Shown one piece after another: positions 1 to 64,000 of a DNA stretch of 64,000 nt; positions within the stretch are counted from its first letter, which is position 1; each line of letters starts with the position of its first letter. The stretch covers positions 38,788 through 102,787 of the forward strand of contig JBAZSD010000012.1 of assembly GCA_041662605.1 (NCBI GenBank). The letters are read 5' to 3'. The position numbers and the translations under genes were made by a program. The notes below the pieces were generated by a model, which made no database searches, was not told the origin of the DNA, and worked only from the letters and a program-made list of their open reading frames with translations. Source of the DNA: Desulfomonilaceae bacterium. GTDB lineage: Bacteria; Desulfobacterota; Desulfomonilia; Desulfomonilales; Desulfomonilaceae.

Positions 1-901
1 TTAAAAAGGCGTGCGATGCGCTGGGCAATGATACGCTAATCTGGTTAAGAACCGCATCCCTCCAATGGAATAGAGAGACCATCCAGGGAAACGAGAAATC
101 GGGGAGCTTTTGATCCAATTGATACCAATAATCATACTTGGCCAGTTCCTTCATGAATTTGGGATCATCAAGTTTATGAATATCGTCAATAGATTGTATC
201 GGATTAGGCACAAGAATTAATTTACCATCTTTCTTAACGAAGATTGGCTTGGTAAGTTTCAAAGGATCATTGTAGGTATAAAAGGGTCGATATATATTGA
301 CGACACGATTTATATTTTCCGGTAAAATACATAACATGACTATTTTTGTATGAATCTGATTTTGAAGTTCATGTTTCAGGACCGCCTGGTCAGTTCCGTA
401 TCCACCGACTCCGAAATTGAGAACATTCTGATTCAGTCTTTTTGCCAGGAACGTCTGCCAGGTACAATCGTCTCTGGCATTGGCGCAATAGGTGAATGAA
501 TCTCCATAAGTCGCCATGAGAGTATTTTGATACGAAGTGCAAGTAAGCCTCTCCCCCAAGGATCCATGATGGTAGGTTATGTTATCGATATCCTGGTAGA
601 TTATATCAGGAGGATAGTCCCATCCCAGGGATGAGTGAAACATCCTGGAACCAGCGACTGAAAATTTGTTTCTATCTTTGAGGACATTGGCGGTGGAAAC
701 GATTTGTGGTTGGGTTTCAGGATTTAGCTTCCTTTGATTCAACTGAAACTCCACGCTCCTTTCCCCGAGTCTTCCAGTTATCCTGCTGGGTATGGTTTTT
801 TTGAGCAAGACATATGAAGAAACTTCTAAAACCACAAGTAGGGGCACGAAGGCTATTATCCAGTATATTATAGTTTTTGTGGGATTTGGTTTGCTGTCCA
901 A
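1..901 (-). CDS. Membrane-anchored SGNH/GDSL-like hydrolase or acyl-esterase (partial; C-terminus runs off the window at position 1)
   Basis: Absent from the ORF track because no stop lies inside the window. My own minus-strand translation is open for 300 codons from TTG 901-899, which is preceded by AGGAGAAAGG (Shine-Dalgarno). It has an N-terminal TM helix (IIYWIIAFVPLLVVL), an SGNH block-I-like TYGDSFTYC and a block-II-like NFGVGGYGTDQ. Confidence 0.55.
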   Translation of the reverse strand, partial: MDSKPNPTKTIIYWIIAFVPLLVVLEVSSYVLLKKTIPSRITGRLGERSVEFQLNQRKLNPETQPQIVSTANVLKDRNKFSVAGSRMFHSSLGWDYPPDIIYQDIDNITYHHGSLGERLTCTSYQNTLMATYGDSFTYCANARDDCTWQTFLAKRLNQNVLNFGVGGYGTDQAVLKHELQNQIHTKIVMLCILPENINRVVNIYRPFYTYNDPLKLTKPIFVKKDGKLILVPNPIQSIDDIHKLDDPKFMKELAKYDYWYQLDQKLPDFSFPWMVSLFHWRDAVLNQISVSLPSASHAFL

Positions 902-999
902 GCCTTTCTCCTAAAGACTTTCTTGATTATCAAGTCCTATTTGCCCACATAGAATTACTCTTTGCGGTGAGACCCTAATGATACCGGAATTTCCGGAGG

Positions 1000-2733
1000 T
1001 CACAGGGCTGGTTCCGTTAATAAATGCACAAAATACTGCCGGGTTCCAGGTACTTTGTTCCAACCTTCATCAAGGAGCCCAATAAATTCGGGTTGCTTTA
1101 CCACCACAGCTTTGAGGCCAATTTTCTTCAAGGAATTCAGCGCATCCTCCCTTTTCTGAGCTGTGTTTTCCAGGAAACCCTGGACATCCATGATTTCGCC
1201 AACCACCCTTACTCCAGCCATTCTTGCCCAATAAAGTTTGCAGTTGACAGGATAAAATATCGCAATTCGATCATGTTTACCCAATCCATTAGAGTTCAAA
1301 TAGTCTTTCAAAGCTGACATTTCCATAAAAGTCCCACGATGAGAAATCTTGGCGCCAGAGTCATTCAATGCTCTGTGACTTTGATCCAAGACGAAGCCAA
1401 TTATCATTCCCACCATAAAAGCGACCACCAAAACCGCTTCAAACATGACAGCGTTACATTTGCCGAAGTCTGAGAATTTGTATTCTGGAGCGAAGACGAG
1501 AGCTGTAAAACCCAGAAATAGAAATGCGGCTACGTAACGTATTTCCATTGAAACCAGGCAATATATTCCCGTACCCGCAAGGCAAAGAAGAATGAGCGTC
1601 AGTAAAACAGAAGGAGGGCGAATTCTTGGAATAGAAAATTGAGCGTTTCTGAACTGAGCGAAAAACCATATCAGCATGACCAGCGTAGGCCCCCAGATCT
1701 GGGCCACAAGGTCAAAAAAATTTCTCACGATGGCTTTGAATTGCGTCTTCAGTTTTAGAACCGGCTTTATGCCCAAGGCCCAGTACGCAGGATCACCATG
1801 TGGAAATGTTGACAGTGTTCCCTCGTCATAGACCAAGACGTCAGGGTCACTATGTACCAGTCTTGGCAAATGAACAGGGCTTCCTTCCCCAGCTACATAG
1901 TAGGTGTAATTGTAGCTTCCAACCTCACCAATTGAGAGATGGCCGGCTTTTAATGACTGGGAGATCACCACGGGTGAACTCACTATTAGCATCACACCTA
2001 CCGAGAGCAATATTCTCGGAATCGCCTTTCTCAAAGAACTGCAATATAGGCTGGCGAGAGCGAAGAAAATCGCTGAAAACGGGAAAAAGAACGTCTTGCA
2101 AATGTAACCAAGGCCTGCTGATAAACCCAAACATGCGAAATTGAAAAACGCATCGGGTGATCGCTTGATATTCAGGACGGCCACGAGGGACAATAACACA
2201 AAGGTGAATATCAGGATGTCGGGAGCTACAATCTGAATCCTTACCCATATCAAGGACGCAACGAGAAAAAGCGAAAAACAAACCGCCTTCATAACATGGG
2301 GCGGCAAAACAGTTCTCCCTCTCCCGACGTCAATTTCGTCTTTCAATCGATTAATAAACAAATTGCAGGCCGCCATCGCTGTTACAAAAAGGACGAAATT
2401 TAGAAACTTTACTACAAATAATTCGTTCAGGACTGTTGAAGGAACTAAAGACTCAAAGATGGCCAACAGAATTGAATAACCCGGGGAATATCCCAGAAGA
2501 ACAGATTCCTTCCACAATCCTTTACGAAAGGCCTCAGCCATGTCCATGTACGCAATCGCGTCGCCGTTTACATAATGTCTTGTGGTATAGGCCAAAATCC
2601 CGCCGGCCAACAGGCCAAATACCCAAAACCCTATGCGCACCCTTGCGTTCCATAGCCTGGGGTCCGCAACTATGTTGTTAAATCGCGATACGGCGTCAGC
2701 CCAACTCATTGTGGAGTCTTTCCTTTTGACCAT
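1000..2733 (-). CDS. GT-C fold (ArnT/PMT-like) integral-membrane glycosyltransferase, tandem paralogue A
   Basis: ORF 1000..2790. Many hydrophobic segments (at least 10 by eye) are followed by a roughly 110-aa soluble C-terminal domain. The loop-1 motif YVNGDAIAYMDMAEAF resembles the acidic first-loop motif of GT-C enzymes. It is a clear paralogue of 2742..4430. I set the start at Met20 (MVKRKD, 2733) to avoid a 49-nt overlap with the upstream gene; 2790 or 2709 are also possible. Confidence 0.7.
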   Translation of the reverse strand: MVKRKDSTMSWADAVSRFNNIVADPRLWNARVRIGFWVFGLLAGGILAYTTRHYVNGDAIAYMDMAEAFRKGLWKESVLLGYSPGYSILLAIFESLVPSTVLNELFVVKFLNFVLFVTAMAACNLFINRLKDEIDVGRGRTVLPPHVMKAVCFSLFLVASLIWVRIQIVAPDILIFTFVLLSLVAVLNIKRSPDAFFNFACLGLSAGLGYICKTFFFPFSAIFFALASLYCSSLRKAIPRILLSVGVMLIVSSPVVISQSLKAGHLSIGEVGSYNYTYYVAGEGSPVHLPRLVHSDPDVLVYDEGTLSTFPHGDPAYWALGIKPVLKLKTQFKAIVRNFFDLVAQIWGPTLVMLIWFFAQFRNAQFSIPRIRPPSVLLTLILLCLAGTGIYCLVSMEIRYVAAFLFLGFTALVFAPEYKFSDFGKCNAVMFEAVLVVAFMVGMIIGFVLDQSHRALNDSGAKISHRGTFMEMSALKDYLNSNGLGKHDRIAIFYPVNCKLYWARMAGVRVVGEIMDVQGFLENTAQKREDALNSLKKIGLKAVVVKQPEFIGLLDEGWNKVPGTRQYFVHLLTEPAL

Positions 2734-2741
2734 GGATAAGC

Positions 2742-4430
2742 CTAAAAAAGCATTGCCCAATATGTTTCGGTTCCCGGCACATGCAACCATCCTTCAACAG
2801 CGAGTTTTTGCCATTCTTTTCCTTGGGCTATTACTGCGCCGATTCCTTCTTTTTTCAATAGAGTCAAATACATTGAACGATCTGCTTTTGAAGAATCGAG
2901 AAACTTTTCAGCATCCTCAATTTCGCCCATAACTCTGACCCGTGCCATTCTGGCCCATTGTATTGGTGGGCTGCCGACAACCGCAACATGATTTCCTGGA
3001 ACTACTCCGCGCTCCGCCAGGAACTTACTCACCGTCATCTCATCCGAATATGCCTTTTGGTAGGACGATTTCCCATCATGAAACGACAGCCCCCTTTTGG
3101 CTTCGTCAAGCGTGTATTCCAAAACAGCTCCGAACAGGAATAATACTAGGGCGAGAATCCCCAGTTCACTTGTCCCAAGTTTCCAGAAAACCTTTTTATG
3201 TTTTCCCTGGCGCATACCGGAGATCAAGCCGGCCGATCCGACGAACAGGGACGGGCCTATATATCGGGGTTCCATGGAGATCAGAGCGAACAAGAACATC
3301 CCCGATAACGATGTCAACAGAAACAAAATTTGCAGACTCACAGGACAGGTTCGGCCAATTACAAATGATCCCAAATATATTTGAAATAGGGCCCAAATCA
3401 GAATCGCCAGCACCCAGTGTGATTGAGCAGGGATTTCCAACAGATTCTGTAAAAATAATTTGAAATGCTCATAATAATTATATTTTGGAACTATTCCTAT
3501 AGTCCAGTAAGTGACATCAAACGTAAAGGGTCTTGTGCAGATGGTACCATAATCATAGATTACGACCTTGGGTTCATTCTGGAGAATTTTCCCCTGATGG
3601 ACAGGAGCGCCTTGTCCGCCAATCAATTTGGTGTACACATGGCGTCCACCCTCTCCGTATGAAAAACCTCCTTTTTTTAAATACAATCCGGTCAATAAAG
3701 GGCCGGTTATTATAAGATAAAACAACATGGCGACTGCGATCCGCGTGATGGCTTTACGTAATGAACCAACGCAAAACCCTGTCATAAGCAAGAAAAGAGG
3801 CGCGAGAAGAAACATGAAGGCTTTGGCCATATAACCCAAGCCCAGCAAGATTCCCAGAAAAATGAACCTGGAATGGGGCGTTGGATTCTCCCGTATCCAC
3901 AGGATAATAGATAGGATCAGAAGTATAAGGCAGAATACCAACATATCCGGATTTATCAGCCTCAATCTGACGGATACCAGTGAAGTGACCAGAAAAATCG
4001 AATACAAAACGGTTTGAACCCAGATCCAGTCAAGTGGTCTATCCCCGGAATTTACAACGGCCGTATGCTCATGTTTCAAAAACCGCAGGAATATCTCGAG
4101 CGCTCCAATAGTTGCAATAAATATTAAATAATTTAATAGCTTGGCCCAAAGAATCTCGTTGAATGGATTGAGTTGGAGTAAACTTTGGAAAAGAACGAAC
4201 AGCAAACCGTACAAAGGACTGAAAGTAAAATTCGCCGCATCATACCAGTCAAATTGTCTAATCGCCTCACCGATTTCGATATAGGCTATTGCGTCATTGT
4301 TTATAAAAAAACGACTGGTATAAGCATTGATTGCAGCAAGCATGAGCGCGGCCACCCAAAAAAATATACGAACCTGAGTTTCTCTGATGTGATCATCAAT
4401 AGAGTTCCCACACTTCACTACAGCAGGCAA
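2742..4430 (-). CDS. GT-C fold (ArnT/PMT-like) integral-membrane glycosyltransferase, tandem paralogue B
   Basis: ORF 2742..4430 (562 aa). The TTG start has AAGGAG 8 nt upstream. The loop-1 motif is FINNDAIAYIEIGEAI. The C-terminal soluble domain shares WARMARVRVMGEIED and EGWxxVPGT with paralogue A. Confidence 0.7.
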   Translation of the reverse strand: MPAVVKCGNSIDDHIRETQVRIFFWVAALMLAAINAYTSRFFINNDAIAYIEIGEAIRQFDWYDAANFTFSPLYGLLFVLFQSLLQLNPFNEILWAKLLNYLIFIATIGALEIFLRFLKHEHTAVVNSGDRPLDWIWVQTVLYSIFLVTSLVSVRLRLINPDMLVFCLILLILSIILWIRENPTPHSRFIFLGILLGLGYMAKAFMFLLAPLFLLMTGFCVGSLRKAITRIAVAMLFYLIITGPLLTGLYLKKGGFSYGEGGRHVYTKLIGGQGAPVHQGKILQNEPKVVIYDYGTICTRPFTFDVTYWTIGIVPKYNYYEHFKLFLQNLLEIPAQSHWVLAILIWALFQIYLGSFVIGRTCPVSLQILFLLTSLSGMFLFALISMEPRYIGPSLFVGSAGLISGMRQGKHKKVFWKLGTSELGILALVLFLFGAVLEYTLDEAKRGLSFHDGKSSYQKAYSDEMTVSKFLAERGVVPGNHVAVVGSPPIQWARMARVRVMGEIEDAEKFLDSSKADRSMYLTLLKKEGIGAVIAQGKEWQKLAVEGWLHVPGTETYWAMLF

Positions 4431-4561
4431 AAAGGGCTCCTTTAGGCAACTCGATGGAAATTTGGAGGTATTAGCATTATTCGTTCCGACGCTATTTAAC
4501 AGTAGGGTCGATAATTTTCTCCAAGTTTGCTACTACTAACCTACCATAAAAAAACGTTTTC

Positions 4562-4589
4562 TTGACCACCCATTGAGCTTGTGCATAAA
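4562..4589 (+). promoter_or_regulatory. Candidate sigma70 promoter for the GAF-protein gene
   Basis: TTGACC (4562-4567), 16-nt spacer, CATAAA (4584-4589), about 60 nt upstream of ATG 4652. This is a pattern match only. Confidence 0.3.
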
Positions 4590-4651
4590 TGCGAACCACT
4601 AAGAATAAACATGAGACCCCTAAGAAAAAGGAAATCCGGAGGAGGGCGAGG

Positions 4652-7012
4652 ATGAAAGAACAACAACAATTTCCATTCAAAACTGTCTTGAGTCTTAAGC
4701 CTCTGATCGATTTCTGGAACAGGACGATCACGTCTTCGGACGCGTCATGGGGGCTTTCTCAGGACGAACTCAATTCAAGGCTGGAGGAGGCTCAAGAACT
4801 GCTGGAGCCGATCACGGATTTCTCAGCCCTCGAACGCCATCAACCCGTAATCAAGACACTTATGTCCGCCGTGTTCCCTAGAGCATTCTGGGAGGCGCAA
4901 GTCGCTGGCGCGTTTATACCATTCCAGTTAAGGCCTTTTTTCGTTTCGCCTTTACTGAAGAAAAAGTTTCTTAACAATGATGGGTCGATAAAGGGCAGAC
5001 CGTTTCCTGATGAAGAGGCTTACAACAGGGACAGGATTTTGAAAGCCTACCTGATGGTTTTGAAAAAATTTTACGATATTGATTCTGATCTTGATTTACC
5101 TTTGATCAGAATAGTCCCCGATCCGGATACAGGTTTGGACAGGTATTACAAAATTATCACGCAGACAAAATTTGTTGAGCCGCACAGTCCAACTCCCGTT
5201 CGAGATTTGACAGAGGACGAGAGATCCAAAATCAGGGAGAACATTTTGGATCTTGAATCTCTGGGACGTATTATCCAGATTGAGAATTTCGAATTTCACG
5301 GATTTGTTGTTGTATACGCTCTCGAGATTACTACTAGCTCGGTCATATCGGCACTGGAAAGCGATCTCATTGACAGCGGCTCTATAGCCTGCGGTTCAGG
5401 TCTAGCCCGTTTGGAAAATCGTTTGCGGACACTTTTGGGGGTGCCTGACCTTAGGGCGGACCTCATGGCTTTTGACGGCGATGAGGCGATAATCCTCAAA
5501 GACAGAGTTTCGGGAGAGGAGAGCCACTTTTTTTCCTTGTCAAAGCGTTTATCCCTGAAAGATTTCTCTGGCTCAAAATTGGATGAAGTAATCCAGGAAG
5601 GCAAGATAGTCACAATTTCGGATCTTGAAACTGCCGCGTCAGAACAAATATCGGAATCCAAATTTGTCGCCGGCGACACCCGGTCCTGGTTGGCCGCTCC
5701 GCTCACATACTGCGGCCGGAATATAGGTGTTCTTAACCTTACATCTCCTCACCCTGCTGAATTTGGAATTTCCCAATCACTTTTGGTAAAGGAAATTTTA
5801 CCTATTTTTTCTGTGGCTCTTAAGAGATCTTTGGATGAATTTAATTCGACCATAGAGAAAACCATCAAGGAAAAATGCACAGCCATTCATCCGTCAGTGG
5901 AATGGCGGTTCCGGAAAGCCGCAATCCAAAGTCTGGAAAGCTTTGAAGATGGCTCTGTTGGAGATTTCACTCCAGTAGTGTTCGAGAATGTTCATGTTTT
6001 GTACGCCGCTGCGGATATCAAAGGGTCGTCCGAAATCAGGAATCGAAGCATTCAGGCAGACCTGAGTGAACAACTTCGGTTAGCCTTGGAAATAATTTCG
6101 ACGGCGCTTTCAAAAAAATCATTCCCAATCCTGGAAGAAGTGAGTCACCAAATTCTAGGGAGATTGAAAATAATATCCCAAGGAGTTACGACGGCCGATG
6201 AACAACCGATCGTGAACCTTGTGCAGATTGAAATAGAACCTCTTTTTCCGTTTTTAAGAACATTAGGTTCGGATTTGGCCAATCTGATTGACAAGTACCA
6301 GAGTCGACTGGATCCCGTTACGGCAACCATTTTCCAGGAACGTCGGGAGTTTCAGGAAAGTGTCGCTTTGTTGAACAGGAGGCTAGCATTATACCTCCAT
6401 GGTGAACAGAACTTGGCTCAATCTATTTTCCCCCATTTTTTTGACAAACATCAGACCGATGGTGTTGATTATGTAGTTTATCTTGGGGAGTCAATGATCG
6501 AGAAAATGAAGTTCAGTGATGTTTATGTCAAAAATCTTCGTTTGTGGCAGTTGATAGTGTGTTGTGGGATGGCCTGGATCACTACTGACGTTCGGTCTGA
6601 ACTGAAGGTTCCACTCGATGTTACTCATCTGATACTCGTAACCTATACCCCAATTTCAATAAGATTTCGTTTTGATGAGAAAAGGTTCGATGTTGACGGA
6701 GCATATAACATTGGCCATGAGATTATTCGATCCAGAATAGACAAAGCGACCGTCAAAATAAACAATGACCGCCTTACTCAGCCCGATAGAATCGCTATAG
6801 TTTATTCTAGGCCCGAAGAGGCCATGGAGATGAGGAGACACATTTCTTATCTGCAGGATAACGATTTCCTTTTGGATGACCTGGAATATGTCGAACTGAA
6901 TGATCTCCCCGGCGTCCAGGGACTTAGAGCCATGAGAGTCGGCGTGAACGTGCAGTCATCGAAGATTGCCGAAAGAGTAGCTTCAACGCTGGGGCATGAA
7001 GTGACTATTTAG
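4652..7012 (+). CDS. Large GAF-domain protein with an uncharacterised C-terminal half
   Basis: ORF 4589..7012. Start chosen at ATG 4652 because GGAGG lies 6-10 nt upstream. The central region looks like a GAF domain (SWLAAPLTYCGRNIGVLNLTSPHPAEF). I see no HisKA, GGDEF, EAL, HD or Walker motifs in the remaining roughly 400 aa. Confidence 0.55.
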   Translation: MKEQQQFPFKTVLSLKPLIDFWNRTITSSDASWGLSQDELNSRLEEAQELLEPITDFSALERHQPVIKTLMSAVFPRAFWEAQVAGAFIPFQLRPFFVSPLLKKKFLNNDGSIKGRPFPDEEAYNRDRILKAYLMVLKKFYDIDSDLDLPLIRIVPDPDTGLDRYYKIITQTKFVEPHSPTPVRDLTEDERSKIRENILDLESLGRIIQIENFEFHGFVVVYALEITTSSVISALESDLIDSGSIACGSGLARLENRLRTLLGVPDLRADLMAFDGDEAIILKDRVSGEESHFFSLSKRLSLKDFSGSKLDEVIQEGKIVTISDLETAASEQISESKFVAGDTRSWLAAPLTYCGRNIGVLNLTSPHPAEFGISQSLLVKEILPIFSVALKRSLDEFNSTIEKTIKEKCTAIHPSVEWRFRKAAIQSLESFEDGSVGDFTPVVFENVHVLYAAADIKGSSEIRNRSIQADLSEQLRLALEIISTALSKKSFPILEEVSHQILGRLKIISQGVTTADEQPIVNLVQIEIEPLFPFLRTLGSDLANLIDKYQSRLDPVTATIFQERREFQESVALLNRRLALYLHGEQNLAQSIFPHFFDKHQTDGVDYVVYLGESMIEKMKFSDVYVKNLRLWQLIVCCGMAWITTDVRSELKVPLDVTHLILVTYTPISIRFRFDEKRFDVDGAYNIGHEIIRSRIDKATVKINNDRLTQPDRIAIVYSRPEEAMEMRRHISYLQDNDFLLDDLEYVELNDLPGVQGLRAMRVGVNVQSSKIAERVASTLGHEVTI

Positions 7013-7063
7013 CCTTATCATTCAACATTTCTACGGACCCCTTGGATCAGGTAAGCTCAGGGC

Positions 7064-8251
7064 TTGAGAATTCTAGACAGATACGTGTTTCGCGAAGTAA
7101 GTGTCTCCTTCTTGTTTTGCTTCGCAATCTTTCTAGTTACCGGAATGGTAGCCGGTTTCCTTCCAATTCTGCAAAAAGGGATGGAATCGGGTCTTGAGTT
7201 AACCTTCATATTGTTTCAGGCCCTTGTGAACGCATTTCCCAGCACTCTGGTAACCGTTGCCCCTCTTTCGATATCAGTAGGAGTGTTGCTCGGTTTGGGG
7301 AGGATGGCTTCAGACAATGAGATTTCTGCGATTAAATCCAGTGGCATATCGGTCATGCGACTCCTTCCTCCTGTTGTGACGCTGGGTTTCCTGGGGTTTA
7401 TCCTAAGCTTGATTTGCACGCTCATTTTAATACCAAAGGGTATCTCTGAGGGCAAACGTTTGATGAGAGAAGCGCTAACAAAGAGAATAGATGTTGGTAT
7501 AGAAGAACGAGTTTTTTTTGATGCGCTGAAAGACATGATTCTTTATGTGGACCAGATAGATTCATCCAACGGGTTGATGAAAGGTATATTTATAAGGGAG
7601 TCGACAAAACCGAATGATGTGACCACAATACTCGCCACCAAAGGTAAGATGACTAATGACCCTGAAGGCAAATCATTCATTATGGATTTGAGAGACGGTG
7701 TCATCCTAAAGGAAGACGCGAGAGGAGATTCGACCGGTAACTTAGCCTTCAAAAGCTATGTCTTCAAATATCCATTAACCCGGATGAGCCTTGAGAAAGA
7801 ACAAAAGTCTCTTGAGGAAATGTCAATTTCGGAGATTCGGAAGAAAATTAAGACAATCATGGCTCCGATAGAAAACGTCACGCCTCAAAACAAGGCCTTC
7901 CAAAAGAGAGCTGATATTTTTTCGAGAATTCTGATTCTTCAAAGATTTGTATATCCGTTTTCTTGTATAGCGCTTGCGCTCATATCTTTTCCAATTGGAT
8001 TGGTAAGCTTCGGGAAAAGTAAGCTTAACAATGTCTCTTTAGGACTGGTAGCCATATTCGCTTATTATGCTTTAACCCTGGCTGCGGAACGTGCAGCAAG
8101 ATCATATCTGATTTGTCCTGAACTCGCGATCCCCTTTCCACCAATGCTATTTGTCTTCCTGTCAATTTATCTCATGAACAAGGTTCGTCGGGAAAGCTTA
8201 CCGACAGCAGTGGTAATGGCTCAAAAGGTATTATCGAATTTGAGGCGGTAG
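7064..8251 (+). CDS. LPS export ABC transporter permease, LptF/LptG (YjgP/YjgQ) family
   Basis: TTG start. The N-terminus MRILDRYVFREV is typical of LptF/G. The layout is 3 TM segments, a periplasmic beta-jellyroll-sized insert, then 3 TM segments. I cannot tell F from G. Confidence 0.8.
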   Translation: MRILDRYVFREVSVSFLFCFAIFLVTGMVAGFLPILQKGMESGLELTFILFQALVNAFPSTLVTVAPLSISVGVLLGLGRMASDNEISAIKSSGISVMRLLPPVVTLGFLGFILSLICTLILIPKGISEGKRLMREALTKRIDVGIEERVFFDALKDMILYVDQIDSSNGLMKGIFIRESTKPNDVTTILATKGKMTNDPEGKSFIMDLRDGVILKEDARGDSTGNLAFKSYVFKYPLTRMSLEKEQKSLEEMSISEIRKKIKTIMAPIENVTPQNKAFQKRADIFSRILILQRFVYPFSCIALALISFPIGLVSFGKSKLNNVSLGLVAIFAYYALTLAAERAARSYLICPELAIPFPPMLFVFLSIYLMNKVRRESLPTAVVMAQKVLSNLRR

Positions 8252-8423
8252 CCAGTGATTAACTCTTATTACTGGAAAAAGCCAAACCATTTCCGTATCC
8301 TTCCACTGGTTAATTTATGTAGCGCAGCTATCATGTTTGTGTGAAGAAATTGTGGCGATCTCTTCACAAGCGCTATATCTGGGACATTATATCGAACCAG
8401 ATTCGTTTACGTTTATCTGAGCA

Positions 8424-9434
8424 ATGAAAGGTTTCGTTTGGAGTCGGGGCATGACAAGAGCTTTTAATGAATTGATTAAAATGGAATATACGCCTTGTGA
8501 TTTGTGCGGTTCAATGAACCATGAGATAATTTATTCGAAAATAGACCACGTTACGGGATTGGAATTCCATGTCGTTGAGTGTGAATGCGGGATGGTATTT
8601 GTAAATCCGATGCCGTCTGAAGAATGCACACGCTTGCTTTATCCCTCGGACTATCTAACCGAGAAACCTTTTCTAGGATCACTTTTTAGGGAAATGATCC
8701 GCCTGTTACCACCTATGCAGGAGGGTAGTAGGCGGTTGTTGGATGTTGGATGTGGAACGGGCCACTTCATAAAGTTCGCCTCCCAGGTAGGCTGGGATGC
8801 GGAGGGAGTAGATTTTGCAGACTGGGGAAGCTCTAAAAATGATGTCAAAATTCGATTGGGAAATTTTCCGAGCATGGACTATCCGGGAGAATCCTATAAT
8901 GTAATAACCTCATGGGCAGTATTGGAACACGTGAGATATCCTTCCCTATTCTTTCAGAAAATTGGAAAACTTCTGGATAAAGACGGAGCCTTTATTTTCA
9001 CCGTGCCAAACGTTTCGGCGCCGGGCATGAAGTTGTCCTGCGACGAAGACGTTCCTAGGCATCTTTGGCTCTTCACACCATCAACCACAAAAGATTATCT
9101 GCTCAAATATGGCATGCGCGTGGAGACGATTCTCCACAATGGAAAGGTCTACCGATCGTATCCGTTCGGGCTGTTAAGGTATGGCTGGCACGTTCTATTC
9201 GAGAAGAAAGATCCGGTTTGTTCAGTTTATCAGAATAAGTCGGTTGCTCTCCTCAGGAACCGGTCCGTAAGTGTGCATTATGGTGATTGGGTTAGGGATG
9301 TTTTGAGAACGGTTTCTCCGTTGGATATCGTCGTCGATGGATTAGATCTGGGGCTTGGTCTCATGTTGGCAAATCTATCCAAATGGACCAAAAACTATGG
9401 AGTGATAACCGTCATAGCTCGAAAACAGGAGTAA
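8424..9434 (+). CDS. Class I SAM-dependent methyltransferase with an N-terminal Cys4 zinc-ribbon
   Basis: SAM motif I LLDVGCGTGHF. N-terminal CDLCGS...VECECG. The alternative start ATG 8451 (MTRAFNE) is possible. Confidence 0.75.
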   Translation: MKGFVWSRGMTRAFNELIKMEYTPCDLCGSMNHEIIYSKIDHVTGLEFHVVECECGMVFVNPMPSEECTRLLYPSDYLTEKPFLGSLFREMIRLLPPMQEGSRRLLDVGCGTGHFIKFASQVGWDAEGVDFADWGSSKNDVKIRLGNFPSMDYPGESYNVITSWAVLEHVRYPSLFFQKIGKLLDKDGAFIFTVPNVSAPGMKLSCDEDVPRHLWLFTPSTTKDYLLKYGMRVETILHNGKVYRSYPFGLLRYGWHVLFEKKDPVCSVYQNKSVALLRNRSVSVHYGDWVRDVLRTVSPLDIVVDGLDLGLGLMLANLSKWTKNYGVITVIARKQE

Positions 9435-9490
9435 ATGGAGACATGCTTAGGAGGAACAGTCAAGACCAATTGAAATGGCATGTCCCTTAG

Positions 9491-10267
9491 CTAATAATTC
9501 TTAACAATCTTTACGAACGCTATTACGAAAAAAGTCAGGACCCCTGAAGAAACGGCGATTGCAGCGGGAGGATATTCAGCAAACATCTGCGAATATACCA
9601 CAAGGCAAAACAGTGACAAAGCCACTTCCAGGGACAGCGCAAAGCGAAAATAACTATTATCCATGGGAGGGGAATCCGGAACAAAAAATTCGATCCTGGG
9701 CCACCAAAACTCGCACAAGACTTCGTAAAGGATTAGAGCGACAATTATTCCCCAAACGACATCGTTCGGAAAATGCGCTCCTATAAAAATCCGCGACAGG
9801 CCGACAAGTGTGCCGAATAACAATAGACAAACTTTAAGCGCTCTGGATGAACTGAAATGGGCGATCGAAAGGGCAGTCGCAAACGCGGCGGCGCTGTGCC
9901 CCGACGGGAATGAACCAGACCTTAATACTGGACCGACAAAGTGAACCGCCCCCAACATCTCGGCGGGCCTGAGTTCGGGAACGATGGCTTTTATGAAATT
10001 TACCGTGATAGATGAGGAAAGTAGCAATAATAGGCCAAAAACAGTAATCCTTGGGTTTACAATGATGAACATTCCAAGGACAACACCCAGGAGCAAACCG
10101 TCTCCCATTGTTGTCATGGATACCCAGAAAGCGTCCGACAAATTAGAATGAAGCGAATTCAACTGTCCGAATAATTCAGTATTGTAAGCATTAATGAAGA
10201 AAGATGAGACGACAAGGGCTATTAAGAGGATAACTCGCGGCGGAACGATAAGATGTCTCTTTGACAT
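9491..10267 (-). CDS. PAP2-family (type 2 phosphatidic-acid/lipid phosphate) phosphatase
   Basis: All three PAP2 motifs are present: KAIVPELRP, PSGHS and SRIFIGAHFPNDV. It has 6 TM-like segments and lies 11 nt downstream of the GT-C gene at 10279..12018. Confidence 0.8.
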   Translation of the reverse strand: MSKRHLIVPPRVILLIALVVSSFFINAYNTELFGQLNSLHSNLSDAFWVSMTTMGDGLLLGVVLGMFIIVNPRITVFGLLLLLSSSITVNFIKAIVPELRPAEMLGAVHFVGPVLRSGSFPSGHSAAAFATALSIAHFSSSRALKVCLLLFGTLVGLSRIFIGAHFPNDVVWGIIVALILYEVLCEFWWPRIEFFVPDSPPMDNSYFRFALSLEVALSLFCLVVYSQMFAEYPPAAIAVSSGVLTFFVIAFVKIVKNY

Positions 10268-10278
10268 ATGCGGCTGAT

Positions 10279-12018
10279 CTATCTCGTGTGGATCGTGAGT
10301 TCAGCGTGAAGAGGACTAGGGGGAGATGCGTTTTTCAGTACGTAGACAGCTCCGTCATGAGGAAAGATCCTTTTGAATGGGAAGATAGTGTCTACGGTAT
10401 AACCAGGAAGGGGCCCCAGAGCCAGAAGATAATTCTCTTTTTCTACCCACCACCAGCTCAGGCCCGGTTTCTGAACAAACCCTTTTTTGTAGCAATTGAA
10501 ACCATTAAATTCAAACCCTCCGTCGATAGCGCATGGAGATACGTGACAGTCCTGGACAAGGTAATCCTGAGCTTGCTTGAGGGCTGTCTTTGTAGCCATG
10601 AAATCGCGTGTTCCAGCTACAGAAAAAATCCCTATTACAGCCATGCAGACAAAAGCGGGTATCGCCATTCCAACCCTAAAGCTGATCAACGGTGTAGCGC
10701 TTCCGATGACGCTGACAAGCCACATAATAAGGAGGATGCAAACCGGAATAAGGTAACGGTCATGATAACCGGTCAAGAGAATTATTCCAACGTAAACCAT
10801 GGCAGTTACAAAACCCAACATCGAAGTGACACTGGCGCCTAAACATGAACGCCCTCTGACAGGCTGATTGAAGATGCCTGAAATGTATGAATACGCTAGT
10901 AACGCCAAGGCGCCGGTATTCAAAAACGCCCAGTAGGCCAAACAATAATAGAGGGATACCGGGATGGCCCATGCCCTGGCAAGATGTAAAATATAGGTGT
11001 CCTTTAAGAGTATGGGGCCAATACCGAAGTTAAATATTACATTGCGGTAGAAGGCTACGGGAAGATGAACGAGATCAAGGACAATGCCCGCCTCGACAAC
11101 CAGGAAGACAGCGGTGGTAACAAGGAAATACGAGCGAAAGATTCTTCTGGCAAAAAGCTCTTTAAAGCTCAGGGCTACAATTGGAGAAACAATTACACTG
11201 ATGTAACCTATGCCGATAACTACTCTGCCAAACAACAAATCTACATAGCCGTGAAGCCCCAATTGCAGCGGATCATTCAGAATAGCATGTATAACTTCAT
11301 GATCTGTCAAGGAAGTGCTTCCCAACTTTTTGAGGGTATATTCGAAGCAAAGCCAGGGAAGAATCGAGATAAAGAGAATCATAAAGGTCACGGGTCGTAG
11401 ATTAGAAGATCGAGTCTTTGGATTAATCAATAGGGTGATAATTAGACCTATAGGAATAGCTATTGCGATTTGCCGGGTTAGCAGCGCCGCCAGAGTAAAA
11501 AAAAGCCCTAAGCCCACCAATGAGCGACGCCCGCTTTCTAAACCCTGGCTTATCAACAGCAGAGCAAAAATCATCAAAGTGGCCAGAGTGACATCCGTCA
11601 TGAATGTGAATGACTGAGATAAAAACAGCGGATTGAGCACTAAAGTCATCGCGCCCCAAAAGGCTAGAAAGGGTGATGCGCCAGTCCGTTTCAACAGTTC
11701 CAGTAGACCGATTGATCCCAATACAGCCATAACGAGCACGGATATTCGCAGCACAGTCACGGAGAAACCGAACAATTTCGTGAACATCCAGCCCCACAGC
11801 AAATGGGTCAACAAAGAAGGGCCTCCTTGTCCCCAGCCGGTAGCAGGAATTCCTCCCTCCAGACTCAGTATTTCCAATGCTTTAACAAAAGACCAATCAT
11901 CGTTGATCATGAATTCGCCGACGGGATTAATGAACCATATGATTAAACCCCACGCGATCATTAACGCGAAAAATGCGGCGGTGTATGAGAATTTGAATTT
12001 CTCTGATCGTGGATCCAT
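10279..12018 (-). CDS. GT-C fold glycosyltransferase (ArnT / GT39-GT83-like)
   Basis: 579 aa and polytopic. The loop-1 motif is FMINDDWSF. The general architecture matches ArnT/PMT_2-type enzymes. Confidence 0.7.
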   Translation of the reverse strand: MDPRSEKFKFSYTAAFFALMIAWGLIIWFINPVGEFMINDDWSFVKALEILSLEGGIPATGWGQGGPSLLTHLLWGWMFTKLFGFSVTVLRISVLVMAVLGSIGLLELLKRTGASPFLAFWGAMTLVLNPLFLSQSFTFMTDVTLATLMIFALLLISQGLESGRRSLVGLGLFFTLAALLTRQIAIAIPIGLIITLLINPKTRSSNLRPVTFMILFISILPWLCFEYTLKKLGSTSLTDHEVIHAILNDPLQLGLHGYVDLLFGRVVIGIGYISVIVSPIVALSFKELFARRIFRSYFLVTTAVFLVVEAGIVLDLVHLPVAFYRNVIFNFGIGPILLKDTYILHLARAWAIPVSLYYCLAYWAFLNTGALALLAYSYISGIFNQPVRGRSCLGASVTSMLGFVTAMVYVGIILLTGYHDRYLIPVCILLIMWLVSVIGSATPLISFRVGMAIPAFVCMAVIGIFSVAGTRDFMATKTALKQAQDYLVQDCHVSPCAIDGGFEFNGFNCYKKGFVQKPGLSWWWVEKENYLLALGPLPGYTVDTIFPFKRIFPHDGAVYVLKNASPPSPLHAELTIHTR

Positions 12019-12250
12019 GATCTTAGCGCAGTTTGTCCATTATCTGTTGCGATAAAAAACCAAGTTCACAATCATATACCCAACAAGTGACCCTGACGAG
12101 TTCCGAGCAACGATTTGCGGAGCGGACGGGATGTGTTGGACCTGAGTCGAGGCCATGCGCCTAACCGGATGTTCATCCAGGGAAACAAGCTTAGAAACTG
12201 ATTTCCCTAAATATACACCACGCTAATATGATTTGTAAACAATCAAAAAG

Positions 12251-13447
12251 TCATAACGAGTAACCAACCTTCTGGTTTGTCGTATTATAGCCGATAGTTA
12301 TCTTTGTAACTTCTAAAATTCTATTCGCAATAGTTTTATGCGCAACTACATTGGGATGTTTGTCAATAACTTTCACCGGTTTGCCTCCCCAATGGTAGTA
12401 GCTCCGCGAATATGCTTCGACGGAATCGATTTCCAATCTTTGGATCATGGCAAGTTGCGCATTGACTACTTGTAGATTGGTTTTACAAAAAAAATTGGGG
12501 ATGTTCGGAATCCGGTTGTCCATCCCCAAAACTACTACAATCATTTCTGATCCAACCAGCCTGCAGATCGATGCGATTTCACCGTATACATATTGCTCGA
12601 TTCGGTTGACATCTTTTATTGGCTCCGGGACTAGGCCGGTCAACTCTTTTAGTCTGACCAGGCTAGCATTCCATCTGTCACTGAATAACTGAGGGAATTC
12701 CCGGGAGAAGCTGAAATTAAGGAAGCCACTAAAGGAGTCGTCAGATAGATCAATTTTTCTTGAGCCATGATCAAATATTTGGCTTTTGAAATCGGGTTTG
12801 TGGATTTTTATAATGCCTGGAGTGGCGTCTATGAAATATGGATGAGGCAGGAGGCCTTGGACAGTTGGTCCATATCGGTGAGTAGATCGCTCCGCCAGCC
12901 ATGGAGAATACTGGGCCAGAACAATTTTCGGCTTGAATTGTGGAATAACCTTTCTCGCGAGGATGAGCATTTCAGCCAACCCACCGCTACATTTTCCGGC
13001 ATTAAGGGCCGTCAGTTTGAGTTTGTCCGAAACCAGATTGCAGAAGGTGTTTTCAGCCTCGACTCCAAAACCGAATGTGAAGCTGCATCCCAAAGCTAGT
13101 AGGTAATCTTGTTTTTGAGTCGGGTTTTCCTTGCCCGAAGCGATACATGGAGAGCGAAAACCCCGAGAATCATAGCACACACAGGTCCTGGATCCATTCG
13201 GAAGAACCACAGCCCCGCGAGCCCCTGGAATAGGAACATAACCAAGCACGTCATCAGGCTTGTGAAGTCTCCCTTCCCAAAGCGCTACCCCTCTTTTCAA
13301 CGTTACCCAATCTGTAAAGGAACGGAACATAATGAGGCAAGAAAAGGCCAGGAAACAAGCCCCCAAGGCTATTCCTGACCACAGGAACAGGTGCGCCATT
13401 TTTTGTCTTGGCATTTTATCCCCCCCAAAAATTACATCTGATTTCAA
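12251..13447 (-). CDS. Membrane-anchored SGNH-like protein (divergent; block I GCS instead of GDS)
   Basis: It has an N-terminal TM helix (LFLWSGIALGACFLAFSCLIMF). LLALGCSFTFGFG and NAGKCSGG align by eye with blocks I and II of the partial protein at 1..901. The TTG start overlaps the gyrA stop (TTGA); internal Met starts are possible. Confidence 0.45.
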   Translation of the reverse strand: MKSDVIFGGDKMPRQKMAHLFLWSGIALGACFLAFSCLIMFRSFTDWVTLKRGVALWEGRLHKPDDVLGYVPIPGARGAVVLPNGSRTCVCYDSRGFRSPCIASGKENPTQKQDYLLALGCSFTFGFGVEAENTFCNLVSDKLKLTALNAGKCSGGLAEMLILARKVIPQFKPKIVLAQYSPWLAERSTHRYGPTVQGLLPHPYFIDATPGIIKIHKPDFKSQIFDHGSRKIDLSDDSFSGFLNFSFSREFPQLFSDRWNASLVRLKELTGLVPEPIKDVNRIEQYVYGEIASICRLVGSEMIVVVLGMDNRIPNIPNFFCKTNLQVVNAQLAMIQRLEIDSVEAYSRSYYHWGGKPVKVIDKHPNVVAHKTIANRILEVTKITIGYNTTNQKVGYSL

Positions 13448-14781
13448 GGATTGTCAGGGCTTAAAACTTCTTCATCAAAATCCTTTTCCTCTTCATCAGA
13501 CGCTTCTACCCGCGCAAGGTCCAGAACGTGTTCGCCAGGATCCATCCGCACCAATGTTCGACCCTGAGTGATTCTGCCAATAACCGATATCTCTTCCATT
13601 CTTAAACGAATTATTTTTGCCCCGGAAGTAAGTATCAGAATGTGGTCTGAGTCATCTACAACCCTGACGGCGACGACATCCCCACTCTTTTCCGTAGTCC
13701 GTATCGTGATTACTCCCTGTCCGCCTCTGTTGATCGGAGGATATTCGCTCAAGGAAGTTCTCTTGCCAAGGCCATTCTGAGTAATAGTTAACAATGTCCC
13801 GGAATCCCCCGATACGACTTCCATTGCTATCACCGCGTCATTTGAGCGCATTCTTATGCCGGTAACGCCTCTGGCTTGGCGACCCATTGGTCTGGTCTGA
13901 CTTTCATGAAATCTGATTGCCTTTCCCTTGCGAGTTACCAGGAGAATGTGATTCTCACCGCTGGTGAGATTAACATCAATTAGTTGATCATCCTGATCAA
14001 TAGTCAGAGCAATGACACCTGTCGATCTTGGTCTTGAAAACTCGGCGATTGAGGTTTTCTTGATTTTGCCCTTAGCTGAAACCATGGTCACGAAGCCCTC
14101 CTGGCTCAGTTCGGGAATGGACAGAACCTTTTTGATGGTCTCTCCCTCGTCCAATTTCAAGAGATTCACAATAGCGCGGCCTCGGCTGTATGGTCCTTCT
14201 TCGGGTAACTGGAAAACTCTTAGCCAATGGACTCGCCCTCTATTCGAGAAACAAAGGAGCACATCATGAGATGAAGCGTACAGTATTTGATTTACAACAT
14301 CCTCACTTGCAATTTTACCGCCTATTCTCCCCTTGCCCCCTGGCTTCTGTGATTTATAAACATTTGCCAGGACTCGTTTAACATACCCTTTGCTCGAAAA
14401 TGTCACTACCACATCTTCTCTAGGAATCAAGTCTTCATCCAAAACATCGGAATCAAGATCTTCGAGTATCTCCGTTCGCCGGTCGTCCCCAAATTGATCT
14501 TTGACCTCACTAAGTTCGGATACGACAACCTCGAGTATTTTCTCCTCAGAGGCGAGCAGGGCTTCCAAATCCGATATTTTGGCCAGAATATCTCGAAGCT
14601 CCTGCAAAATCTTGTCGCGTTCCAGCCCCGTGAGCCGTTGGAGCCTCATATCGAGAATCGCTTGCGCCTGAATTTGGGTAAGCTCGAAATTTACTATGAG
14701 AGCGTCTCTGGCAGTCTGAGGATCCGGAGATTCTCTGATTGTCCTTATCACGGCGTCCAGGTTGTCGAGCGCTATTTTAAG
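13444..14781 (-). CDS. gyrA: DNA gyrase subunit A, C-terminal part (reading frame continues directly from the in-frame TGA at 14782-14784)
   Basis: ORF track 13444..14751 (GTG-initiated). The frame is open from 14781 (LKIALDNLDAVIRTIRESPDP...). It carries the typical GyrA tower and beta-pinwheel C-terminal domain and an acidic tail. The frame is the same as 14782..15963. Confidence 0.9.
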   Translation of the reverse strand, partial: LKIALDNLDAVIRTIRESPDPQTARDALIVNFELTQIQAQAILDMRLQRLTGLERDKILQELRDILAKISDLEALLASEEKILEVVVSELSEVKDQFGDDRRTEILEDLDSDVLDEDLIPREDVVVTFSSKGYVKRVLANVYKSQKPGGKGRIGGKIASEDVVNQILYASSHDVLLCFSNRGRVHWLRVFQLPEEGPYSRGRAIVNLLKLDEGETIKKVLSIPELSQEGFVTMVSAKGKIKKTSIAEFSRPRSTGVIALTIDQDDQLIDVNLTSGENHILLVTRKGKAIRFHESQTRPMGRQARGVTGIRMRSNDAVIAMEVVSGDSGTLLTITQNGLGKRTSLSEYPPINRGGQGVITIRTTEKSGDVVAVRVVDDSDHILILTSGAKIIRLRMEEISVIGRITQGRTLVRMDPGEHVLDLARVEASDEEEKDFDEEVLSPDNP

Positions 14782-15963
14782 TCATTCAAGTATGTGCGCT
14801 CGTTCTCTTGCCCTGGCCAACTCGAATCTGGTTCTCCTGATTACGACTTCGCGGCGAAAATCAACGAAACCACTTAAAATTTCTTTAAGGTTCATAGTGC
14901 GCGGACGACGGTTATCCACGCAAAGAAGCTGTATTCCAAAATTGGTCTGTAGCTGTGTATGCTTGAATAGCTGGTTTAAAATCAATTCTGGGTTCTCATC
15001 CCTTTTTAATTCAAAGACAACTCTCATTCCATGGCGGTCCGATTCATCCCGAATGTCCCTAATACCCGGGATCTTCTTGTCCTTGACCAAATCTGCTACA
15101 TTTTCGACCATTCGCGCCTTGTTCACTGTGTAGGGGATTTCAGTGACCGCTATTCTCTGATAGCCTTTACCGGCGTCTTCAATCTGAGTCCTGGCTCGCA
15201 TCCTGACGGAGCCTCTTCCGGTGTGGTAGGCGTCAATTATTCCTTTATTGCCAATTATGAATCCATACGTGGGGAAATCAGGGCCAGGCAACAACCTCAT
15301 CAATTCGCGAATAGAGGCTTCAGGATTCTGGATGAGATGAATTGTCGCGTCTATTGTTTCTCTCAAATTGTGAGGAGGTATATTGGTAGCCATCCCAACA
15401 GCTATACCCTGGGAGCCGTTGATCAACAAAGCGGGAAATCTGGCAGGGAGGACGACAGGCTCCTGTTGGGTGTTATCGTAATTGGGTATGAAATTGACCG
15501 TATCCTTGTCCAGATCTTCAAGAATAGCCTGACACACTTTCGCCATTCTAACTTCAGTGTAACGCATGGCCGCCGGCGCATCCCCATCTACGCTACCAAA
15601 GTTACCTTGTCCATCAATAAGCGGATACCGCATTGAAAAAGGCTGCGCCATTCTGACGATCGAATCATATACGGCAGTGTCACCATGTGGGTGATATTGG
15701 CCGATCACGTCACCGACAGCCCGCGCCGCTTTTCTGTGCGGACGGTTCCATATATTTCCGGCCCTGTGCATGGCGTACAGGATCCTTCGGTGAACAGGTT
15801 TCAAACCATCGCGCAAATCAGGTAACGCGCGGCCCACGATCACGCTCATCGCGTAATCTAAATATGACTTTTGAATTTCTTCCTCAATACCAACTGTTAC
15901 AATCTCGGCAGATTTACCCAATGCGGATTCCTTTTCAGTAAATATACAAGAATCGAAGACCAA
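14782..15963 (-). CDS. gyrA: DNA gyrase subunit A, N-terminal part, ending at an in-frame TGA (14782-14784)
   Basis: Motifs [40 protein letters not shown] and AAMRYTE (catalytic Tyr). It ends ...[13 protein letters not shown]. The true start is probably TTG 15921 (AAGGA upstream) rather than 15963. Confidence 0.9.
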
Positions 15964-16252
15964 GTTTCTGACCTGGTAATATTAACACAACGATAAATTA
16001 TCGACAAAGATCGACTCAAAATCTTCGTAAGTTATTCTCATATTTTCAGTCTAACGAATCAAATATTCCAATGCGAAAGTCGGCTTGTTTATGAGTCTGA
16101 TTTTATATCGAGGCGCCTCTTAAACTATAACAATATATGGGTCATAACAACTTAATATTGCCGAATTTATAATTCTTATGTTGAATCTGATTGACATAAT
16201 CTTACAAAATATGAAATAATTAAACGGTTTATTACATTTTGGAGGTTCTGGG

Positions 16253-16609
16253 ATGGATGGAATCTTGAAAATGGGCGTTTGCCTAACGCTTATAGTTGTT
16301 CTTTCATGCCCGGCCATTGTCTTGGCCAAAAATGCTGGTCAATCGACCATCGTAAACATGACTAACCAGGTTTACGATGGGGGAGCCAAAGCGCTCGATA
16401 AGACAGAGGGAATTCTCAACCAATGTCTAAAATCGACTTTTAGCTTGTTCAACCCCTGCTTGGACGTTGTCAAGATGTGTACTGACGTGGCTTTGAAGCC
16501 TTTGAACTATCCGTTTGATTATGTTGAAGGAAAGCTTTACAAGCCAAAAGTCGTAAACAAGCGGGTAGAGATTCCGGCCCCTCAAAAACCGGTGATGCCC
16601 AAGCAGTAG
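16253..16609 (+). CDS. Small secreted protein, unknown function
   Basis: ATG with GGAGG upstream. Signal peptide (MGVCLTLIVVLSCPAIVLA). 118 aa. Confidence 0.5.
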   Translation: MDGILKMGVCLTLIVVLSCPAIVLAKNAGQSTIVNMTNQVYDGGAKALDKTEGILNQCLKSTFSLFNPCLDVVKMCTDVALKPLNYPFDYVEGKLYKPKVVNKRVEIPAPQKPVMPKQ

Positions 16610-16700
16610 AAATTTCAGTCAAGAGGGGTTTGAGGGGATAGGCGCTTAACTATCGGATTGTTCGATAAGTCCGAGGTAAGCGCCAACACGGAGGGTGTTT

Positions 16701-17294
16701 ATGGCAAGAGTTGCCGTTCCCATAATCGGAACGCTTTTGTTGGTTCTATTCCCAATAGCGCTTAGGGCCGAAGTAAAAATTCAGGCCAACGGAATTGCAA
16801 TTTGTTCCGTGATCATCAATGAGATGACCGAGGGGAAAATTCCCCTGAAGCAGTCGAGAGATATAGCTACCGCTATTGCTGGAGCTGGAAATAGACACTT
16901 TGGAAAAGTTACTTGTGGAGACATGTGGCTTTACATGGCAATGGTTTACGTTGAAAGCGGATTTCGCAACAATATTATAAACCACCAAAATTGCAGAGGA
17001 ATGTTTCAGATACATGCCCCGTCTTGGGCCTCAAAGTTCGGCGTCAAATATAGGGATCTGTTGAATCTGGAAACAAACGCAGATTGCGGTGTTCAGGTTC
17101 TTAAGTATTATCTCGGCCTTTACAGAGATTTAGGACAAGCTTTAAGCGCATACAACAGTGATCATCCAGCGGCAGCCAGAGGTTACGCTCGAATGGTGAT
17201 GTCTGTCAGAAACAAGATAAAAAAGAGATATGCGCAGCTTTACCATACTTATAAAGATGCCCCAATGCTGGTTGCGAGGACCCCGGACAGATAA
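16701..17294 (+). CDS. Lytic transglycosylase (SLT domain) protein
   Basis: Signal peptide. SLT catalytic region YVESGFRNN...RGMFQI...AYN. ATG 16701 is preceded by GGAGGG. Confidence 0.7.
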   Translation: MARVAVPIIGTLLLVLFPIALRAEVKIQANGIAICSVIINEMTEGKIPLKQSRDIATAIAGAGNRHFGKVTCGDMWLYMAMVYVESGFRNNIINHQNCRGMFQIHAPSWASKFGVKYRDLLNLETNADCGVQVLKYYLGLYRDLGQALSAYNSDHPAAARGYARMVMSVRNKIKKRYAQLYHTYKDAPMLVARTPDR

Positions 17295-17366
17295 TTAATT
17301 CCTCGTTTTGTCCCTTCAGAATTAAAAAATTCCAAACGGAGAATGGGGTATCGGTCTGAGATGTAT

Positions 17367-17615
17367 TTACCTGGGAGGACCGTACAAGAACGGTGTGGCT
17401 ATTGAGCTAAGAAAATCGAATGGATTTAGTGGCGAAGGATTATGATCCATAGGCACGTATGGGTCATGTCCCATTGGGTAACACGCGGACACTGGGCCAT
17501 TCGGCGGAGCTAAGTATTGAGGCAGACAACTCACACACCCACCGAGCCATAACATACTAAACAATATCAAAGTGATTAATAAATATTTTATAAATTGCTT
17601 CATATTGTTACGCAT
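17367..17615 (-). CDS. Small lipoprotein, unknown function
   Basis: Signal peptide with lipobox LGGC. The mature part is proline-rich. 82 aa. Confidence 0.45.
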   Translation of the reverse strand: MRNNMKQFIKYLLITLILFSMLWLGGCVSCLPQYLAPPNGPVSACYPMGHDPYVPMDHNPSPLNPFDFLSSIATPFLYGPPR

Positions 17616-17740
17616 TCAAAGAGTTAACTTATTTTAACCCTTAAAACTGTTTTGATCAAGCTAAAAATTTAGTTATATATAACTCCTTGAATTATAGGGT
17701 TTATTAATTCTCAGAAGAATAGGGCTAGCGCCATTAGTCA

Positions 17741-18784
17741 TTACTGATCCCTTGGCTTAAAAACACGAGATCCCTCGGGTAATATGACGAATTCCCCATT
17801 AGAATTAACTATTAGACACGAAATATTATTCATTTTATCAAGTAAAGAGCTTCCCTGCTTGGGGCCAAGAACAAATATTCCTGCGGACAGGCCTTCAGCC
17901 CGTACGCCATCAGGCGCCACCACGGAGACAGACTCCACTGCGGACGATGGGAACCCGGTTTTGGGGTCCAGAATATGGTGATACCGTATGCCGTCCTTTT
18001 CGAAGTATCTTTCATAATCACCCGATGTAAAGACTGATCCTGATTCGATGTCGACTGTCGCTGCGATGGCTGACGGGTCTCTCGGATCCTGGATACCAAT
18101 CTTCCATGGGACACCAGGTCCTTTACCTCCAAAAGCCGTAATATCGCCTCCAGCATTTATTAGAGCTGATTTGATTCCCGTTGATTTTATGATTTGTTCG
18201 GCCTGATTCAGTGCGTAGCCCTTTGCTATTCCTCCGAGATCCAAGGCCATTCCTTGTTCAGGAAGATAAATTTCGGATCTTTCAGGAAATATTTGGACCT
18301 TTTTCCAGCCCACTTTATTTAACGCCTGATTTATTTCTTCGGGGCTTGGTAGCCTGGGTCCTTCAGGGCCGCTAAAGTTCCAGAGTTTTGATATAACCCC
18401 GATAGTTGGATCAAAGGCCCCGTTGGTAAGTTGTGATATCTCCAGACTTCTTTGAATGAGGGCTATGAGTTCGGGATCCACCTTAACAGGCTCTAATCCT
18501 GATTTCTCGTTTATCTCATTAAGTTGAGACTGTTTATGAAAAGATGTTAAATCCTCAATTCGCTTGATTTCGTCTAGGGCCGAATTTGCCACCTTTGAAA
18601 GCTGGTCGGAAGGGCCCACCACCGTGACCTCAACGAGGGTTCCCATGAGTATCCGGCCGATTTTCAAGGTCGAATTGGAATTCCCCATGGAGCAGGAGTT
18701 CAAACTCCATGAGGTCAAAAGCAAGAAAGCCACCGTCAGCAAGGGGGTTCTACGATTTAAATCTACAAAATTGGGGAAAGCCAT
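17741..18784 (-). CDS. apbE: FAD:protein FMN transferase (ApbE family lipoprotein)
   Basis: Lipobox LNSCS, plus ApbE motifs GGIAKGYA and HHILDPKTG. Confidence 0.85.
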   Translation of the reverse strand: MAFPNFVDLNRRTPLLTVAFLLLTSWSLNSCSMGNSNSTLKIGRILMGTLVEVTVVGPSDQLSKVANSALDEIKRIEDLTSFHKQSQLNEINEKSGLEPVKVDPELIALIQRSLEISQLTNGAFDPTIGVISKLWNFSGPEGPRLPSPEEINQALNKVGWKKVQIFPERSEIYLPEQGMALDLGGIAKGYALNQAEQIIKSTGIKSALINAGGDITAFGGKGPGVPWKIGIQDPRDPSAIAATVDIESGSVFTSGDYERYFEKDGIRYHHILDPKTGFPSSAVESVSVVAPDGVRAEGLSAGIFVLGPKQGSSLLDKMNNISCLIVNSNGEFVILPEGSRVFKPRDQ

Positions 18785-19683
18785 CTGAATCTCGAAACCA
18801 AAATCTTGATTGGAACTACCATGGAGAAAAATGGGAACATGTACATGGCTGCTAGCGTTGGCGCCAAGGGTCCGAAGAAATGTGATGAAAAAACGATAAC
18901 CAGCACATTGTTCATGATTGCAAAACTTACTCCGGCGCCTACACGATTGGAAGAACTCTCTTTAGGAACAAGCAAGAACCCGGTCAGATAATATATTGCG
19001 GAAAGTCCGTAAGCCACTCCAAGGCTCAACAGGAGAACGCTAGGGCTCTGAAAGAAAAAATAAGAGTATTTGGAGAACACCCCCAGGTTGATAATCGCAA
19101 ATATAACGAGCGAAATAGGAAAATGAAACGGAAGTATTTTTTCCAAGGTCTCCATGAAAAACCGTCGAGCCACAATTACGGCCAACATGGGGACAAATAT
19201 GATAGTGGCCAGTAATCTGATCATCAATTCCAAAGGGATATTGACTTCCTGACCAGCGAGCGCTTTAAGGAGAACCGGCAAAGTGAAAGGAGCCAGCAAT
19301 GAGGTGATAATGACCATTCTCAACACAGGCGCCAACTCAGTATCCAACAAGTTAGCTATAAAAGGGGCCACGACCCCTGTTGAAATTCCAGATAACAAGA
19401 GAACAGGGATGGCGAAATCCGGAACTACCAACAAAGCGACCCAATACAAAACAGCCGGCAGAATCGCCAACTTGAACAGTACAAGGATAAGCGTCGTCTT
19501 GAGGGATCTTGGGGATGTATCCAGCAGTGAGTCGAAGTTGATTCTCAAAAAACTGAGAAACATCAGTAACATCATGAAATACAATGGATAAGGCTGTAGC
19601 GGAGAACACAATTCCGGTTCAAATATGGCAATCGCAGCGGAAGCGAAAATTACAACCAGAAGAATGAAGTCATTCATCCTCAT
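18763..19683 (-). CDS. Bile-acid:Na+ symporter (BASS/SBF-like) family membrane transporter
   Basis: 306 aa with about 9-10 TM segments and a BASS-like pattern (SGISTGVVAPFIANLL). It overlaps the apbE start by 22 nt. Confidence 0.5.
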   Translation of the reverse strand: MRMNDFILLVVIFASAAIAIFEPELCSPLQPYPLYFMMLLMFLSFLRINFDSLLDTSPRSLKTTLILVLFKLAILPAVLYWVALLVVPDFAIPVLLLSGISTGVVAPFIANLLDTELAPVLRMVIITSLLAPFTLPVLLKALAGQEVNIPLELMIRLLATIIFVPMLAVIVARRFFMETLEKILPFHFPISLVIFAIINLGVFSKYSYFFFQSPSVLLLSLGVAYGLSAIYYLTGFLLVPKESSSNRVGAGVSFAIMNNVLVIVFSSHFFGPLAPTLAAMYMFPFFSMVVPIKILVSRFRWLSPIL

Positions 19684-19771
19684 GGCGCTTTCACCGCGCC
19701 TATTTTTTCGATGAAATTTTTGACTGACTTGAATCCGTCGCGGCCGACCCCAAAAATGGGCTGACTTCTTT

Positions 19772-20182
19772 TCAAGATTTTGCCCATAGCATCAGTCCGG
19801 TCGCCTCGTCATATTCTCTTCTCATTATGTGTCCGGGTATCTCGATTCCGCAGAGTTCGGAAGCGAAAATTATTGAGCCTGGTCCGAGATGGCCTCCAAA
19901 ACACTGAAATTTTTGATCTGCAACCAGAATGTGGGCATGAGCGAATATCTCGCCATCCTTTTCTGATATGTTACCGATGCAGGAAACAATTTCTAAGTCT
20001 TCATTGAATTCCTTAAAACTATACTTTTGTTCACCCGGATTGTAGAAACCTATAACAGCCTTCGTTAAGGCTCCAATCAGATTGAAAGATCCACTGCGAA
20101 TTGATCTGGATCGAAACTCATCGGTGATGGTGTCCAGCAAATCTAGACCCTTAGGGAGACGCGCCAAAAACTGTAATCCCAT
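19772..20182 (-). CDS. PPC (DUF296) domain protein
   Basis: ORF 19772..20356. Start set at ATG 20182, which has AAGGAG 7 nt upstream and removes the overlap with the divergent gene. The sequence is DUF296-like (EIVSCIGNISEKDGEIFAHAHILVAD...GGHL). Confidence 0.65.
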   Translation of the reverse strand: MGLQFLARLPKGLDLLDTITDEFRSRSIRSGSFNLIGALTKAVIGFYNPGEQKYSFKEFNEDLEIVSCIGNISEKDGEIFAHAHILVADQKFQCFGGHLGPGSIIFASELCGIEIPGHIMRREYDEATGLMLWAKS

Positions 20183-20283
20183 ATTTGTTTTCTCCTTGAG
20201 TAATTTTTCCGCAAGAGATAGATGTGAACCACGGCCAAGTGTATAGTGTCCTTGTCTCAAACTCTTAACGCAAGAGGAACGAT

Positions 20284-20580
20284 ATGAAAAGAGGTTTTTG
20301 TCACCATTGCGGAGAGCCGCTAGAGTTTGCCGAGAAGGTATTTCGCAACGACACATGTGTTGTTTGTGGTTCGGATATCTTTTGTTGTTTAAATTGTTCG
20401 GAATATGATCAAACAGCCTCTAACCAGTGCAAGGAACCTCAGTCGGAAAAAGTTTCGGTAAAGGACCGGCGGAATTTTTGTGAGTATTTCAATCTATCAG
20501 AAAGAAAAAGTTCAGCAAACGCGAGGGAAAAAGCTGCGGACGCTAGACGCAAACTGGAAGCTCTATTCAAAAAAGATTGA
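20284..20580 (+). CDS. Small Cys-rich (zinc-ribbon-like) protein, unknown function
   Basis: CHHCGE..CVVCGS..CCLNCSEYD..CKE..FCEYF, followed by a basic C-terminal tail. 98 aa. Confidence 0.5.
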   Translation: MKRGFCHHCGEPLEFAEKVFRNDTCVVCGSDIFCCLNCSEYDQTASNQCKEPQSEKVSVKDRRNFCEYFNLSERKSSANAREKAADARRKLEALFKKD

Positions 20581-21004
20581 GGTCATCTTCATCCTCGATG
20601 TCTTTAGATGCCGCAATCTCCTTAATTATATCAGGCGCGAAAATTTCACGGGGGGCGTCCGACCAGAGTCCTTCCAAATCGTAGAATTCTCTCGAGGCAA
20701 TCTGGAAAACATGAACTATAACTTCACCATAATCCAGCAACACCCAATTTCCTTGAGATAAACCTTCGGTTGAATATGCGCGTGTGCCTGTGGCTGACGC
20801 GGCTTCAAGAATTCCCTCCGCTATTGATTTTACGTGTCTAGCGGATCTTCCGGAGACAATAAGAAAATAATCCGTAATCGGGGTTAGTCGGCTCAGTCTC
20901 ATCAGCACTGGATTTATCGCTTTTTTTGAAAGAGCGGTTCTTAGAAGGTTTTCCGCTTTTACTTTGGAATCGTGGATTGTGAGTCGCTTGGCTGATTTAT
21001 TCAT
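20567..21004 (-). CDS. rsfS: Ribosomal silencing factor RsfS (Iojap family)
   Basis: DYFLIVSGRSARHVKSIAE...WVLLDYGEVIVHVFQ..REFYDLEGLW. It lies directly downstream of nadD, as in many bacteria. Confidence 0.85.
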   Translation of the reverse strand: MNKSAKRLTIHDSKVKAENLLRTALSKKAINPVLMRLSRLTPITDYFLIVSGRSARHVKSIAEGILEAASATGTRAYSTEGLSQGNWVLLDYGEVIVHVFQIASREFYDLEGLWSDAPREIFAPDIIKEIAASKDIEDEDDLNLF

Positions 21005-21024
21005 ATGTCCATTTCTCTTATCTT

Positions 21025-21657
21025 TTAGGAGTATAAGTTATGTAATTTAATATATTCTAAAACTGCTTCAGGAGTGAGGTATTTTGCGCTCGACGAACGC
21101 TTGAGCAATTTTCTTAATTCCGTAGAAGAAACATTTAAGCCTCTGATATCAGAACGCAATATTGATGTTCCACTTGTGTGAACAAACTTATCATCATGAC
21201 AAGAAAACTCTCGCTTCAATGCTTCGGGGAGATTTTCCCAGGCTTTGCGAAAGGTCATTCCTGGTCGATTGACTATGATAAAGTTGGCCAGAGTAAAGAG
21301 TCTTTCGTAATCTTTCCATGTTCGTATCTCACTCAGGGAGTCGGATCCCATTATGAAATAGACAAGATGATCCGTTTGGGATTTAAAATAATTTAACGTG
21401 TTAACAGTGTAAGATGGGATGGGAAACCTCAATTCCATGTCTGACACTTCGAAGATCGGGTTGTCGGAGCAAGCAAGACTTGTCATGTTAAATCTATGTT
21501 GCGCCGGATATATTTCTGTCCGATTCTTGTGAGGCGGTTGGTGACAGGGTACAAAAATGACCTTCTCGAGATTGAACCTTTCTGAAGCTTCTTGAGCGAG
21601 CCTCAGGTGTCCAATATGTGGGGGGTTGAATGTTCCGCCAAGTATTCCAGTTTTCAA
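21025..21657 (-). CDS. nadD: Nicotinate-nucleotide adenylyltransferase
   Basis: GILGGTFNPPHIGHL (HxGH motif). 210 aa. Confidence 0.85.
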   Translation of the reverse strand: MKTGILGGTFNPPHIGHLRLAQEASERFNLEKVIFVPCHQPPHKNRTEIYPAQHRFNMTSLACSDNPIFEVSDMELRFPIPSYTVNTLNYFKSQTDHLVYFIMGSDSLSEIRTWKDYERLFTLANFIIVNRPGMTFRKAWENLPEALKREFSCHDDKFVHTSGTSILRSDIRGLNVSSTELRKLLKRSSSAKYLTPEAVLEYIKLHNLYS

Positions 21658-21788
21658 TACGATCTCTTATAATGAAGAAATGACTTGTTTTATAGGAACG
21701 AGATTTTATATTTAAACATGTTAATTGAAAAGAGGAATCCTGCCGGATCCTTAAAGATTCGAGGGTTCTTCCCCGGGAGGACCAAAGT

Positions 21789-22862
21789 TTGGAATATATT
21801 CTTGGTTTTATCGTCCTATTAGGCGTCTTAATTTTTGTTCATGAATTTGGGCACTTCATTGTGGCAAAAGCCCTAGGGGTCAAGGTCCTTAAATTTTCAC
21901 TCGGATTTTCACCTGTAATGATTAAAAGAAAATGGGGTGAGACCGAGTATATGCTCAGTTGGATACCTCTGGGCGGATATGTGAAACTCTTCGGTGAAGA
22001 ACCCGATTCTGAGGAGGAGATCCCTCCTGAAGAACAACACAGGACATTTACAGGTAAACCCGTTTGGGCAAGAATGGCGATTGTGGCCGCGGGGCCGGTC
22101 TTCAATTTTATCTTTGCTGTGATTCTCCTGTGTTCCGGTTTTGTAGCGGGTTTTCCTGTGCTAGCCCCGGAAGTCGGCAAGGCTCTTCCTGGCAGTCCTG
22201 CTATTGAAGCAGGTTTTCAACCCGGGGATTTGATCAAAGCCATAGACGGCAGGGCCGTTTGGCGATGGGATGACGTAAGGAATACGATAGAAGACGCTGC
22301 CGGCAAGCGCCTCGTCTTTACGGTTGACCGAGATGGTAGCGTTAAGGAGATTTCCGTCACTCCCACATTAACTGATCAAAAAGATGTCTTTGGCGAACTT
22401 AAGGGAAGGATAGGCATTGCTCCATCCGGAAAAAAGATTGAACTGAGCTTTGTGGCCTCGATTGGTGAAGGTGTCCGCTTTTCAGGATATTTGACAAAAC
22501 TTGTGGTCATGACTGTCGTTAAGCTGGTTCGTGGGGAAATAGGCGTCAAGGCATTGAGTGGTCCTATAACAATTGCCCAGGCTTCCGGCGAAAGCCTGAA
22601 AGCCGGAGTTTTCAGCTTCATATTTCTCATGAGCTACATTAGCATTAACCTGGCGATTATCAATTTGCTTCCTATACCAGTCTTGGATGGCGGGCATCTT
22701 TTGTTTTTCCTCATCGAGGCGGTAATAAGAAAGCCGGTCACCGGGAAAATCAGGGAAGTCGCTGTTCAGTTAGGTCTTTTGATCATAGTGTTCCTGATTG
22801 GTTTAGTCTTTTTCAATGACATATACAGGATCGTCACAAAAGGTTGGGCACTGTCTCCTTAG
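21789..22862 (+). CDS. rseP: RIP metalloprotease RseP (site-2 protease, M50)
   Basis: HEFGHF zinc motif in TM1, a single PDZ region, and NLLPIPVLDGGH. TTG start. Confidence 0.85.
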   Translation: MEYILGFIVLLGVLIFVHEFGHFIVAKALGVKVLKFSLGFSPVMIKRKWGETEYMLSWIPLGGYVKLFGEEPDSEEEIPPEEQHRTFTGKPVWARMAIVAAGPVFNFIFAVILLCSGFVAGFPVLAPEVGKALPGSPAIEAGFQPGDLIKAIDGRAVWRWDDVRNTIEDAAGKRLVFTVDRDGSVKEISVTPTLTDQKDVFGELKGRIGIAPSGKKIELSFVASIGEGVRFSGYLTKLVVMTVVKLVRGEIGVKALSGPITIAQASGESLKAGVFSFIFLMSYISINLAIINLLPIPVLDGGHLLFFLIEAVIRKPVTGKIREVAVQLGLLIIVFLIGLVFFNDIYRIVTKGWALSP

Positions 22863-22899
22863 GTCTCGGACCAGCTAATCTTGGCTTCGTAAACCTTGG

Positions 22900-23625
22900 T
22901 TGGTCTTTGAAAATTTGTCTGTCGAGGGATTTCAATTGCTGATTCTTGCTGCGCACACCACTACCCCTGAACTCTGTATAGCTCTAACAAGAGAAGAAAA
23001 GCTGATCCAGGAACTGGTCCTGAAGCCTGGCAAGGAACATCTTGAAAACATCTCAGGGGCAATCCAGGAAGTTCTCACAATAGCGAATCTTGAACCCGGC
23101 AGCCTCAATGGGCTCGCCGTAGCGGTAGGACCCGGATCATTCTCTGGGATACGGGTGGGTCTGTCTGTATTCAAAGGTCTAGCTCTTGGGCTAGGCCTAA
23201 AAATTTGCGGTGTTTCGACTCTGGAGATCCTTGCCTGGCAGGCTTTGGAAATTGGAGATGTAGGAGTCCCTATAATTGAGGCTGGCAGGGGTGAGGTTTA
23301 CTCGGGTTTTGTTAAAAAAAGTTCCGAGGCCATAGAAATTATTCAATCCCCAAGACTGGTAAACAAAAGCGAATTGGCGGAATTTATAGCGCGATTCGAA
23401 CCACGTGAAGTGTTTATTTGTGGGGCTCAGGAACTGATAGAGGATATTTTCGAGAACCGGGATGTCTATCTAAAACCTGTGCTTAGGCCTTCTGCTTCGG
23501 CTTGTGGCATCCTTGCCGAAAAGCGTTTAAGGTGTGGTCTTTCAGATGACATTCATCGGCTCGTTCCTGTGTATGTGAGGAGATCCGACGCAGAGGTGAA
23601 GAAAGATACAGTCAGGTCCTCCTGA
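22900..23625 (+). CDS. tsaB: tRNA t6A37 biosynthesis protein TsaB (YeaZ)
   Basis: GPGSFSGIRVG motif. 241 aa. TTG start; the true start may lie a few codons downstream. Confidence 0.75.
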   Translation: MVFENLSVEGFQLLILAAHTTTPELCIALTREEKLIQELVLKPGKEHLENISGAIQEVLTIANLEPGSLNGLAVAVGPGSFSGIRVGLSVFKGLALGLGLKICGVSTLEILAWQALEIGDVGVPIIEAGRGEVYSGFVKKSSEAIEIIQSPRLVNKSELAEFIARFEPREVFICGAQELIEDIFENRDVYLKPVLRPSASACGILAEKRLRCGLSDDIHRLVPVYVRRSDAEVKKDTVRSS

Positions 23626-23635
23626 TTAAGTCCAA

Positions 23636-24418
23636 TCAGAATTTGTCAAATTCATAGATTGTTCTAGTCCAGAATTTGCTATCAATAAATTCCCGTGGTT
23701 CAATTTCGATTAATCTTTTGTTGATTCTGATGACGTGATATACGCTGTCCCAGTGTTCCAACAAAGGAGACCCGCAAGACGATACAATGATGGAGCTTTT
23801 ATTATCGGGAATTCGAAGTTCGACTACCGAAGACCTGTGTTTATGACCCTGCAATATCAATTTCACTTTAGATTGCGCGCATATAGTAAGAATTGCTCCG
23901 GCATCCGATAGTTGGTGAGCCCAAAAAGATGACGCGCGTAGGACAGGGAGCACGGGATGATGCAGGAAAAGAACCTTTAGATATGGTAAATACTTTTCCA
24001 CCTGTTCTTTGAACCAATATCTGCTCTTTCTGGAAATGGATCCTGGCCATGAAGGAAATTGGCTCACTGAATTTAGCCCAAAGAAAACGGCCTGGTGTTC
24101 TTTGGATTTGAAAAACACCTGGTCGCTTGAACCAAAAAAGGATCTGTAGCGTCTCATTGAAAATGAAGGAAACAGAAGTTCCCATGGAGCGAAAACGGGC
24201 GTCTCCCTATTTCCAGGGATAGTCAAGTATGGGGAGCATGTTGAATCGAGAAAATTTTTTGCCTGTCTGAACTGTTTTGTGTGACCCCTGTCCGTAACAT
24301 CTCCGGACACCACGATCAGGTCGGGCTGTTGGTCGAGCAGATCGGATGAGAGGGCCTTCAGTTTTTCGGGAGATATTGACGCTCCGAAATGCAAATCCGA
24401 GAGATGGGCTATTTTCAT
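23636..24418 (-). CDS. Calcineurin-like metallophosphoesterase
   Basis: MKIAHLSDLHFG, GDVTDRG, GNRE and QGHKHR motifs. The ORF track extends to 24454 (TTG). Confidence 0.75.
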   Translation of the reverse strand: MKIAHLSDLHFGASISPEKLKALSSDLLDQQPDLIVVSGDVTDRGHTKQFRQAKNFLDSTCSPYLTIPGNRETPVFAPWELLFPSFSMRRYRSFFGSSDQVFFKSKEHQAVFFGLNSVSQFPSWPGSISRKSRYWFKEQVEKYLPYLKVLFLHHPVLPVLRASSFWAHQLSDAGAILTICAQSKVKLILQGHKHRSSVVELRIPDNKSSIIVSSCGSPLLEHWDSVYHVIRINKRLIEIEPREFIDSKFWTRTIYEFDKF

Positions 24419-24638
24419 GGGACCTAGGATAAACTTGGATAAAGTTCGGGTCAATACCGTCTGATACCGAGAAACGTTTTCAAAGGAAACAGGATGAACA
24501 TAGATTCAAATTTGAGTTGATTAATATGGCAAAATTAGTTAAAATTACTAATGAAAATAAGATTGTAACTATTGAGCGCCGTCCATTGTTCTTTCGCAAG
24601 ATCAATGGTGATATGCTTGAGGCTAAAGGAGTGTGTTC

Positions 24639-25619
24639 ATGAAAATAATATTTCGAGCGGGTTTTACCGCGCTTCTCTGTCTTTTTCTGGCCGGGATCGC
24701 TGTAGGTCAGGATTATTATGGCGGTTATCAACCATATCAAGGCCAGGACTACAGCTCCTACGGGTCGTCAGGTTATGCTCAATCGTATCCAGGTTATGGG
24801 CAGAACTCTTCATCCGGTTATGGTTCACCGTATGGGTACGCGGAACAGTCAGGCGCCCAGGGAAACCGGGCCCCGTATGGCTATGATCAATACCCCGGCG
24901 TTCAGGGCTATGGTCGATACGACAATTCCCCTTTAGGAGCTGGATCATACGGCTTGCCTTCATCTTCTCCTCAATCCAATCATCCTACTTTGAGAACCAG
25001 GTTGACTCCACCGGTAGGGAGAGGTGGCGCGCCTGAAGTCAGAGAAACCACGAGGGTCGTTACACCGTCCCGGCAACGAGCGCAAACCAGCCAGAGACCC
25101 GCTGCGATTCCAGCATCCAGAGGTTCGGAAGAAGGAATGCTTTACAATAATGATATTTATTGGGATGGCAGGGAATCTCAGAGTCAGGAATCCGGGGCAG
25201 CGGCGACTCCGCCGCAGGGGTCACAATCCCTCAACAGAGGAGCGGCTTCCTCTGCCGCCAATGCCGCTGTTCGACAGGCTAAACCACCTGCAGTCGCAAA
25301 CGCTAATCAGATAAGAACGCAGCGAACTCGCCCCAATATTGTGAGACAGGAAACCAAGGCGGTGTCTACGCCCCCTGCGCCAAGCGCTTCAGGCTTCAAG
25401 TGGGGCAAACAAATCCCGGATGTCAGAGAACAAACATCGCAATCGAAACAGTCATTTAAGTGGGGCATAGAGGGTAGGCCCTCAATGGTAGGATCTGAAC
25501 CCGGCCGAAGCGCCACCATTCCGGGAACGGCCCAAGTGTCTGCTCAAAGTCCGGAGCAAGGCTCGTCAAACTCATTGGAAAATAGCTCAAAGAAATTTCA
25601 ATGGGGTAGAGTTAAATAA
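24639..25619 (+). CDS. Secreted low-complexity protein: Tyr/Gly/Gln/Ser-rich N-terminal region and three C-terminal F(K/Q)WG motifs
   Basis: ATG 24639 with AAGGAG upstream. Signal peptide (FTALLCLFLAGIAVG). About 100 aa are rich in GY/YG dipeptides. FKWG is at 25394-25405 and 25455-25466, and FQWG at 25596-25607. Confidence 0.55.
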   Translation: MKIIFRAGFTALLCLFLAGIAVGQDYYGGYQPYQGQDYSSYGSSGYAQSYPGYGQNSSSGYGSPYGYAEQSGAQGNRAPYGYDQYPGVQGYGRYDNSPLGAGSYGLPSSSPQSNHPTLRTRLTPPVGRGGAPEVRETTRVVTPSRQRAQTSQRPAAIPASRGSEEGMLYNNDIYWDGRESQSQESGAAATPPQGSQSLNRGAASSAANAAVRQAKPPAVANANQIRTQRTRPNIVRQETKAVSTPPAPSASGFKWGKQIPDVREQTSQSKQSFKWGIEGRPSMVGSEPGRSATIPGTAQVSAQSPEQGSSNSLENSSKKFQWGRVK

Positions 25620-25726
25620 AACGTTCGATCGATCCCTTCAAGACTGTCTTTCGCCGATATCCGGCTCCGAATGTCCCTGACCAGCCCCGGTCAGGGACTC
25701 TAAACATCCAAAGTGGCCTTCAACAA

Positions 25727-28324
25727 ATGACTTCGCCTCCTTTAGAGGAACCAACCATGGGCATTGGTTCATCAACAAAAACCGAAAATTCGAACGATCT
25801 TCAGATCGGCAATGTTGATGATTCGGCGTCGTTCTCTTCACAATCTCTTCCACACTTGGAAGACAAACATAAAGATCCCGATAAACAATTACGCATTTTT
25901 CGCATCCTATACGATCTCGCACTTTCAATACCCAAGGGAAGATCCATTGACGAGAACCTGGATCTCATAGCGCAAAAGGCCAGGGAAATACTTCAGACGG
26001 ACACATCATTTATAGCGTTGCTTGATGATCAATCTCATGAGTTGTACATGAGGGCCTTCTCAGGGATTCAGACGCATGATTTTAGAATGATGCGTTTCCC
26101 TATCGGTTCCGGAATGGGTGGAAAAGTCTCAGCGGAAAAGGTTGGGGTTATTGTCTATGATTATTTTAGGGAAATGGCCAGTAGTCCAGTGCTTGAAACA
26201 GTGAAGGCTGAAGGCGTAATTTCCGGGATTGCGGTTCCTTTGAGGAGTCGCGGGGTAGATCTTGGAGTCCTTTACGTTTTCAATAGAAGCTACACCATAT
26301 TTACTGAGGATGATCTAGCAACCGTTACTTTGGTGGGGAACCTAGCGGCGGTAGAAATTTCACGTTCAATTTACGCAGAAAGGCTTAGACAGGCTCAAAG
26401 CACGCTTGAAGCGAGGGTTTTGGACCGCACTGCCTCACTCATGGAAACAAAGAAAAGCCTGGAGAGAGAGATAGCTGATCGTGAAACTCTTCAACAAGCC
26501 CTGATAGAAAGTGAGAAACGATACAGAGGTCTGGTAGAGAGCGCCAATGACATCATTTTTTCATGTGACGCCAATGGATGTTTTACTTTGATCAATCGGG
26601 TAGCTCTACGTATCACAGGTTACTCGAGGGAAGAAATATTCGGACGTCGATACGTCGATTTTATACACCCCGCGTACAAGGATGAAATTGAGGAATTTTA
26701 TTTCAATCAGGTCAGAAAAAAGATTCCTGACACATACAAAGAATATCCGATAGTGTCCAAGAGAGGACAGATCATATGGTTGGGGCAAATTGTTCAGTTA
26801 ATAACGGAACAATCCAGGATAATAGGATTTCAGGCTATAGCCAGAGACATCACGAAAAGGAAGGCGGCTCTAAAAGCTCTTGAGGAATCGGAACAGGAAT
26901 TCAGATCAATATTTGAGTATTCACCGATAGGAATTTTTAGATTTGACAGAAACGGAGTGATTACAACCTGCAACGAAAAATTTATCGAGATCATAGGATC
27001 ATCGAGAGAGAAACTAGTTGGTCTGGATATGTTGAACCTGTTGAAGGATCAATCAATTCTGGGGTCAATTCGAAAGGCTTTGTCAGGTACAATTGGATAT
27101 TATGAGGGGGCATACGCTTCGGTAACGGCTAAGAAGATTACACCGGTTAAGTGCGTCATGAGTCCTGTCCTGATAGATGGGGTTTTTCAAGGGGGGATCG
27201 GAATTGTTGAAGACATAACCGAGAGAAGAAAAGCTGAAGATGAACTCAGAAAAAGCAAGGAAATGATGGAAGCTATACTCAACGCTTCCTCCGACATGGC
27301 ATTTTTGGCGGACACCGCAGGACTAATTCTTAGAACCAATAAGACTATGGCGGCGAGTTTCAACATACCGGTCGATGACCTGATAGGGAAAAATTGCTTT
27401 GACCTGATCGACCCGGAATCGGCTGAGCGGCGGAGAGAAAAGTTCGGGCAGGTAATCGCTGAAAAGAAAGCGATAAGATTTGAAGATACAAGAGCTGAAA
27501 ATTACTTCGACCAGAGTTTTTACCCCATATTCGACACAAGAAGCGAGGTCGTGCAAATAGCCGTTTTTTCACGTGACATAACGGAAAAGAAGAAGTCAGA
27601 GGAAGCCTTTCTCCAGTCGGAACGTTTCAAGGCAGTAGCTGGATTAGCCGCCGGCGTAGCTCATAACTTCAACAACTTGCTTCAGGTGGTCATGGCAGGA
27701 TCCGAACTGGCTCTCCAAGAGACTAGGAAGGGTAATCTTCAAAATATTGAAGTCGTGATGAGACGCATGATCAACGGGTGTAAATTTGGAGCTGAAACCG
27801 TTAAAAGGCTTCAGGAATTTGCCGGCATTTCCAGTCAAAGAGATCGACCTCTGGAAATTCTGGATGTTTCTGAGATAATCAAGCAAGCTGTTGAAATAAC
27901 GAAACCTTTTTGGAAAAATAACCCGGAAAGGGAAGGAATTTATATCAACATGGTCTTGAACTTAAAAGATGGATGTTTTTTGGTGGGCAAGAAACACGAA
28001 ATGTTTGAAGTTCTGGTAAATTTGATCAAGAATTCTGTAGAGGCCATGCCTGATGGAGGCGATTTGTGCATAGCCTGTGAGCCAGAGGATCGGGAAATCA
28101 TAGTTAAAATTAAGGATACAGGAATTGGCATAGGCTCAGAAAATATCGGAAAATTGTTTACCCCTTTTTTTACAACCAAGATGAAATCCGGAGCCGGATT
28201 GGGGTTGGCTACCACCCGTAAGATAATCAATGACCACGGAGGTCACATCTTTGCCGCAAGTGACGTTGAAAAAGGGGCATTGTTCACCATGGTCCTGCCT
28301 CTTAAACAGCCCCTGGGGTTATAG
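25727..28324 (+). CDS. Cytoplasmic sensor histidine kinase (GAF, multiple PAS/PAC, HisKA-like, HATPase_c)
   Basis: H-box AAGVAHNFNNLLQ, N-box NLIKNSVEAM, G1 DTGIGI and G2 GAGLGLA. It has several PAS-like repeats (e.g. ESEKRYRGLVESANDIIF) and no receiver domain. No response regulator is adjacent. Confidence 0.8.
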   Translation: MTSPPLEEPTMGIGSSTKTENSNDLQIGNVDDSASFSSQSLPHLEDKHKDPDKQLRIFRILYDLALSIPKGRSIDENLDLIAQKAREILQTDTSFIALLDDQSHELYMRAFSGIQTHDFRMMRFPIGSGMGGKVSAEKVGVIVYDYFREMASSPVLETVKAEGVISGIAVPLRSRGVDLGVLYVFNRSYTIFTEDDLATVTLVGNLAAVEISRSIYAERLRQAQSTLEARVLDRTASLMETKKSLEREIADRETLQQALIESEKRYRGLVESANDIIFSCDANGCFTLINRVALRITGYSREEIFGRRYVDFIHPAYKDEIEEFYFNQVRKKIPDTYKEYPIVSKRGQIIWLGQIVQLITEQSRIIGFQAIARDITKRKAALKALEESEQEFRSIFEYSPIGIFRFDRNGVITTCNEKFIEIIGSSREKLVGLDMLNLLKDQSILGSIRKALSGTIGYYEGAYASVTAKKITPVKCVMSPVLIDGVFQGGIGIVEDITERRKAEDELRKSKEMMEAILNASSDMAFLADTAGLILRTNKTMAASFNIPVDDLIGKNCFDLIDPESAERRREKFGQVIAEKKAIRFEDTRAENYFDQSFYPIFDTRSEVVQIAVFSRDITEKKKSEEAFLQSERFKAVAGLAAGVAHNFNNLLQVVMAGSELALQETRKGNLQNIEVVMRRMINGCKFGAETVKRLQEFAGISSQRDRPLEILDVSEIIKQAVEITKPFWKNNPEREGIYINMVLNLKDGCFLVGKKHEMFEVLVNLIKNSVEAMPDGGDLCIACEPEDREIIVKIKDTGIGIGSENIGKLFTPFFTTKMKSGAGLGLATTRKIINDHGGHIFAASDVEKGALFTMVLPLKQPLGL

Positions 28325-28412
28325 TCAACCTGAAAAAAATAGAGAACCTTGCTCTTTACCACCCTCGGAATGTCCATAGGGATGGGTGTTCCGCCAATGG
28401 GAAAAGCTAGTT

Positions 28413-28664
28413 TTAAGCCGGTTTTTCCTCTAGAGATTCCTGAATTTTACCAACATATGTCAGAATATCTTTTAGCAGAGGCATGACAACCATAGCCCAC
28501 TCTGGCTGCTCTTTCATATTGACGCTGCCGGTCTCCAGTACCTTGGCTACCACAAACAGCTTTGTCCTCGCGTCATAAACTTCCTGTCTTACTTTCTGGG
28601 GATTCCACGCTTCGTCGCTCAATATAACCTCCTGTTTTGGGGTCAATTCCCTTACTAGATACAT
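28413..28664 (-). CDS. Hypothetical protein (83 aa)
   Basis: ORF only; no recognisable motif. Confidence 0.3.
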   Translation of the reverse strand: MYLVRELTPKQEVILSDEAWNPQKVRQEVYDARTKLFVVAKVLETGSVNMKEQPEWAMVVMPLLKDILTYVGKIQESLEEKPA

Positions 28665-28764
28665 TTTAGGACATTACGCCAGAAACGGCGAAAAGCCAAC
28701 GCGCGGGAGAGAATAAAATTTAAGCGAGTCCCCGTTTGTGACTAAAAACCTGGACTTGTAAACA

Positions 28765-30186
28765 TCATGCCAAGGCGGACTTTGTTGACGGGCGATTTTC
28801 TGAAACATTGACTGCTTTGTCGACGGGACGCAGGCCAACGATATTGCCCTGACCTCCCGTGCCAAGGTCGGTAAACTTTCGTACTGACGGAAGAACCCGA
28901 GACTCAAGAGATATCACGGACTTGTTATACGCGGTCACAGCGCCTTCCAGGCCTTTGCCGATTTTTTCGATGTGGTCAACCCATATGCGAATGCGTTCAT
29001 AAACGTCTTTCCCAAGATCACTTATCTGGAGAGCGCTCTCGGCAATTTTCTCCTGCCGCCATCCGTATGCGACCGCCCTAAGCAATGCGATGATTGTGGT
29101 TGGCGACGCGAGGATAACGCGTTGGTTCAGGCCCACTTCGATTAAGCCGGGATCATTTTCAAGCGCTGCGCTGAAGTAGATTTCGCCAGGCAGGAACATG
29201 ACGACAAATTCCGGGGCGTTATCGAATTGTTCCCAGTAGGACTTGGAAGCCAATTTCCCAATGTGATCCCTGATTTGTCGTGCATGACTCTTCAAATGCC
29301 GCAATCGGTCCTTGCCAGATTCAGCCGCAACCGCCTTCAAATAACCGTCCATGGGGGCTTTAGCGTCTACGACCACGGTTTTCCGTCCCGGTAGCTTGAT
29401 GATCATATCCGGACGCAGGCGTCCGGATTCTGTAGAAATGGATGGTTGTTCCTCAAAATCGCAATGATTAAGCATACCGGACAATTCCACAACCCTGCGT
29501 AGTTGCATTTCTCCCCAATGTCCTCTAACTATCGGTGTTTTCAATGCATGGGCGAGGTTTGATGTCTCTGACCTCAACTGTTCCTGTGCTCTAGCCAGAG
29601 CCCCAACCTGTTCGCTGACGCTGGAGTATGCCTCGATTCTTTGTTTTTCAAGGTCTTGAAGTTGCGCATCCACTTTCTGGAGCGAATTTTTTAAGGGTGA
29701 TATCAACGACTGAATTTCAAACTTTTCGCTCTCAATGTCACTCTTGGCTTTAAGTCGGCTCTTCTCCAATTCACTTTTGGCAAGGTCCAGAAAACTCTGA
29801 TTGTTGTGACTCAATGCCTCGGACGAAACTGACTTGAACACGTCAATCATCTTCGATTGAGCAATCTCGAACATACTGAGTTTCTCATCCGAATATTTTT
29901 TTTCGGCCCTGATCTCCGTTGTGAGAGAGGTCACATGATTTTGAAGTCCAGAATTCTGCAACCTGAGTCTGGATATGACTTCACGACAATTTTCAGCCTC
30001 TTTCCTGAATTCCTGAACTTGCGTCTCGCGAATCTGAAGACGTTCTAACAGGGCGGCGTGTTCGCCGGCGGCGGAAGCGAGTGACCGTTGAATTTTCAAA
30101 GAAGCTCTGGTGTTTACTATGAAGTAAACGCAAAATGAGCCTAGCAAAAATCCAAAAACGAAAAACTCCGGCGCACCTAGGTTCAT
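28765..30186 (-). CDS. rmuC: DNA recombination protein RmuC
   Basis: N-terminal TM helix, a long coiled coil, then an RmuC-type C-terminal nuclease-like domain (VVMFLPGEIYFSAALE...ASPTTIIALLR). Confidence 0.8.
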   Translation of the reverse strand: MNLGAPEFFVFGFLLGSFCVYFIVNTRASLKIQRSLASAAGEHAALLERLQIRETQVQEFRKEAENCREVISRLRLQNSGLQNHVTSLTTEIRAEKKYSDEKLSMFEIAQSKMIDVFKSVSSEALSHNNQSFLDLAKSELEKSRLKAKSDIESEKFEIQSLISPLKNSLQKVDAQLQDLEKQRIEAYSSVSEQVGALARAQEQLRSETSNLAHALKTPIVRGHWGEMQLRRVVELSGMLNHCDFEEQPSISTESGRLRPDMIIKLPGRKTVVVDAKAPMDGYLKAVAAESGKDRLRHLKSHARQIRDHIGKLASKSYWEQFDNAPEFVVMFLPGEIYFSAALENDPGLIEVGLNQRVILASPTTIIALLRAVAYGWRQEKIAESALQISDLGKDVYERIRIWVDHIEKIGKGLEGAVTAYNKSVISLESRVLPSVRKFTDLGTGGQGNIVGLRPVDKAVNVSENRPSTKSALA

Positions 30187-30284
30187 TTAGACCTTATAGT
30201 AACTTAGAAATCAATATTAGCAGGTTGCGCAGTTATTATAATAAAATACTTAAATTAAGTCAAAAAGAATGCTTGCGATTGGGG

Positions 30285-30313
30285 CTCCCGCAGTACTTGG
30301 GAAACTGCGGGAG
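30285..30313. other. Perfect 10-bp GC-rich stem-loop between iorB and rmuC
   Basis: CTCCCGCAGT (30285-30294), 9-nt loop, ACTGCGGGAG (30304-30313). No U-run follows directly on either strand, so it may be a non-canonical terminator or an RNA-stability element. Confidence 0.4.
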
Positions 30314-30383
30314 TTCGGGGGAAGCGAGTCTCTACCTGAGACCACTTGGGGATGATCGGACTGATCTGAGGCCAATTCTAAAA

Positions 30384-30968
30384 TTAGGCCATTGCTCGTC
30401 CTTCGTTAAAGGCCCTAATATTAATTTCTACGAGCTTTGGTTTTAGTGATTCTCTCAGGGTCTTTTCGTAAACTTCAGCCGGGATATCCAGGAACTTTGA
30501 CAGTACACCGAGGAATATCACGTTTAGCACCTTTGGGTTCCCAATCTTCTTGGCGATTTCCGGCCCGTCGACAATTATGGTGTTTGGGGCTTTTTGCTTA
30601 ATTTTTTCGAGAACATCGTTCGGGTATTCCTGCTGGCCCGTGAAAACAGCGGGAGGCAAAATCTTTTGATCGTTCACAACGACCTGCCCTTTCTCAGACA
30701 GGAACGGAAAATATCTAAGTGTCTCAATCTGTTCAAAGGAGAGCAGAACATCAGCTTCCCCCATCCTAATGATAGGAGAATTCACAGTCTTTCCAAAACG
30801 AACGTGGCTTGAAACAGAGCCGCCTCTCTGGGCCATCCCGTGAATTTCGTTCTTTTTCACGTCATAACCGTGTCTCGCGGCCACACGACCAAGCACGTCA
30901 CTCGCTAGAATTATGCCCTGTCCGCCAACGCCGACAATCAATACATTGTATACACGATCCTGGCTCAT
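30384..30968 (-). CDS. iorB: Indolepyruvate:ferredoxin oxidoreductase, beta subunit
   Basis: NVLIVGVGGQGIILAS...HGMAQRGGSV pattern. 4-nt overlap with iorA. Confidence 0.85.
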   Translation of the reverse strand: MSQDRVYNVLIVGVGGQGIILASDVLGRVAARHGYDVKKNEIHGMAQRGGSVSSHVRFGKTVNSPIIRMGEADVLLSFEQIETLRYFPFLSEKGQVVVNDQKILPPAVFTGQQEYPNDVLEKIKQKAPNTIIVDGPEIAKKIGNPKVLNVIFLGVLSKFLDIPAEVYEKTLRESLKPKLVEINIRAFNEGRAMA

Positions 30969-32746
30969 GACGCCTCCTCAATAGCATCAAACTTGCAAAC
31001 CTCAAGGCATGTGCCGCATCCGACGCACAACGCCGCGTTTATCTTGGAGTAGCCCTTCCGTTTCTTTCCGGGTTCAGGCGCATCGATCCTGACGAACTCA
31101 AGAGCCGGGCAGCCTGTGTTTATACATGTCTTACAACCGGTGCAGACGTCCTTTTTGATTCGTAACGGTTTGTCCGGGAGTATACGGCCTTTTTTCAGGA
31201 GAGCGCACGGCGCTCTTGCAATGATCACCGAGGGTTCCGGAGCTTCCAACTCTTCCTTTACTATCTTTTCCAGCTCTTTAAGCTTGTAGGGGCTGACGAC
31301 TCTAACCCTTTTCAATCCGAAAGACTCGCAGAGTTTGGCCATGTCGACCGCTATTGTAGGTTCTTCTCTCAATGTGAACCCGGTTCCGGGATGTTGTTGA
31401 GCGCCGGTCATCGCCGTGATTCTGTTGTCTACTATTACAACTGTAGATTGGCCTCCATTATAAGCCAGTTCGAGAAGGGGGGTCATGCCGGAATGGAAAA
31501 ACGTGGAATCGCCAATGACTGCGACGGCTTTTCCTTTCGCTACTTCCCCAAGTGTTCTGGCAAGGCCTGAAGCGATGCCGATGCCGGCTCCCATGCAAAG
31601 GCAATTATCCAGCATGCCCAATGGAGGCAGCGCTCCCAGGGTGTAACAGCCAATATCACCCGCAACGTAAACCTTGTTTTTCTTGAGAGCTGTAAAGGTG
31701 GCCCTATGAGGGCATCCCGGGCACATATTAGGGGGTCTGAGAGGCAGTTCCATATCGATGGATCCTATACTCTTGGCCGAAGACTTTCCCAGGAGCGCCA
31801 TTTCAACCAGTTCCGGCGATAGTTCGCCGCACAGCCCGGTGAGGTTTTTTCCCTCGACGTCGATTCCCATCAAACGAACCGCTTCCTCGATGAAGGGATC
31901 CAATTCTTCAATAACTACGAGTCGTTTAACCTTTGAAGCGAAATCGCGAATCATCTTTTCCGGAAGGGGCCATACCATGCCCAATCTCAAAAATGACGCG
32001 TTCGGCATGACTTCTCTTGCATACTGATAAGCCACACCAGAAGTTATGATGCCTAACGATTCGTCCGCCATTATAATTTTGTTATAAGAAAAAGTTTCAG
32101 CGAAAGAGGCTAAGCGTTTGAGCCTGTCTTCCACAAAGGGATGCTTTTTTCTAGCCATGGCGGGCAGCATTACATACTTCACAGGGTCCTTCTTAAGGCC
32201 TAACTCTCTCGGACCTTCTGTTCTTTCCCTCATTTCTACGAGCGACATAGAATGCGAGATACGCGTGGAACTCCTGAATATTACCGGTGTGTCGTAATCT
32301 TCGCTTATTTTTAGCGCTTCGCCTATCAAATCTTTGGCTTCCTGGCTGTCAGAAGGCTCCAGACACGGAACTTTACCAAATTTGGCGTAATTTCTTGTGT
32401 CCTGCTCATTTTGGGAAGAATGCATCGCAGGATCATCACAAACTATTATGACAAATCCGCCGTTAACTCCGGTGTAAGAAAGGGTCATAAACGGGTCCGC
32501 CGCCACGTTTAATCCTACATGTTTCATGGCAGCCAATGCTCTAGACCCACCATAGGAGGCGCCTGCCGCCACTTCTACAGCCACTTTTTCATTTGGGGCC
32601 CATCCGGCGACAATTTCCGGGTACCTTTCACCTATATATTCCAGGATCTCTGTGCTAGGTGTTCCCGGATAGGCTGAGGCCAATCGAACACCGTATTCGT
32701 AGGCCCCTCTTGCTATTGCTTCGTTTCCAGATAATAGCTCTTTCAC
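30965..32746 (-). CDS. iorA: Indolepyruvate:ferredoxin oxidoreductase, alpha subunit
   Basis: LLSGNEAIARGAYEYG N-terminus, a TPP-binding region (GDSTFFHSG), and two C-terminal 4Fe-4S motifs (CTGCKTCINTGCP and CVGCGTCLEVC). The ORF track extends to 32842. I prefer GTG 32746 because AAGGTGA is 7 nt upstream and the result is a family-typical N-terminus. Confidence 0.85.
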   Translation of the reverse strand: MKELLSGNEAIARGAYEYGVRLASAYPGTPSTEILEYIGERYPEIVAGWAPNEKVAVEVAAGASYGGSRALAAMKHVGLNVAADPFMTLSYTGVNGGFVIIVCDDPAMHSSQNEQDTRNYAKFGKVPCLEPSDSQEAKDLIGEALKISEDYDTPVIFRSSTRISHSMSLVEMRERTEGPRELGLKKDPVKYVMLPAMARKKHPFVEDRLKRLASFAETFSYNKIIMADESLGIITSGVAYQYAREVMPNASFLRLGMVWPLPEKMIRDFASKVKRLVVIEELDPFIEEAVRLMGIDVEGKNLTGLCGELSPELVEMALLGKSSAKSIGSIDMELPLRPPNMCPGCPHRATFTALKKNKVYVAGDIGCYTLGALPPLGMLDNCLCMGAGIGIASGLARTLGEVAKGKAVAVIGDSTFFHSGMTPLLELAYNGGQSTVVIVDNRITAMTGAQQHPGTGFTLREEPTIAVDMAKLCESFGLKRVRVVSPYKLKELEKIVKEELEAPEPSVIIARAPCALLKKGRILPDKPLRIKKDVCTGCKTCINTGCPALEFVRIDAPEPGKKRKGYSKINAALCVGCGTCLEVCKFDAIEEAS

Positions 32747-33198
32747 GGTCACTTCACCTTTCGTAAATTTCCATGATCTCGACTCACTGAAAGTCGGATC
32801 AAATGCCTGACAGGACGGAAGTATCACCGTAAACGGCGCCAAAACATCTAAACCAGGGCCGTTCGGTATGTATGAGGGATATCGACATTACAATCCTAAC
32901 CTTACTTAACGACCCTGTCAAGATTTTCATATATGCGTTAATTTGGCAAAAATCCTGAATTTACAATATAGCCTTAACAATTGGAATTAGTTGAATTAGT
33001 TGTAGTAAATACCTATCCTGACAAAGATGTTTCTGTTCACCTATGTGAAACTACGACAAGAGGGTAAGTCTGTCCGGCAATCAACATGTTATTATTGGCT
33101 GATAGATTGTAAGTCAAATATTATTGATTTATCTCGAAAGAAATGATAATAATGTGAACAAGTTGCGTTATCATAACAGGATATCATGAGAGATTCTT

Positions 33199-34260
33199 AT
33201 GGTCAGAATATTAACTCTGATTTTAGGCGCTAGTGTTTGTTTTTTTTCCCAGGTTGCCGCGGAATCCCAAATTTCCCAGAATAATTTAATGATGGATTCC
33301 ACTTCTTCGCGTTCCAGTTTGTCGCGTCAGAATGTATTCTTACACGCGAAGAATTTCGATCAGGAACAGACGAAACTAAATTCAACCAATCCTTCACCTG
33401 AGACTCGCCGAAGAAAAAAAACCGAGCCAAGTAATAGAAGTCACCAGCGGTTTGCCAGGAATAACACTGATTCAGTTAATTCGGATGCGCCCGGACAAGG
33501 CGAAGCCTACGTCTTGGGAACGTCAATTTTCGATATCAGGATACCCGGGGACCCGCGGTCCCGTTTTGAATTAAAACCTGAAAATTGGAATCATCCGCAG
33601 AAAACGGAGTCGTGGTCCGTGCGACAAAAAGGCGAAGGTGCGCCAATACCAGGCTCCCTTCTAAAAAAATTGGGTAGTATTCCAAATCCAGTCATTTCTT
33701 TTCAGGAAGATCAAATTCAGAGACTGGAAATCCAGGTAAGTCACTCAACGCATGTTTTTAAATTACTTGCTCACAGGAGAGGCGCCGACATTCAAATACT
33801 CTATGAGTGCAAGATCGGGCTCGGGGCCCCAGAATTTCCTACCCCGGTTGGCACTTACTATGTAACGCACATATATGACCAGGACCCGTGGTGGATTCCG
33901 CCCCCAAATCGCGCATGGGCGGCGGGGGATTCGCCCAGTAAAAGAGTCTATGGGGGAACCATGGCTCCTCTTCTCAAGAAAAGAACACCAACGACCAGGA
34001 AAAAAGACCTTTCGAATTCGGAGGATCGAATTGAGGGTGTTGTGAAACTTGAGGATTATGGCTACAGATTCCATGGCACTAACGCGCCCAGAAGCATCGG
34101 ACGCAACCAATCTCACGGTTGTGTCCGAATGATTTCCGATGACGCCAAGAAAGTGGCCGGCATAATAGAAGATTACGTGGGTATAGCAGAACGAAAAGAG
34201 TCGGAAAATGGGTCTTACGCGATTCTAAAGGCGCCTGTAAGACTGAATCTACTCAAGTAG
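33199..34260 (+). CDS. L,D-transpeptidase (YkuD domain) with a long low-complexity N-terminal region
   Basis: Signal peptide. Catalytic motif YRFHGTNAPRSIGRNQSHGCVRM. Confidence 0.8.
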   Translation: MVRILTLILGASVCFFSQVAAESQISQNNLMMDSTSSRSSLSRQNVFLHAKNFDQEQTKLNSTNPSPETRRRKKTEPSNRSHQRFARNNTDSVNSDAPGQGEAYVLGTSIFDIRIPGDPRSRFELKPENWNHPQKTESWSVRQKGEGAPIPGSLLKKLGSIPNPVISFQEDQIQRLEIQVSHSTHVFKLLAHRRGADIQILYECKIGLGAPEFPTPVGTYYVTHIYDQDPWWIPPPNRAWAAGDSPSKRVYGGTMAPLLKKRTPTTRKKDLSNSEDRIEGVVKLEDYGYRFHGTNAPRSIGRNQSHGCVRMISDDAKKVAGIIEDYVGIAERKESENGSYAILKAPVRLNLLK

Positions 34261-34352
34261 TAAAAGGAATACGTTTAAGAAATATTGGCCTCGAACAGTC
34301 GTTGATTTATTAAAGTTTATGACGGCTCCGGATTTTTCCCCCATATCCCGGA

Positions 34353-34874
34353 TCAGGCTTTAGGATTATACGTAGGAGCGTTTTTCGACGTTTTTCCCTT
34401 CAAATGTACATGATAGTATTCGTAAGTGAGAGGCCGACCCTCATCTATGGATTTCGAAAAAACTACCTCACCAATAAAAACTGTGTGTGTGCCTACATCC
34501 AAATGATTTTTGACTTTGACTTCCATTACGCCCAAGACATTATCAGTCACGAGCGGACATCCATTTGGGCCAATGAAATGGCCGGTTTTCTCAAATTTAT
34601 TTACGTCACGTCCTGATTTGAATCCAAAAAGTCCAATGAAGGGAAAAGGCGTGGAGTCTTTGAGCACCGATACACCAAAAATGCCGCCGCTTATAATTAA
34701 CTCATGGGTGTAATTCATTCTGTTGATAATTACTGCGACGCAGGGCGGCTGAGAAGTAACCTGTATTACAGTGTTAACGATTTGCCCGTTGATGCGAGCC
34801 CCATCGGCTGATGTTACGAGATACAAGCCGTAACTGAGGCCACGAAATACGTTGTAATCGACTTCAGGGATCAT
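34353..34874 (-). CDS. Flavin reductase-like (FMN-binding split-barrel) protein
   Basis: 173 aa with the pattern GLYLVTS...NGQIVNTVIQVTSQPP.VAVIIN..NYTHELI..GIFGVSVL, typical of the Flavin_Reduct domain. Confidence 0.65.
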   Translation of the reverse strand: MIPEVDYNVFRGLSYGLYLVTSADGARINGQIVNTVIQVTSQPPCVAVIINRMNYTHELIISGGIFGVSVLKDSTPFPFIGLFGFKSGRDVNKFEKTGHFIGPNGCPLVTDNVLGVMEVKVKNHLDVGTHTVFIGEVVFSKSIDEGRPLTYEYYHVHLKGKTSKNAPTYNPKA

Positions 34875-35041
34875 GGAAAGCCTCTATCGGGTGAAATATG
34901 CTCACCGGCAGGGGAGCGGACAGCCCCGGCCAAAAAGGTCCAGTTCTCAGTCACTTAAACGCATGAAGAATTTTGCTTTGTTAGATTCCCTGATAGCAGG
35001 AAACGTTCATTTTGGTCAATCACAGCAATTTCGGTCTCGGA

Positions 35042-35681
35042 CTATTGCCCTGAATGCCCCCAATCTTTTTCAACGGCGTAATCGATAATCCTGTCAACGT
35101 ATTGAGAATCAATGGGAGGAACTGGAAGATTTGTTAGCGCCCTGTCGATGTTGGAGCGATCAAACACCGGGTTGTTCGCGAAGCGCAACAGAATTGTCTG
35201 CATTTGCCGCCACACCATCCTCTCGATCCTGTTTCTGGGTTGAATAAAGGGCGCTCCAGCGCCCGCAAATCGAAGGCCGTGCTAATTATGTGGACTTTAA
35301 GGGGCTTTTCGGTCCATCAATTTTCTTAATGTCACCGTTGAACCTAGGTTTGTCCTGAGAGGCTCCCCATGCTCGTCCATGTGCAGTCGTGTAGAAGCCG
35401 CGCTGTGCAACAAAGTGTGTCCACGTCTTTATTCCTTTATAGTCCTGGCGCCACTGGTCCCATTGATTGTCAGCTTCAAGGATATCACCCTTGAACCATT
35501 TTAGGGATCCCGCGCTTCTCGGGAGCCCGAGCCCCCCAAGAAACGTATTAGTATCCAGCTTTCGTGATTCACTCCTGTAGTGGGCCCATACGCTGTGACG
35601 GCGATCAAGCAATTCAGCCAACAGATATTCCCCGAGGAATCCTGTTCCACCGGTGAGAAGCACATTCATGGAATCGGACAT
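35042..35681 (-). pseudogene. Decayed NAD(P)-dependent thioester-reductase / SDR-like gene (N- and C-terminal remnants in different frames)
   Basis: The N-terminal frame (35681 to 35286) has the Rossmann motif VLLTGGTGFLGEYLLAELL and GDIL. A second frame (35281 to 35045, shifted by 1) reads ...RFANNPVFDRSNIDRALTNLPVPPIDSQYVDRIIDYAVEKDW-stop, which resembles the C-terminus of thioester-reductase domains. The total span is about 210 codons versus about 350-400 for intact family members. Confidence 0.5.
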
Positions 35682-35964
35682 GTATCTTCCGCATGTTCTA
35701 GAATTCCGCTCTAGGAACACCCTTATTCGAACATATTAATCTAGACTGTAGGCGTATGACATTACAAACAAAAAACCAAGACCAATCCTATAAAATCAAT
35801 CAATCTCACATCTTCATTAGTAGGTTAAAATATTGTAATAGCAGATGGTGTCTCATACAGGGAATCGTGAGGCTATTGACTTGAACCCAAGTTTTTTGAT
35901 TACATGCAGAGAATGATAGCTTATACTATAAGTTTGAATTTATTTTCCTAAATAAGGGTGTTAG

Positions 35965-38900
35965 ATGTCAGTCACATGTGATCAAGCTTCATTAATTTTC
36001 CTGTTTCAAGCTAATAATATTACCTCCTCACTAATAAATACAGCCAAAGACCTAAATGTTCGAGTGGCTTTTGATCTTGGATCTGAAAATCCATCTTTGT
36101 ATCAATCTTTGCTACTAGTAGCGGACGCGTCGCAAGATGTAGTGGATCTTAAGATCTCCCCCTGTGTACTCTCAGACCCAAAATTGGTAACCACGCTAAA
36201 TGAAATAGATGTCCGAAGAATTTGGCTGGACATGGAACCTGTTGGCGCTTTGGAGGACAAAAATTCAATATTTAAACAAATTGCAGAGCTAGCGTCTGAT
36301 TTTGAGATTATCCCAATATTGAGTGATTTAGGCTCCATCCGGAAAATTATAAAAGACCATCCAGACATAAGGAACATTGCCATAAAGGGAAATGAAGCAG
36401 CCGGTTTTGCTGGGTCAGAGACCTTGCTCACGCTTTTTTCAACTGTTTCTTCGCTACTCAAGCAATCAAACTCTCCTGCGAATATTTTCATATGGGGCGG
36501 GATCTCCTTTCCCGAGGTGGCGGCGGCGTTTCTGGCCTGTGGAGCAAAGGGCATAGTGTTTGAGAGTCTCCATTGGCTGACCGACATGGTCAACCTGGAC
36601 GAAGATTTCAAGAAGCGCATTGAGAACATTCGCCCGGATCACACTGAGTTGATAGGGGCAAATTTAGACGTTTATCTCCGAGTCTTCAATAAGGGTAATT
36701 CTACGTCCGTAAAAGATTTGAAAGATTTCGCCGGATCCTTATGTGGCGCCGAAATAAGAGACGAACAAAGAATTTCTTTTATCAGGCATGTTTTGAAAAA
36801 TTTGACGCATCCCCTTAAAAGCAAGTTTGGGAAAGATGAGTTGATCCCTCTAGGTACTGAAGCGACGTTCGCTGCATCTTTTGTTCGTCGCTACGGTTTT
36901 TTCACTGAACAGGCTATTGAGAAATTTAGTAAAGACATTGAAAAGTGTTTGAGCACGGCCCCCGAACGAGCCGTGTCTTTCGTAAAGAGCCCAACTGCTG
37001 AGAAGATGGGGACAGAATATCCATTTATTCAGGGGGCCATGTCCTGGATTACTGATTCAATGGAATTTGCGTCAGGCATTTTGGAGTCAGGAGCGTTACC
37101 AACGCTGGCGCTTGGGCTTATGGACTCCAACACATTGAACTCAAAATTCTCTGATTTGCAAAACCACTTGGGCGATCGGCCCTATGCCGTGAACATAATC
37201 ACCCTGTCCGAGAATCCATTCCGTGACGAGCAAGTTGAATGGGTAAAGTCTAAAAAACCTCGATTTGTAGTCATAGCTGCTGGAGAGCCATCTAACGCCA
37301 GGGGTTTCATTTCAGATGGTATTGAGGCTATATACATCGCGCCGAATGAGGAACTGCTCAGATTGGCGCTCGAAAACGGTATAAAGTTTGTGGTCCTTGA
37401 GGGTCATGAATCGGGGGGGCATGTCGGCGTTCATAGTACTGTGACTCTTGTCCAGGCGGCTCTGGATCTTAAGAGCCGTCGCCCTGAACTCTTTAAAGAT
37501 TCCACGATAATTTTCGCAGGTGGCTTTTTTAACCGTTTGACATCGGTCATTGCATCTATCATGGGCGCCGACGGCCTCCAAATGGGGACCGTATATCTGG
37601 CTTCAAAAGAAATTGTTGAAACAGGAGCACTAAGCCGGATTTACCAAAAGAGAATTCTTGAAGCTCAGCCCGGCTCGACTATAGTTACCGGCGAAAGCGC
37701 TGGACTACGTGTACGCTCCCTGAAGACACCAAAGATAGAAGCGATTTGTTCACTCGAACGCGATTTTGCCACCGGTTCCGAGAACGAAAGTTCCTTTCGA
37801 AGGAAAATAGAGACATTGAGCGCGGGCAGTCTTTTCATTGCTGCTAAAGGCATGAATAAGCCCGATGGCGAAAAGTTGGCTGAATCAGAAATAATGAAGC
37901 AGGGCCAATTCATGAGTGGCGCATGCGCGGGGGGAATCAACGTCCAGCTTTCTCTGCGCCAAATCCATGAGAATTTGGCATTTGGCGCGCCAAATGATGT
38001 TTTGCCCGCTCGGGTAAGCCTCAGACCTGACTACTCCGAACCATTGTCCAATAAACAGAGTTCTTTTTCCTTTTCCAGCCACCAGACTTCCACCACGCGT
38101 GGTTCCAACACAGGGACCAATGGATTCGAAAGGATAGCGATAACCGGAATGAGTGTTGTCAACTCACTCGGCGCTAGTCCTCTGGAAATAATACAGGCAA
38201 GCCTGGCTCTAAAAAGCGGTGTTACCCCGGTTCCGTCCACAAAGTGGAATCATGAGGCCTTTTTCAGCTCAAAACCTAGGGCTTCTGAAAAAACCTATTG
38301 CCGATATGGGGCTTTTCAAAACCTTGAAGTTTCCAGAAAGGAATTAGGCATTCCGCCTCAAGATTTCAGAACTATGGCTGAAGCCACAAAAATTACATTG
38401 TGGTTAGCCAAAAACGCAATATTGGAATCAAACATCCTGGAGTCGAACATCCCCAGAGAACGCATTGGCGTTCTAATATCTCAGAATTCAGGCGAAGCTG
38501 CGTCAACATTGGAGCAGATGATAATCAGAGGTTGCTCTGAAAAAATATTATCCGACATCAAGAGAGCGCTCAATCTTACCCCTGACCAGGAGGCTCTTGT
38601 ATCCGAAGAGATTAAGCAGAAAAGAATGGGTGTCGATGACACCACCCTTCTCGGTCGGCTAAACTGTTCAGCCGGTGGATTCATATGCAACAAATATGGA
38701 TTTATGGGCCCCAGTTTCTCTGTTTCAGCGGCTTGCGCAACGTCTTTGGTGGCTCTCTACAGCGCTTACCAAATGATTAGAAACGGAATCATAGACGCTG
38801 CTGTGGTAGGTGGGGGTGAGGAGCTTTTGACTCCAATGCATTTCCTGGAGTTTTCAGCTTTGGGGGCTTTGGCAGGTCTGTCGGGCGCCAACAAATCTCC

Positions 38901-41900
38901 TGCCGAGGCTAGTAGGCCCTTTGACGCGGACCGTGATGGGATGGTCCTTGGCGAAGGCGGAGCGATGATAGTCATCGAACGCGAATCAATCGCACTCAAA
39001 CGAGGCGCCAATATTTCGGCCTTTATAACTTCCATGGGAGCCAGCAATAACAATCTTGGCATGGTGGAGTCTTCCAGAGCCACTCAGGAAATCGCTATCA
39101 GAGCCTCTTTCAAGGACTGCTCATATGGCCCGGAATCCGTGGACTTGATAGAGTGCCACGCCACCAGCACTAAACAGGGCGATGTAGAAGAAGTCCAGGG
39201 GCTGAAATCAATATTCAATTCCGGTCGTCCGCCGGTTCTCACCTCTTTCAAGTCTCAAATCGGTCACACTTTGGGAGCTTCTGGACTTAACAGCCTGATC
39301 CGGGGTGTTATGGCCATGCGCTCGAAGGTTTTTTCTCCAACAATCAATTATTGCAAACCGGACCCCGAGATTGGAATGGAATCAGCGGGATTCAGAGTAA
39401 TGTCTGAACCTTCTGATTGGCCGCTCAGCAATGGCAATCCTCGGCGATTCCAGGTTAACGCTTTTGGCTTTGGCGGATCGAACTACGTGGTTCAGATCGA
39501 AGAATCCCAAAATCAAGAAGCGGTAAGATTTTCTCCATCTCCAGAAAAACTCAAGATTTCCGTTGATAAGCGTCCAATAGTCAAGGCTCCGGATGGAATA
39601 CATTTCTTTCGAAGTTCTATAGCTGGAGAAACATACCGGATAGCTGTAATCGCTGAATCTGAAGCCGCTGCTGTTGAGATGATACAAAACGAAGATTTGA
39701 TCTCCGGCGAAGGAGCGATCGGTGGTAAACGACTGAAAGTTTTGGCGAGGCAGGGCATTCATATCGGATCATCCAACGCGCCAATACCCCGCATGGCTTT
39801 TGTTTTCCCCGGTCAGGGATCACATTACGCCGGAATGGGGCATGAGCTTTACAATAACTTCCCGGTGATTCGGGAATGGATGAACAGAGCCGCTGACGTA
39901 GCGGAATTCGATATCCTTAAACTTCTATTTTACGATAAAGAAGAAGATTTACAAAAAACAAGGTGGCAGCAGCCGGCGCTATTTACTCTTGAATACGCCT
40001 TGGTGCAACACTTGATTTCACTGGGGGCTAGGGCCACGGCTTTGGCCGGACATAGTCTCGGAGAACTCACAGCCCTGTGCCTTGCCGGTGTTTACTCTTT
40101 TGAGGACGGCTTTCGCATTGTGAACAAGCGTGCAGTTTGCATGGACAAAGCCTGCAAAATGAACGTGGACCCGGGAATCATGGTGGCCTGTGACGCTCCT
40201 CTGGACGTGGTAGATCAAATCCTGTCCGAAGCAAAAAACGTTTACATAACGAACATAAATTCACCTAGGCAGATTGTAATCGGAGGGGCGACCGAAGAGT
40301 CCAAGGAAATCTCAGCTAGACTGAAAGAAATGGGATATAGGAGCACCGTCCTAAGGGTAAGCATGGCGTTTCATTCGCCGATCATGAGGTGTATCCACGA
40401 TGAGCTGAGAGAATTTATTGATACCGTAGATTTCCACCCCCCCCAAATTCCTGTTATTTCCAACACCACGATGAAACCTTTTCCGGACGATGCTGAAGAG
40501 ATAAAGGGAATTGTGATGGCCCATCTTGAGTCTCCGGTTCATTGGCTCCAGAATGCCAAGACGTTGTGGAACGAATTTGACGTGAGACTTTTTGTTGAAG
40601 TCGGGCCGCGAGAAGTTTTGTCTAACCTTATACAGGACACTATTGAAGAAGCCCCATGTATTCAGACCTGTCTGCCTTCCGCCGAGTCTTTAATGTGCAA
40701 GACAGCGGTAGCTCAACTGTATTCCAAGGGAATTCTGCCAATTGATAATGCGAGAGATTTGACCGACGATCTTTATCGGGGCTCCCAATTTGAAGCGGTT
40801 GAAAACCATAAGGAACGGCCGGTGGAGCGTACAGTTAATTCCAGGGTTTCAATACAAACTGATTTGAAAGAAATTATACAAAAAGAAATCAACTCATTCG
40901 TAATCGAAACATTTGGCAGATTTATCAGGCCTTCTATCTTACGGCAGATTCGTACAATTAAGGACCCAAAATTCAGCGAAGCCGATCTGGACAGGATACT
41001 TGGAAATTCATTCGGCGCGTTGTCCACCCCATCTCTTATTGAGACGCCGTACAATCAAACCCAGCTTACAATCGCTCAACAGGAACCAATGAGATCCGCT
41101 GCTCCTGAACCGGAATCCTCGGCTCCGGATACCACGGAGACAATTATTCGCATAATAATGGAGGTAACTGGTTATGACAGGGATGAGATTGAACCTCACA
41201 TGGACCTTAGGGAAGATCTCGCAATAAGATCCAGCAGGCTTCCTGTAATTATGGATGCGGTGGAAAGTCGATTCAAAATCAAGATCGAACTTGAGGACTT
41301 TATGGACGTGAGAACAATTAAGGACCTGTCGGATCGTCTCGACATGGTTGTATCAAGAAAAGCTCCGTCCATCGCAAAAAATGCGTCAGTCGATTCTGAA
41401 ATCGAGGAAACAGAGATTCTGGAAACTCCCAAGGAAATTTTGAAAAGACTTACTTTTTCGGAAGTTCCCCTGACTGGCGATTCTTTTCAGCCGCTGGAAC
41501 TTAGTCCGATGGATTCGGTTATTGTTGTTGGCCCTTCTTCGTCCGAAGAATTCTGCAGGAATGTGGGAGACGTTTTTCGCAGGGATTACGGGGTCCGGAT
41601 AGATCACTTTTTCTTTGGTTTGAGTCAATCGGATAAAGACGAAAACATCGTTGACTTGCTATCGGATTCCGGTCTGATGGAAATAAAAGACACAATAAGA
41701 GATTCCGAGTCTCCGGCGGGAATAGTCTTTGTCACTGATGAGGCTTTTGAGGCGAGATTTTCCGAAACAGCGACGTTGACGAACTTTTTGACGGGATTTT
41801 TCAGCTTGTTGCAGCAATTTATTCAGAAACCAAGCAAAAAGATGTCTGTATACTTGCAATCTGGGGGTGACTCGCCGAGCGCTTTCATGGAAGCCGTTAC

Positions 41901-43860
41901 GGGCATTTTCCTCAGCTCTGCTCTAGAATACAGTTCGGTCCTTTTTAGAACGGTATTGGTTGATTCATCTACTGACATAAGAACCGCTATACGAAGTTCA
42001 ATGGACAGGAGTAAAAAACCGGTTCAACTCATATGCAGAAATGAAGAACTGTACACTCTCCAAGGTAAGGTGGCTCCATTTCTGTTTGAAACCGCCAATA
42101 GGAAAATCGAAATCGGCGAGAATGATGTTGTTTTAATTTCAGGAGGGCTTTCCGGAGTGTCCGCAGAACTTGGGAGAGCTTTCGGGCCGTTTGGTCCAAA
42201 GTTGATCTTCATTGGTCGGACATCCATAGACAGCAGATCCAGCAATTACGTTAATGACCAAAAGACGTCCTTGACCCTCAAAGCCCTTGAAGAACTCCAA
42301 GCAGGCGGCCTCAGATCTTATTACTATCAACTGGATGTGACAGATTCGGGTTCAATTCAAAAAGTTCTGGATAGAATTCAGAAGGAACACGGCAAAATAA
42401 CTGGTGTGATTTATGGCGCCGGCCTATTGAAGGACAATTTTATCAATCGAATGCCAACAAAAGATTTTTCCTCTGTCGTCAACGTAAAATTTCTCGGAGC
42501 GCTAAATCTTTTCAACGCGTTGGACAAAACATCGCTCAAGTTTTTTGTAGCTCTTTCATCGGCAGCGGCCATCCAGGGAAACCCCGGACAGGCTAATTAC
42601 GCAGCGGCTAACAGGATGATGTCAGCATTTATAAGGGGCCAAAGAAGTATTCATCCCAAGATCCAGCTCAAGGCGCTCATGCTGCCCCCGATCGAGGGAG
42701 CCGGTATGGCTGAAAACGCTGAAACCAAGGAACTGATGCGCCGGATGAATGCGTCGTACATTTCACTTGAAGAATTGCGCGGAATGTTTTTACGAGAACT
42801 ATTCATCGCTTCCAAAAAAGATTCGTGGTCTCTCTTTATGAAGAACCTTCCGTGTTTGAGTTCCGCTCCCCTGGATACTCAAGTAGAAAATTCAGATGAA
42901 ACTGTTATCGATATCGGGTCAGTAGATTTCAGAAAAGCGGATTTCCCAATGCTGGACTCAGTACCGGATCTAGACATGGATAAAGGTTCTCTGAAGGCAT
43001 TAAGATTTTTCGATCAACAAAAAGACCCTTGGGTGGTGGATCACAAGCCTTTCAAGTTCATGAAACACCCTATAGTATCTGCGATCATGGCCGTTGAAAC
43101 ATTTATGGAGGCTTCCAAGACATTATTTCCGTTTTTGAACGTTGTAGGCCTGAAAGAAGCCCGTTTCCTTGACGTTATAGAATGCCCGCCGCATAAATCT
43201 GTAGAAAGCCAAATTTTTGTGGCAAAGGTTTTGGAAGAACGTGGAACAATCATTTGTGACGCTATAATGTGCGCTCAAAAGGGCAAGTCTGGAAAGACGA
43301 TTGAAAAGACTCATCCAAACTTCAAGGCTCAGATAATAATGGCTGGAAACGCTATTACCCCAGCCAGATCTTTTGAGGGGTTTCCTGTTCGACCGGACGA
43401 GTTGGACACAAGATCGATGGAACATGACGAAGTCATGGAGTGGTATTCTGATCGCTCCGATCTCAAAGGACGGTATCGGGTCATGGAAAGGTTTTACGGA
43501 ACCGGACCTGATTGTATCAAAGGAGAGTTTACTTACAGGCATTCCCACGATTTTGCCAAACCTCTGCGAACTGTATACCAGTTTTCCCCGTACCTTTTTG
43601 AAGCGTTTATGCATTTGATCAACTTTTATCTTGCGATGCGGGACGATCATGACAAGCGATCGCTTATTCCCTTTGGAATTAATGAACTGCGTTGTTTTCG
43701 CAAGATAGAGGATGGCGAACGGATTGTCGTGGAAGCGCGTAAAAAATCAGGTGATGAAAAAGGAGTGATGTGGGACGCGTTGGGACTGGACGCAAGTGGA
43801 TCAGTAGTAATGTATTCCAAGGGTATAAAGATGATATGGATATCTGGTTTAGGAACCTGA
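35965..43860 (+). CDS. Type I FAS/PKS-like megasynthase: degenerate NMO-like barrel, NMO-type enoyl reductase, KS, AT, ACP, KR, DH (PfaD::PfaA-like fusion)
   Basis: 2631-aa ORF. Motif order with approximate nt positions:
- Degenerate NMO-like barrel, 35965-36990 (IKGNEAAGFAGSE).
- FabK/PfaD-type ER, 37010-37950 (YPFIQGAMSWIT, LEGHESGGHVG).
- KS, 38130-39500 (AACATS with Cys924 = 38734-38736, ECHATST, GHTLGASG).
- AT, 39790-40640 (FPGQGSHY, GHSLGE with Ser1364 = 40054-40056, AFHSP).
- ACP, 41130-41350 (LAIRSS with Ser1756 = 41230-41232).
- KR, 42100-42750 (ISGGLSGVS, NYAAAN).
- PKS-type DH, 42900-43857 (DHKPFKFMKHP with His2360 = 43042-43044).
No TE, R or C release domain is visible. Confidence 0.85.
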   Translation: MSVTCDQASLIFLFQANNITSSLINTAKDLNVRVAFDLGSENPSLYQSLLLVADASQDVVDLKISPCVLSDPKLVTTLNEIDVRRIWLDMEPVGALEDKNSIFKQIAELASDFEIIPILSDLGSIRKIIKDHPDIRNIAIKGNEAAGFAGSETLLTLFSTVSSLLKQSNSPANIFIWGGISFPEVAAAFLACGAKGIVFESLHWLTDMVNLDEDFKKRIENIRPDHTELIGANLDVYLRVFNKGNSTSVKDLKDFAGSLCGAEIRDEQRISFIRHVLKNLTHPLKSKFGKDELIPLGTEATFAASFVRRYGFFTEQAIEKFSKDIEKCLSTAPERAVSFVKSPTAEKMGTEYPFIQGAMSWITDSMEFASGILESGALPTLALGLMDSNTLNSKFSDLQNHLGDRPYAVNIITLSENPFRDEQVEWVKSKKPRFVVIAAGEPSNARGFISDGIEAIYIAPNEELLRLALENGIKFVVLEGHESGGHVGVHSTVTLVQAALDLKSRRPELFKDSTIIFAGGFFNRLTSVIASIMGADGLQMGTVYLASKEIVETGALSRIYQKRILEAQPGSTIVTGESAGLRVRSLKTPKIEAICSLERDFATGSENESSFRRKIETLSAGSLFIAAKGMNKPDGEKLAESEIMKQGQFMSGACAGGINVQLSLRQIHENLAFGAPNDVLPARVSLRPDYSEPLSNKQSSFSFSSHQTSTTRGSNTGTNGFERIAITGMSVVNSLGASPLEIIQASLALKSGVTPVPSTKWNHEAFFSSKPRASEKTYCRYGAFQNLEVSRKELGIPPQDFRTMAEATKITLWLAKNAILESNILESNIPRERIGVLISQNSGEAASTLEQMIIRGCSEKILSDIKRALNLTPDQEALVSEEIKQKRMGVDDTTLLGRLNCSAGGFICNKYGFMGPSFSVSAACATSLVALYSAYQMIRNGIIDAAVVGGGEELLTPMHFLEFSALGALAGLSGANKSPAEASRPFDADRDGMVLGEGGAMIVIERESIALKRGANISAFITSMGASNNNLGMVESSRATQEIAIRASFKDCSYGPESVDLIECHATSTKQGDVEEVQGLKSIFNSGRPPVLTSFKSQIGHTLGASGLNSLIRGVMAMRSKVFSPTINYCKPDPEIGMESAGFRVMSEPSDWPLSNGNPRRFQVNAFGFGGSNYVVQIEESQNQEAVRFSPSPEKLKISVDKRPIVKAPDGIHFFRSSIAGETYRIAVIAESEAAAVEMIQNEDLISGEGAIGGKRLKVLARQGIHIGSSNAPIPRMAFVFPGQGSHYAGMGHELYNNFPVIREWMNRAADVAEFDILKLLFYDKEEDLQKTRWQQPALFTLEYALVQHLISLGARATALAGHSLGELTALCLAGVYSFEDGFRIVNKRAVCMDKACKMNVDPGIMVACDAPLDVVDQILSEAKNVYITNINSPRQIVIGGATEESKEISARLKEMGYRSTVLRVSMAFHSPIMRCIHDELREFIDTVDFHPPQIPVISNTTMKPFPDDAEEIKGIVMAHLESPVHWLQNAKTLWNEFDVRLFVEVGPREVLSNLIQDTIEEAPCIQTCLPSAESLMCKTAVAQLYSKGILPIDNARDLTDDLYRGSQFEAVENHKERPVERTVNSRVSIQTDLKEIIQKEINSFVIETFGRFIRPSILRQIRTIKDPKFSEADLDRILGNSFGALSTPSLIETPYNQTQLTIAQQEPMRSAAPEPESSAPDTTETIIRIIMEVTGYDRDEIEPHMDLREDLAIRSSRLPVIMDAVESRFKIKIELEDFMDVRTIKDLSDRLDMVVSRKAPSIAKNASVDSEIEETEILETPKEILKRLTFSEVPLTGDSFQPLELSPMDSVIVVGPSSSEEFCRNVGDVFRRDYGVRIDHFFFGLSQSDKDENIVDLLSDSGLMEIKDTIRDSESPAGIVFVTDEAFEARFSETATLTNFLTGFFSLLQQFIQKPSKKMSVYLQSGGDSPSAFMEAVTGIFLSSALEYSSVLFRTVLVDSSTDIRTAIRSSMDRSKKPVQLICRNEELYTLQGKVAPFLFETANRKIEIGENDVVLISGGLSGVSAELGRAFGPFGPKLIFIGRTSIDSRSSNYVNDQKTSLTLKALEELQAGGLRSYYYQLDVTDSGSIQKVLDRIQKEHGKITGVIYGAGLLKDNFINRMPTKDFSSVVNVKFLGALNLFNALDKTSLKFFVALSSAAAIQGNPGQANYAAANRMMSAFIRGQRSIHPKIQLKALMLPPIEGAGMAENAETKELMRRMNASYISLEELRGMFLRELFIASKKDSWSLFMKNLPCLSSAPLDTQVENSDETVIDIGSVDFRKADFPMLDSVPDLDMDKGSLKALRFFDQQKDPWVVDHKPFKFMKHPIVSAIMAVETFMEASKTLFPFLNVVGLKEARFLDVIECPPHKSVESQIFVAKVLEERGTIICDAIMCAQKGKSGKTIEKTHPNFKAQIIMAGNAITPARSFEGFPVRPDELDTRSMEHDEVMEWYSDRSDLKGRYRVMERFYGTGPDCIKGEFTYRHSHDFAKPLRTVYQFSPYLFEAFMHLINFYLAMRDDHDKRSLIPFGINELRCFRKIEDGERIVVEARKKSGDEKGVMWDALGLDASGSVVMYSKGIKMIWISGLGT

Positions 43861-43861
43861 A

Positions 43862-44614
43862 ATGAGGGGCGCCGAGCGGAAATTGGATGAAAACCGTTCA
43901 GGAGAATTTTGCTCTTTGCGGCAGGACGTCTTTTACACTAGTGTCAGGCATAAGTCTGTTAACCCCGGGAGCGAGTCTCGTGGAGAAATCAAGCGGCTCG
44001 TTGCCCGTAGTCTGATGGCGTTCGCTATTGAGAGAGGTATGCTAAGAGCGAATTCTTATGAATTGGATGATCGAATTCTGGACATTCAGAAAGACAGTCT
44101 AGGTAGACCGACTCTTAAAGGTTTCAAAAATGAGAATTGGTCGATTTCATTTTCATATGGGCGCGAGAAATTATGGGGGGCCATATGCTACGGGAATTTA
44201 AATTGTGGAATCGACGTCGCGTATCCCGAAGAATTCACAAAGTCCTACCCTTTTCATAGAGCGTTCAGTGACTCGGAATTGTATCTTCTGTCGTCTTCAC
44301 TGGATCTTAATGCTATCGAGTCCGCTGCGTTTGCATGGTCGGCCAAAGAGTCAGTAGTCAAAGCGCTAGGAGTCGGGTTTCATTTCTGTGATCCACTTGA
44401 TCTGGAAGTGACTGATGTTCAATCATTCGGGCGGTATTTTGAGGCTAGGCTAGGTTTAACGGTCAAACCCAAATTAAAGGCCACTCTAAATGGCTTCACG
44501 GTCTTTAAGACCATGGTACGCCATGATGAAAACGGATTTCTATCCTTAAGCGCGACCGCTATTTCGAATAATCAAGTCCATTCTGAGGGCTTGGAGCGTT
44601 CCATCGTGATGTAG
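43862..44614 (+). CDS. 4'-phosphopantetheinyl transferase (Sfp/PfaE type)
   Basis: The ATG lies 1 nt after the megasynthase TGA. Motifs CGIDVAYPEEF and FAWSAKESVVKALG, i.e. (W/F)(S/C)xKE(S/A)xxK. Confidence 0.8.
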   Translation: MRGAERKLDENRSGEFCSLRQDVFYTSVRHKSVNPGSESRGEIKRLVARSLMAFAIERGMLRANSYELDDRILDIQKDSLGRPTLKGFKNENWSISFSYGREKLWGAICYGNLNCGIDVAYPEEFTKSYPFHRAFSDSELYLLSSSLDLNAIESAAFAWSAKESVVKALGVGFHFCDPLDLEVTDVQSFGRYFEARLGLTVKPKLKATLNGFTVFKTMVRHDENGFLSLSATAISNNQVHSEGLERSIVM

Positions 44615-44626
44615 GCTAACAGTTTA

Positions 44627-46183
44627 ATGAGAGTACTTCTGATAAACAGCAACAGAAAAGGAGATATGCTGGCCGCCGCGCCAATTGGTCTCTGTTATGT
44701 GGCTTCCGCCGTAGAGGCCGCTGGCCATTCGGTGAAGACGCTGGATTTATGTTTTGCAGGCAAGAGAGTACTTTCCGAAGTAAGCAATTTAGTAGAGTCG
44801 TTTGCGCCCGATGTTGTCGGGGTTTCTGTCAGGAACATAGACAATACGAACATGCTTCACTCAATCTCCTATCTTCCTGACGCAGCCGGTTTGATGGAGC
44901 ATTTAAGACTGATAACGGCAAGCCCTGTCGTGATTGGTGGATCTGCCGCAAGTTTGGCTCCAGAAGCCATTCTGAGGTTCTTGAAGGCCGATTACATTGT
45001 TGTTTCGGATGGTGAAGAGCCCTTTCAGCGCTTACTCAAATGTTTGGAAGACCACAAAAACCCCTCGGGAATACCCGGTGTGGGAATGCTGATTAACGGA
45101 TCGTTTCATCTCACTCCGCCTGTTCTTAATGGGTTTGACGGCAAAGCGCCCGATATAGGCCGATGGGTCGATACTTCACTATACCGAAAAATAGGCGCGG
45201 CTTATAACATCCAGACCAAAAGAGGCTGCAGGAAGCGCTGCGTTTATTGCACCTACAATCAGTCCCTTGAAGGGGGTCGGTTAAGGTTGAGAGATCCGAT
45301 AGATGTAGTAGACGAAATAGAGGACGCCCTCAAAAAGTACCGACCAAATTGTTTTGAATTTGTAGATTCGGTTTTTAACGACCCGATCGAGCATTCGAGA
45401 GCGATTCTTGAAGAAATAATCAGGCGGCCCTGGAAGGCCTTGTTCACGGCAATGGGTGTTCACCCAAAGGGGCTTGACCGAGAATACCTCGATTTGATGT
45501 GGAGAGCCGGTTTCAGGTCTTTAATGATCACTCCGGAGTCCGCTTCAGACAAAATGTTGGACTCATATAGAAAAGGATTTACAAAGCAAGACGTCCTCAA
45601 TGCCGCGGAAGCGCTGAATCGGACGGCTTTCGCTGTCTGGTGGTTTTTCATGATAGGTGGGCCTGGAGAGACAAATGAAACGTTGAAAGAATCTCTGGAT
45701 TTTGTGCTGACTAATCTTCAGAAAAGGGGGCGCGCCGTAACTCATGTAGCTCAATTCTTCTTCGGCGTGAGATTATATCCGGGCACTGATTTGTGGAAGA
45801 TGGCTCAAGAGCAGGGATTCGTCAATGGGACTCCCAATCCCCTTGAACAGGCGTGGTATTTGTCAGAGGAACTTGATCTTGATAAAGCGTTGTCCCAGAT
45901 GCTTGGGGCCGCTGCAATATGTCCAGAGGTCTACCTTGGATTTGATGAACGACTGTTGGCCTTTTCCAGGACTATCGTAGCAGTTTGTCGTCTTTTGCGT
46001 TTGAAAGGGCCATACTGGAAATACATGAGGTTTGGTAACGTAATAGGAATCAAGACAGGAATAAGGTTCATTTTTAAACCACGAGACGCTTCAGGTTTGA
46101 TAAGGAAGGCTCTCATCAGGCAATCTTATTCCGGCCCTCTTTTGAATAAACTTCAAGAACCGTTGATAGCCCTGGATAGTTGA
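44627..46183 (+). CDS. B12-binding-domain radical SAM enzyme (class B rSAM)
   Basis: N-terminal Rossmann-like B12-binding-type region (MRVLLINSN...PIGLCYVASAVEAAGHSVKTLDL...VGVSV). CX3CX2C motif GCRKRCVYCTY (Cys201/205/208 = 45227-45250). It starts 12 nt after the PPTase stop. Confidence 0.8.
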   Translation: MRVLLINSNRKGDMLAAAPIGLCYVASAVEAAGHSVKTLDLCFAGKRVLSEVSNLVESFAPDVVGVSVRNIDNTNMLHSISYLPDAAGLMEHLRLITASPVVIGGSAASLAPEAILRFLKADYIVVSDGEEPFQRLLKCLEDHKNPSGIPGVGMLINGSFHLTPPVLNGFDGKAPDIGRWVDTSLYRKIGAAYNIQTKRGCRKRCVYCTYNQSLEGGRLRLRDPIDVVDEIEDALKKYRPNCFEFVDSVFNDPIEHSRAILEEIIRRPWKALFTAMGVHPKGLDREYLDLMWRAGFRSLMITPESASDKMLDSYRKGFTKQDVLNAAEALNRTAFAVWWFFMIGGPGETNETLKESLDFVLTNLQKRGRAVTHVAQFFFGVRLYPGTDLWKMAQEQGFVNGTPNPLEQAWYLSEELDLDKALSQMLGAAAICPEVYLGFDERLLAFSRTIVAVCRLLRLKGPYWKYMRFGNVIGIKTGIRFIFKPRDASGLIRKALIRQSYSGPLLNKLQEPLIALDS

Positions 46184-46324
46184 ATCAAAGTCAATCTTCT
46201 TGATTGTCATTCCATTTCTCTCAAACCATGATGTTTTTTTCAGAAATTTCTTGCCTTTTTTGTTCATGCTGTTTTAATGTATTTTCAGATTAGTGATTTT
46301 TTTTAACTACTTGGGAGGGTGTGT

Positions 46325-46612
46325 ATGACGCTTACCAAAGCTGATATAGCAAAAAAGATTGCGGATGACTGTGGTTTTATGAAAGGGGAAGCAACCGAGA
46401 TTGTGGAAAAACTCCTCGACATAGTCAAAGATTGCTTAATCGATGGGGAAGATGTGATGATTTCTGGGTTTGGAAAGTGGACTGTCAAGGGGAAAAATTC
46501 CCGACGAGGTAGAAACCCTCAAACTGGAGCTGAGTTGATTCTTGACGCCCGCAAAGTAGTTACCTGGAAATATTCTCCGGTCCTTAAGAAATCCGTGAAC
46601 GTACCCGCCTAG
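46325..46612 (+). CDS. ihfA: Integration host factor alpha-like (IHF/HU family) DNA-bending protein
   Basis: MTLTKADIAKKI...ISGFGKW.V..KNSRRGRNPQTGAELILDARKVVTWK. This resembles IhfA closely (MALTKAE..., R.GRNPKTGE). GGGAGG lies upstream of ATG 46325. Confidence 0.7.
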   Translation: MTLTKADIAKKIADDCGFMKGEATEIVEKLLDIVKDCLIDGEDVMISGFGKWTVKGKNSRRGRNPQTGAELILDARKVVTWKYSPVLKKSVNVPA

Positions 46613-46719
46613 AAAATCCGCCAACATACATTTGGGACTGTTCCTGCGTGTCTGTTCACCTCAAATCGCCTTTTTGACAGATTTGGGACGAACAGGCCCG
46701 TAATAGGGACAACAATTTT

Positions 46720-48138
46720 TTGAGCTGGGAAATCTTGACTTCTCGATCAGGAAATTCCAATCCGATATCAAGAGCTTTCCGGAATGTGCTGGAGGGTTAT
46801 GCGGAAGTTCTGCGGATATCCATCCCACTAATCCTTTCCACTTCCTCTTTGACTTTGGCGCTTTTTGTGGATCGGTTGATGCTCTCCTGGCACAGCATTG
46901 ACTCTGTAGCGGCCGCCACACCCGGAGGGATAACCTATTTTACAATCTGCTGTTTTTTTCAGGGTACTGCTCAATATACCAACACGCTGGTAGCTCAAAG
47001 TCATGGCGCAGGAGACAGTGTCACGCTGTCGAGGTCGGTCTGGCAAGGGATTCTGTTTTCTTTGTTGGCGCTCCCGCTGCTGATTATGACTATACCTGTG
47101 GGCCGGTGGGTGTTGGCCCATACGGGCCATGAACCGAATATAATCACTCTTGAAAGAGAATACTTTACGATACTTATGTACAGTGGCGTGGCGCTTCCTC
47201 TTAATGCAGCGTTTTCGTCCTTTTTCTCGGGAAGGGGTCGAACTTCGTATGTACTAATTGGCAATCTCATAGGGAATTTAGGAAACATAGTTCTGGACTA
47301 CGTTTTAATATTCGGGAAGTTTGGTTTTCCTGAACTGGGAATAAAGGGCGCAGGAATCGCCACGGCTGTGACCAATTTCCTCCCGACCATTTATTGGGCA
47401 TGGTTATTCTTGGGACCCCGTTATCAGCCCAAGTATCAGACCAGAAAACAATTCACCTTCGACAGGAAAATCTTTTGCGCCCTCCTAAGATTCGGTCTTC
47501 CAGCGGGGACTCAATTTATTCTGGATGTCGGATCATTCACGGCTTTTGTCCTGATCGTGGGCAAACTGGGGGCAATAGACCTTGCCGCAACCAATATTGC
47601 GCTCAGCATTGAGACATTGTCCTTCTTACCTATGGTGGGTATGTCGATAGCCACGAGTTCCATAGTAGGTGAATACATAGGCCGAAAACAGATCAACGTA
47701 GCGGAAAGGAGGGTGTATTGCTCATTAGCCCTCGCCTTGTTTTACACGGGCGTCGTCACAGCGTTCTTCTGGATAATACCCGAATTTTTTTTAAATCTTT
47801 TCAGGCCCTATCACCAGACGAAATTGGCTTTCGAGCCCCTGCTTGAAAAAGGTGTGGCCCTGGTTCGGATAATAGGGGCCTACACCCTATTTGACACAGT
47901 TTTCATCATATTCAACGGAGCGCTAAAAGGAGCTGGTGACACGAAGTTTACGATGTGGGCCCAGATCATAGCGTCCTGGGTATTTTTTGTCCCACCTGTT
48001 TACATCATGACGACATATCTGGGGTTGGGAATTTTGGCAGCCTGGTCCTGGCTCTTAATCTACGTCATTTCGATCGGAACTATTTTCTGGTTGAGGTTCA
48101 AATCCGGTCACTGGAAGTCGATCAGACTATTTAACTGA
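46720..48138 (+). CDS. MATE-family efflux transporter
   Basis: 472 aa and 12 TM segments, with a MATE-like internal repeat (LRISIPLILS...; LRFGLPAGTQF...). TTG start. Confidence 0.75.
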   Translation: MSWEILTSRSGNSNPISRAFRNVLEGYAEVLRISIPLILSTSSLTLALFVDRLMLSWHSIDSVAAATPGGITYFTICCFFQGTAQYTNTLVAQSHGAGDSVTLSRSVWQGILFSLLALPLLIMTIPVGRWVLAHTGHEPNIITLEREYFTILMYSGVALPLNAAFSSFFSGRGRTSYVLIGNLIGNLGNIVLDYVLIFGKFGFPELGIKGAGIATAVTNFLPTIYWAWLFLGPRYQPKYQTRKQFTFDRKIFCALLRFGLPAGTQFILDVGSFTAFVLIVGKLGAIDLAATNIALSIETLSFLPMVGMSIATSSIVGEYIGRKQINVAERRVYCSLALALFYTGVVTAFFWIIPEFFLNLFRPYHQTKLAFEPLLEKGVALVRIIGAYTLFDTVFIIFNGALKGAGDTKFTMWAQIIASWVFFVPPVYIMTTYLGLGILAAWSWLLIYVISIGTIFWLRFKSGHWKSIRLFN

Positions 48139-48145
48139 ACTGGCC

Positions 48146-49702
48146 CTACTCCGACGGCATCTCGAATTTTTTACCCACAGGCGGTTTTTGAATGATCCAT
48201 AAAACTCCCACCAAAACGACAAATATTAATGATAGAGCATAGAACACATCGCAATAGGCCATCAATGCGGTTTGCTTGTTGAGCGACTGGTTAATGTAGC
48301 CAAGCGCCAGATTGCCATGGTCTGAAAATGAACCGAGCTTTTCCTGCAACATAAATTTCAATTGATCAAGCCTGTATGTGAAGCCGGGATTGTATACGTC
48401 GAAATTCTCAATCAGACGAGATTGATGGAACTGTGTTCTCCTTGCCAGGAGAGTTGTAACAAACGCTACTCCAAAGGATGACCCAAGATTTCTAAGCAGA
48501 TTGAAAATTGCGGAAGCGTTGTTCAGCTTTTCTTTCGGCACGTAGGCCATCGCTACAAAAGAACATGAAACGAAAATAAATGGCATGCCCACCCCTTGAA
48601 TAAGGCGTGAAAAGGTAGCTGTCTCTATATCTATGTTTAAGTTGAAACCAGACATGTAGTGAAGGCTATAAGCATTGATAAGAAGGCCTACTGCGAGCAA
48701 AATCCTAGCGTCCACCCTTTCGGTCGTCTTTCCCACAAATGGCAGCATGAACAGTGCTATAGCCCCTCCAGGCCCAAGCACCCAGCCTGCCAGATATGCT
48801 GTGTACCCCATCAATGTTTGTAAGAATAACGGGAGTAAAACGATAGAACCGAAAAAAGCGAAAAAAGCCAAAAACATAACGAAATTACCGGTTGCGAAAC
48901 TTCTATCCTTGAAGATTCTTAGATCCACGATTGGTTGTTCATAATAAAGTTCCCAAAATACCAAAGCTACCAATGAAACAATGGCAGAGGCTGTCAGCAG
49001 CACTATTTGGGTAGAGCCGAACCAGTCTTTGAGTTCACCTTTGTCAAGAACTATCTGAAGGCTTCCCAGACCAACTGTAAGTAGAACCAGTCCTACGTAA
49101 TCAATCTTTTCTCCTTTTTCTCTTCGCTCCTGAAACGACGGATCGAATACGAAGCTGGTGATCATGTAAAGGGCTAGCGCTCCTATAGGGATATTTATGT
49201 AGAAGATCCAGCGCCAGGAATAATTGTCAGTCAAATAACCCCCCAGGAGCGGACCCAAAATAGGCCCTACAACAACTCCCATACCAAAGATGCCCATGGC
49301 CAGTCCACGCTGGCTTGGTGGATAGGTTTCGAGGAGTATCGCCTGAGACATCGGCTGAAGTCCTCCGCCACCTATGCCCTGCATAATTCTGAACAGGATC
49401 AGCTCGTTCAGGCTGGTGGCTGCGCCGCATAGGCTCGAACTTATCGTAAACACTATAAGTGAAAGCAGCAGATAGCGTTTTCTCCCGATAAATCTCGCCA
49501 ACCAGCCGCTCATCGGGATAACGATTGCATTAGCCACCAAGTACGAGGTTAGGACCCAGGTAACCTCTTCCTGGCCAGCCGCAAGGCTCCCCTGGATATG
49601 AGTCAACGAAACGTTGGCTACACTCGTATCCAGGATCTCGATGAGAGTCGGGATCATGACCGCCAGTGTGATAAGCGCCTTGTTTGTTTGCGGTCCTGGC
49701 AT
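48146..49702 (-). CDS. DHA2-family MFS efflux permease (EmrB/QacA-like, 14 TM)
   Basis: TLAVMIPTLIEILDTSVANVSL...; MFS motif A-like GWLARFIGRKR. 518 aa. It lies directly downstream of the HlyD-family gene. Confidence 0.8.
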   Translation of the reverse strand: MPGPQTNKALITLAVMIPTLIEILDTSVANVSLTHIQGSLAAGQEEVTWVLTSYLVANAIVIPMSGWLARFIGRKRYLLLSLIVFTISSSLCGAATSLNELILFRIMQGIGGGGLQPMSQAILLETYPPSQRGLAMGIFGMGVVVGPILGPLLGGYLTDNYSWRWIFYINIPIGALALYMITSFVFDPSFQERREKGEKIDYVGLVLLTVGLGSLQIVLDKGELKDWFGSTQIVLLTASAIVSLVALVFWELYYEQPIVDLRIFKDRSFATGNFVMFLAFFAFFGSIVLLPLFLQTLMGYTAYLAGWVLGPGGAIALFMLPFVGKTTERVDARILLAVGLLINAYSLHYMSGFNLNIDIETATFSRLIQGVGMPFIFVSCSFVAMAYVPKEKLNNASAIFNLLRNLGSSFGVAFVTTLLARRTQFHQSRLIENFDVYNPGFTYRLDQLKFMLQEKLGSFSDHGNLALGYINQSLNKQTALMAYCDVFYALSLIFVVLVGVLWIIQKPPVGKKFEMPSE

Positions 49703-49712
49703 GCCGGTTTTT

Positions 49713-50906
49713 TCAGTGTGTGTAAATTGTTGGGATTACGCTCATTCCGATTCTTAGAGCCGGAAAGGGATTGGGTGTTTTTGTATCGAAAACTATTTTT
49801 ACCGGTATACGTTGAACTATTTTCACATAGTTGCCTGTGGCGTTCTCCGGAGGGAAGAGAGAAAAGGCTGCGCCAGTGCCGGACATTATTGAATCAACGG
49901 TCCCTTTGAATTTGATTCCCGGGTAAGTGTCAACCTCAATACTTGCTTGCTGGCCCGGTTTGACACCGTGCAATTGAGTCTCTTTGAAATTTGCCGTAAC
50001 CCAAATCAAACTAGGGTTCAAAGGAACGATTGCCATCAGAGGCTGACCTCTAGACACCATCTGGCCCGGTTCTACCTTCTTTCGTGTGACGAATCCATGT
50101 GTTGGAGATTTAATGCTTGTGTAGCCAAGGTTCAGATCAGCCTGTCGAACCCTTGCTCGGGCCAGTTCAACCCGAGCCTGTTGGGCTTCTACCTGTCTGG
50201 CCCTAATCTTAGCCTGGTCCTCACCGGTATTCGCCAAACGGATATTGGCTCCCAGACGATCCTTATCTGAAATCAAAGCCGCTTTCTGTTTTTTTACTGC
50301 GCCAAGGCGGGCTTGAGCCGCGTTTACCTGCGCCAAGGTAGTTTGAACACGGGTTTCTACATCATCAAGTGTAGACTGAGATATCGCCTGGCTTTTAATT
50401 AATTCATTCATTCGCTTGTAATCAATTAGGGCTTTATCATGTTCGGCCGCTGCGCGTAGTAAGTCTTGCGCTGCAGCCTCTTCATCCTTGTTTTTTGTTT
50501 CAAGATTCTTGTTGAGGGTGTTTAGTTCCGACTCGGCCCCCCGTACCTTTTGCTCGGTCTGACTAAGTTCCAAGGGAACCCCGAGTTCCAGGGATGTCAA
50601 TGTCGATTCGGATTCCGCCAAGTTAGCTTTGGCTTCCGCGAGAGCTACTTCGTATTCAGTGGGGTCCAGAGACAGCAATGGAGAGCCCTCGAGAACTTCC
50701 TGATTGTCATCCACATCAACCGAGATGACGTAGCCGGCCACTCTGGGAGTTACGGAAAAAATGTGGCCATCGACAAAAGCGTCATCGGTGGATACCTGGC
50801 CAATGGTCATATAATAATATCCACCCCCAACTGCGATCAGTAGGGTTAGTACCGCCACAATTATATAGATCTTAAGTTTGTTGTTGTTTTTCAGTCCTTC
50901 TGGCAA
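49713..50906 (-). CDS. HlyD/EmrA-family membrane fusion (periplasmic adaptor) protein
   Basis: N-terminal TM helix, then the pattern STDDAFVDGHIFSVTPRVAGYV..V, a long coiled-coil, and a beta-barrel C-terminus typical of EmrA. Confidence 0.8.
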   Translation of the reverse strand: MPEGLKNNNKLKIYIIVAVLTLLIAVGGGYYYMTIGQVSTDDAFVDGHIFSVTPRVAGYVISVDVDDNQEVLEGSPLLSLDPTEYEVALAEAKANLAESESTLTSLELGVPLELSQTEQKVRGAESELNTLNKNLETKNKDEEAAAQDLLRAAAEHDKALIDYKRMNELIKSQAISQSTLDDVETRVQTTLAQVNAAQARLGAVKKQKAALISDKDRLGANIRLANTGEDQAKIRARQVEAQQARVELARARVRQADLNLGYTSIKSPTHGFVTRKKVEPGQMVSRGQPLMAIVPLNPSLIWVTANFKETQLHGVKPGQQASIEVDTYPGIKFKGTVDSIMSGTGAAFSLFPPENATGNYVKIVQRIPVKIVFDTKTPNPFPALRIGMSVIPTIYTH

Positions 50907-51076
50907 ACTCTAAATACCGTATGAAAGGCCGCTTTCTGCATTTTTATCCCTAATCGAGTCTAACAGACGAAAACAAGGAGGTCAATCTCGGTAACCCACA
51001 GTCGGAATAAAACCTGCTCGGGACGACAGGCGGATATCCCATGTAATTATTGCAACACAGGGTCGGGCTCGACAAC

Positions 51077-51119
51077 TTGACTTGTGCCACGAAAGGCCGT
51101 AAGTTGCAATTAGTGCAAC
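51077..51119 (+). promoter_or_regulatory. Candidate sigma70 promoter overlapped by a palindromic operator upstream of cbiM
   Basis: TTGACT (51077-51082), 17-nt spacer, TAAGTT (51100-51105). The inverted repeat GTTGCA-N5-TGCAAC (51103-51119) overlaps the -10/+1 region. A further TTGCAAC lies at 51050-51056. Confidence 0.4.
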
Positions 51120-51149
51120 CTAGGTCCACGTTAAGGAATACGGAGAACG

Positions 51150-51752
51150 ATGCATATATCCGAAGGAGTACTCTCCGGCGCCGTTTTGATAGCCGGCGCA
51201 GGACTGTCCACTGTAGGCGTGGGTATTGGAATCAAGAATCTCGATTACGATCAAATTCCTAAGGTCGGACTCTTGTCAGCAGTTTTCTTTGTAGCCTCCC
51301 TAGTCCATATTCCTGTGGGCCCAGCGTCCGCCCATCTGGTTCTTAGTGGTTTGTGCGGGCTTTTGCTTGGATGGACAGCGTTTCCAGCTATTCTTGTCGG
51401 CCTCAGTTTTCAGGCTTTGCTCTTTCAGTTCGGAGGACTTACCACACTTGGAGCCAATACTTTTAACATAGCCTTTCCAGCGGTTCTCCTGGGAATGACG
51501 TTGGGGAAATTAGTAAATAGTGGAAATTCCGCCATCAGAATGACGGCCGAATTTCTTTGTGGGGCTGGATCCATATTCTTCTCGGGACTTCTGGTAGCGC
51601 TGTCCCTTTTTGCGACAGGTAAGGCTTTCTTGCCGGCCTCAAAGTTGATTATCCTGGCTCACATACCTATCATGCTGATTGAAGGATTAATTACAGTATT
51701 CATAGTAGAGTTTGTCAAAAAGGTTAGACCGGAAATCTTGAGCCCAGCCTAG
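51150..51752 (+). CDS. cbiM: ECF-type cobalt/nickel transporter substrate-capture component CbiM/NikM
   Basis: Characteristic N-terminus MHISEGVLS (the Met-His metal-ligand end). 200 aa and polytopic. Confidence 0.8.
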   Translation: MHISEGVLSGAVLIAGAGLSTVGVGIGIKNLDYDQIPKVGLLSAVFFVASLVHIPVGPASAHLVLSGLCGLLLGWTAFPAILVGLSFQALLFQFGGLTTLGANTFNIAFPAVLLGMTLGKLVNSGNSAIRMTAEFLCGAGSIFFSGLLVALSLFATGKAFLPASKLIILAHIPIMLIEGLITVFIVEFVKKVRPEILSPA

Positions 51753-51835
51753 TGTCTCCCGGATAACTAAATTAATTAGATAGGTCAAACGCTTGGGTTT
51801 TGCGTGGGAATAACTATTGGGGCGTTGAAAATTTT

Positions 51836-52579
51836 ATGAGATTAACTGAATTTTCACATGGGGATTCTTTCATACATCTGATGGATCCGAGATCAAAAAT
51901 TGTAACCACCGTCATCTTTTCAGTTTTTGTAGCGGTCAACAATTCTCTCCAGGTATGCGCATTGGCTCTAATCTTCCCTTTAGCCATGCTAGCATTGGGA
52001 AGGATAAGCTTTTCAAAGACGCTTAGACGTCTTGCGGCAATAAATTCTTTTCTGGTTATATTGTGGTTACTCTTACCATTTTCATACCCAGGAGACCCCC
52101 TGTTTACGATAGGCTCCTGGACAGCGACCCGACAGGGCGCGTTGATGGCTCTGATGATCACATTGAAATCCAATGCGATAGTAATAACCATGATAGCGCT
52201 CTTGGGATCATCATCAATATTTAGTCTGGCCCATGCTCTGACTCACCTCGGGGTACCGGAAAAGATAGCCCTGCTGTTCTTTTTTTCGTACCGTTATATT
52301 CATGTTATTAATACTGAATTTGAAACTCTCAGCCGAGCCATGAAAATCAGGTCTTTCAGACCAAACATGAACATTCATACATACAGGAGCTATGCGTATT
52401 TAGTAGGGATGTTGCTTGTCAAAAGCTTTGACAGGTCGAACCGAATAATGGCCGCCATGAAGTGTCGTGGTTTTAAAGGTAAATTTTACATTCTTCATCA
52501 TTATCAGATGAAACGAATGGATTTTCTGCTACCTGCGGTAAGTGGGATTTTTGCGGTCCTGATTATGGTGGTTCGATGA
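51836..52579 (+). CDS. cbiQ: ECF transporter transmembrane (T) component CbiQ
   Basis: MRLTEFSHGDSFIHLMDPRSKI N-terminus and an ...RSF..R.. C-terminal region. The ORF track begins at TTG 51800. Confidence 0.75.
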   Translation: MRLTEFSHGDSFIHLMDPRSKIVTTVIFSVFVAVNNSLQVCALALIFPLAMLALGRISFSKTLRRLAAINSFLVILWLLLPFSYPGDPLFTIGSWTATRQGALMALMITLKSNAIVITMIALLGSSSIFSLAHALTHLGVPEKIALLFFFSYRYIHVINTEFETLSRAMKIRSFRPNMNIHTYRSYAYLVGMLLVKSFDRSNRIMAAMKCRGFKGKFYILHHYQMKRMDFLLPAVSGIFAVLIMVVR

Positions 52580-53220
52580 TCAATCTCAGTGATATTTCTT
52601 TCCGATATGACACGAAATACGTGCTCAAAGCGGTGAATCTAACGATAAAAACCGGGGATAGGATTGGGCTGATTGGTGGAAACGGGACAGGGAAAACGAC
52701 TCTGTGTCACATTATTATGGGGCTGATAAAACCTGAATCCGGAGCCGTCGCCATTTTTGGCAAGCGTCGCCAAACAGAGTCTGATTTTGCCGAGATCCGC
52801 CCACGCGTCGGCTTTTTGTTTCAGGATTCCGATGATCAGCTCTTCTGTCCTACGGTATTGGAAGATGTAGCGTTTGGTCCCCTGAACTTGGGCAAGTCTG
52901 CCGAAGAGGCCAAAAAGATAGTCTCAAAAACGCTTGACGACTTGAATTTAAGCGGCTTCGAAGATCGCATAACTTACAAGCTTTCCGGAGGAGAAAAGAG
53001 ACTGGTAGCACTTGCGACAGTCCTTGCAATGAACCCTGAGGTCCTTATTTTGGACGAACCCACGAGCGGTTTGGATGATGATACTACGCAGAGACTCATA
53101 GATATTTTAAACAAATCCAGTTTGACCTACCTGTTGATATCCCATGACAAGGAATTCACGCGAAAGACAAGTTCTTCAATACTGACCATGAATGGTGGAA
53201 CAATTCACGGCGAATCCTGA
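52576..53220 (+). CDS. cbiO: ECF transporter ATPase CbiO
   Basis: Walker A GGNGTGKTT, signature LSGGEKRLVALA, Walker B LILDEPTSGLD. 4-nt overlap with cbiQ. Confidence 0.8.
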   Translation: MINLSDISFRYDTKYVLKAVNLTIKTGDRIGLIGGNGTGKTTLCHIIMGLIKPESGAVAIFGKRRQTESDFAEIRPRVGFLFQDSDDQLFCPTVLEDVAFGPLNLGKSAEEAKKIVSKTLDDLNLSGFEDRITYKLSGGEKRLVALATVLAMNPEVLILDEPTSGLDDDTTQRLIDILNKSSLTYLLISHDKEFTRKTSSSILTMNGGTIHGES

Positions 53221-53268
53221 TCTTTGTCGGGACCTGCGGCAAATAACAATAAGTATAATAGTTAGTTA

Positions 53269-53297
53269 TTGACTAAATATTATGTTAATGGTATGAT
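53269..53297 (+). promoter_or_regulatory. Candidate sigma70 promoter for rlpA
   Basis: TTGACT (53269-53274), 17-nt spacer, TATGAT (53292-53297), within an AT-rich intergenic region 50 nt upstream of ATG 53348. Confidence 0.45.
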
Positions 53298-53347
53298 TAT
53301 GGCTGATATAATTACTTTATTAATTTGTAATAACAGCGAAAACATAA

Positions 53348-53908
53348 ATGCCTTGTCGTGTGATCGCTCTACTCTTTCTTGCCACCTTTTTATGCGGCTG
53401 CGCCGCAACGCCTAGTCTTGTCAAACTGGATCGATTCAAGGGATACATCATAAAAGGGAAGACCTATCATCCCATGAAAATAGTGAAGGTGGGTTACAAG
53501 CAGGACGGTGTCGCTTCATGGTATGGGCCGGGTTTTCACGGTAGGAAAACGGCGTCCGGAGAAGTATATGACATGAACGAGATGACGGCGGCTCACAGTG
53601 AACTACCCCTGAATACACTACTGAAAGTGACAAATCTCAACAATCGCAGACAAGTCATCGTTCGTGTGAACGATAGGGGACCTTTTGTGGGAGACAGGGT
53701 GATCGACATGTCGTTCGCCGCTGCGCAAGATCTCGGGATGGTGACTCCTGGAACAGTTCCAGTCAAACTTGAAGTGATCGGGACGACCACGCAATTGGCT
53801 TCGGTAAAGAAAAAGAGACGCAATGTTCTCGCATCTCATGCTCCTGCTACTCCAAATCCATATTACGCTTCCAAGAGCCGGGGGTTCCTGGCTCTCCTTC
53901 GGAACTGA
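53348..53908 (+). CDS. rlpA: Septal ring lytic transglycosylase RlpA (DPBB domain lipoprotein)
   Basis: Lipobox LCGC. GVASWYGPGFHGRKTASGEVYD...AAH..LPL...KVTN..N.R.V.VRVNDRGPF. Confidence 0.85.
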   Translation: MPCRVIALLFLATFLCGCAATPSLVKLDRFKGYIIKGKTYHPMKIVKVGYKQDGVASWYGPGFHGRKTASGEVYDMNEMTAAHSELPLNTLLKVTNLNNRRQVIVRVNDRGPFVGDRVIDMSFAAAQDLGMVTPGTVPVKLEVIGTTTQLASVKKKRRNVLASHAPATPNPYYASKSRGFLALLRN

Positions 53909-54010
53909 TCAACCTAACCGTTACTTGGGCCAGACTGAAAGGGTTGCAAATAAGGGGCTGCGAGGGTAGACTTACCTTTAAATCAAGTTTCCAAGATTGC
54001 AGGATTTAAT

Positions 54011-55339
54011 TTGAGTGTGACCATTGTCGGAGCTGGTCTTGCTGGCTGCGAAGCTTCCTGGGCGGTAGCGGGGCTGGGTGTTTCTGTTCGTTTGATTGAA
54101 ATGAAACCAAACCGGTTTTCTCCAGCTCACACGTCGACGGATTTTGGAGAATTGGTTTGTTCCAATTCACTGCGGTCGGCGTCATTGAAATCCGCCGTAG
54201 GGCTACTTAAAGAAGAACTTCGAAGTTTGGGCTCGCTTATCATGCAAGCGGCCGATCATACGTCTGTTCCCGCGGGTAAGGCTTTAGCTGTCGACAGGGA
54301 TCATTTTTCAAAATTCATAACCGAACAGATAGAAAAATGTCCTCTGATAAATGTTGAACGGAGAGAAGTTGCGGAAGCGCCTCTAGGAGCGACGGACCCG
54401 GTTATAATCGCCACCGGTCCCCTGACATCTGATCCTTTGGCTGAAGACATAGCGAACAAACTCGGCGCCTCGAAACTCCACTTTTACGACGCGATCGCTC
54501 CAATAGTTTATTCGGACAGTCTCGATATGGAGAAACTGTTCAGGGCCTCGCGTTACGAAGATGGCGAGGGAGATTATCTGAATGCTCCAATGAATCGCGA
54601 TCTATACGAGAATTTCGTCACTGAGATTAACAACGCGACAAAATTGGAGCCTCATCCGTTTGAAAAGATCCCGCATTTTGAAGGATGCCTCCCTATAGAG
54701 GAACTGGCGTCAAGGGGAATGGCCACACTCGCGTTTGGTCCAATGAAGCCGGTAGGCCTGGCTGATCCTCGGGATGGACGGAGACCTTACGCCGTAGTCC
54801 AACTTAGGGCGGAAAATCGTGAAAGAACGCTTTACAATTTGGTCGGATTCCAGACGAAAATGACTCATCTAGAACAAGAGCGGGTCTTCCGGATGATACC
54901 GGGTTTGGAAAAGGCGGTATTCGCTCGTCTAGGGTCGATTCACAGGAATACATATATTGACTCCCCGTCCCTGCTCGATGAGTTTTCTCGCTCCAGGGAC
55001 TTTCCAAATATCTTCTTTGCCGGCCAAATCACCGGGGTTGAGGGTTACGTAGAATCAACCGCCTCCGGTCTGGTGGTTGGATCCATGGCCGCCTTGATTT
55101 CTAAGGGAGTCCAGCCGTCGATACCATCGGCTGAATCGGCAATTGGTGGGTTGCTCAAACACACACGCGAATTACCGAGAAAAAGATATGAGCCGATGAA
55201 CGTGAACTACGGAATGATTGAACAGGGAGTCACTCGCCGTGGGAAACCATCGAGGGAGGAAACAGCGGAACGCGCCCTGATGGCCGTGAGAAAGTGGAAA
55301 GATGAAATCGATGACGCACTCCGAAACGCAGGCTTGTGA
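54011..55339 (+). CDS. trmFO: Methylenetetrahydrofolate--tRNA-(uracil54-C5)-methyltransferase TrmFO
   Basis: FAD motif VGAGLAGCEA. NSLRS, and GFQTKM...FAGQITGVEGYVES. TTG start. Confidence 0.85.
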   Translation: MSVTIVGAGLAGCEASWAVAGLGVSVRLIEMKPNRFSPAHTSTDFGELVCSNSLRSASLKSAVGLLKEELRSLGSLIMQAADHTSVPAGKALAVDRDHFSKFITEQIEKCPLINVERREVAEAPLGATDPVIIATGPLTSDPLAEDIANKLGASKLHFYDAIAPIVYSDSLDMEKLFRASRYEDGEGDYLNAPMNRDLYENFVTEINNATKLEPHPFEKIPHFEGCLPIEELASRGMATLAFGPMKPVGLADPRDGRRPYAVVQLRAENRERTLYNLVGFQTKMTHLEQERVFRMIPGLEKAVFARLGSIHRNTYIDSPSLLDEFSRSRDFPNIFFAGQITGVEGYVESTASGLVVGSMAALISKGVQPSIPSAESAIGGLLKHTRELPRKRYEPMNVNYGMIEQGVTRRGKPSREETAERALMAVRKWKDEIDDALRNAGL

Positions 55340-56741
55340 AATCAATGATTCAGGAGAATTATACCAATTGGAACTGAGTGAACGCAAAATCTTTACTGTA
55401 AGCGAACTTACGGAAGAGATCCGCAAGGTTTTGGAGGGAACCTTTCCAATGGTTTGGGTTAAGGGGGAAATCTCTAACTTCAAACGGGCCCCGTCAGGTC
55501 ACACTTATTTGACATTGAAGGATGATAACTCCCAAATAAGATGCGTGATGTTCAAACATCAGAGTAAGTACCTAAAGTTTCAACTTGAGGATGGCTTAAA
55601 GATTCTCGCGTCGGGTAGAGTCAACGTTTATAGCCCGAGAGGCGAGTACCAGCTAATTTTGGAAACCATGGAGCCCGTAGGTCTGGGCAGCCTGATGCTG
55701 GCGCTTGAGCAACTCAAGACCAAGCTCGCGTCTGAAGGACTCTTTGATAGTTCAAGAAAGAAACCCCTGCCTAGGAGACCAGGCACGGTTGGCGTAGTGA
55801 CATCAGCTACGGGAGCCGCTGTTCGCGATATTATTCGAATAATAAAAAGAAGATCGCCGGGAATAAATATTCTGATCAGCCCTACTTCTGTGCAGGGCGA
55901 CAAGGCCCCCGAAGAAATAGTTTCTTCCCTGCAGAGGCTAGTTATTTCGGGAAAGCCTGATGTAATAATTATTGGAAGAGGCGGTGGGTCCATAGAGGAT
56001 CTTTGGGCGTTTAACGATGAAAGTGTGGTTAGGGCCGTGGCGTCGTGTTCTGTTCCCATAGTTAGCGCAGTAGGTCACGAGACTGATTTCACTCTTTCGG
56101 ATTTTGCAGCGGACGCTCGCGCTTCGACTCCTTCTGCCGCTGCCGAGATAATAGCCCCGGATGATCGTGACGCTTGGGACTCAGTCACCAGCCTGATCGC
56201 TCGATTGAAAAATGGAATCCGCGTTTGTCTGACAAGATCGGCTCAGACCCTGGATGATCTCACCAAAGGGTTCGAGTATCCATTGCGCCGGATCCAGGAT
56301 GAGCGTTCCAGAATTGAGGATCTTACGGAAAGAATTAGAAAAAGCTCCATAAGGATGCTGACTGACGCTAGAAAGGATCTGGTCGCGATGTCAGGGCGCT
56401 TGAGGCCCGAGATCCTTATGAGGAAAACAGCCACTATTTCAGGAGATTTGGGACGCCTTGTGACCCGACTGGAACGATCAACGAAAATTATCATGGATGA
56501 TTCTAAAAGCCGCGTGACAAATCTTGCCGCAAGACTGGACGCTTTAAGCCCTTTTAGAGTTCTAGCCAGAGGGTATACCATCACGTTCAGAACGACTGAT
56601 GGAACACTGCTTCGAGGAACCGGAGACGTTGATCAAGGAGAGGACATCCGGACGGTTGTTTCCGGAGGGTCAATAGTCTCTCGCGTTGTCAGTGTTGATC
56701 CGACTCCAATGGATTCCACAACCTTCAAGAAATTAAATTAA
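55302..56741 (+). CDS. xseA: Exodeoxyribonuclease VII large subunit
   Basis: FTVSELTEEIRKVLEGTFPMVWVKGEISNF (OB-fold N-terminus) and GRGGGSIEDLW. The alternative start TTG 55368 (MELSERKIFTVSEL, AGGAG upstream) would remove the 38-nt overlap with trmFO. Confidence 0.85.
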   Translation: MKSMTHSETQACEINDSGELYQLELSERKIFTVSELTEEIRKVLEGTFPMVWVKGEISNFKRAPSGHTYLTLKDDNSQIRCVMFKHQSKYLKFQLEDGLKILASGRVNVYSPRGEYQLILETMEPVGLGSLMLALEQLKTKLASEGLFDSSRKKPLPRRPGTVGVVTSATGAAVRDIIRIIKRRSPGINILISPTSVQGDKAPEEIVSSLQRLVISGKPDVIIIGRGGGSIEDLWAFNDESVVRAVASCSVPIVSAVGHETDFTLSDFAADARASTPSAAAEIIAPDDRDAWDSVTSLIARLKNGIRVCLTRSAQTLDDLTKGFEYPLRRIQDERSRIEDLTERIRKSSIRMLTDARKDLVAMSGRLRPEILMRKTATISGDLGRLVTRLERSTKIIMDDSKSRVTNLAARLDALSPFRVLARGYTITFRTTDGTLLRGTGDVDQGEDIRTVVSGGSIVSRVVSVDPTPMDSTTFKKLN

Positions 56742-56744
56742 GCA

Positions 56745-57551
56745 ATGAACTCAAATATTAACGCAACGGAAATTCTGGAGTTCACCAAAGAACTCGCGTC
56801 CGAGGCAGGAAAAATAATCATTTCATATTTTCAGGGCCGATTCGGCATTGAGTCCAAAGATAGCGCCCCGAACGGAATCGACATCGTGACTGACGCAGAC
56901 AAAGCATCAGAACGTTTTATTCTGAGTCAGATACGTAAGTCATTCCCCTCTCACGACATAATGACTGAGGAAACCTCCCTGGACAGATCAGGGTCGCGTT
57001 TTCTCTGGATTGTGGATCCCTTGGACGGCACAGTGAACTTCGCCCATTCATACCCGCAATTTTGCGTTTCCATAGCTCTCATGGAGCAAGAGGCAATTAG
57101 GCTGGGTGTTGTGTTTGACCCTGTGAGACAGGAAATGTTCTGGGCCTCCGATGGCGAAGGCGCTTTTTTAAACGGCTCCGCTATTCGTGTGACACAAAGC
57201 GACAATCTTTATAGGTGCATTGTCGGTACTGGTTTTCCCTATGACAAAGCAAGGTCAATGACCAACAATCTTAGGGAATTTTGCGCCGTAACGCTAAAGA
57301 CTCAGGGGATTCGACGGTCCGGTTCCGCTGCCCTGGATCTGGCTTGGGTAACATGCGGAAGACTGGATGGCTTCTGGGAACTCAAACTAAAACCCTGGGA
57401 TTTTGCCGCGGGAATGTTACTGGTTCGGGAGGCGGGTGGAACAGTCACGAATAGAAGAGGCCGCAAAATGAAAATTTCGAGCCAAAGCATTGTGGCCACG
57501 AATTCGTTTATTCATGATGAGTTGCTCAATATTCTGTTGTCCGTAGAATAA
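56745..57551 (+). CDS. Inositol monophosphatase family protein (SuhB-like)
   Basis: IMPase motifs WIVDPLDGTVNF and GSAALDLAWV. Confidence 0.8.
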   Translation: MNSNINATEILEFTKELASEAGKIIISYFQGRFGIESKDSAPNGIDIVTDADKASERFILSQIRKSFPSHDIMTEETSLDRSGSRFLWIVDPLDGTVNFAHSYPQFCVSIALMEQEAIRLGVVFDPVRQEMFWASDGEGAFLNGSAIRVTQSDNLYRCIVGTGFPYDKARSMTNNLREFCAVTLKTQGIRRSGSAALDLAWVTCGRLDGFWELKLKPWDFAAGMLLVREAGGTVTNRRGRKMKISSQSIVATNSFIHDELLNILLSVE

Positions 57552-57640
57552 AAAGCTCAGCCCGAACGTTTCGCATGCAAACATAGCCGGGACAAAAGAA
57601 AATGTTTTCTGACGTCTGAGGTCGCATCTGTGGAGGATTC

Positions 57641-58387
57641 TTGAACAGTCATCAGGTAAAGGATTTTGCGCGTCAATGCGGGGCCGATGTTGTGGGTATT
57701 GCCGATTTAGCGTTGCTGGAGGGCATTCAGACTGAACCGGCGGACTTGCTCCACGGATACCGTAGAGCTGTTAGTATTGGAGTGAGATTGGCCGATGGAA
57801 TTATTGACCCTATTGAAGACAGGCCTACGCCCCTTTATCAGCAGCACTATGCGAAGGTCAATATTCTGCTGGATGTTATTGCTCTAAAGGTGAGTCAGTA
57901 TATCCAGGCCAGAGGTTGCAAAACACTTCCAATACCAGCTTCACAGGTCCTTGATAAGGAAAACTGGACTTCCTATATCTCGCACAAGGCCGTAGCCATA
58001 GCGGCAGGGGTAGGATGGCAGGGAAAGAGCCTCCTTGTCGTGAACCCTGATTTTGGACCCAGGATTAGACTTGTGACCATACTCACCGATGCGGCTGTAA
58101 AACCAGATCACCCACAAAAAAATCGCTGTGGTCGTTGTTCTTTTTGCACAGAAGCTTGTCCTGTGGACGCCATCAAGAATGTGAACACAAATTCCCATTA
58201 TGAAAGTCGCGAACAGGCCCTGTATTTTGATCGTTGCCTCGCCAGGGTCACGGAAAATTCCGGTCGACCTTTTCTGGAAAGCCCCATTTGTGGTGTTTGC
58301 ATCCGCGCTTGTCCCTGGGGTAAGACGCGCAAGCGAAAAACAAGAGACTACGATGAATCCATTTCAAGAAGGATCAGACTGGATTGA
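57641..58387 (+). CDS. QueG-like (epoxyqueuosine reductase family) 4Fe-4S protein
   Basis: TTG start with GGAGG upstream. GVGWQGKSLLVVNPDFGPRIRL, plus two ferredoxin-type motifs CGRCSFCTEACP and CGVCIRACPWG. At 248 aa it is shorter than canonical QueG. Confidence 0.55.
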   Translation: MNSHQVKDFARQCGADVVGIADLALLEGIQTEPADLLHGYRRAVSIGVRLADGIIDPIEDRPTPLYQQHYAKVNILLDVIALKVSQYIQARGCKTLPIPASQVLDKENWTSYISHKAVAIAAGVGWQGKSLLVVNPDFGPRIRLVTILTDAAVKPDHPQKNRCGRCSFCTEACPVDAIKNVNTNSHYESREQALYFDRCLARVTENSGRPFLESPICGVCIRACPWGKTRKRKTRDYDESISRRIRLD

Positions 58388-58944
58388 CAAAAATGTTTTC
58401 AAACAAAAATCTTTATTGGGATCTGCTTAGCACAAGAGAAGATAGCCAATACCATCTGTTTTCAGTTGAAATAAACACTTGCAGGTCTCCTCGCACAGGA
58501 AAGCCGCATGAATTTCAGGTGCTGAAATCAACTGACTGGGTAGCGGTAATCGCATTGACGGAAAAAAGGGAAGTTGTTCTTGTCAATCAGTTTAGACACG
58601 GAACAAGGGAGCTATCCCTCGAACTACCGGGTGGGCTCGTAAAGCAGGGACAGTCTCCGGCCCAAAGCGCGGCTGAAGAACTCATGGAGGAAACCGGATT
58701 CACAGCTCCACATTTTAAACTGATTGGCTGGAATCACCCTTTTCCAGCAATCCTGACAAACAAATTTCACGTGTATTTGGCTGAAAACGCGGTTCCAACA
58801 GGCAAACTTAATCCAGATGAGACAGAAGAACTCGAAACCATAATGGTCCCCCTTGACGATCTGAAAGACTACGTCCGTAAGGAAAAAATAACCTGCGGGA
58901 TCATGATAGCGGCCATAGGAATGTTCTATCTCAATTCCGAATAA
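58384..58944 (+). CDS. NUDIX hydrolase (ADP-ribose pyrophosphatase-like)
   Basis: Nudix box GGLVKQGQSPAQSAAEELMEETGF. The start may be ATG 58393. Confidence 0.75.
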   Translation: MTKMFSNKNLYWDLLSTREDSQYHLFSVEINTCRSPRTGKPHEFQVLKSTDWVAVIALTEKREVVLVNQFRHGTRELSLELPGGLVKQGQSPAQSAAEELMEETGFTAPHFKLIGWNHPFPAILTNKFHVYLAENAVPTGKLNPDETEELETIMVPLDDLKDYVRKEKITCGIMIAAIGMFYLNSE

Positions 58945-58976
58945 AGACTGAAATTCCTCGTCACACTATCTTTCAA

Positions 58977-59372
58977 TCAGGAGACTTCCTGTTTCGGCTT
59001 TTCTTGGTCGGGACCGGGTTCCATTTTTTCGTCATTTTTTGACGTAGTCGTCTCGGGTTCAGACGAACTTGCCAAGAGTTCCGCATAGAAATCCGGACCT
59101 GCTTTTTCTCCCACGGGCAATTTCAAATCCTTGTCAGGTTCATCATTTTTTTTGGCGGCAGGCTCCGTGGCGGTAGGTTCACGATTGTAGTTGTATGAGG
59201 ATGAACTTGTTGTTGGTGGGCCATCCAGATCCAAATTGATGGAACGTTGAACGTCGGTCGCCATCTTTTGTAATTCCCGAACCATCCTGCCGACAACCCT
59301 CGCTGTCTCGGTCAATTGGCGGGGCCCTAGGAATATTAATCCGATAAGGGCAATGAGTCCTAATTCATACAT
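58977..59372 (-). CDS. Twin-arginine translocase TatA/TatB-family protein with a long charged tail
   Basis: MYELGLIALIGLIFLGPRQLTE is the TM helix plus hinge typical of TatA/B, followed by an amphipathic helix. The ORF track extends to 59414. Confidence 0.7.
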   Translation of the reverse strand: MYELGLIALIGLIFLGPRQLTETARVVGRMVRELQKMATDVQRSINLDLDGPPTTSSSSYNYNREPTATEPAAKKNDEPDKDLKLPVGEKAGPDFYAELLASSSEPETTTSKNDEKMEPGPDQEKPKQEVS

Positions 59373-59581
59373 GGAGATTCCGAACACGAAGCAACTCCCA
59401 TTTGACCAAGTCATAAATAATAATCCAACGCAAAAAAATATTAATGCTCATTTGAAAAATTTTCAATGGTTCCAGCGTTGAAGTAAAATAACTATTCCAA
59501 TAATAATCAAGCCGGTTGAAAGACTCATTTGTTTGATGTATGGGATTCAGCAGGCTCGGATGTTGTTTTATGGAGATTGCA

Positions 59582-60304
59582 ATGAAAATTTTGCTTAAAT
59601 TATCCTTTTCAATTTTGTTGACGTTACTTTTGGCGGGGCTTAGCGAAGCCGGCGGCCCAAAGATAAAGTTTGAAAAGCTTAGCCACGATTACGGCAAAGT
59701 TTCCAGCGGACAGAGTGTCTCCGCAGAATTTGAATTCCGGAACGAGGGAGACGCTACGCTAAAAATTGAAAATTTGACCGCGAGTTGCGGTTGTACGAAA
59801 GCAGTGGAAGGGAAAAAGGAAATCCCACCCAGAGGAACGGCAAAGATCTCGGCTCAATTCGACACAATCGGTATGAAAGCTGGGAGGAAACAAAAAACAA
59901 TCTTTGTGAAAACCAACGATCCCGTGACACCGGTGGTTAAGTTGACCCTTTATGCAGACGTGGTCAAAGAAATAAATGTAACGCCTCCATCTTTAAACAA
60001 GAAGGTCTCGTCTCTGGCGGACCCGATTGTTTTTCCGTTGAATATTACGGACACAGCGACCACAGGGTACAAGATATTTGACGCTGAAACCGTTGAAGGC
60101 GAAGGTCAGGTTTCCCTGGATCCTTCCAATGTCACACTCCAACCGAAATCAACTTCCCATTTAAAATTGATGTTGAAATTAAAACCGGAGCCAAACCGTT
60201 CTTTTTACGCCGGCAAGGTACGTTTAAAAACAGATCATCCGAGTGAATCTGAGATAGAAATACCTTTCCTGGTCAAACTCAATGATCCCAGAAGTAATCC
60301 CTGA
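59582..60304 (+). CDS. DUF1573 domain-containing secreted protein
   Basis: Signal peptide. Hallmark ASCGCT motif (LTASCGCTKA). ATG 59582. Confidence 0.7.
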   Translation: MKILLKLSFSILLTLLLAGLSEAGGPKIKFEKLSHDYGKVSSGQSVSAEFEFRNEGDATLKIENLTASCGCTKAVEGKKEIPPRGTAKISAQFDTIGMKAGRKQKTIFVKTNDPVTPVVKLTLYADVVKEINVTPPSLNKKVSSLADPIVFPLNITDTATTGYKIFDAETVEGEGQVSLDPSNVTLQPKSTSHLKLMLKLKPEPNRSFYAGKVRLKTDHPSESEIEIPFLVKLNDPRSNP

Positions 60305-60370
60305 AATCGGACATTTGCGCCGGCCAGGATTTTTCATGAAAGTCGGTGGATCTATTGGGATCACGATCAA

Positions 60371-60898
60371 TCAAAGAGTTGATTTCGCATTTTCCGTGAA
60401 ACATTGCTCACTCAGACTTGATTCTTCGCTAACTCTCGATCTGGCACGGAAGAAGTTGATCACCCGAAGCGTCTGATCGACCCCGTATTTCCACATTACA
60501 GCCGTAAGGGCGATGGAGATGGTCAAGACAGCCGCGGAAAACGTCAGAAGAAGGTAGCCTATCCATTTTCCGCCTATGCTGTTGTCTGATAGAGGGATGA
60601 TAAGAAACAATAACAGGAAAAATGAACGTGGTAGAGGCCCTAGTGCGGCCGCGAGCGTTTGGGCCACGTCAAGAATTTTTAGCGCTATTCGAAAGAACCC
60701 CCAAATGAAACCAATCAGGCATGAGAGAAAAACCAAAGACCTGATGATAAATACTGACGTTGAGGACAGTTCAAGGCCGGTGAGCAGAAAGTTCAATTGA
60801 AAAAATATCTGTAATTGAGAGAGGATATCCCATAAAGATTGCATGCGCCTACTCCCTGAAGGTTTTTTAAAATGTCCGGCGCGCTTACCGTCGGACAT
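60371..60898 (-). CDS. Hypothetical membrane protein (about 4 TM)
   Basis: ORF with four hydrophobic segments and no recognisable motif. Confidence 0.4.
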   Translation of the reverse strand: MSDGKRAGHFKKPSGSRRMQSLWDILSQLQIFFQLNFLLTGLELSSTSVFIIRSLVFLSCLIGFIWGFFRIALKILDVAQTLAAALGPLPRSFFLLLFLIIPLSDNSIGGKWIGYLLLTFSAAVLTISIALTAVMWKYGVDQTLRVINFFRARSRVSEESSLSEQCFTENAKSTL

Positions 60899-60914
60899 TT
60901 CAATAACTATGCGC

Positions 60915-60945
60915 TACTAATGTATATTAGTACATAATATTAGTA
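60915..60945. repeat. AT-rich inverted plus direct repeat (TACTAAT / ATTAGTA / ATTAGTA) in a divergent intergenic region
   Basis: TACTAAT (60915-60921), GTAT, ATTAGTA (60926-60932), CATAAT, ATTAGTA (60939-60945). It lies directly upstream of the minus-strand gene start at 60898. Confidence 0.5.
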
Positions 60946-61156
60946 TATAATCAAGACTGTTTGATCTTGTTGAGTATATAATTACCGCAAATGGTTGCTA
61001 ATACAGGATTATGAGTGTATTAATTCAGAACATCAAATCATTCTGAGGTAACGTTCGTCAACAGTTGATTGACAAACCTCGGGAGCGTTTCTAGACTGAA
61101 GCCTGATGATCCTTCGTTGACGAGGTCTTCGTGAGTTCGCTTTTGAGACTGAACAA

Positions 61157-62776
61157 GTGAATAAAACCCCTATTTCATACAAGACCAAGGCCGTTCTTCT
61201 ATTAATTGGAGCGATGATATTCTTTACTGTAGGTTGTTCGAGTTCAAATGACCACAGCCTGACTGAAGCTAGGAAATTGCTTGATAGCGGCCAATTGGAA
61301 AAAGCCGCTAAGGTTGTTGATGAACGTCTGAAACTTGACCCGAACAACAAGTTGGCTTTTTTCCTGAGAGGAAAGGTCAGAGACAGGTCGGAGGATTTAG
61401 ATCTTGCCCTTGAAGATTACAATAGGGCTTTGGAACTGGATCCAGGGTTCGTCGACGCACTCGAAGCCCGGGGTAGGCTGAAGATAAGGACAAGAGACTA
61501 TGATGGCGCTGAGGATGATTTGACCCATGTCTTGCAGACAGGGCGCCAGTCTGCGCAGTTGATCTCGTCGCTGGGGTTGGCTCACTTTTTCAAGAAAGAT
61601 TTTGAAGAAGCGCGTAGGCTTTTCGATCAAAGTCAGGCCATGGATGAAAGGCACGATGGAGCTTATTTTGGAAGAGCGGCCATCGACGTTGAAGAGAAAG
61701 ATTATCCGGCGGCCATCCAGGAATTGGATAGCCTGTTAAAATTCCACCCCAAGAATGCACAGGCCTTGTTTCGTCGTGGCTTCGCTCATCTTAAAGCGTC
61801 TGATCCTGAAAAAGCAGTGGCTGATTTTAATGTCGCCCTTGAATTAGATCCGGATTTGAAAGAAATCTACTGGTACCGAGCGGAGGCTAACAGAGTCCTT
61901 GGAAAACCCGAAAAGTCCTTGCAGGATTATGAAAAGGCGGAGGCGGCAGATCCCAACGACCCAATTCTATATTTGAATCAGGGAACAGTCCTGATGGCCA
62001 CCGGCCAGTATCCTGAAGCGCTTGAGAAACTTACTCGGTCGATCGTTCTGGACCCTGAAAACCCGTTGCCCTACATAAATCGGGCAGTGCTTCAGTTTGA
62101 CACCGGAAACCTTCTTGCGGCGCTGAGCGATCTGAATAAAGCTATCAAATTGAGGGATGATGATCCTCAACTGCTGATCAGGCGGGCTTACATCTTCAAG
62201 CTTATGGCCAGAGGCGATAGGGCAATAGGGGACCTGAACGCTGCGCTGACAACCGATCCAAAAAACTATCAGGCGCTTCTGCTCAGGGGTAGCCTTTATT
62301 ACAATCAGGAGCAATTGGATCGCGCCGTGCTGGATCTTGAAGAAGCCATAATTCAAAACCCAGAGGACCCTTCGGCTTATCAACTCTTGGCCGAGGCCCT
62401 TTTTCGTAAAGGCGAGAAGAAAGAAGCTCTGGATGAGGCGAATCTGGCCCTGAGAAAAGACGAAACATACATACCTGCGTTCATAACCATCGGGGATATT
62501 CATAAGTCTGATCTGAACTATGATCAGGCGATAGAAGCATATTCTAAAGTATTAAACCTCGACTCCGGCAATTTTGAGGCCAGACTCAAGCGGGCCAAGC
62601 TGTATGTGGAATTAAGAGATTTTTCCGAAGCTCTGGATGACCTGGACTCCGCTGTAAAGGTCAACCCATATAGCGGGGATGTTTACGCTCTTAGGTCCCA
62701 GTGCTATGACGCTCTTGGTGATCAGGAAAAAGCCAGGCAGGACACCTGGCGGGCCAGAGTGTTTGTAAATCGTTAA
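61157..62776 (+). CDS. Tetratricopeptide-repeat (TPR) lipoprotein
   Basis: GTG start. Lipobox FTVGCS. More than 10 consecutive 34-aa TPR-like units (A..DYN.ALELDP...). Confidence 0.75.
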   Translation: MNKTPISYKTKAVLLLIGAMIFFTVGCSSSNDHSLTEARKLLDSGQLEKAAKVVDERLKLDPNNKLAFFLRGKVRDRSEDLDLALEDYNRALELDPGFVDALEARGRLKIRTRDYDGAEDDLTHVLQTGRQSAQLISSLGLAHFFKKDFEEARRLFDQSQAMDERHDGAYFGRAAIDVEEKDYPAAIQELDSLLKFHPKNAQALFRRGFAHLKASDPEKAVADFNVALELDPDLKEIYWYRAEANRVLGKPEKSLQDYEKAEAADPNDPILYLNQGTVLMATGQYPEALEKLTRSIVLDPENPLPYINRAVLQFDTGNLLAALSDLNKAIKLRDDDPQLLIRRAYIFKLMARGDRAIGDLNAALTTDPKNYQALLLRGSLYYNQEQLDRAVLDLEEAIIQNPEDPSAYQLLAEALFRKGEKKEALDEANLALRKDETYIPAFITIGDIHKSDLNYDQAIEAYSKVLNLDSGNFEARLKRAKLYVELRDFSEALDDLDSAVKVNPYSGDVYALRSQCYDALGDQEKARQDTWRARVFVNR

Positions 62777-62787
62777 AGGACCTAAAA

Positions 62788-62829
62788 AAAGAGTCAGGGA
62801 CATGGCTGATTCCATATTCCTGACTCTTT
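62788..62829 (-). terminator. Rho-independent terminator for the PaaK-like gene (possibly bidirectional)
   Basis: Perfect 11-bp stem: AAAGAGTCAGG (62788-62798) pairs with CCTGACTCTTT (62819-62829), with a 20-nt loop. On the minus strand the stem is followed by TTTTTTT. On the plus strand it lies 12 nt after the TPR gene stop. Confidence 0.65.
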
Positions 62830-62905
62830 CCAAGCCGGCTCAGCAGAACTGGTTGGACTTAAAAAAACAGCGATTATCGGTTACGTACCGACACAATCCC
62901 AGAAA

Positions 62906-64000
62906 TTACCTCTCGTCGATGATTCTTTTTGCTTTCCCAATGCTGCGTTCAATAGTATCAGCAGGCACGATAGCTACAGGTACGTTTATTCCGATAACCT
63001 GATGAATCCTCTCGGAAATCCGTTTGGAGATGTTGTCCATCGTGTCTTTTCCCTGATCATATATGTTCTTCTTCAATTCGGTTTCTACGGTGATATGGTC
63101 TATGTAGCCTTTTTTGCGGAGTCTGATCTGGTATTGCGGTTCTACTTCAGCGAATTCCATGAGCACCGTTTCAATTTGTGACGGGAAAACGTTGACACCG
63201 CTTATGATCATCATGTCGTCAGAGCGTCCGAGGATTTTATCCATTGTAATGAGGGTTCGCCCACACTGACATTTTTCTTTTCTCAATGAACAGATGTCGC
63301 GTGTCCTATAGCGAATCATGGGCATTGCCCTTCTTTGCAAGGCTGTAAATACCAATTCGCCTTCTTCTCCTTCGGGCACAGGCTGCAGTGTTTCCGGGTC
63401 CACAATTTCAGGGTAGACATGGTCCTCATTGACGTGAATTTGGTAGTACTCACAAGTGAAGGAGACTCCAGGCCCCATCAATTCCGTAAGACCATAGTGC
63501 TCATAAGCGTGAATACCGCCACGACCTTCTATGTCACTACGCATCTCAACGCTCCACGGCTCCGCCCCGAAGTGACCAGTCCTCAATCCCGTTTTCTTGA
63601 AATCTACACCCATCTTCTCGGCCTTTTCTATTATAGTGAGGCAGTAAGAAGGAGTACAGCAAAGGGCCGTAGTGCCAAAATCCTGAATCAGCATGATCTG
63701 TCTTTCTGTCATGCCGGCGCCTGAAGGTACCACGGCGCAACCAACCCTGATTGCTCCCTGCAGGAATCCCAAACCCCCAGTAAAGAGTCCCATCCCATAT
63801 GCGTTTTGAAGAATACTATCCGGCCTTACTTCCTGAGCCCAAAGGCCTCTAGCCATGCACTCAGTCCATTGGTCCAAGTCCGCCGCCGTGTATGGGCCGG
63901 TAATCGGTTTGCCCGTAGTTCCGGACGAAGCGTGTATCCTGACTACGTCGGCCATTGGCACTGCGCACAGGCCGAAGGGATAGTTGTCACGCAAATCCGT
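62906..64000 (-). CDS. paaK: Phenylacetate--CoA ligase family (PaaK-like) adenylating enzyme (partial; N-terminus beyond the window end)
   Basis: RDNYPFGLCAVPMADVVRIHASSGTTGKP and the GY...E C-terminal ACT-like tail. The frame stays open to 64000. Confidence 0.8.
   Translation of the reverse strand, partial: TDLRDNYPFGLCAVPMADVVRIHASSGTTGKPITGPYTAADLDQWTECMARGLWAQEVRPDSILQNAYGMGLFTGGLGFLQGAIRVGCAVVPSGAGMTERQIMLIQDFGTTALCCTPSYCLTIIEKAEKMGVDFKKTGLRTGHFGAEPWSVEMRSDIEGRGGIHAYEHYGLTELMGPGVSFTCEYYQIHVNEDHVYPEIVDPETLQPVPEGEEGELVFTALQRRAMPMIRYRTRDICSLRKEKCQCGRTLITMDKILGRSDDMMIISGVNVFPSQIETVLMEFAEVEPQYQIRLRKKGYIDHITVETELKKNIYDQGKDTMDNISKRISERIHQVIGINVPVAIVPADTIERSIGKAKRIIDER

Follow-up and report, generated by a model that had tools for sequence, protein, structure and literature searches.

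In bacteria, gyrA is an essential gene. A UGA codon followed by C is reportedly the weakest terminator, and a leaky context, in E. coli, and UGA encodes glycine in code 25. Programmed UGA recoding can take the form of selenocysteine insertion, of read-through, or of the variant codes 4 and 25. Internal-stop 'pseudogenes' in bacterial assemblies are often artefacts that depend on the assembler and on the coverage (Cooley and Wright, 2024, BMC Genomics, PMC11017572).

We analyzed a 64-kb stretch of DNA (positions 1–64000, hereafter the window) in which a gyrA gene is interrupted by a single TGA. Compared with canonical GyrA of E. coli (PDB 6rks), the product of this gene displays a full-length match, both domains, the AAMRYTE motif, and a GyrA-box-like QKPGGKG, and the sole difference is the TGA at codon 394, a position occupied by Ala382 in E. 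coli and by glycine in all 127 close homologues. The locus resembles programmed UGA recoding in its in-frame UGA and in the conservation on both sides, but its UGA is found in no relative and lacks a downstream structure, and UGA is the main terminator in the window. With the assembly-error pseudogenes (PMC11017572) it shares a lone internal stop, absent from a near-identical independent assembly, in an essential and otherwise perfectly conserved gene; it differs from them in being the sole discrepancy in 64 kb of an assembly that otherwise looks accurate. Our verdict is that the stop in gyrA is not a real biological feature. With a probability of about 0.87, the TGA is a wrong base from assembly or consensus, or an unsupported base, in one record, and the gyrA of the organism is intact with Gly394.

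Identity of the interrupted gene

The features of the locus, all of them on the minus strand, are as follows.

13444..15963, minus strand: gyrA (DNA gyrase subunit A), intact except for one codon (frame translation)
14784-14782, minus strand: in-frame TGA, codon 394 (translation of the reverse complement of 13444..15963)
14782..15963, minus strand: N-terminal fragment, an ORF of 393 aa with the same sequence as the JGI/IMG gene call P0121
13444..14751, minus strand: C-terminal ORF fragment, 435 aa, with the GTG at 14751 as its start, identical to the JGI/IMG call P0123

The gene comprises 839 codons when read from the TTG at 15963, or 825 when read from the TTG at 15921. With glycine in place of the stop, its product was 100% identical to the 839-aa protein P0001, for which both PF00521 (DNA_topoisoIV, the N-terminal breakage-reunion domain) and PF03989 (DNA_gyraseA_C, the C-terminal beta-pinwheel repeats) are recorded, as they are for all 120 listed homologues. 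Over its full length, the product aligned with GyrA structures of E. coli (e.g. PDB 6rks; E = 7e-272). The motif of the catalytic tyrosine, AAMRYTE (Y122 in E. coli), was identical to that of E. coli, and the sequence QKPGGKG aligned with the GyrA box of E. coli, QRRGGKG, the feature that separates gyrase from ParC. Residues Y135, G542, and G543 occupied invariant columns in an alignment of 127 sequences. The nearest named relatives, at 74–92% identity, are proteins called 'DNA gyrase subunit A' from Desulfomonilaceae, Desulfomonile, Syntrophaceae, and 'Deltaproteobacteria' MAGs. Every defining feature that was tested was present and, judged by its sequence, the gene is a canonical gyrA whose product belongs fully to the GyrA family.

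The in-frame TGA and its place in the public record

Translation of the gyrA frame showed a single internal stop, at residue 394 in the context AHILE*LKIAL, and no other lesions. An earlier reading of the window, made from the sequence only (the sequence-only reading), had described two minus-strand ORFs, 14782..15963 and 13444..14751, lying in the same frame with neither frameshift nor indel between them and with conservation on both sides. We found their coordinates and sizes to be correct, and the two are parts of one continuous GyrA frame that is broken by the TGA alone. The base at 14784 in the window is A on the plus strand and T on the coding strand; C on the plus strand would give GGA, i.e. 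glycine. The base after the TGA is C, in agreement with the UGA-C tetranucleotide given in that reading. A six-frame scan of the 64-kb window for same-frame segments of at least 120 aa each returned gyrA as the only long pair split by one TGA.

Both P0121 (393 aa) and P0123 (435 aa) are located on one 118,613-bp JGI/IMG contig and belong to the 90%-identity cluster of P0001, to which the NCBI copy of the same contig contributes just a 213-aa piece, P0124. The split gene calls already present in JGI/IMG rule out that the window was altered after deposition. They also mean that the TGA is present in the public record, so that it either entered at assembly or consensus or represents a minority allele. 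Exact look-ups of both ORF products and of P0121 gave no match, although the cluster listing contains products of 393 and 435 aa, and these look-ups were thus uninformative.

Independent assemblies at position 14784

To the window we compared X1, an assembly of a groundwater run. The results showed exactly one difference over positions 1–64000, an A at 14784 in the window that is replaced by C in X1. On the coding strand, codon 394 of gyrA is accordingly GGA (Gly) in X1 vs TGA in the window; the sequence-only reading had noted that one substitution separates GGA from TGA. A base-by-base comparison of three loci of X1 (L001, L002, and L004) gave the same single mismatch. The run was judged to be SRR18595301, and its 28,980-bp contig carries gyrA as one 839-aa call, P0001, with the sequence AHILEGLKIAL. 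The identity over 64 kb suggests that X1 probably derives from the same population or source sample as the window.

X1 consists of Logan contigs with a word depth of about 19x. The comparison with the window was made in four pieces that together covered 1–64000.

The 1 kb around the site occurred in 20 public metagenome runs, mostly from groundwater. X1 contained 0.97 of the sampled words of this 1-kb query, a value consistent with only the site-spanning words being missing. A 61-base query centred on the site, in which every 31-mer spans the TGA, was present in none of the indexed runs. Contigs extending over the site were found in 11 public runs (X1–X10 and X13), and all 11 read C, giving GGA; X2–X10 and X13 displayed strain-level SNPs elsewhere in gyrA, yet every one of them had C at 14784. 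The TGA is private to one assembly. The sequence-only reading had named read support for GGA as the outcome that would make the TGA an assembly error. GGA was indeed obtained, in this case from independent assembled contigs, which drop rare variants.

The 11 runs covering the site belong to several studies, and their habitats were groundwater, wastewater, soil, and landfill; as assembled contigs, they too represent sequence from which rare variants have been dropped. Scans for exact 32-mers in which the site was set to N gave no match in the genome and metagenome contig collections, which evidently contain neither the source contig nor identical strains.

Relatives at the glycine site

One relative, a 746-kb ENA/NCBI contig (L003), matches the window at 99.8% identity over 13 kb, has GGA at the site, and carries an intact 825-aa call. 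Among 56 gyrA-relative loci gathered by a protein-guided search, glycine was encoded at the site in every one (GGC in 24, GGT in 17, GGA in 10, and GGG in 5) and TGA in none. Likewise, G394 was invariant in the alignment of 127 homologous proteins (127/127), and the E. coli residue aligned with the stop is Ala382 (AHILEAL), so the expectation of glycine or alanine in orthologues at this position was correct. The use of all four GGN codons, and never TGA, is the pattern produced when selection retains glycine and the codons drift synonymously. The relatives each have one GyrA polypeptide of 820–870 aa.

The full-length proteins listed for the 90% cluster (825 or 839 aa, no two on the same contig) are intact, and fragments come from the 118,613-bp contig only. 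Intactness was established by sequence for P0001 and by glycine at the invariant alignment column for P0122 and P0125–P0130.

Recoding, re-initiation, and gene decay

Besides a sequencing or assembly error, the sequence-only reading had put forward a nonsense mutation tolerated through read-through and two separately translated polypeptides. If nonsense were tolerated, the UGA-C would be read through by near-cognate tRNA-Trp or by a suppressor tRNA, yielding enough full-length GyrA. The leakiness reported for UGA-C in E. coli would fit with this, as would the frame and the conservation that carry on past the stop. The stop is, however, missing from every relative and every other dataset, and thus nothing has selected for it. 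Moreover, TGA is the commonest true terminator in the window, where 21 of 43 long ORFs without overlap (the gyrA fragment counted) stop at a TGA, and TGA-C terminates three other genes there, i.e. it is an ordinary terminator. Basal read-through amounts to around a percent or less and would place Trp or Cys at an invariant glycine.

RNA structure at the UGA gave no sign of a stimulator either. The folding energy was -15.1 kcal/mol vs a shuffle mean of -13.6 (z = -0.53), and 60 of the 200 shuffles folded as well as the native sequence, so the downstream RNA folds no better than shuffled RNA. The folded stretch was 76 nt long, starting in the codons immediately before the UGA and ending about 65 nt past it; in the same comparison of the 76-nt fold with shuffles, a SECIS-like hairpin 3' of the gyrA UGA was not found. 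A search with ARAGORN returned no tRNA genes, and hence no suppressor tRNA, in the 64-kb window. Programmed recoding needs the UGA to be conserved among relatives, and this was the case at 0 of the 56 loci. On the basis of the fold and the lack of UGA conservation, both selenocysteine and a read-through stimulator were rejected, and the tolerated nonsense put forward in the sequence-only reading found no support; we regard it as very improbable.

The other proposal, a split gyrase A, holds that residues 1–393 and a second polypeptide re-initiated at the GTG at 14751 are produced as separate chains that then assemble. The two ORFs, of 393 and 435 aa, do exist, and gene callers call both. Against this, the 16 bases before the GTG at 14751 (CGACAACCTGGACGCC-GTG) contain no Shine-Dalgarno-like motif, on which ground re-initiation was rejected, and ten conserved residues (G-LKIALDNLDA) would be lost between the two products. 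The break aligns with Ala382 of E. coli, which we take to lie, in the GyrA59 structure, on a long helix that runs toward the dimer interface of the C-gate, rather than at a boundary between domains. The gene is split in none of the relatives, and the full-length cluster members with checked sequence are all intact. The proposal therefore went unsupported, and the chance that the cell makes GyrA in two pieces appears negligible.

Equally small is the chance that UGA is a sense codon here, read as glycine (code 25) or as selenocysteine. The stop falls exactly on an invariant glycine, and UGA means glycine in code 25, which makes this code tempting; it was nevertheless rejected on the stop-codon usage of the window. 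The gyrA stop is the only in-frame TGA that joins two long segments in the window, and 20 other long ORFs end at TGA. These include the gene of a 2631-aa megasynthase and a radical-SAM gene, whose TGA stops at 43858-43860 and 46181-46183, respectively, had been pointed out in the sequence-only reading and were verified. The nearest relatives are Desulfomonilaceae MAGs, in which gyrA reads through under the standard code, the code used by this lineage, and relatives use GGN at the site, never TGA; the missing SECIS-like hairpin argues against selenocysteine. Taken jointly, read-through, separate translation of two gyrase A pieces, and a changed genetic code are highly unlikely to explain the TGA.

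Nor does the gene look like a decaying pseudogene, since gyrA matches the intact allele of X1 at every base other than 14784. Beyond the TGA, the comparison with this allele revealed no further lesions or decay in the gene.

Origin of the TGA

A sequencing or assembly error, or noise, was the remaining proposal of the sequence-only reading, and it gained support from the findings that GGA is read in 11 of 11 runs, in the 99.8% identical relative (L003), and in the otherwise identical assembly X1. We propose that the organism, a groundwater member of the Desulfomonilaceae (Desulfobacterota), has an ordinary, intact, single-polypeptide gyrA with GGA (Gly394). The TGA departs from this by one base, with A instead of C on the plus strand (T instead of G on the coding strand), and is confined to the one public assembly from which the window was taken. 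Most likely, a wrong base was fixed during assembly or consensus, this presumably being the step at which it entered; alternatively, the assembler may have picked a low-frequency read variant. The TGA would then not reflect how the cell makes GyrA.

The TGA might instead represent a real but rare nonsense allele, gyrA G394*, which is carried by a minority of cells or of polyploid chromosome copies and is recent, deleterious, and transient, the assembler having followed the minority path. The TGA does stand in a public assembly, whose 118,613-bp contig yields the calls P0121 and P0123, assemblers do not normally place a base that no read supports, and minority alleles are invisible in contig-level data. 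However, GGA is found, at about 19x, in the independent assembly of what is apparently the same population, and words spanning the TGA occur in no indexed run. In addition, gyrA is essential, so that a nonsense allele should stay very rare, and no second difference from the intact allele is found in 64 kb, so a distinct lineage is not involved. We consider such an allele unlikely. That the TGA is a genuine allele at appreciable frequency, kept by read-through of UGA-C or by heterozygosity among chromosome copies, is highly unlikely.

The main relevance of the finding lies in quality control, as a one-base error or an unsupported minority base splits an essential single-copy marker gene. The annotation can be distorted (two genes in JGI, a 213-aa piece in the NCBI copy), and completeness scoring and gyrA-based phylogeny can be affected. 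The gyrA TGA is not evidence that stop codons are recoded or that gyrase is split, nor is it evidence of gene loss. Were a substantial TGA allele true, it would be a modestly interesting natural case of nonsense tolerated in an essential gene.

As a counterpoint to the assembly error, short-read assemblies at about 19x do not commonly contain substitution errors of a single base.

Start codon of gyrA

Two candidate gyrA starts lie within 15919–15963 (minus strand), and the choice between them is ambiguous. Translation from TTG 15963 gives a protein of 839 residues, as in the Logan and JGI gene calls, and translation from TTG 15921 gives one of 825 residues, as in the ENA/NCBI calls on near-identical contigs. 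The sequence AAGGA at 15933–15929 is located 7 nt upstream of TTG 15921, and the usual N-terminus of GyrA showed a better fit from this codon than from TTG 15963.

Apparent gap and a possible second gyrA copy

When the window was compared with contigs assembled from the public metagenome run X4, one contig apparently lacked 4383 bases, passing directly from 15698 to 20082. This contig carried just 21 letters on one side of the jump and had a depth of 23.5, as against approximately 3 for the window's organism; it looks like a conserved gyrA stretch from another organism rather than a deletion.

The Desulfomonilaceae MAG isolate JTS-AC162 contained two differing gyrA loci (L023 and L034) on two contigs, with 76% and 78% identity to the query. 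These represent either a mixed bin or a genuine second copy.

Other genes of the window

The gene immediately downstream of gyrA had no Pfam match; it also adjoins gyrA in L003, a relative's contig that is 99.8% identical to the window over 13 kb.

12251–13447, minus: 387–398 residues, hydrophobic segment at the N-terminus

For three large ORFs, no Pfam match reached E <= 1e-5; the first shares 49 nt with the second, which is read in another frame.

1000–2790, minus: ORF, 596 residues
2742–4430, minus: ORF, 562 residues
4589–7012, plus: ORF, 807 residues; a faint GAF match is its sole recorded match

Separately, a compact biosynthetic cluster was observed on the plus strand at 35965–48138, with the following members.

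Within 35965–48138, plus: megasynthase, 2631 residues, type I PKS- or PUFA-synthase-like (domains NMO/enoyl-reductase, KS, AT, ACP, KR, DH)
43862–44614, plus: 4'-phosphopantetheinyl transferase
44627–46183, plus: B12-binding radical SAM enzyme
46720–48138, plus: MATE efflux protein

Follow-up and report, generated by a model that had tools for sequence, protein, structure and literature searches.

What does a bacterium make when a complete reducing synthase, a phosphopantetheinyl transferase (PPTase) and a B12-binding radical SAM (rSAM) enzyme are encoded side by side? This question is raised by a 64,000-nucleotide stretch of DNA (the window) from a Desulfomonilaceae-type, sulfate-reducer-type bacterium of the phylum Thermodesulfobacteriota, in which three genes on the plus strand encode a megasynthase of 2631 aa (35965-43860), a PPTase of 250 aa (43862-44614) and an rSAM enzyme of 518 aa (44627-46183). 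The spacing is tight: as read in the DNA, the TGA of the megasynthase gene (43858-43860) is followed after 1 nt by the ATG of the PPTase gene (43862), and the TAG of the latter (44612-44614) after 12 nt by the ATG of the rSAM gene (44627), just as the first-pass annotation of this DNA had stated. We give about an even chance, judged from sequence comparisons, to the reading that this is a 'secondary lipid' operon, in which an iterative type-I FAS-like synthase would make a chain that the B12-rSAM enzyme modifies, most likely by C-methylation.

In the megasynthase, Pfam places the domains in the order enoyl reductase (ER), ketosynthase (KS), acyltransferase (AT), acyl carrier protein (ACP), ketoreductase (KR) and dehydratase (DH), all above gathering scores. 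This order, the three genes and their motifs had been called correctly in the first-pass annotation, which had missed a degenerate ER-like domain in front of the ER and a decayed reductase gene (35042-35720, minus strand). The ER, a FabK-type FMN enoyl reductase domain (residues 343-672, 36991-37980; Pfam NMO at 343-667, 76 bits), carries YPFIQGAMSWIT at residue 352 and LEGHESGGHVG at 478; taken alone, its sole NCBIfam match at E<=0.01 is FabK (TIGR03151, 127 bits), and among solved structures the nearest are those of FabK enzymes (E=4e-25). The KS (residues 722-1129, 38128-39351; Pfam ketoacyl-synt N and C) has a Cys-His-His triad in AACATS (922), ECHATST (1063) and GHTLGASG (1100) and scores 223 bits with FabF versus 202 bits with PfaA. 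The malonyl-type AT (residues 1279-1565, 39799-40659; Acyl_transf_1, 148 bits) contains GHSLGE (1362) and AFHSP (1468) and reaches 218.6 bits with the FabD model, whose cut-off is 260.9. A single PP-binding stretch (residues 1726-1792, 41140-41340; 32.4 bits) represents the ACP, whose attachment motif is atypical (IRSSRL in place of DSL, residue 1754) and is kept in a related locus (L013). The KR (residues 2056-2252, 42130-42720; Pfam KR at 2056-2228, 108.8 bits; adh_short, 55 bits) shows GGLSGV (2060) and NYAAAN (2211), and the PKS-type double-hot-dog DH (about residues 2340-2631, 42982-43857; PS-DH at 2492-2623, with a weak PKS_DH_N match besides) has the His motif DHKPFKFMKHP at 2359, for which FEAFMH at residue 2545 is a possible acid partner. 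A full reducing set with intact catalytic motifs (KS Cys-His-His, AT GHSxG, ACP Ser, KR Tyr, DH His, and ER) is present in one polypeptide, presumably a single-module, iterative, fully reducing type-I FAS/PKS-like enzyme. Among 43 window ORFs scanned with Pfam, covering most ORFs of at least 150 aa, there is no KS-CLF, PfaC-type KS-CLF, PfaB AT, FabA-type DH/isomerase or thioesterase, as had been noted before, and tblastn found no homologues within the window of the ceramide/sphingolipid genes Spt, CerR and bCerS, which stand for an alpha-oxoamine synthase, a reductase and an N-acyltransferase.

The N-terminal residues 1-340 (35965-36984) form a degenerate second FabK/NMO-like domain. It aligns in register with the megasynthase's own ER domain (BLASTP, E=0.002) and with Pfam NMO (15 bits), and a comparison of 13-sequence profiles with hhalign gave a probability of 93.5% (E=2e-7, columns 111-278 versus 111-277). 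The His of the EGHESGGH motif is missing (IKGNEAAGFAG at residue 140), as is the QGAMS motif. The same N-terminal architecture occurs in ~30 full-length megasynthase representatives at 50% identity, and this stretch probably has a structural role, for instance pairing with the active ER as a pseudo-dimer.

The PPTase matches Pfam ACPS (PF01648) at 39.6 bits, where 25 would suffice, and has the W/FxxKEA/SxxK motif as WSAKESVVKA at residue 159, as is characteristic of the Sfp type. In the rSAM protein, a B12-binding domain (PF02310, 58 bits) and a Radical_SAM domain (PF04055, 72.8 bits) are accompanied by the CxxxCxxC motif CRKRCVYC at residues 201-208 (C201, C205, C208). Its best profile is TIGR04072, 'lipid biosynthesis B12-binding/radical SAM protein' (E=9e-90, residues 2-421), with 301.4 bits against an equivalog cut-off of 360, which places it outside that equivalog; the next profiles are the methylases BzaD and TsrM. 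TsrM is also the nearest solved protein (E=2e-33 by profile, 3e-24 by fold, TM about 0.6), and with a predicted model (pLDDT 73) the top Foldseek matches were TsrM, OxsB in second place, the glutamine methylase MgmA and TokK, AprD4 being also among the nearest structures. Database relatives are annotated just as generic 'B12-binding domain-containing radical SAM protein'. By domains, motif and modelled fold the enzyme is of the class-B cobalamin-dependent type, with cofactor binding predicted.

In the window's rSAM clade (Desulfomonilaceae MAGs), about 45 of the 48 loci keep the trio in synteny, and an independent gene caller reproduces the same locus map. The megasynthase gene is adjacent in 42 loci, is cut off upstream in 3 (two of which retain its 3' end) and is lacking in 3 that are nested recent duplicates; the PPTase gene follows it in 39. 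Because a single MAG family contributes nearly all of the syntenic loci, part of this conservation reflects vertical inheritance. However, in a second rSAM clade (49-55% identity) the rSAM gene again has a megasynthase gene, of a more distant kind, beside it or close by, in differing orders and orientations (L066, L073, L074, L075, L076), and such re-arranged adjacency argues against mere inherited gene order. The synteny that the first-pass annotation had proposed as a test is thus borne out within the window's clade but is not universal: the megasynthase family spans Thermodesulfobacteriota, where it is found with other tailoring sets, and L081, L083 and L086-L088 have the megasynthase and the PPTase but not this rSAM, which the synthase can therefore do without. 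Among these distant relatives, one megasynthase (L081) has two ACP domains, and ceramide-type genes accompany the megasynthase solely in L081, L082 and L086.

Downstream of the rSAM gene, an IHF-alpha/HU-like DNA-binding protein (46325-46612, plus strand; 101 bits against the NCBIfam IHF-alpha cut-off of 111), whose membership in the pathway is doubtful, has counterparts in the same position in 22 loci. A MATE-family efflux transporter (46720-48138, plus strand; Pfam MatE; TIGR00797, 234 bits), found downstream in 33 loci, is a possible exporter of uncertain membership. In 15 loci metK and ahcY follow the cluster, a neighbourhood that weakly supports methylation; metK, ahcY and the IHF and MATE genes may all be plain housekeeping neighbours.

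Divergent from the megasynthase gene lies the remnant at 35042-35720, a thioester-reductase/fatty-acyl-reductase-like extended SDR pseudogene. Searching with the intact L013 protein (tblastn) recovered four fragments, spread over three frames and lacking residues 161-311, and a DNA alignment to L001 revealed a deletion of about 440 nt; there are two frameshifts. The window gene does not encode an intact NAD(P)-binding extended SDR with a TIGR01746-type domain, whereas in relatives the gene is intact and encodes 388 aa. The intact L013 protein scores 79.6 bits with TIGR01746 (thioester reductase domain), below the cut-off of 213, and also matches PRK07201; it is therefore a relative of the thioester reductase family, not a member. 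Homologues lie upstream of the megasynthase gene in 29 loci, and an extended SDR is also found at the distant loci L074, L081, L082 and L086. The intact reductase is likely the chain-release enzyme of the relatives. No thioesterase is seen among the window ORFs scanned, as noted earlier, but the gap in chain release is probably filled in relatives by this gene, which is broken here. In this genome, then, the pathway may have changed or be in decay.

In the proposed pathway, the PPTase would first convert the single ACP of the megasynthase into its holo form. The AT would then load malonyl units, the KS would condense them, and KR, DH and the FabK-type ER would fully reduce each beta-carbon, leaving a saturated acyl chain on the ACP; iterative use of the synthase and the chain length are what we infer here. 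Given the gene linkage, the acyl chain is the putative substrate of the class-B rSAM enzyme, which would modify an unactivated carbon of it, most likely by C-methylation: a 5'-deoxyadenosyl radical would abstract a hydrogen and methyl-cobalamin would give the methyl group, yielding a methyl-branched chain. In relatives, reductive release as an aldehyde or alcohol would follow, probably by the divergent thioester-reductase-like SDR; in this genome, where the reductase is broken, the chain would have to leave by some other route or through a paralogue encoded elsewhere. Some 45 relatives keep the trio, and our literature searches found neither a description of it nor a product assigned to orthologous clusters, so it probably makes a special lipid not previously described, as the first-pass annotation had supposed. 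A bolder version, which we put forward tentatively and consider rather unlikely, is that the B12-rSAM enzyme methylates or cross-links unactivated carbons of the chain while it is bound to, or just after it has left, a dedicated type-I synthase.

It is unlikely, though the best placed of the alternatives, that the pathway is as proposed while the B12-rSAM enzyme acts on the acyl chain by C-C coupling, by cyclisation or by rearrangement, which would yield lipids that are ladderane-like, contain rings or span the membrane. The majority of characterised class-B rSAM enzymes are methylases, which speaks against it, but methylation is merely the commonest outcome in a class that also includes OxsB, BchE and HpnJ-like chemistry, and the rearrangement enzyme OxsB is the second-best structural match. 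The best profile is moreover a family seeded by the anammox B12-rSAM enzyme for which Rattray et al. suggested a part in making ladderanes (PMC2649909), yet the score falls below the cut-off, and antiSMASH 'ladderane' clusters occur in non-anammox phyla without linked ladderanes (PMC9902471). In addition, a polyene precursor is not to be expected from a megasynthase whose ER looks active and which has no FabA-type isomerase.

Somewhat less probable still is that the rSAM enzyme has no functional tie to the megasynthase, their adjacency being inherited gene order in Desulfomonilaceae. Housekeeping-type genes (IHF-like, metK, ahcY) are indeed conserved alongside, close rSAM paralogues occur without a megasynthase at L005, L006, L012 and L028, and distant ones (L050, L065, L068, L069) lie in sugar-type contexts with a DegT-type aminotransferase. 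However, megasynthase-less paralogue loci still keep the reductase beside the rSAM (together with an HpnB/CruG-like lipid glycosyltransferase at L005, L006 and L012), and L005 also the PPTase. The 12 nt spacing and shared orientation, the persistence of adjacency at 40-60% protein identity while the flanks change, and its re-creation in different orders in the second clade likewise point to a functional link.

We find it equally hard to credit that the megasynthase is the main housekeeping fatty acid synthase and not a secondary-lipid enzyme. Its complete set of FabK-, FabF- and FabD-like domains and its wide conservation in the family would fit, and Shulse and Allen (2011) proposed such a role for the Desulfobacterium autotrophicum Type S cluster, which lacks fabA and fabZ (PMC3098273); against this stand the dedicated PPTase, tailoring genes and transporters, and accessory sets that vary by lineage, as is typical of specialised lipids. 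A PUFA/polyene synthase of the Pfa type is very improbable, since the PfaA-like KS-AT-ACP-KR-DH order and 446 bits with the PfaA profile (TIGR02813) are outweighed by that profile's cut-off of 1010, by one ACP in place of a tandem array, by the missing KS-CLF and FabA-type DH among the scanned ORFs, and by an ER that matches the FabK model and no other. With that PfaA score, an ER that matches FabK alone, a KS that fits FabF as well as PfaA and an AT near FabD, the profiles do not support the earlier description of a PfaD-like ER fused to a PfaA-like protein.

The secondary-lipid reading, with methylation as the favoured tailoring step, can be set against known systems. The heterocyst glycolipid pathway consists of an HglE-type PKS, a thioester reductase, a glycosyltransferase and an exporter. 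It resembles our locus and its relatives in combining a Pfa-like reducing synthase with a reductive-release enzyme and a transporter, but the window has no glycosyltransferase or multi-ACP HglE, its hosts are anaerobic and not cyanobacteria, and the pathway has no counterpart of the rSAM enzyme. The jawsamycin system uses as its rSAM enzyme a HemN-like cyclopropanase, which does not belong to the B12-binding class B, and its PKS, compared by description, is built differently from the window megasynthase. What this system of polycyclopropanated fatty acids shares with our proposal is that a radical SAM enzyme decorates the chain of an iterative type-I synthase (PMC13389473). TsrM, MgmA, TokK and OxsB have the same B12-binding Rossmann domain and partial TIM-barrel rSAM fold; however, identity is about 15-21%, and their substrates are amino acids, peptides, and carbapenem and nucleoside intermediates, not lipids. 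Like the Kuste2803-type TIGR04072 proteins of anammox 'ladderane' clusters (PMC2649909), the window enzyme is a class-B rSAM encoded beside fatty-acid-synthesis genes, but it extends about 100 aa further at the C-terminus, and its partner is a type-I megasynthase, not type-II FAS genes.

Also among the closest systems are the Pfa-like secondary lipid synthases, which occur in Deltaproteobacteria-type anaerobes (PMC3098273) and share the type-I FAS/PKS hybrid nature, a fatty-acyl product, an NMO-superfamily ER, the KS-AT-ACP-KR(-DH) order and an Sfp-type PPTase. In the Type J synthase an ER gene precedes KS-MAT-ACP3-KR without PfaC, and the myxobacterial layout is pfa1 (ER) and pfa2 (KS-AT-ACPn-KR-DH) (PMC3098273). 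In contrast, the window ER is fused N-terminally, duplicated (degenerate and active) and FabK-like, not PfaD-like, and unlike Pfa-like synthases the window has one ACP, no KS-CLF/FabA-type DH partner and a linked B12-rSAM.

If the bolder version is correct, anaerobes would have an oxygen-independent path to long-chain lipids that are branched in mid-chain or unusual in other ways. Among the candidate products would then be the 'signature' branched long-chain hydroxy fatty acids that Ringelberg and co-workers reportedly described in Desulfomonile in 1994, and the operon might also account for methyl branches of ether/tetraether-type sedimentary biomarkers.

The three genes of the cluster are intact, lie together on the plus strand and occupy exactly the positions reported in the first-pass annotation: the megasynthase at 35965-43860 (2631 aa), an Sfp-type PPTase with a Pfam ACPS match at 43862-44614 (250 aa) and a radical SAM protein (rSAM) with Pfam B12-binding and Radical_SAM domains at 44627-46183 (518 aa). 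As read in the sequence, the megasynthase stop codon (TGA, 43858-43860) is separated by a single base from the PPTase start codon (ATG, 43862), and 12 nt lie between the PPTase stop codon (TAG, 44612-44614) and the ATG of the rSAM gene at 44627. Within the megasynthase, Pfam assigned NMO (residues 343-667), the N- and C-terminal KS domains (722-1129), Acyl_transf_1 (1279-1565), one copy of PP-binding (1726-1792), KR (2056-2228) and PS-DH (2492-2623), all above the gathering score and in the order read earlier from the sequence; every motif quoted at that stage was found again in the proteins. An ORF of 2631 codons that holds six catalytic domains in order does not arise by chance. The earlier statement that the window encodes no KS-CLF, FabA-type dehydratase or thioesterase also held, as Pfam detected none among 43 ORFs, which comprise most of those of at least 150 aa. 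At the ACP attachment site (41224-41241) IRSSRL replaces the usual (D/G)xDS(L/I), and the Asp-to-Arg change is also kept at L013, a locus of a relative. Across the whole window, Rfam at gathering thresholds yielded no RNA elements, cobalamin riboswitches included, and ARAGORN no tRNA; consensus scans gave no convincing internal terminator, and promoter sites were no more numerous than in shuffled sequence.

In the rSAM, a B12-binding domain is combined with a CxxxCxxC motif of canonical form (C201, C205, C208). Among the profiles, TIGR04072 ("lipid biosynthesis B12-binding/radical SAM protein", the rSAM_ladder_B12 family) scores highest, with 301 bits, below its cut-off of 360; we take Kuste2803 to be the founding member of this family. 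Kuste2803 is a B12-binding rSAM that was proposed for ladderane formation by Rattray et al. 2009 (PMC2649909). Next in score come the profiles of the methylases BzaD and TsrM, and TsrM is also the closest solved protein by sequence profile (E=2e-33), followed by MgmA and OxsB. An AlphaFold model of medium confidence (pLDDT 73, pTM 0.70) matches the folds of TsrM, OxsB, MgmA, AprD4 and TokK. The protein belongs to the class-B rSAM enzymes and falls into none of the curated equivalogs. Of the characterised enzymes of this class, most methylate unactivated carbon or phosphorus centres, and methylation would thus be the default expectation by analogy. A rival reading is that the enzyme performs radical chemistry other than methylation, and here the ladderane-associated family as best profile and the methylases as next best bear on opposite sides.

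We mapped the window proteins onto 80 genome loci around rSAM relatives, a sample dominated by one family, and clustered all ORFs into families. The typical map consists of a divergently oriented gene for a thioester-reductase-like extended SDR (the reductase), the megasynthase, the PPTase, the rSAM, an IHF-like gene, sometimes a small zinc-ribbon protein, and a MATE transporter; the same map was obtained for L084, which comes from another assembly with an independent gene call. Beyond the MATE gene, the group that includes the window carries MFS and HlyD genes in the opposite orientation, and the other group carries metK, ahcY and a GGDEF response regulator. In 15 loci metK and ahcY follow the cluster; this hints weakly at a high SAM turnover, and they may equally be housekeeping neighbours. 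In a neighbour-joining tree, 48 rSAM sequences including that of the window form one clade, and the megasynthase is adjacent in 42 of these loci; three more are cut off upstream, and in two of them the 3' end of the megasynthase gene remains. The synteny of the trio, which the first-pass annotation had proposed to look for in other genomes, is thus borne out. The three clade members in which the megasynthase is absent (L005, L006, L028) are nested recent duplicates. L005 and L006 keep the reductase beside the rSAM (L005 also the PPTase), followed by an HpnB/CruG-like glycosyltransferase, and the arrangement is the same at L012, whose fragmented rSAM was left out of the tree. This second locus (L005, 7824-13080; L006, 8329-13000; L012, 8609-13000) occurs in genomes that also have the full cluster, and its intact reductase, 74-76% identical rSAM paralogue and lipid glycosyltransferase, with no megasynthase, suggest a split or duplicated pathway.

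In a second, more distant rSAM clade (49-55% identity), some members adjoin or lie close to a more divergent megasynthase, and the gene arrangement differs from that above: the rSAM gene is located directly upstream of the megasynthase (L066, L076), downstream with the gene for a 373-aa GNAT-like protein between them (L073), convergent with an extended SDR and a PPTase between them (L074), or about 7 kb away (L075). A coincidental linkage of rSAM and megasynthase is the rival that has to be weighed here. Other rSAM paralogues do occupy unrelated contexts, such as loci that encode a DegT-type aminotransferase and a flavin reductase, and the rSAM family is therefore not restricted to the megasynthase pathway; on the other side, the re-creation of the linkage with the genes in different orders argues most strongly for joint action of the two enzymes.

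A CbiM/CbiQ/ABC-ATPase cobalt ECF transporter is encoded 5 kb downstream of the rSAM gene (51150-53220, plus strand); apart from the window, only L001 and L002, the nearest relatives, keep it at this place. A 2-oxoacid:ferredoxin oxidoreductase is encoded 3 kb upstream of the cluster (30384-32842, minus strand), and genes for a three-subunit enzyme of this type are located directly upstream of rSAM and megasynthase at L066 (6828-9615) and L076 (6795-9582). Such an enzyme could supply a branched starter acyl-CoA or reduced ferredoxin, or its position could be due to chance.

A short minus-strand ORF at 35286-35720, overlooked in the first-pass annotation, is the N-terminus of a broken reductase gene. 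Its homologue at L013 (502-1668) is an intact 388-aa extended SDR with sub-cut-off matches to PRK07201 and to TIGR01746, a model of the thioester-reductase domain. The window remnant consists of four pieces in three frames, and residues 161-311 are absent. Sequencing error was considered as a cause because gyrA contains an in-frame TGA, and was rejected since a DNA alignment with the 91%-identical locus L001 revealed a deletion of about 440 nt in the window gene, which is beyond base-calling error. Judged from this alignment, the window gene is a pseudogene, and in relatives the reductase is likely the chain-release enzyme. The adjoining gene (34353-34874, minus strand) encodes a flavin-reductase-domain protein, homologues of which (58-63% identity) are found two genes upstream of rSAM paralogues in unrelated contexts at L050, L065, L068 and L069; this protein might serve the rSAM family as electron donor. 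The gyrA gene itself (13444-15963, minus strand) is divided into two ORFs by a single in-frame TGA (14782-14784) replacing a Gly codon (GGA to TGA) in the conserved RAHILE-G-LK motif, which could represent a sequencing error, a real nonsense mutation or recoding. Because this odd stop lies in an essential gene, small sequence errors are possible in the window. Two large ORFs at 1000-4430 (minus strand; 596 and 562 aa, overlapping by 49 nt) have no Pfam match; they may be parts of a single, very large gene interrupted by a frameshift.

Residues 1-340 of the megasynthase, also overlooked earlier, are not a linker but a degenerate copy of the enoyl reductase (ER). This region aligns in register with the protein's own ER (BLASTP, E=0.002) and, below threshold, with Pfam NMO, and comparison of 13-sequence profiles of both ER regions with hhalign gave 93.5% probability (E=2e-7, columns 111-278 versus 111-277). 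The degenerate copy shows IKGNEAAGFAG where the active ER has LEGHESGGHVG, and it has no QGAMS motif; it is probably non-catalytic. P0216, a protein of a relative, was considered as a stand-alone, unfused ER-ER protein and rejected as a fragment at a contig end. For the active ER, FabK was the only matching model (127 bits), and FabK crystal structures match as well; the KS scored alike with FabF (223 bits) and PfaA (202 bits), and the AT fell just short of the FabD cut-off (218.6 versus 260.9 bits). A housekeeping FAS is a rival reading that such scores would suit; against it stand the dedicated PPTase and the linked tailoring genes. A PUFA synthase is a further rival. The first-pass description of a PfaD-like ER fused to a PfaA-like protein captures a resemblance in layout and not membership, because the FabK-only match rules out a PfaD-type ER, the other scores are FabF- and FabD-like, and the whole protein reached only 446 of the 1010 bits required by the PfaA model.

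Of the kinds described so far, the Pfa-like "secondary lipid synthases" in the catalogue of Shulse and Allen (PMC3098273) come closest; their Type J has KS-MAT-ACP3-KR after an ER gene and lacks PfaC, and for several of the sulfate-reducer types the product is unknown. In contrast to these, the present system has a fused and duplicated ER, FabK-, FabF- and FabD-like ER, KS and AT domains, a single ACP, and a linked reductase and class-B rSAM.

All relatives found are MAGs, with no cultured carrier among them. The MAGs that encode the nearest rSAM and megasynthase proteins bear the labels Desulfomonile, Desulfomonilaceae, Desulfomonilales, Syntrophaceae or "delta proteobacterium", and the closest loci, L001 and L002, share about 91% DNA identity across 20.7 kb. 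An exhaustive HMMER search with residues 1-1200 recovered about 36 representatives at 50% identity that span the degenerate ER to the KS, about 30 of them full-length (2437-2678 aa); all further matches were ordinary multimodular PKS proteins. A search seeded with a distant megasynthase member gave 832 clusters at E<=1e-50. Among the matches listed (120 of 832), which derive from Desulfomonilaceae, Desulfobaccales, Syntrophobacteraceae and Desulfobulbaceae MAGs, all have NMO, KS, AT and KR, nearly all have PP-binding and PS-DH, and the source annotation reads merely "SDR family NAD(P)-dependent oxidoreductase". This is a large family that spans Thermodesulfobacteriota, with the architecture degenerate ER, ER, KS, AT, ACP, KR, DH.

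In Desulfobulbaceae, Syntrophobacteraceae and other lineages (L081-L083, L086-L088; L073, L079 and L080 were also counted in this branch), the constant partners of the megasynthase are a PPTase and the 373-aa GNAT-like protein (42-58% identity among loci). The partners that differ between loci comprise a GT21-family glycosyltransferase, an rSAM-SPASM protein, an extended SDR, an ABC-2 exporter and a fusion of AMP-binding, ACP and alpha-oxoamine-synthase domains (1100-1180 aa). These sets look like amino- or sphingo-type glycolipid pathways, of which we know no description in Thermodesulfobacteriota. Sphingolipid production has been proposed for Desulfobacterota (PMC11334938). L081, L082 and L086 prompted us to consider a sphingolipid-type cluster for the window as well; this was rejected, as alpha-oxoamine synthase, GNAT-like protein and GT21 are all absent from it (tblastn). 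The B12-rSAMs of L082 were rejected as orthologues of the window rSAM, with which they share only 24-26% identity. Since the partners vary across lineages, megasynthase and PPTase would form a portable chain-making unit, with the rSAM as one lineage-specific tailoring choice.

Observation here is confined to gene content, intact motifs, operon spacing and linkage, from which we infer all chemistry of the following pathway. The PPTase would prime the single ACP, and the megasynthase would iterate malonyl extensions with full reduction to a saturated acyl-ACP, an unactivated carbon of which would then be modified by the rSAM, most likely by methylation. In relatives, the thioester-reductase-like SDR would release the chain as an aldehyde or alcohol, and transport of the product may fall to a MATE or ABC-2 transporter.

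Calls of the antiSMASH "ladderane" type are known from Desulfobacterota and unexplained (PMC9902471). In the literature searched (TIGR04072; Desulfomonile PKS and radical SAM; PUFA synthase and radical SAM/B12) we found neither this architecture nor an assigned product, and a survey of hybrid specialised lipids mentions neither radical SAM nor Desulfobacterota. Anaerobic bacteria contain many methyl-branched, ether-linked and membrane-spanning lipids, which geochemists use as biomarkers, and to our knowledge the enzymes that branch unactivated carbons without oxygen are largely unknown. The trio of synthase, activator and B12 radical SAM enzyme is compact and conserved in many uncultured Desulfomonilaceae, and being small enough for heterologous expression it is a tractable test case. 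The family to which its megasynthase belongs is paired by different lineages with varied tailoring sets, including alpha-oxoamine-synthase and glycosyltransferase sets, and the trio itself represents a small, testable candidate for oxygen-independent alkyl-chain modification in anaerobes.

Follow-up and report, generated by a model that had tools for sequence, protein, structure and literature searches.

A cobalamin-dependent radical SAM enzyme predicted to tailor the product of a type I fatty-acid synthase in Desulfomonilaceae

The synthase, PPTase and radical SAM genes

We analyzed a 64,000-nucleotide stretch of the genome of a Desulfomonilaceae bacterium (the window; contig JBAZSD010000012.1 of assembly GCA_041662605.1, positions 38,788 to 102,787), in which a gene for a B12-binding radical SAM enzyme (rSAM) is the last of an operon, preceded by a megasynthase and a phosphopantetheinyl transferase (PPTase). 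The first gene (35965–43860, forward strand) encodes an iterative type I synthase of 2631 aa. Its domains, assigned with Pfam and NCBIfam, follow the order ER-like region, ER of the FabK/NMO type, KS, AT, ACP, KR and DH; neither a methyltransferase domain nor a release domain was found by these models over the 2631 aa. The motifs GHSLGE and AFHS, read off the translation, make the AT look like a malonyl-type domain, and the ACP carries an unusual, invariant I-R-S-S-R motif. The synthase stop codon (TGA, 43858–43860) is followed after 1 nt by the ATG, at 43862, of an Sfp-type 4'-phosphopantetheinyl transferase (43862–44614, forward strand; PF01648, E 6.1e-10), and a 12-nt spacer separates the end of the latter from the rSAM start codon at 44627, in agreement with the original prediction, which had placed the enzyme in a fatty-acid/polyketide operon at this spacing.

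Divergent from the synthase lies a thioester-reductase gene (NAD_binding_4; 35057–35693, reverse strand), which tblastn and blastn revealed to be decayed. The tblastn pieces span only residues 12–151 and 301–374, and blastn against the intact copy of a neighbour genome showed an internal deletion of ~440 bp and frame changes. Because the adjacent copy is a pseudogene, the pathway in the source genome would rely on a reductase in trans, and an intact thioester-reductase paralogue is present elsewhere in the genome (G000:C17:17188–18279). Directly 3' of rSAM is an HU/IHF-like gene (46325–46613, forward strand), identified by translation and blastp, followed by a MATE-family exporter (46720–48138, forward strand; PF01554, TIGR00797). 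The full cassette was also found in one closed 6.5-Mb genome. The source genome additionally encodes an Spt-like protein (C16:29497–30684; score 523 bits, model cut-off 640 bits), unlinked to the cassette.

The rSAM gene (44627–46183, forward strand) is the sole long frame called at its site and encodes a protein of 518 aa (P0001) with full-length homologues at 49–91% identity. Its N-terminus, MRVLLINSN, matches nearly all homologue starts, and the start codon is therefore taken to be correct. The N-terminal Rossmann domain (residues 1–145, 44627–45061) is predicted to bind cobalamin, with a PF02310 match over residues 18–136 (E 1.1e-15) and corrinoid-protein folds matching residues 1–142 of the model in a fold search. 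It is followed by the radical SAM core (approximately residues 190–400, 45194–45826), delimited by PF04055 (residues 197–360, E 4.9e-20) and by a phmmer alignment to 6wte, and containing the CX3CX2C motif (Cys-201, Cys-205 and Cys-208; 45227–45250), each cysteine of which is invariant across 30 homologues. Cys-23 and Cys-42 are the only further cysteines that are nearly invariant in this set. We conclude that the gene is intact and is predicted to encode a class B, cobalamin-dependent radical SAM enzyme, as had been proposed from the Rossmann-like B12 region and from the cysteine motif, the positions of which had been given exactly.

The C-terminal ~120 aa, which the original prediction could not assign, are mostly accounted for by a conserved domain of the type found in the tryptophan methyltransferase TsrM (approximately residues 401–477, 45827–46057). 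This assignment rests on fold alignment and conservation, since residues 1–477 of the AlphaFold model (pLDDT 89.5) align to TsrM, and the domain contains the conserved motifs CPE(I/V)YLGFDE and PYW(K/R). What does remain as an extra element is a basic tail of ~40 aa (residues 478–518, 46058–46180), modelled as two short helices, which has no structural counterpart in TsrM and is conserved to approximately residue 508 in both clades of homologues described below. Residues 438–518 are strongly basic, with a pI of 10.7. One 228-nt sediment metatranscriptome contig is 100% identical to positions 45432–45659, a match too slight to indicate transcription or co-transcription; the remaining holders of the sequence are groundwater DNA runs.

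Linkage and co-occurrence with the synthase

A quick tree, with SH-aLRT support only, divided the rSAM homologues into clade A and its sister clade B. In clade A, 9 of the first 10 loci fetched adjoin a synthase, and across the clade 45 of 49 informative species-level loci carry an orthologous ER-KS-AT-ACP-KR-DH synthase directly upstream of rSAM. The remainder of the cassette is retained to varying degrees: the PPTase occupies the same slot at most clade A loci (29–79% identity), HU/IHF-like copies follow rSAM in ~40 of 50 loci (86–99% identity), and MATE copies lie downstream in ~33 of 50 (53–98% identity). The tie to the megasynthase that had been proposed from this one locus thus extends across clade A, the closest homologues lying mostly within a fatty-acid/polyketide setting.

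Clade B is mostly unlinked. Five of its 30 loci adjoin the synthase, in three gene orders, with rSAM directly upstream, downstream after a gap, or convergent. An all-against-all comparison of 15 clade B neighbourhoods revealed no conserved neighbour save extra rSAM paralogues; individual neighbours include a SPASM radical SAM protein, a KAS III-like protein, a YhdP-like protein, DegT and a kinase. At the level of whole genomes, this clade follows the synthase nonetheless: where only an unlinked rSAM gene was present, the synthase was found elsewhere in the genome in 9 of 9 cases tested. Several genomes contain two or three rSAM paralogues alongside one synthase. Relatives outside the Desulfomonilaceae adjoin lipid-type genes, either UbiA with GT4 or an FAD reductase.

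Within the Desulfomonilaceae, rSAM is carried by all 44 genomes that are at least 90% complete, representing 22 of 22 genera, and was found in none of 24 genomes of the sister family. In a sample of 401 genomes from the phylum, the synthase is present in 17 and a close rSAM homologue in 12, all of them among the 17, and none of the 384 synthase-negative genomes carries one; related genomes are not independent, and the co-occurrence represents approximately 3–4 lineages. The five synthase-bearing genomes that lack a close rSAM homologue indicate that its step is optional and that the enzyme is not needed for maturation of the synthase. Together, these observations strongly tie rSAM functionally to the fatty-acid/polyketide megasynthase. 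As it travels with the synthase in every complete family genome searched, the enzyme very probably modifies a long fatty chain in an oxygen-independent way, most likely by methylation.

Relatives among characterized enzymes

We compared rSAM with named family models, and the protein falls below the cut-off of each for which one is given here. The top-scoring model was TIGR04072 (301.4 bits, E 9e-90, residues 2–421; cut-off 360), against which clade B (315 bits) and outgroup proteins (259–343 bits) are also sub-threshold. Lower scores were obtained with TIGR04385 (BzaD; 184 bits, cut-off 450), TIGR04428 (TsrM; 128.3 bits, cut-off 500), HpnJ (87 bits) and HpnR (60.6 bits, cut-off 650), and a protein atlas look-up returned only generic 'B12-binding radical SAM' clusters. 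The nearest characterized relative by sequence is TsrM (E 2e-26, 22–25% identity), and the fold search likewise gave TsrM as the best match (Z 34.5, rmsd 2.5 Å over 459 residues; model residues 1–477 against TsrM 3–559). It was followed by MgmA, a protein glutamine C-methylase (Z 26.5), and by CysS and TokK (Z 20–24, 13–17% identity). No GDGT-MAS/Tes structure was among the best 50 fold matches listed, which is weak evidence. The nearest characterized relatives (TsrM, BzaD and MgmA) are all methyltransferases. This homology can only be suggestive of methylation, because lipid-acting B12-rSAM enzymes also make rings (GrsA/B) and double bonds (Ted).

TsrM (PDB entries 6wte and 6wtf) and rSAM share the B12 Rossmann domain, the radical SAM core and the C-terminal domain, but differ in context, thiopeptide for the former and lipid for the latter, and in the extra ~40-aa tail of rSAM. 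TsrM is the tryptophan 2-C-methyltransferase of thiostrepton biosynthesis. In its structure, Arg-69 reportedly lies under the corrin ring, and Glu-273 is said to ligate or block the unique iron of the cluster, making TsrM a non-radical methylase. The arginine is conserved in rSAM as Arg-69 (44831–44833), inside an invariant S-x-R-N-x-D-N motif, and is invariant in the A1 homologue alignment. In contrast, the position of Glu-273 is taken, in the phmmer alignment to 6wte, by Val-249 (45371–45373), which is invariant in the family alignment, and the unique iron should therefore be free to bind SAM.

Several known systems resemble parts of the cassette. TIGR04072 (rSAM_ladder_B12, 'lipid biosynthesis B12-binding/radical SAM protein') is built around the Kuste2803-type ladderane candidate of anammox bacteria, a B12-rSAM protein of unproven function that has been placed with fatty-acid synthesis genes (PMC2649909, PMC13459092). 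Both proteins lie beside such genes; however, those of the ladderane candidate belong to a type II FAS cluster, in which amxACP and FabF paralogues also lie, whereas rSAM is partnered by a single-polypeptide type I synthase, with the PPTase, reductase and MATE genes as neighbours and no type II cluster of the anammox/Desulfotalea kind. The hopanoid methylases HpnP/HpnR, the GDGT ring synthases GrsA/B and the tetraether methylases Gmm/Cgm (PMC13459092), together with the tetraether desaturase Ted (bioRxiv 10.1101/2025.10.20.683597), show that cobalamin-type radical SAM enzymes can act on inert lipid carbons without oxygen. Their substrates are isoprenoid, in contrast to the likely fatty-acyl substrate supplied by a megasynthase, and none is reported beside a type I FAS/PKS. 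CysS and TokK/ThnK are, like the proposed rSAM, tailoring enzymes of assembly-line clusters and act on phosphopantetheine-held substrates, but these are small aromatic or beta-lactam compounds, and the C-terminal regions of the enzymes are far larger. For the synthase, the closest parallel by described architecture is the ArsA/ArsD type I FAS of Azotobacter vinelandii, a Type P secondary lipid synthase that is self-contained, having a PPTase of its own, and that makes C22–C26 chains and passes them on without a thioesterase (PMC4824345, PMC3098273). The likeness ends with the synthase context, as the Ars chains go to type III PKSs and genes for an rSAM, a reductase and a MATE exporter are absent from the Ars system.

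Proposed tailoring reaction and alternatives

We propose that rSAM is a dedicated tailoring enzyme of the ArsA-type synthase and installs a methyl branch, a reading to which, taken as a whole, we assign a probability of roughly 45%. That the enzyme acts on the product of the synthase is highly likely; that the reaction is C-methylation is a tentative call, with odds somewhat short of even. In the proposed pathway, the PPTase would activate the single ACP of the synthase, which, having no C-methyltransferase domain, would assemble malonyl units into a long chain with neither double bonds nor branches. At its canonical open [4Fe-4S] site, rSAM would cleave SAM to a 5'-deoxyadenosyl radical, which would abstract hydrogen from an unactivated carbon of the chain, followed, most probably, by transfer of the methyl group of methylcobalamin onto that carbon to form the branch. 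A stand-alone thioester reductase, of which the copy on contig C17 is intact, would then free the chain in aldehyde or alcohol form, and the product would be handled by the MATE transporter and, in some loci, by a lipid-type GT2.

Three observations favour methylation at an unactivated carbon of the chain: the nearest characterized relatives are methylases, Arg-69 is retained, and Val replaces the TsrM Glu. By analogy, the occurrence of two or three paralogues per synthase resembles regiospecific lipid methylases, and the structures of CysS and TokK provide a precedent for pantetheine-bound substrates of B12-rSAM methylases. We infer both the substrate and the methylation, and the chain may be either ACP-bound or already released when modified; a complex prediction for rSAM with the ACP domain of the synthase, both supplied as alignments, scored 0.00 and gave no answer either way. 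The reactions first suggested for this gene were mid-chain methyl branching, tail-to-tail coupling and cyclisation. Methyl branching gains from the homology, coupling has lost support, and the description of Ted, a B12-rSAM lipid desaturase, makes oxygen-independent desaturation a further candidate.

Such a desaturase would remove two hydrogens from a saturated chain to form a double bond, as archaeal Ted does. The chains offered by the synthase should indeed be saturated, given its full KR-DH-ER set, the hosts belong to strictly anaerobic lineages, and gene linkage suits any tailoring reaction equally. We nevertheless consider desaturation unlikely, as the closest characterized relatives by both sequence and fold are methyltransferases and multiple paralogues per genome are less simply explained by it.

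A similarly unlikely option is C–C bond formation, either a cobalamin-assisted ring closure as in the Grs enzymes or a coupling of chains as in diabolic acids. GrsA/B are B12-rSAM ring synthases without auxiliary clusters, for which it has been proposed that the first radical is held on cobalamin (PMC13459092), and cyclisation is the role proposed for the ladderane candidate behind TIGR04072, the nearest named model. That candidate is itself unproven, however, and rSAM scores below its cut-off. Known Csp3–Csp3 couplers moreover use auxiliary [4Fe-4S] clusters, as described for Tes and postulated for Mss and Gms (PMC13459092). Only the three cluster cysteines are invariant among the 30 rSAM homologues, and the further conserved cysteine sets of Tes/Mss-type auxiliary clusters are absent from them, so that tail-to-tail coupling of this type loses support.

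Very improbable is a non-lipid role, in which rSAM would modify a protein, such as a synthase residue or the carrier domain, or would merely be syntenic with an unrelated pathway: MgmA and Mmp10 do methylate methyl-coenzyme M reductase, MgmA is the second-best structural match, the ACP bears its unusual invariant motif, and synteny alone can mislead, as the housekeeping-like IHF gene is also syntenic, but the synthase linkage recurs in at least four gene orders, co-occurrence persists where the genes are unlinked, relatives outside the family adjoin UbiA with GT4 or the FAD reductase, and synthase-bearing genomes without rSAM argue against a role in synthase maturation.

Returning to rSAM as a tailoring methylase, a literature search on Desulfomonile and Desulfomonilia in connection with PKS, radical SAM or brGDGT retrieved nothing relevant, and no published description of a lipid pathway combining rSAM with a megasynthase was found. 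The systems covered in a 2026 review of lipid-modifying radical SAM enzymes are all isoprenoid, apart from Jaw5 and the ladderane candidate, which is unproven. If methylation of the chain is correct, it would be the first bacterial example of cobalamin radical SAM methylation of a fatty-acyl chain and would add a reaction type to fatty-acid/polyketide tailoring. The gene order and co-occurrence associate a B12-rSAM subfamily with a type I fatty-acid synthase, and a defined reaction would assign a function to the large sub-threshold shell of 'ladderane-like' rSAM genes flagged by genome-mining tools.

To our knowledge, little has been established about the ways in which strict anaerobes modify inert fatty chains. 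Desulfomonile tiedjei was reportedly described in 1994, in the title of the report, as having 'signature branched long-chain hydroxy fatty acids'. It is conceivable, if rather doubtful, that the cassette (reductase, ArsA-type synthase, PPTase, B12-rSAM, IHF-like protein and MATE exporter) makes a methyl-branched long-chain lipid specific to the Desulfomonilaceae, perhaps these very acids. If true, rSAM would provide an oxygen-free route to mid-chain branches like those in sedimentary biomarkers, and the result might explain branched long-chain biomarker lipids.

Gene context and co-occurrence with the synthase

The class B (B12-binding) radical SAM gene (44627-46183, +) translates as a clean ORF of 518 aa, with a B12-binding domain at residues 18-136 (Pfam, E 1.1e-15), a Radical_SAM core at residues 197-360 (Pfam, E 4.9e-20), and Cys201, Cys205 and Cys208 encoded at 45227-45250. 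A 12-nt spacer separates it from the preceding gene, which encodes a 250-aa Sfp-type PPTase (43862-44614) and whose ATG follows by 1 nt the TGA of a 2631-aa type I megasynthase gene (35965-43860). The original prediction was right in every coordinate of the ORF, motif and 12-nt spacer, as judged by ORF, Pfam and gene ends. The megasynthase comprises an N-terminal ER-like region, a FabK/NMO-type ER, KS, AT with a malonyl-type motif, one ACP, KR and a PKS-type DH; neither a methyltransferase nor a release domain was among the domains found. Together with the PPTase, it resembles ArsA/ArsD of Azotobacter, a type I fatty acid synthase making C22-C26 chains (PMC4824345; Type P, PMC3098273). In an alignment (A2) of megasynthase ACPs (41130-41350 in the window), the attachment-site motif L-(A/S)-I-R-S-S-R-L-P was invariant in 10 orthologues, with Arg replacing the Asp that usually precedes the attachment-site Ser.

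Closer homologues of the radical SAM protein (clade A, 59-91% identity) were examined in two locus sets. The whole megasynthase gene lies directly upstream on the same strand in 9 of 10 loci fetched from relatives, usually with the PPTase gene between. The second set comprised 80 species-level loci from a genome collection, all from metagenome-assembled genomes labelled Desulfomonile, Desulfomonilaceae, Desulfomonilales or older names; 50 were clade A, and the synthase was directly upstream in 45 of the 49 with enough upstream sequence. The other four have a gene for a lipid-type GT2 (HpnB, 156 bits, and CruG, 136 bits, being its best models), and three of them are arranged reductase <-> (PPTase remnant)-rSAM-GT2. 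Wherever the flank extends far enough, a stand-alone thioester reductase gene (NAD_binding_4, TIGR01746-like) diverges from the synthase. Directly after the radical SAM gene, about 40 of the 50 clade A loci carry an IHF/HU-like gene (86-99% identical; 46325-46613, +, in the window), a position kept across many genera. This gene is much better conserved than those of the cassette and could be either a cassette regulator or a housekeeping gene in fixed synteny. In about 33 of the 50 there is also a downstream MATE exporter gene (53-98% identical). A closed Desulfomonilaceae genome (G457), whose radical SAM protein is 62% identical to that of the window, arranges the full cassette identically: reductase / synthase, PPTase, rSAM, IHF-like gene, MATE.

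Members of the sister clade B (49-56% identity) are mostly unlinked to the synthase, and no conserved neighbours were found in the loci compared. The synthase lay within 10 kb in 5 of 30 loci, in arrangements unlike those of clade A: the radical SAM gene is about 150-185 nt (L120, L131) or about 7 kb (L130) upstream of it, the synthase is upstream across a 1.3-kb gap (L128), or the synthase and PPTase genes are convergent on the other strand (L129). Some clade B genes adjoin a SPASM-domain radical SAM gene or a second, longer B12-radical SAM gene (L029:4615-6099 (-), L032:1442-2935 (+), L038:841-2850 (-), L036:4612-6201 (-)), which hints at multi-step radical tailoring in these genomes.

The radical SAM protein was present in 44/44 Desulfomonilaceae genomes at least 90% complete, spanning 22/22 genera, and in 0/24 genomes of the sister family in the same class. 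Among 401 genomes drawn evenly from the phylum, the synthase (E <= 1e-150) was called in 17 and a close radical SAM homologue (at least 49% identity) in 12, all among those 17 and none among the 384 synthase-less genomes; these are given as counts without a P value, because related genomes do not count as independent samples and about three or four lineages underlie the co-occurrence. All nine tested genomes with an unlinked radical SAM gene (five Desulfomonilaceae genera and four genomes from two other families) have the synthase elsewhere. Since the tested genomes with a close radical SAM homologue all hold the synthase, yet five synthase-bearing genomes of the phylum sample have no close homologue, the distribution of the radical SAM protein is that of an optional accessory to the synthase, never the reverse. 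The link between the two is the well-supported part of our reading (probability about 0.85).

Probable duplication and decay of cassette genes

The genome (4.4 Mb, 99% complete) has no intact family member besides the window's radical SAM gene. The reductase gene beside the synthase is broken (35057-35693, -), with just residues 12-151 and 301-374 readable, in different frames; DNA alignment to a 91%-identical neighbour genome shows about 440 bp missing internally, possibly an assembly artefact. At a second locus of the same genome (G000:C17:17188-20524), the reductase (17188-18279, -) and a lipid-type GT2 are intact, while the PPTase-like and radical SAM genes are reduced to short remnants, the latter including a C-terminal piece (18896-19105) 67% identical to residues 450-518. 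In a sister genome (L021) this second locus is intact, with the form reductase <-> PPTase-like, rSAM, GT2. The different genes broken at the two loci, and the intact L021 form, suggest that a cassette was duplicated and that its copies decayed in complementary fashion. Second radical SAM copies with in-frame stops, either 2 TAG and 1 TAA or a single TAA or TGA, occur in several family genomes (G004:C10:90429-91913 (-), G024:C262, G465:C7, G455:C7), which suggests frequent turnover of the paralogues.

Unlinked to the cassette, a serine-palmitoyltransferase-like alpha-oxoamine synthase is encoded at G000:C16:29497-30684 (-) (L051:1459-2646), with SerpalmtaseCFB as best model (523 bits; cut-off 640), ahead of BioF and Kbl; sphingolipid-like lipids may be among the organism's products.

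Fold and active site of the radical SAM protein

Modelled confidently by AlphaFold from 30 homologues (mean pLDDT 89.5, pTM 0.88), the protein has as its top PDB match the cobalamin radical SAM methyltransferase TsrM (Foldseek, E 1.7e-31), with 459 residues of model region 1-477 aligned at Z 34.5 and rmsd 2.5 Å (VIA-align). Residues ~400-477 are therefore assignable as a TsrM-type C-terminal domain, and the extension of about 120 aa originally considered unassignable shrinks to residues ~478-518. This tail is modelled as two short helices, and in both clades its conservation extends to residue ~508. The stretch 438-518 is very basic (pI 10.7) and the synthase ACP acidic (pI 4.6); the tail may dock either the carrier domain or a membrane.

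In a phmmer alignment, Arg69 of K. setae TsrM (VGVTVRNTD) pairs with Arg69 of our protein (VGVSVRNID), and TsrM Glu273 (DSEFN) with Val249 (DSVFN), both residues being invariant among 30 homologues. In the TsrM structure, Arg69 reportedly lies under the corrin and Glu273 is said to ligate the unique iron, hence the lack of a 5'-deoxyadenosyl radical from TsrM. On that reading, retention of Arg69 and replacement of Glu273 by Val would give the family a TsrM-like cobalamin pocket with an open, canonical radical-generating cluster, just what attack on an unactivated alkyl C-H would require. Among the same 30 sequences, no cysteines beyond the three of the cluster are invariant, which gives no indication of auxiliary Fe-S clusters in the family.

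Family placement and candidate reactions

Among named models the protein scores highest against TIGR04072 ('lipid biosynthesis B12-binding/radical SAM protein'), which centres on Kuste2803, the ladderane candidate of anammox bacteria. The score of 301 bits falls below the cut-off of 360, making the protein a non-member; BzaD (184 bits) and TsrM (128 bits) are the next models. When 1.84 billion representatives were searched exhaustively, 626 clusters were found at E <= 1e-30. The protein's own family comprises essentially one or two clusters at 50% identity. The nearest relatives beyond it share 35-42% identity and score 259-343 bits against TIGR04072, also under the cut-off. In a quick tree, a long stem separates the family from the outgroups (SH-aLRT 99); within it, clade B is monophyletic (SH-aLRT 95) and clade A sequences form two groups. 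Four giant proteins of 1820-2331 aa in the representative library (P0203, P0259, P0261, P0269) match the query in 4-5 separate stretches and may be polyproteins with several tandem B12-radical SAM modules.

C-methylation of an unactivated chain carbon is our leading candidate reaction, at somewhat under even odds. It is favoured because the nearest characterised relatives (TsrM, BzaD, MgmA) are all methyltransferases, because the synthase, with no methyltransferase domain and a malonyl-type AT motif, cannot branch chains alone, and because many genomes have two or three radical SAM paralogues beside one synthase, like the regiospecific hopanoid and bacteriochlorophyll methylases. The structurally characterised B12-radical SAM methylases CysS and TokK, with pantetheine-bound substrates, provide precedent. 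We go no higher because B12-radical SAM lipid enzymes also form double bonds, as with Ted (bioRxiv 10.1101/2025.10.20.683597), and rings, as with GrsA/B (PMC13459092); desaturation and ring or C-C bond formation are each unlikely here, to the same degree. Tail-to-tail coupling, one option of the original prediction, is disfavoured in its Tes/Mss form, since those enzymes use auxiliary clusters whose cysteines are absent from this family. Two outgroup members adjoin, respectively, UbiA prenyltransferase and GT4 genes and an FAD-dependent reductase gene, so the wider shell of relatives also looks lipid-related; a non-lipid role is the least probable reading, with only a slight chance.

Neither the subfamily nor its type I synthase partnership was described in a 2026 review of lipid-modifying radical SAM enzymes, the ladderane literature or our other literature searches. 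We accordingly file the protein as a class B radical SAM tailoring enzyme whose partner and substrate class are undescribed. As a guess, the cassette product may be the 'signature branched long-chain hydroxy fatty acids' of Desulfomonile tiedjei, reportedly so named in a 1994 title.
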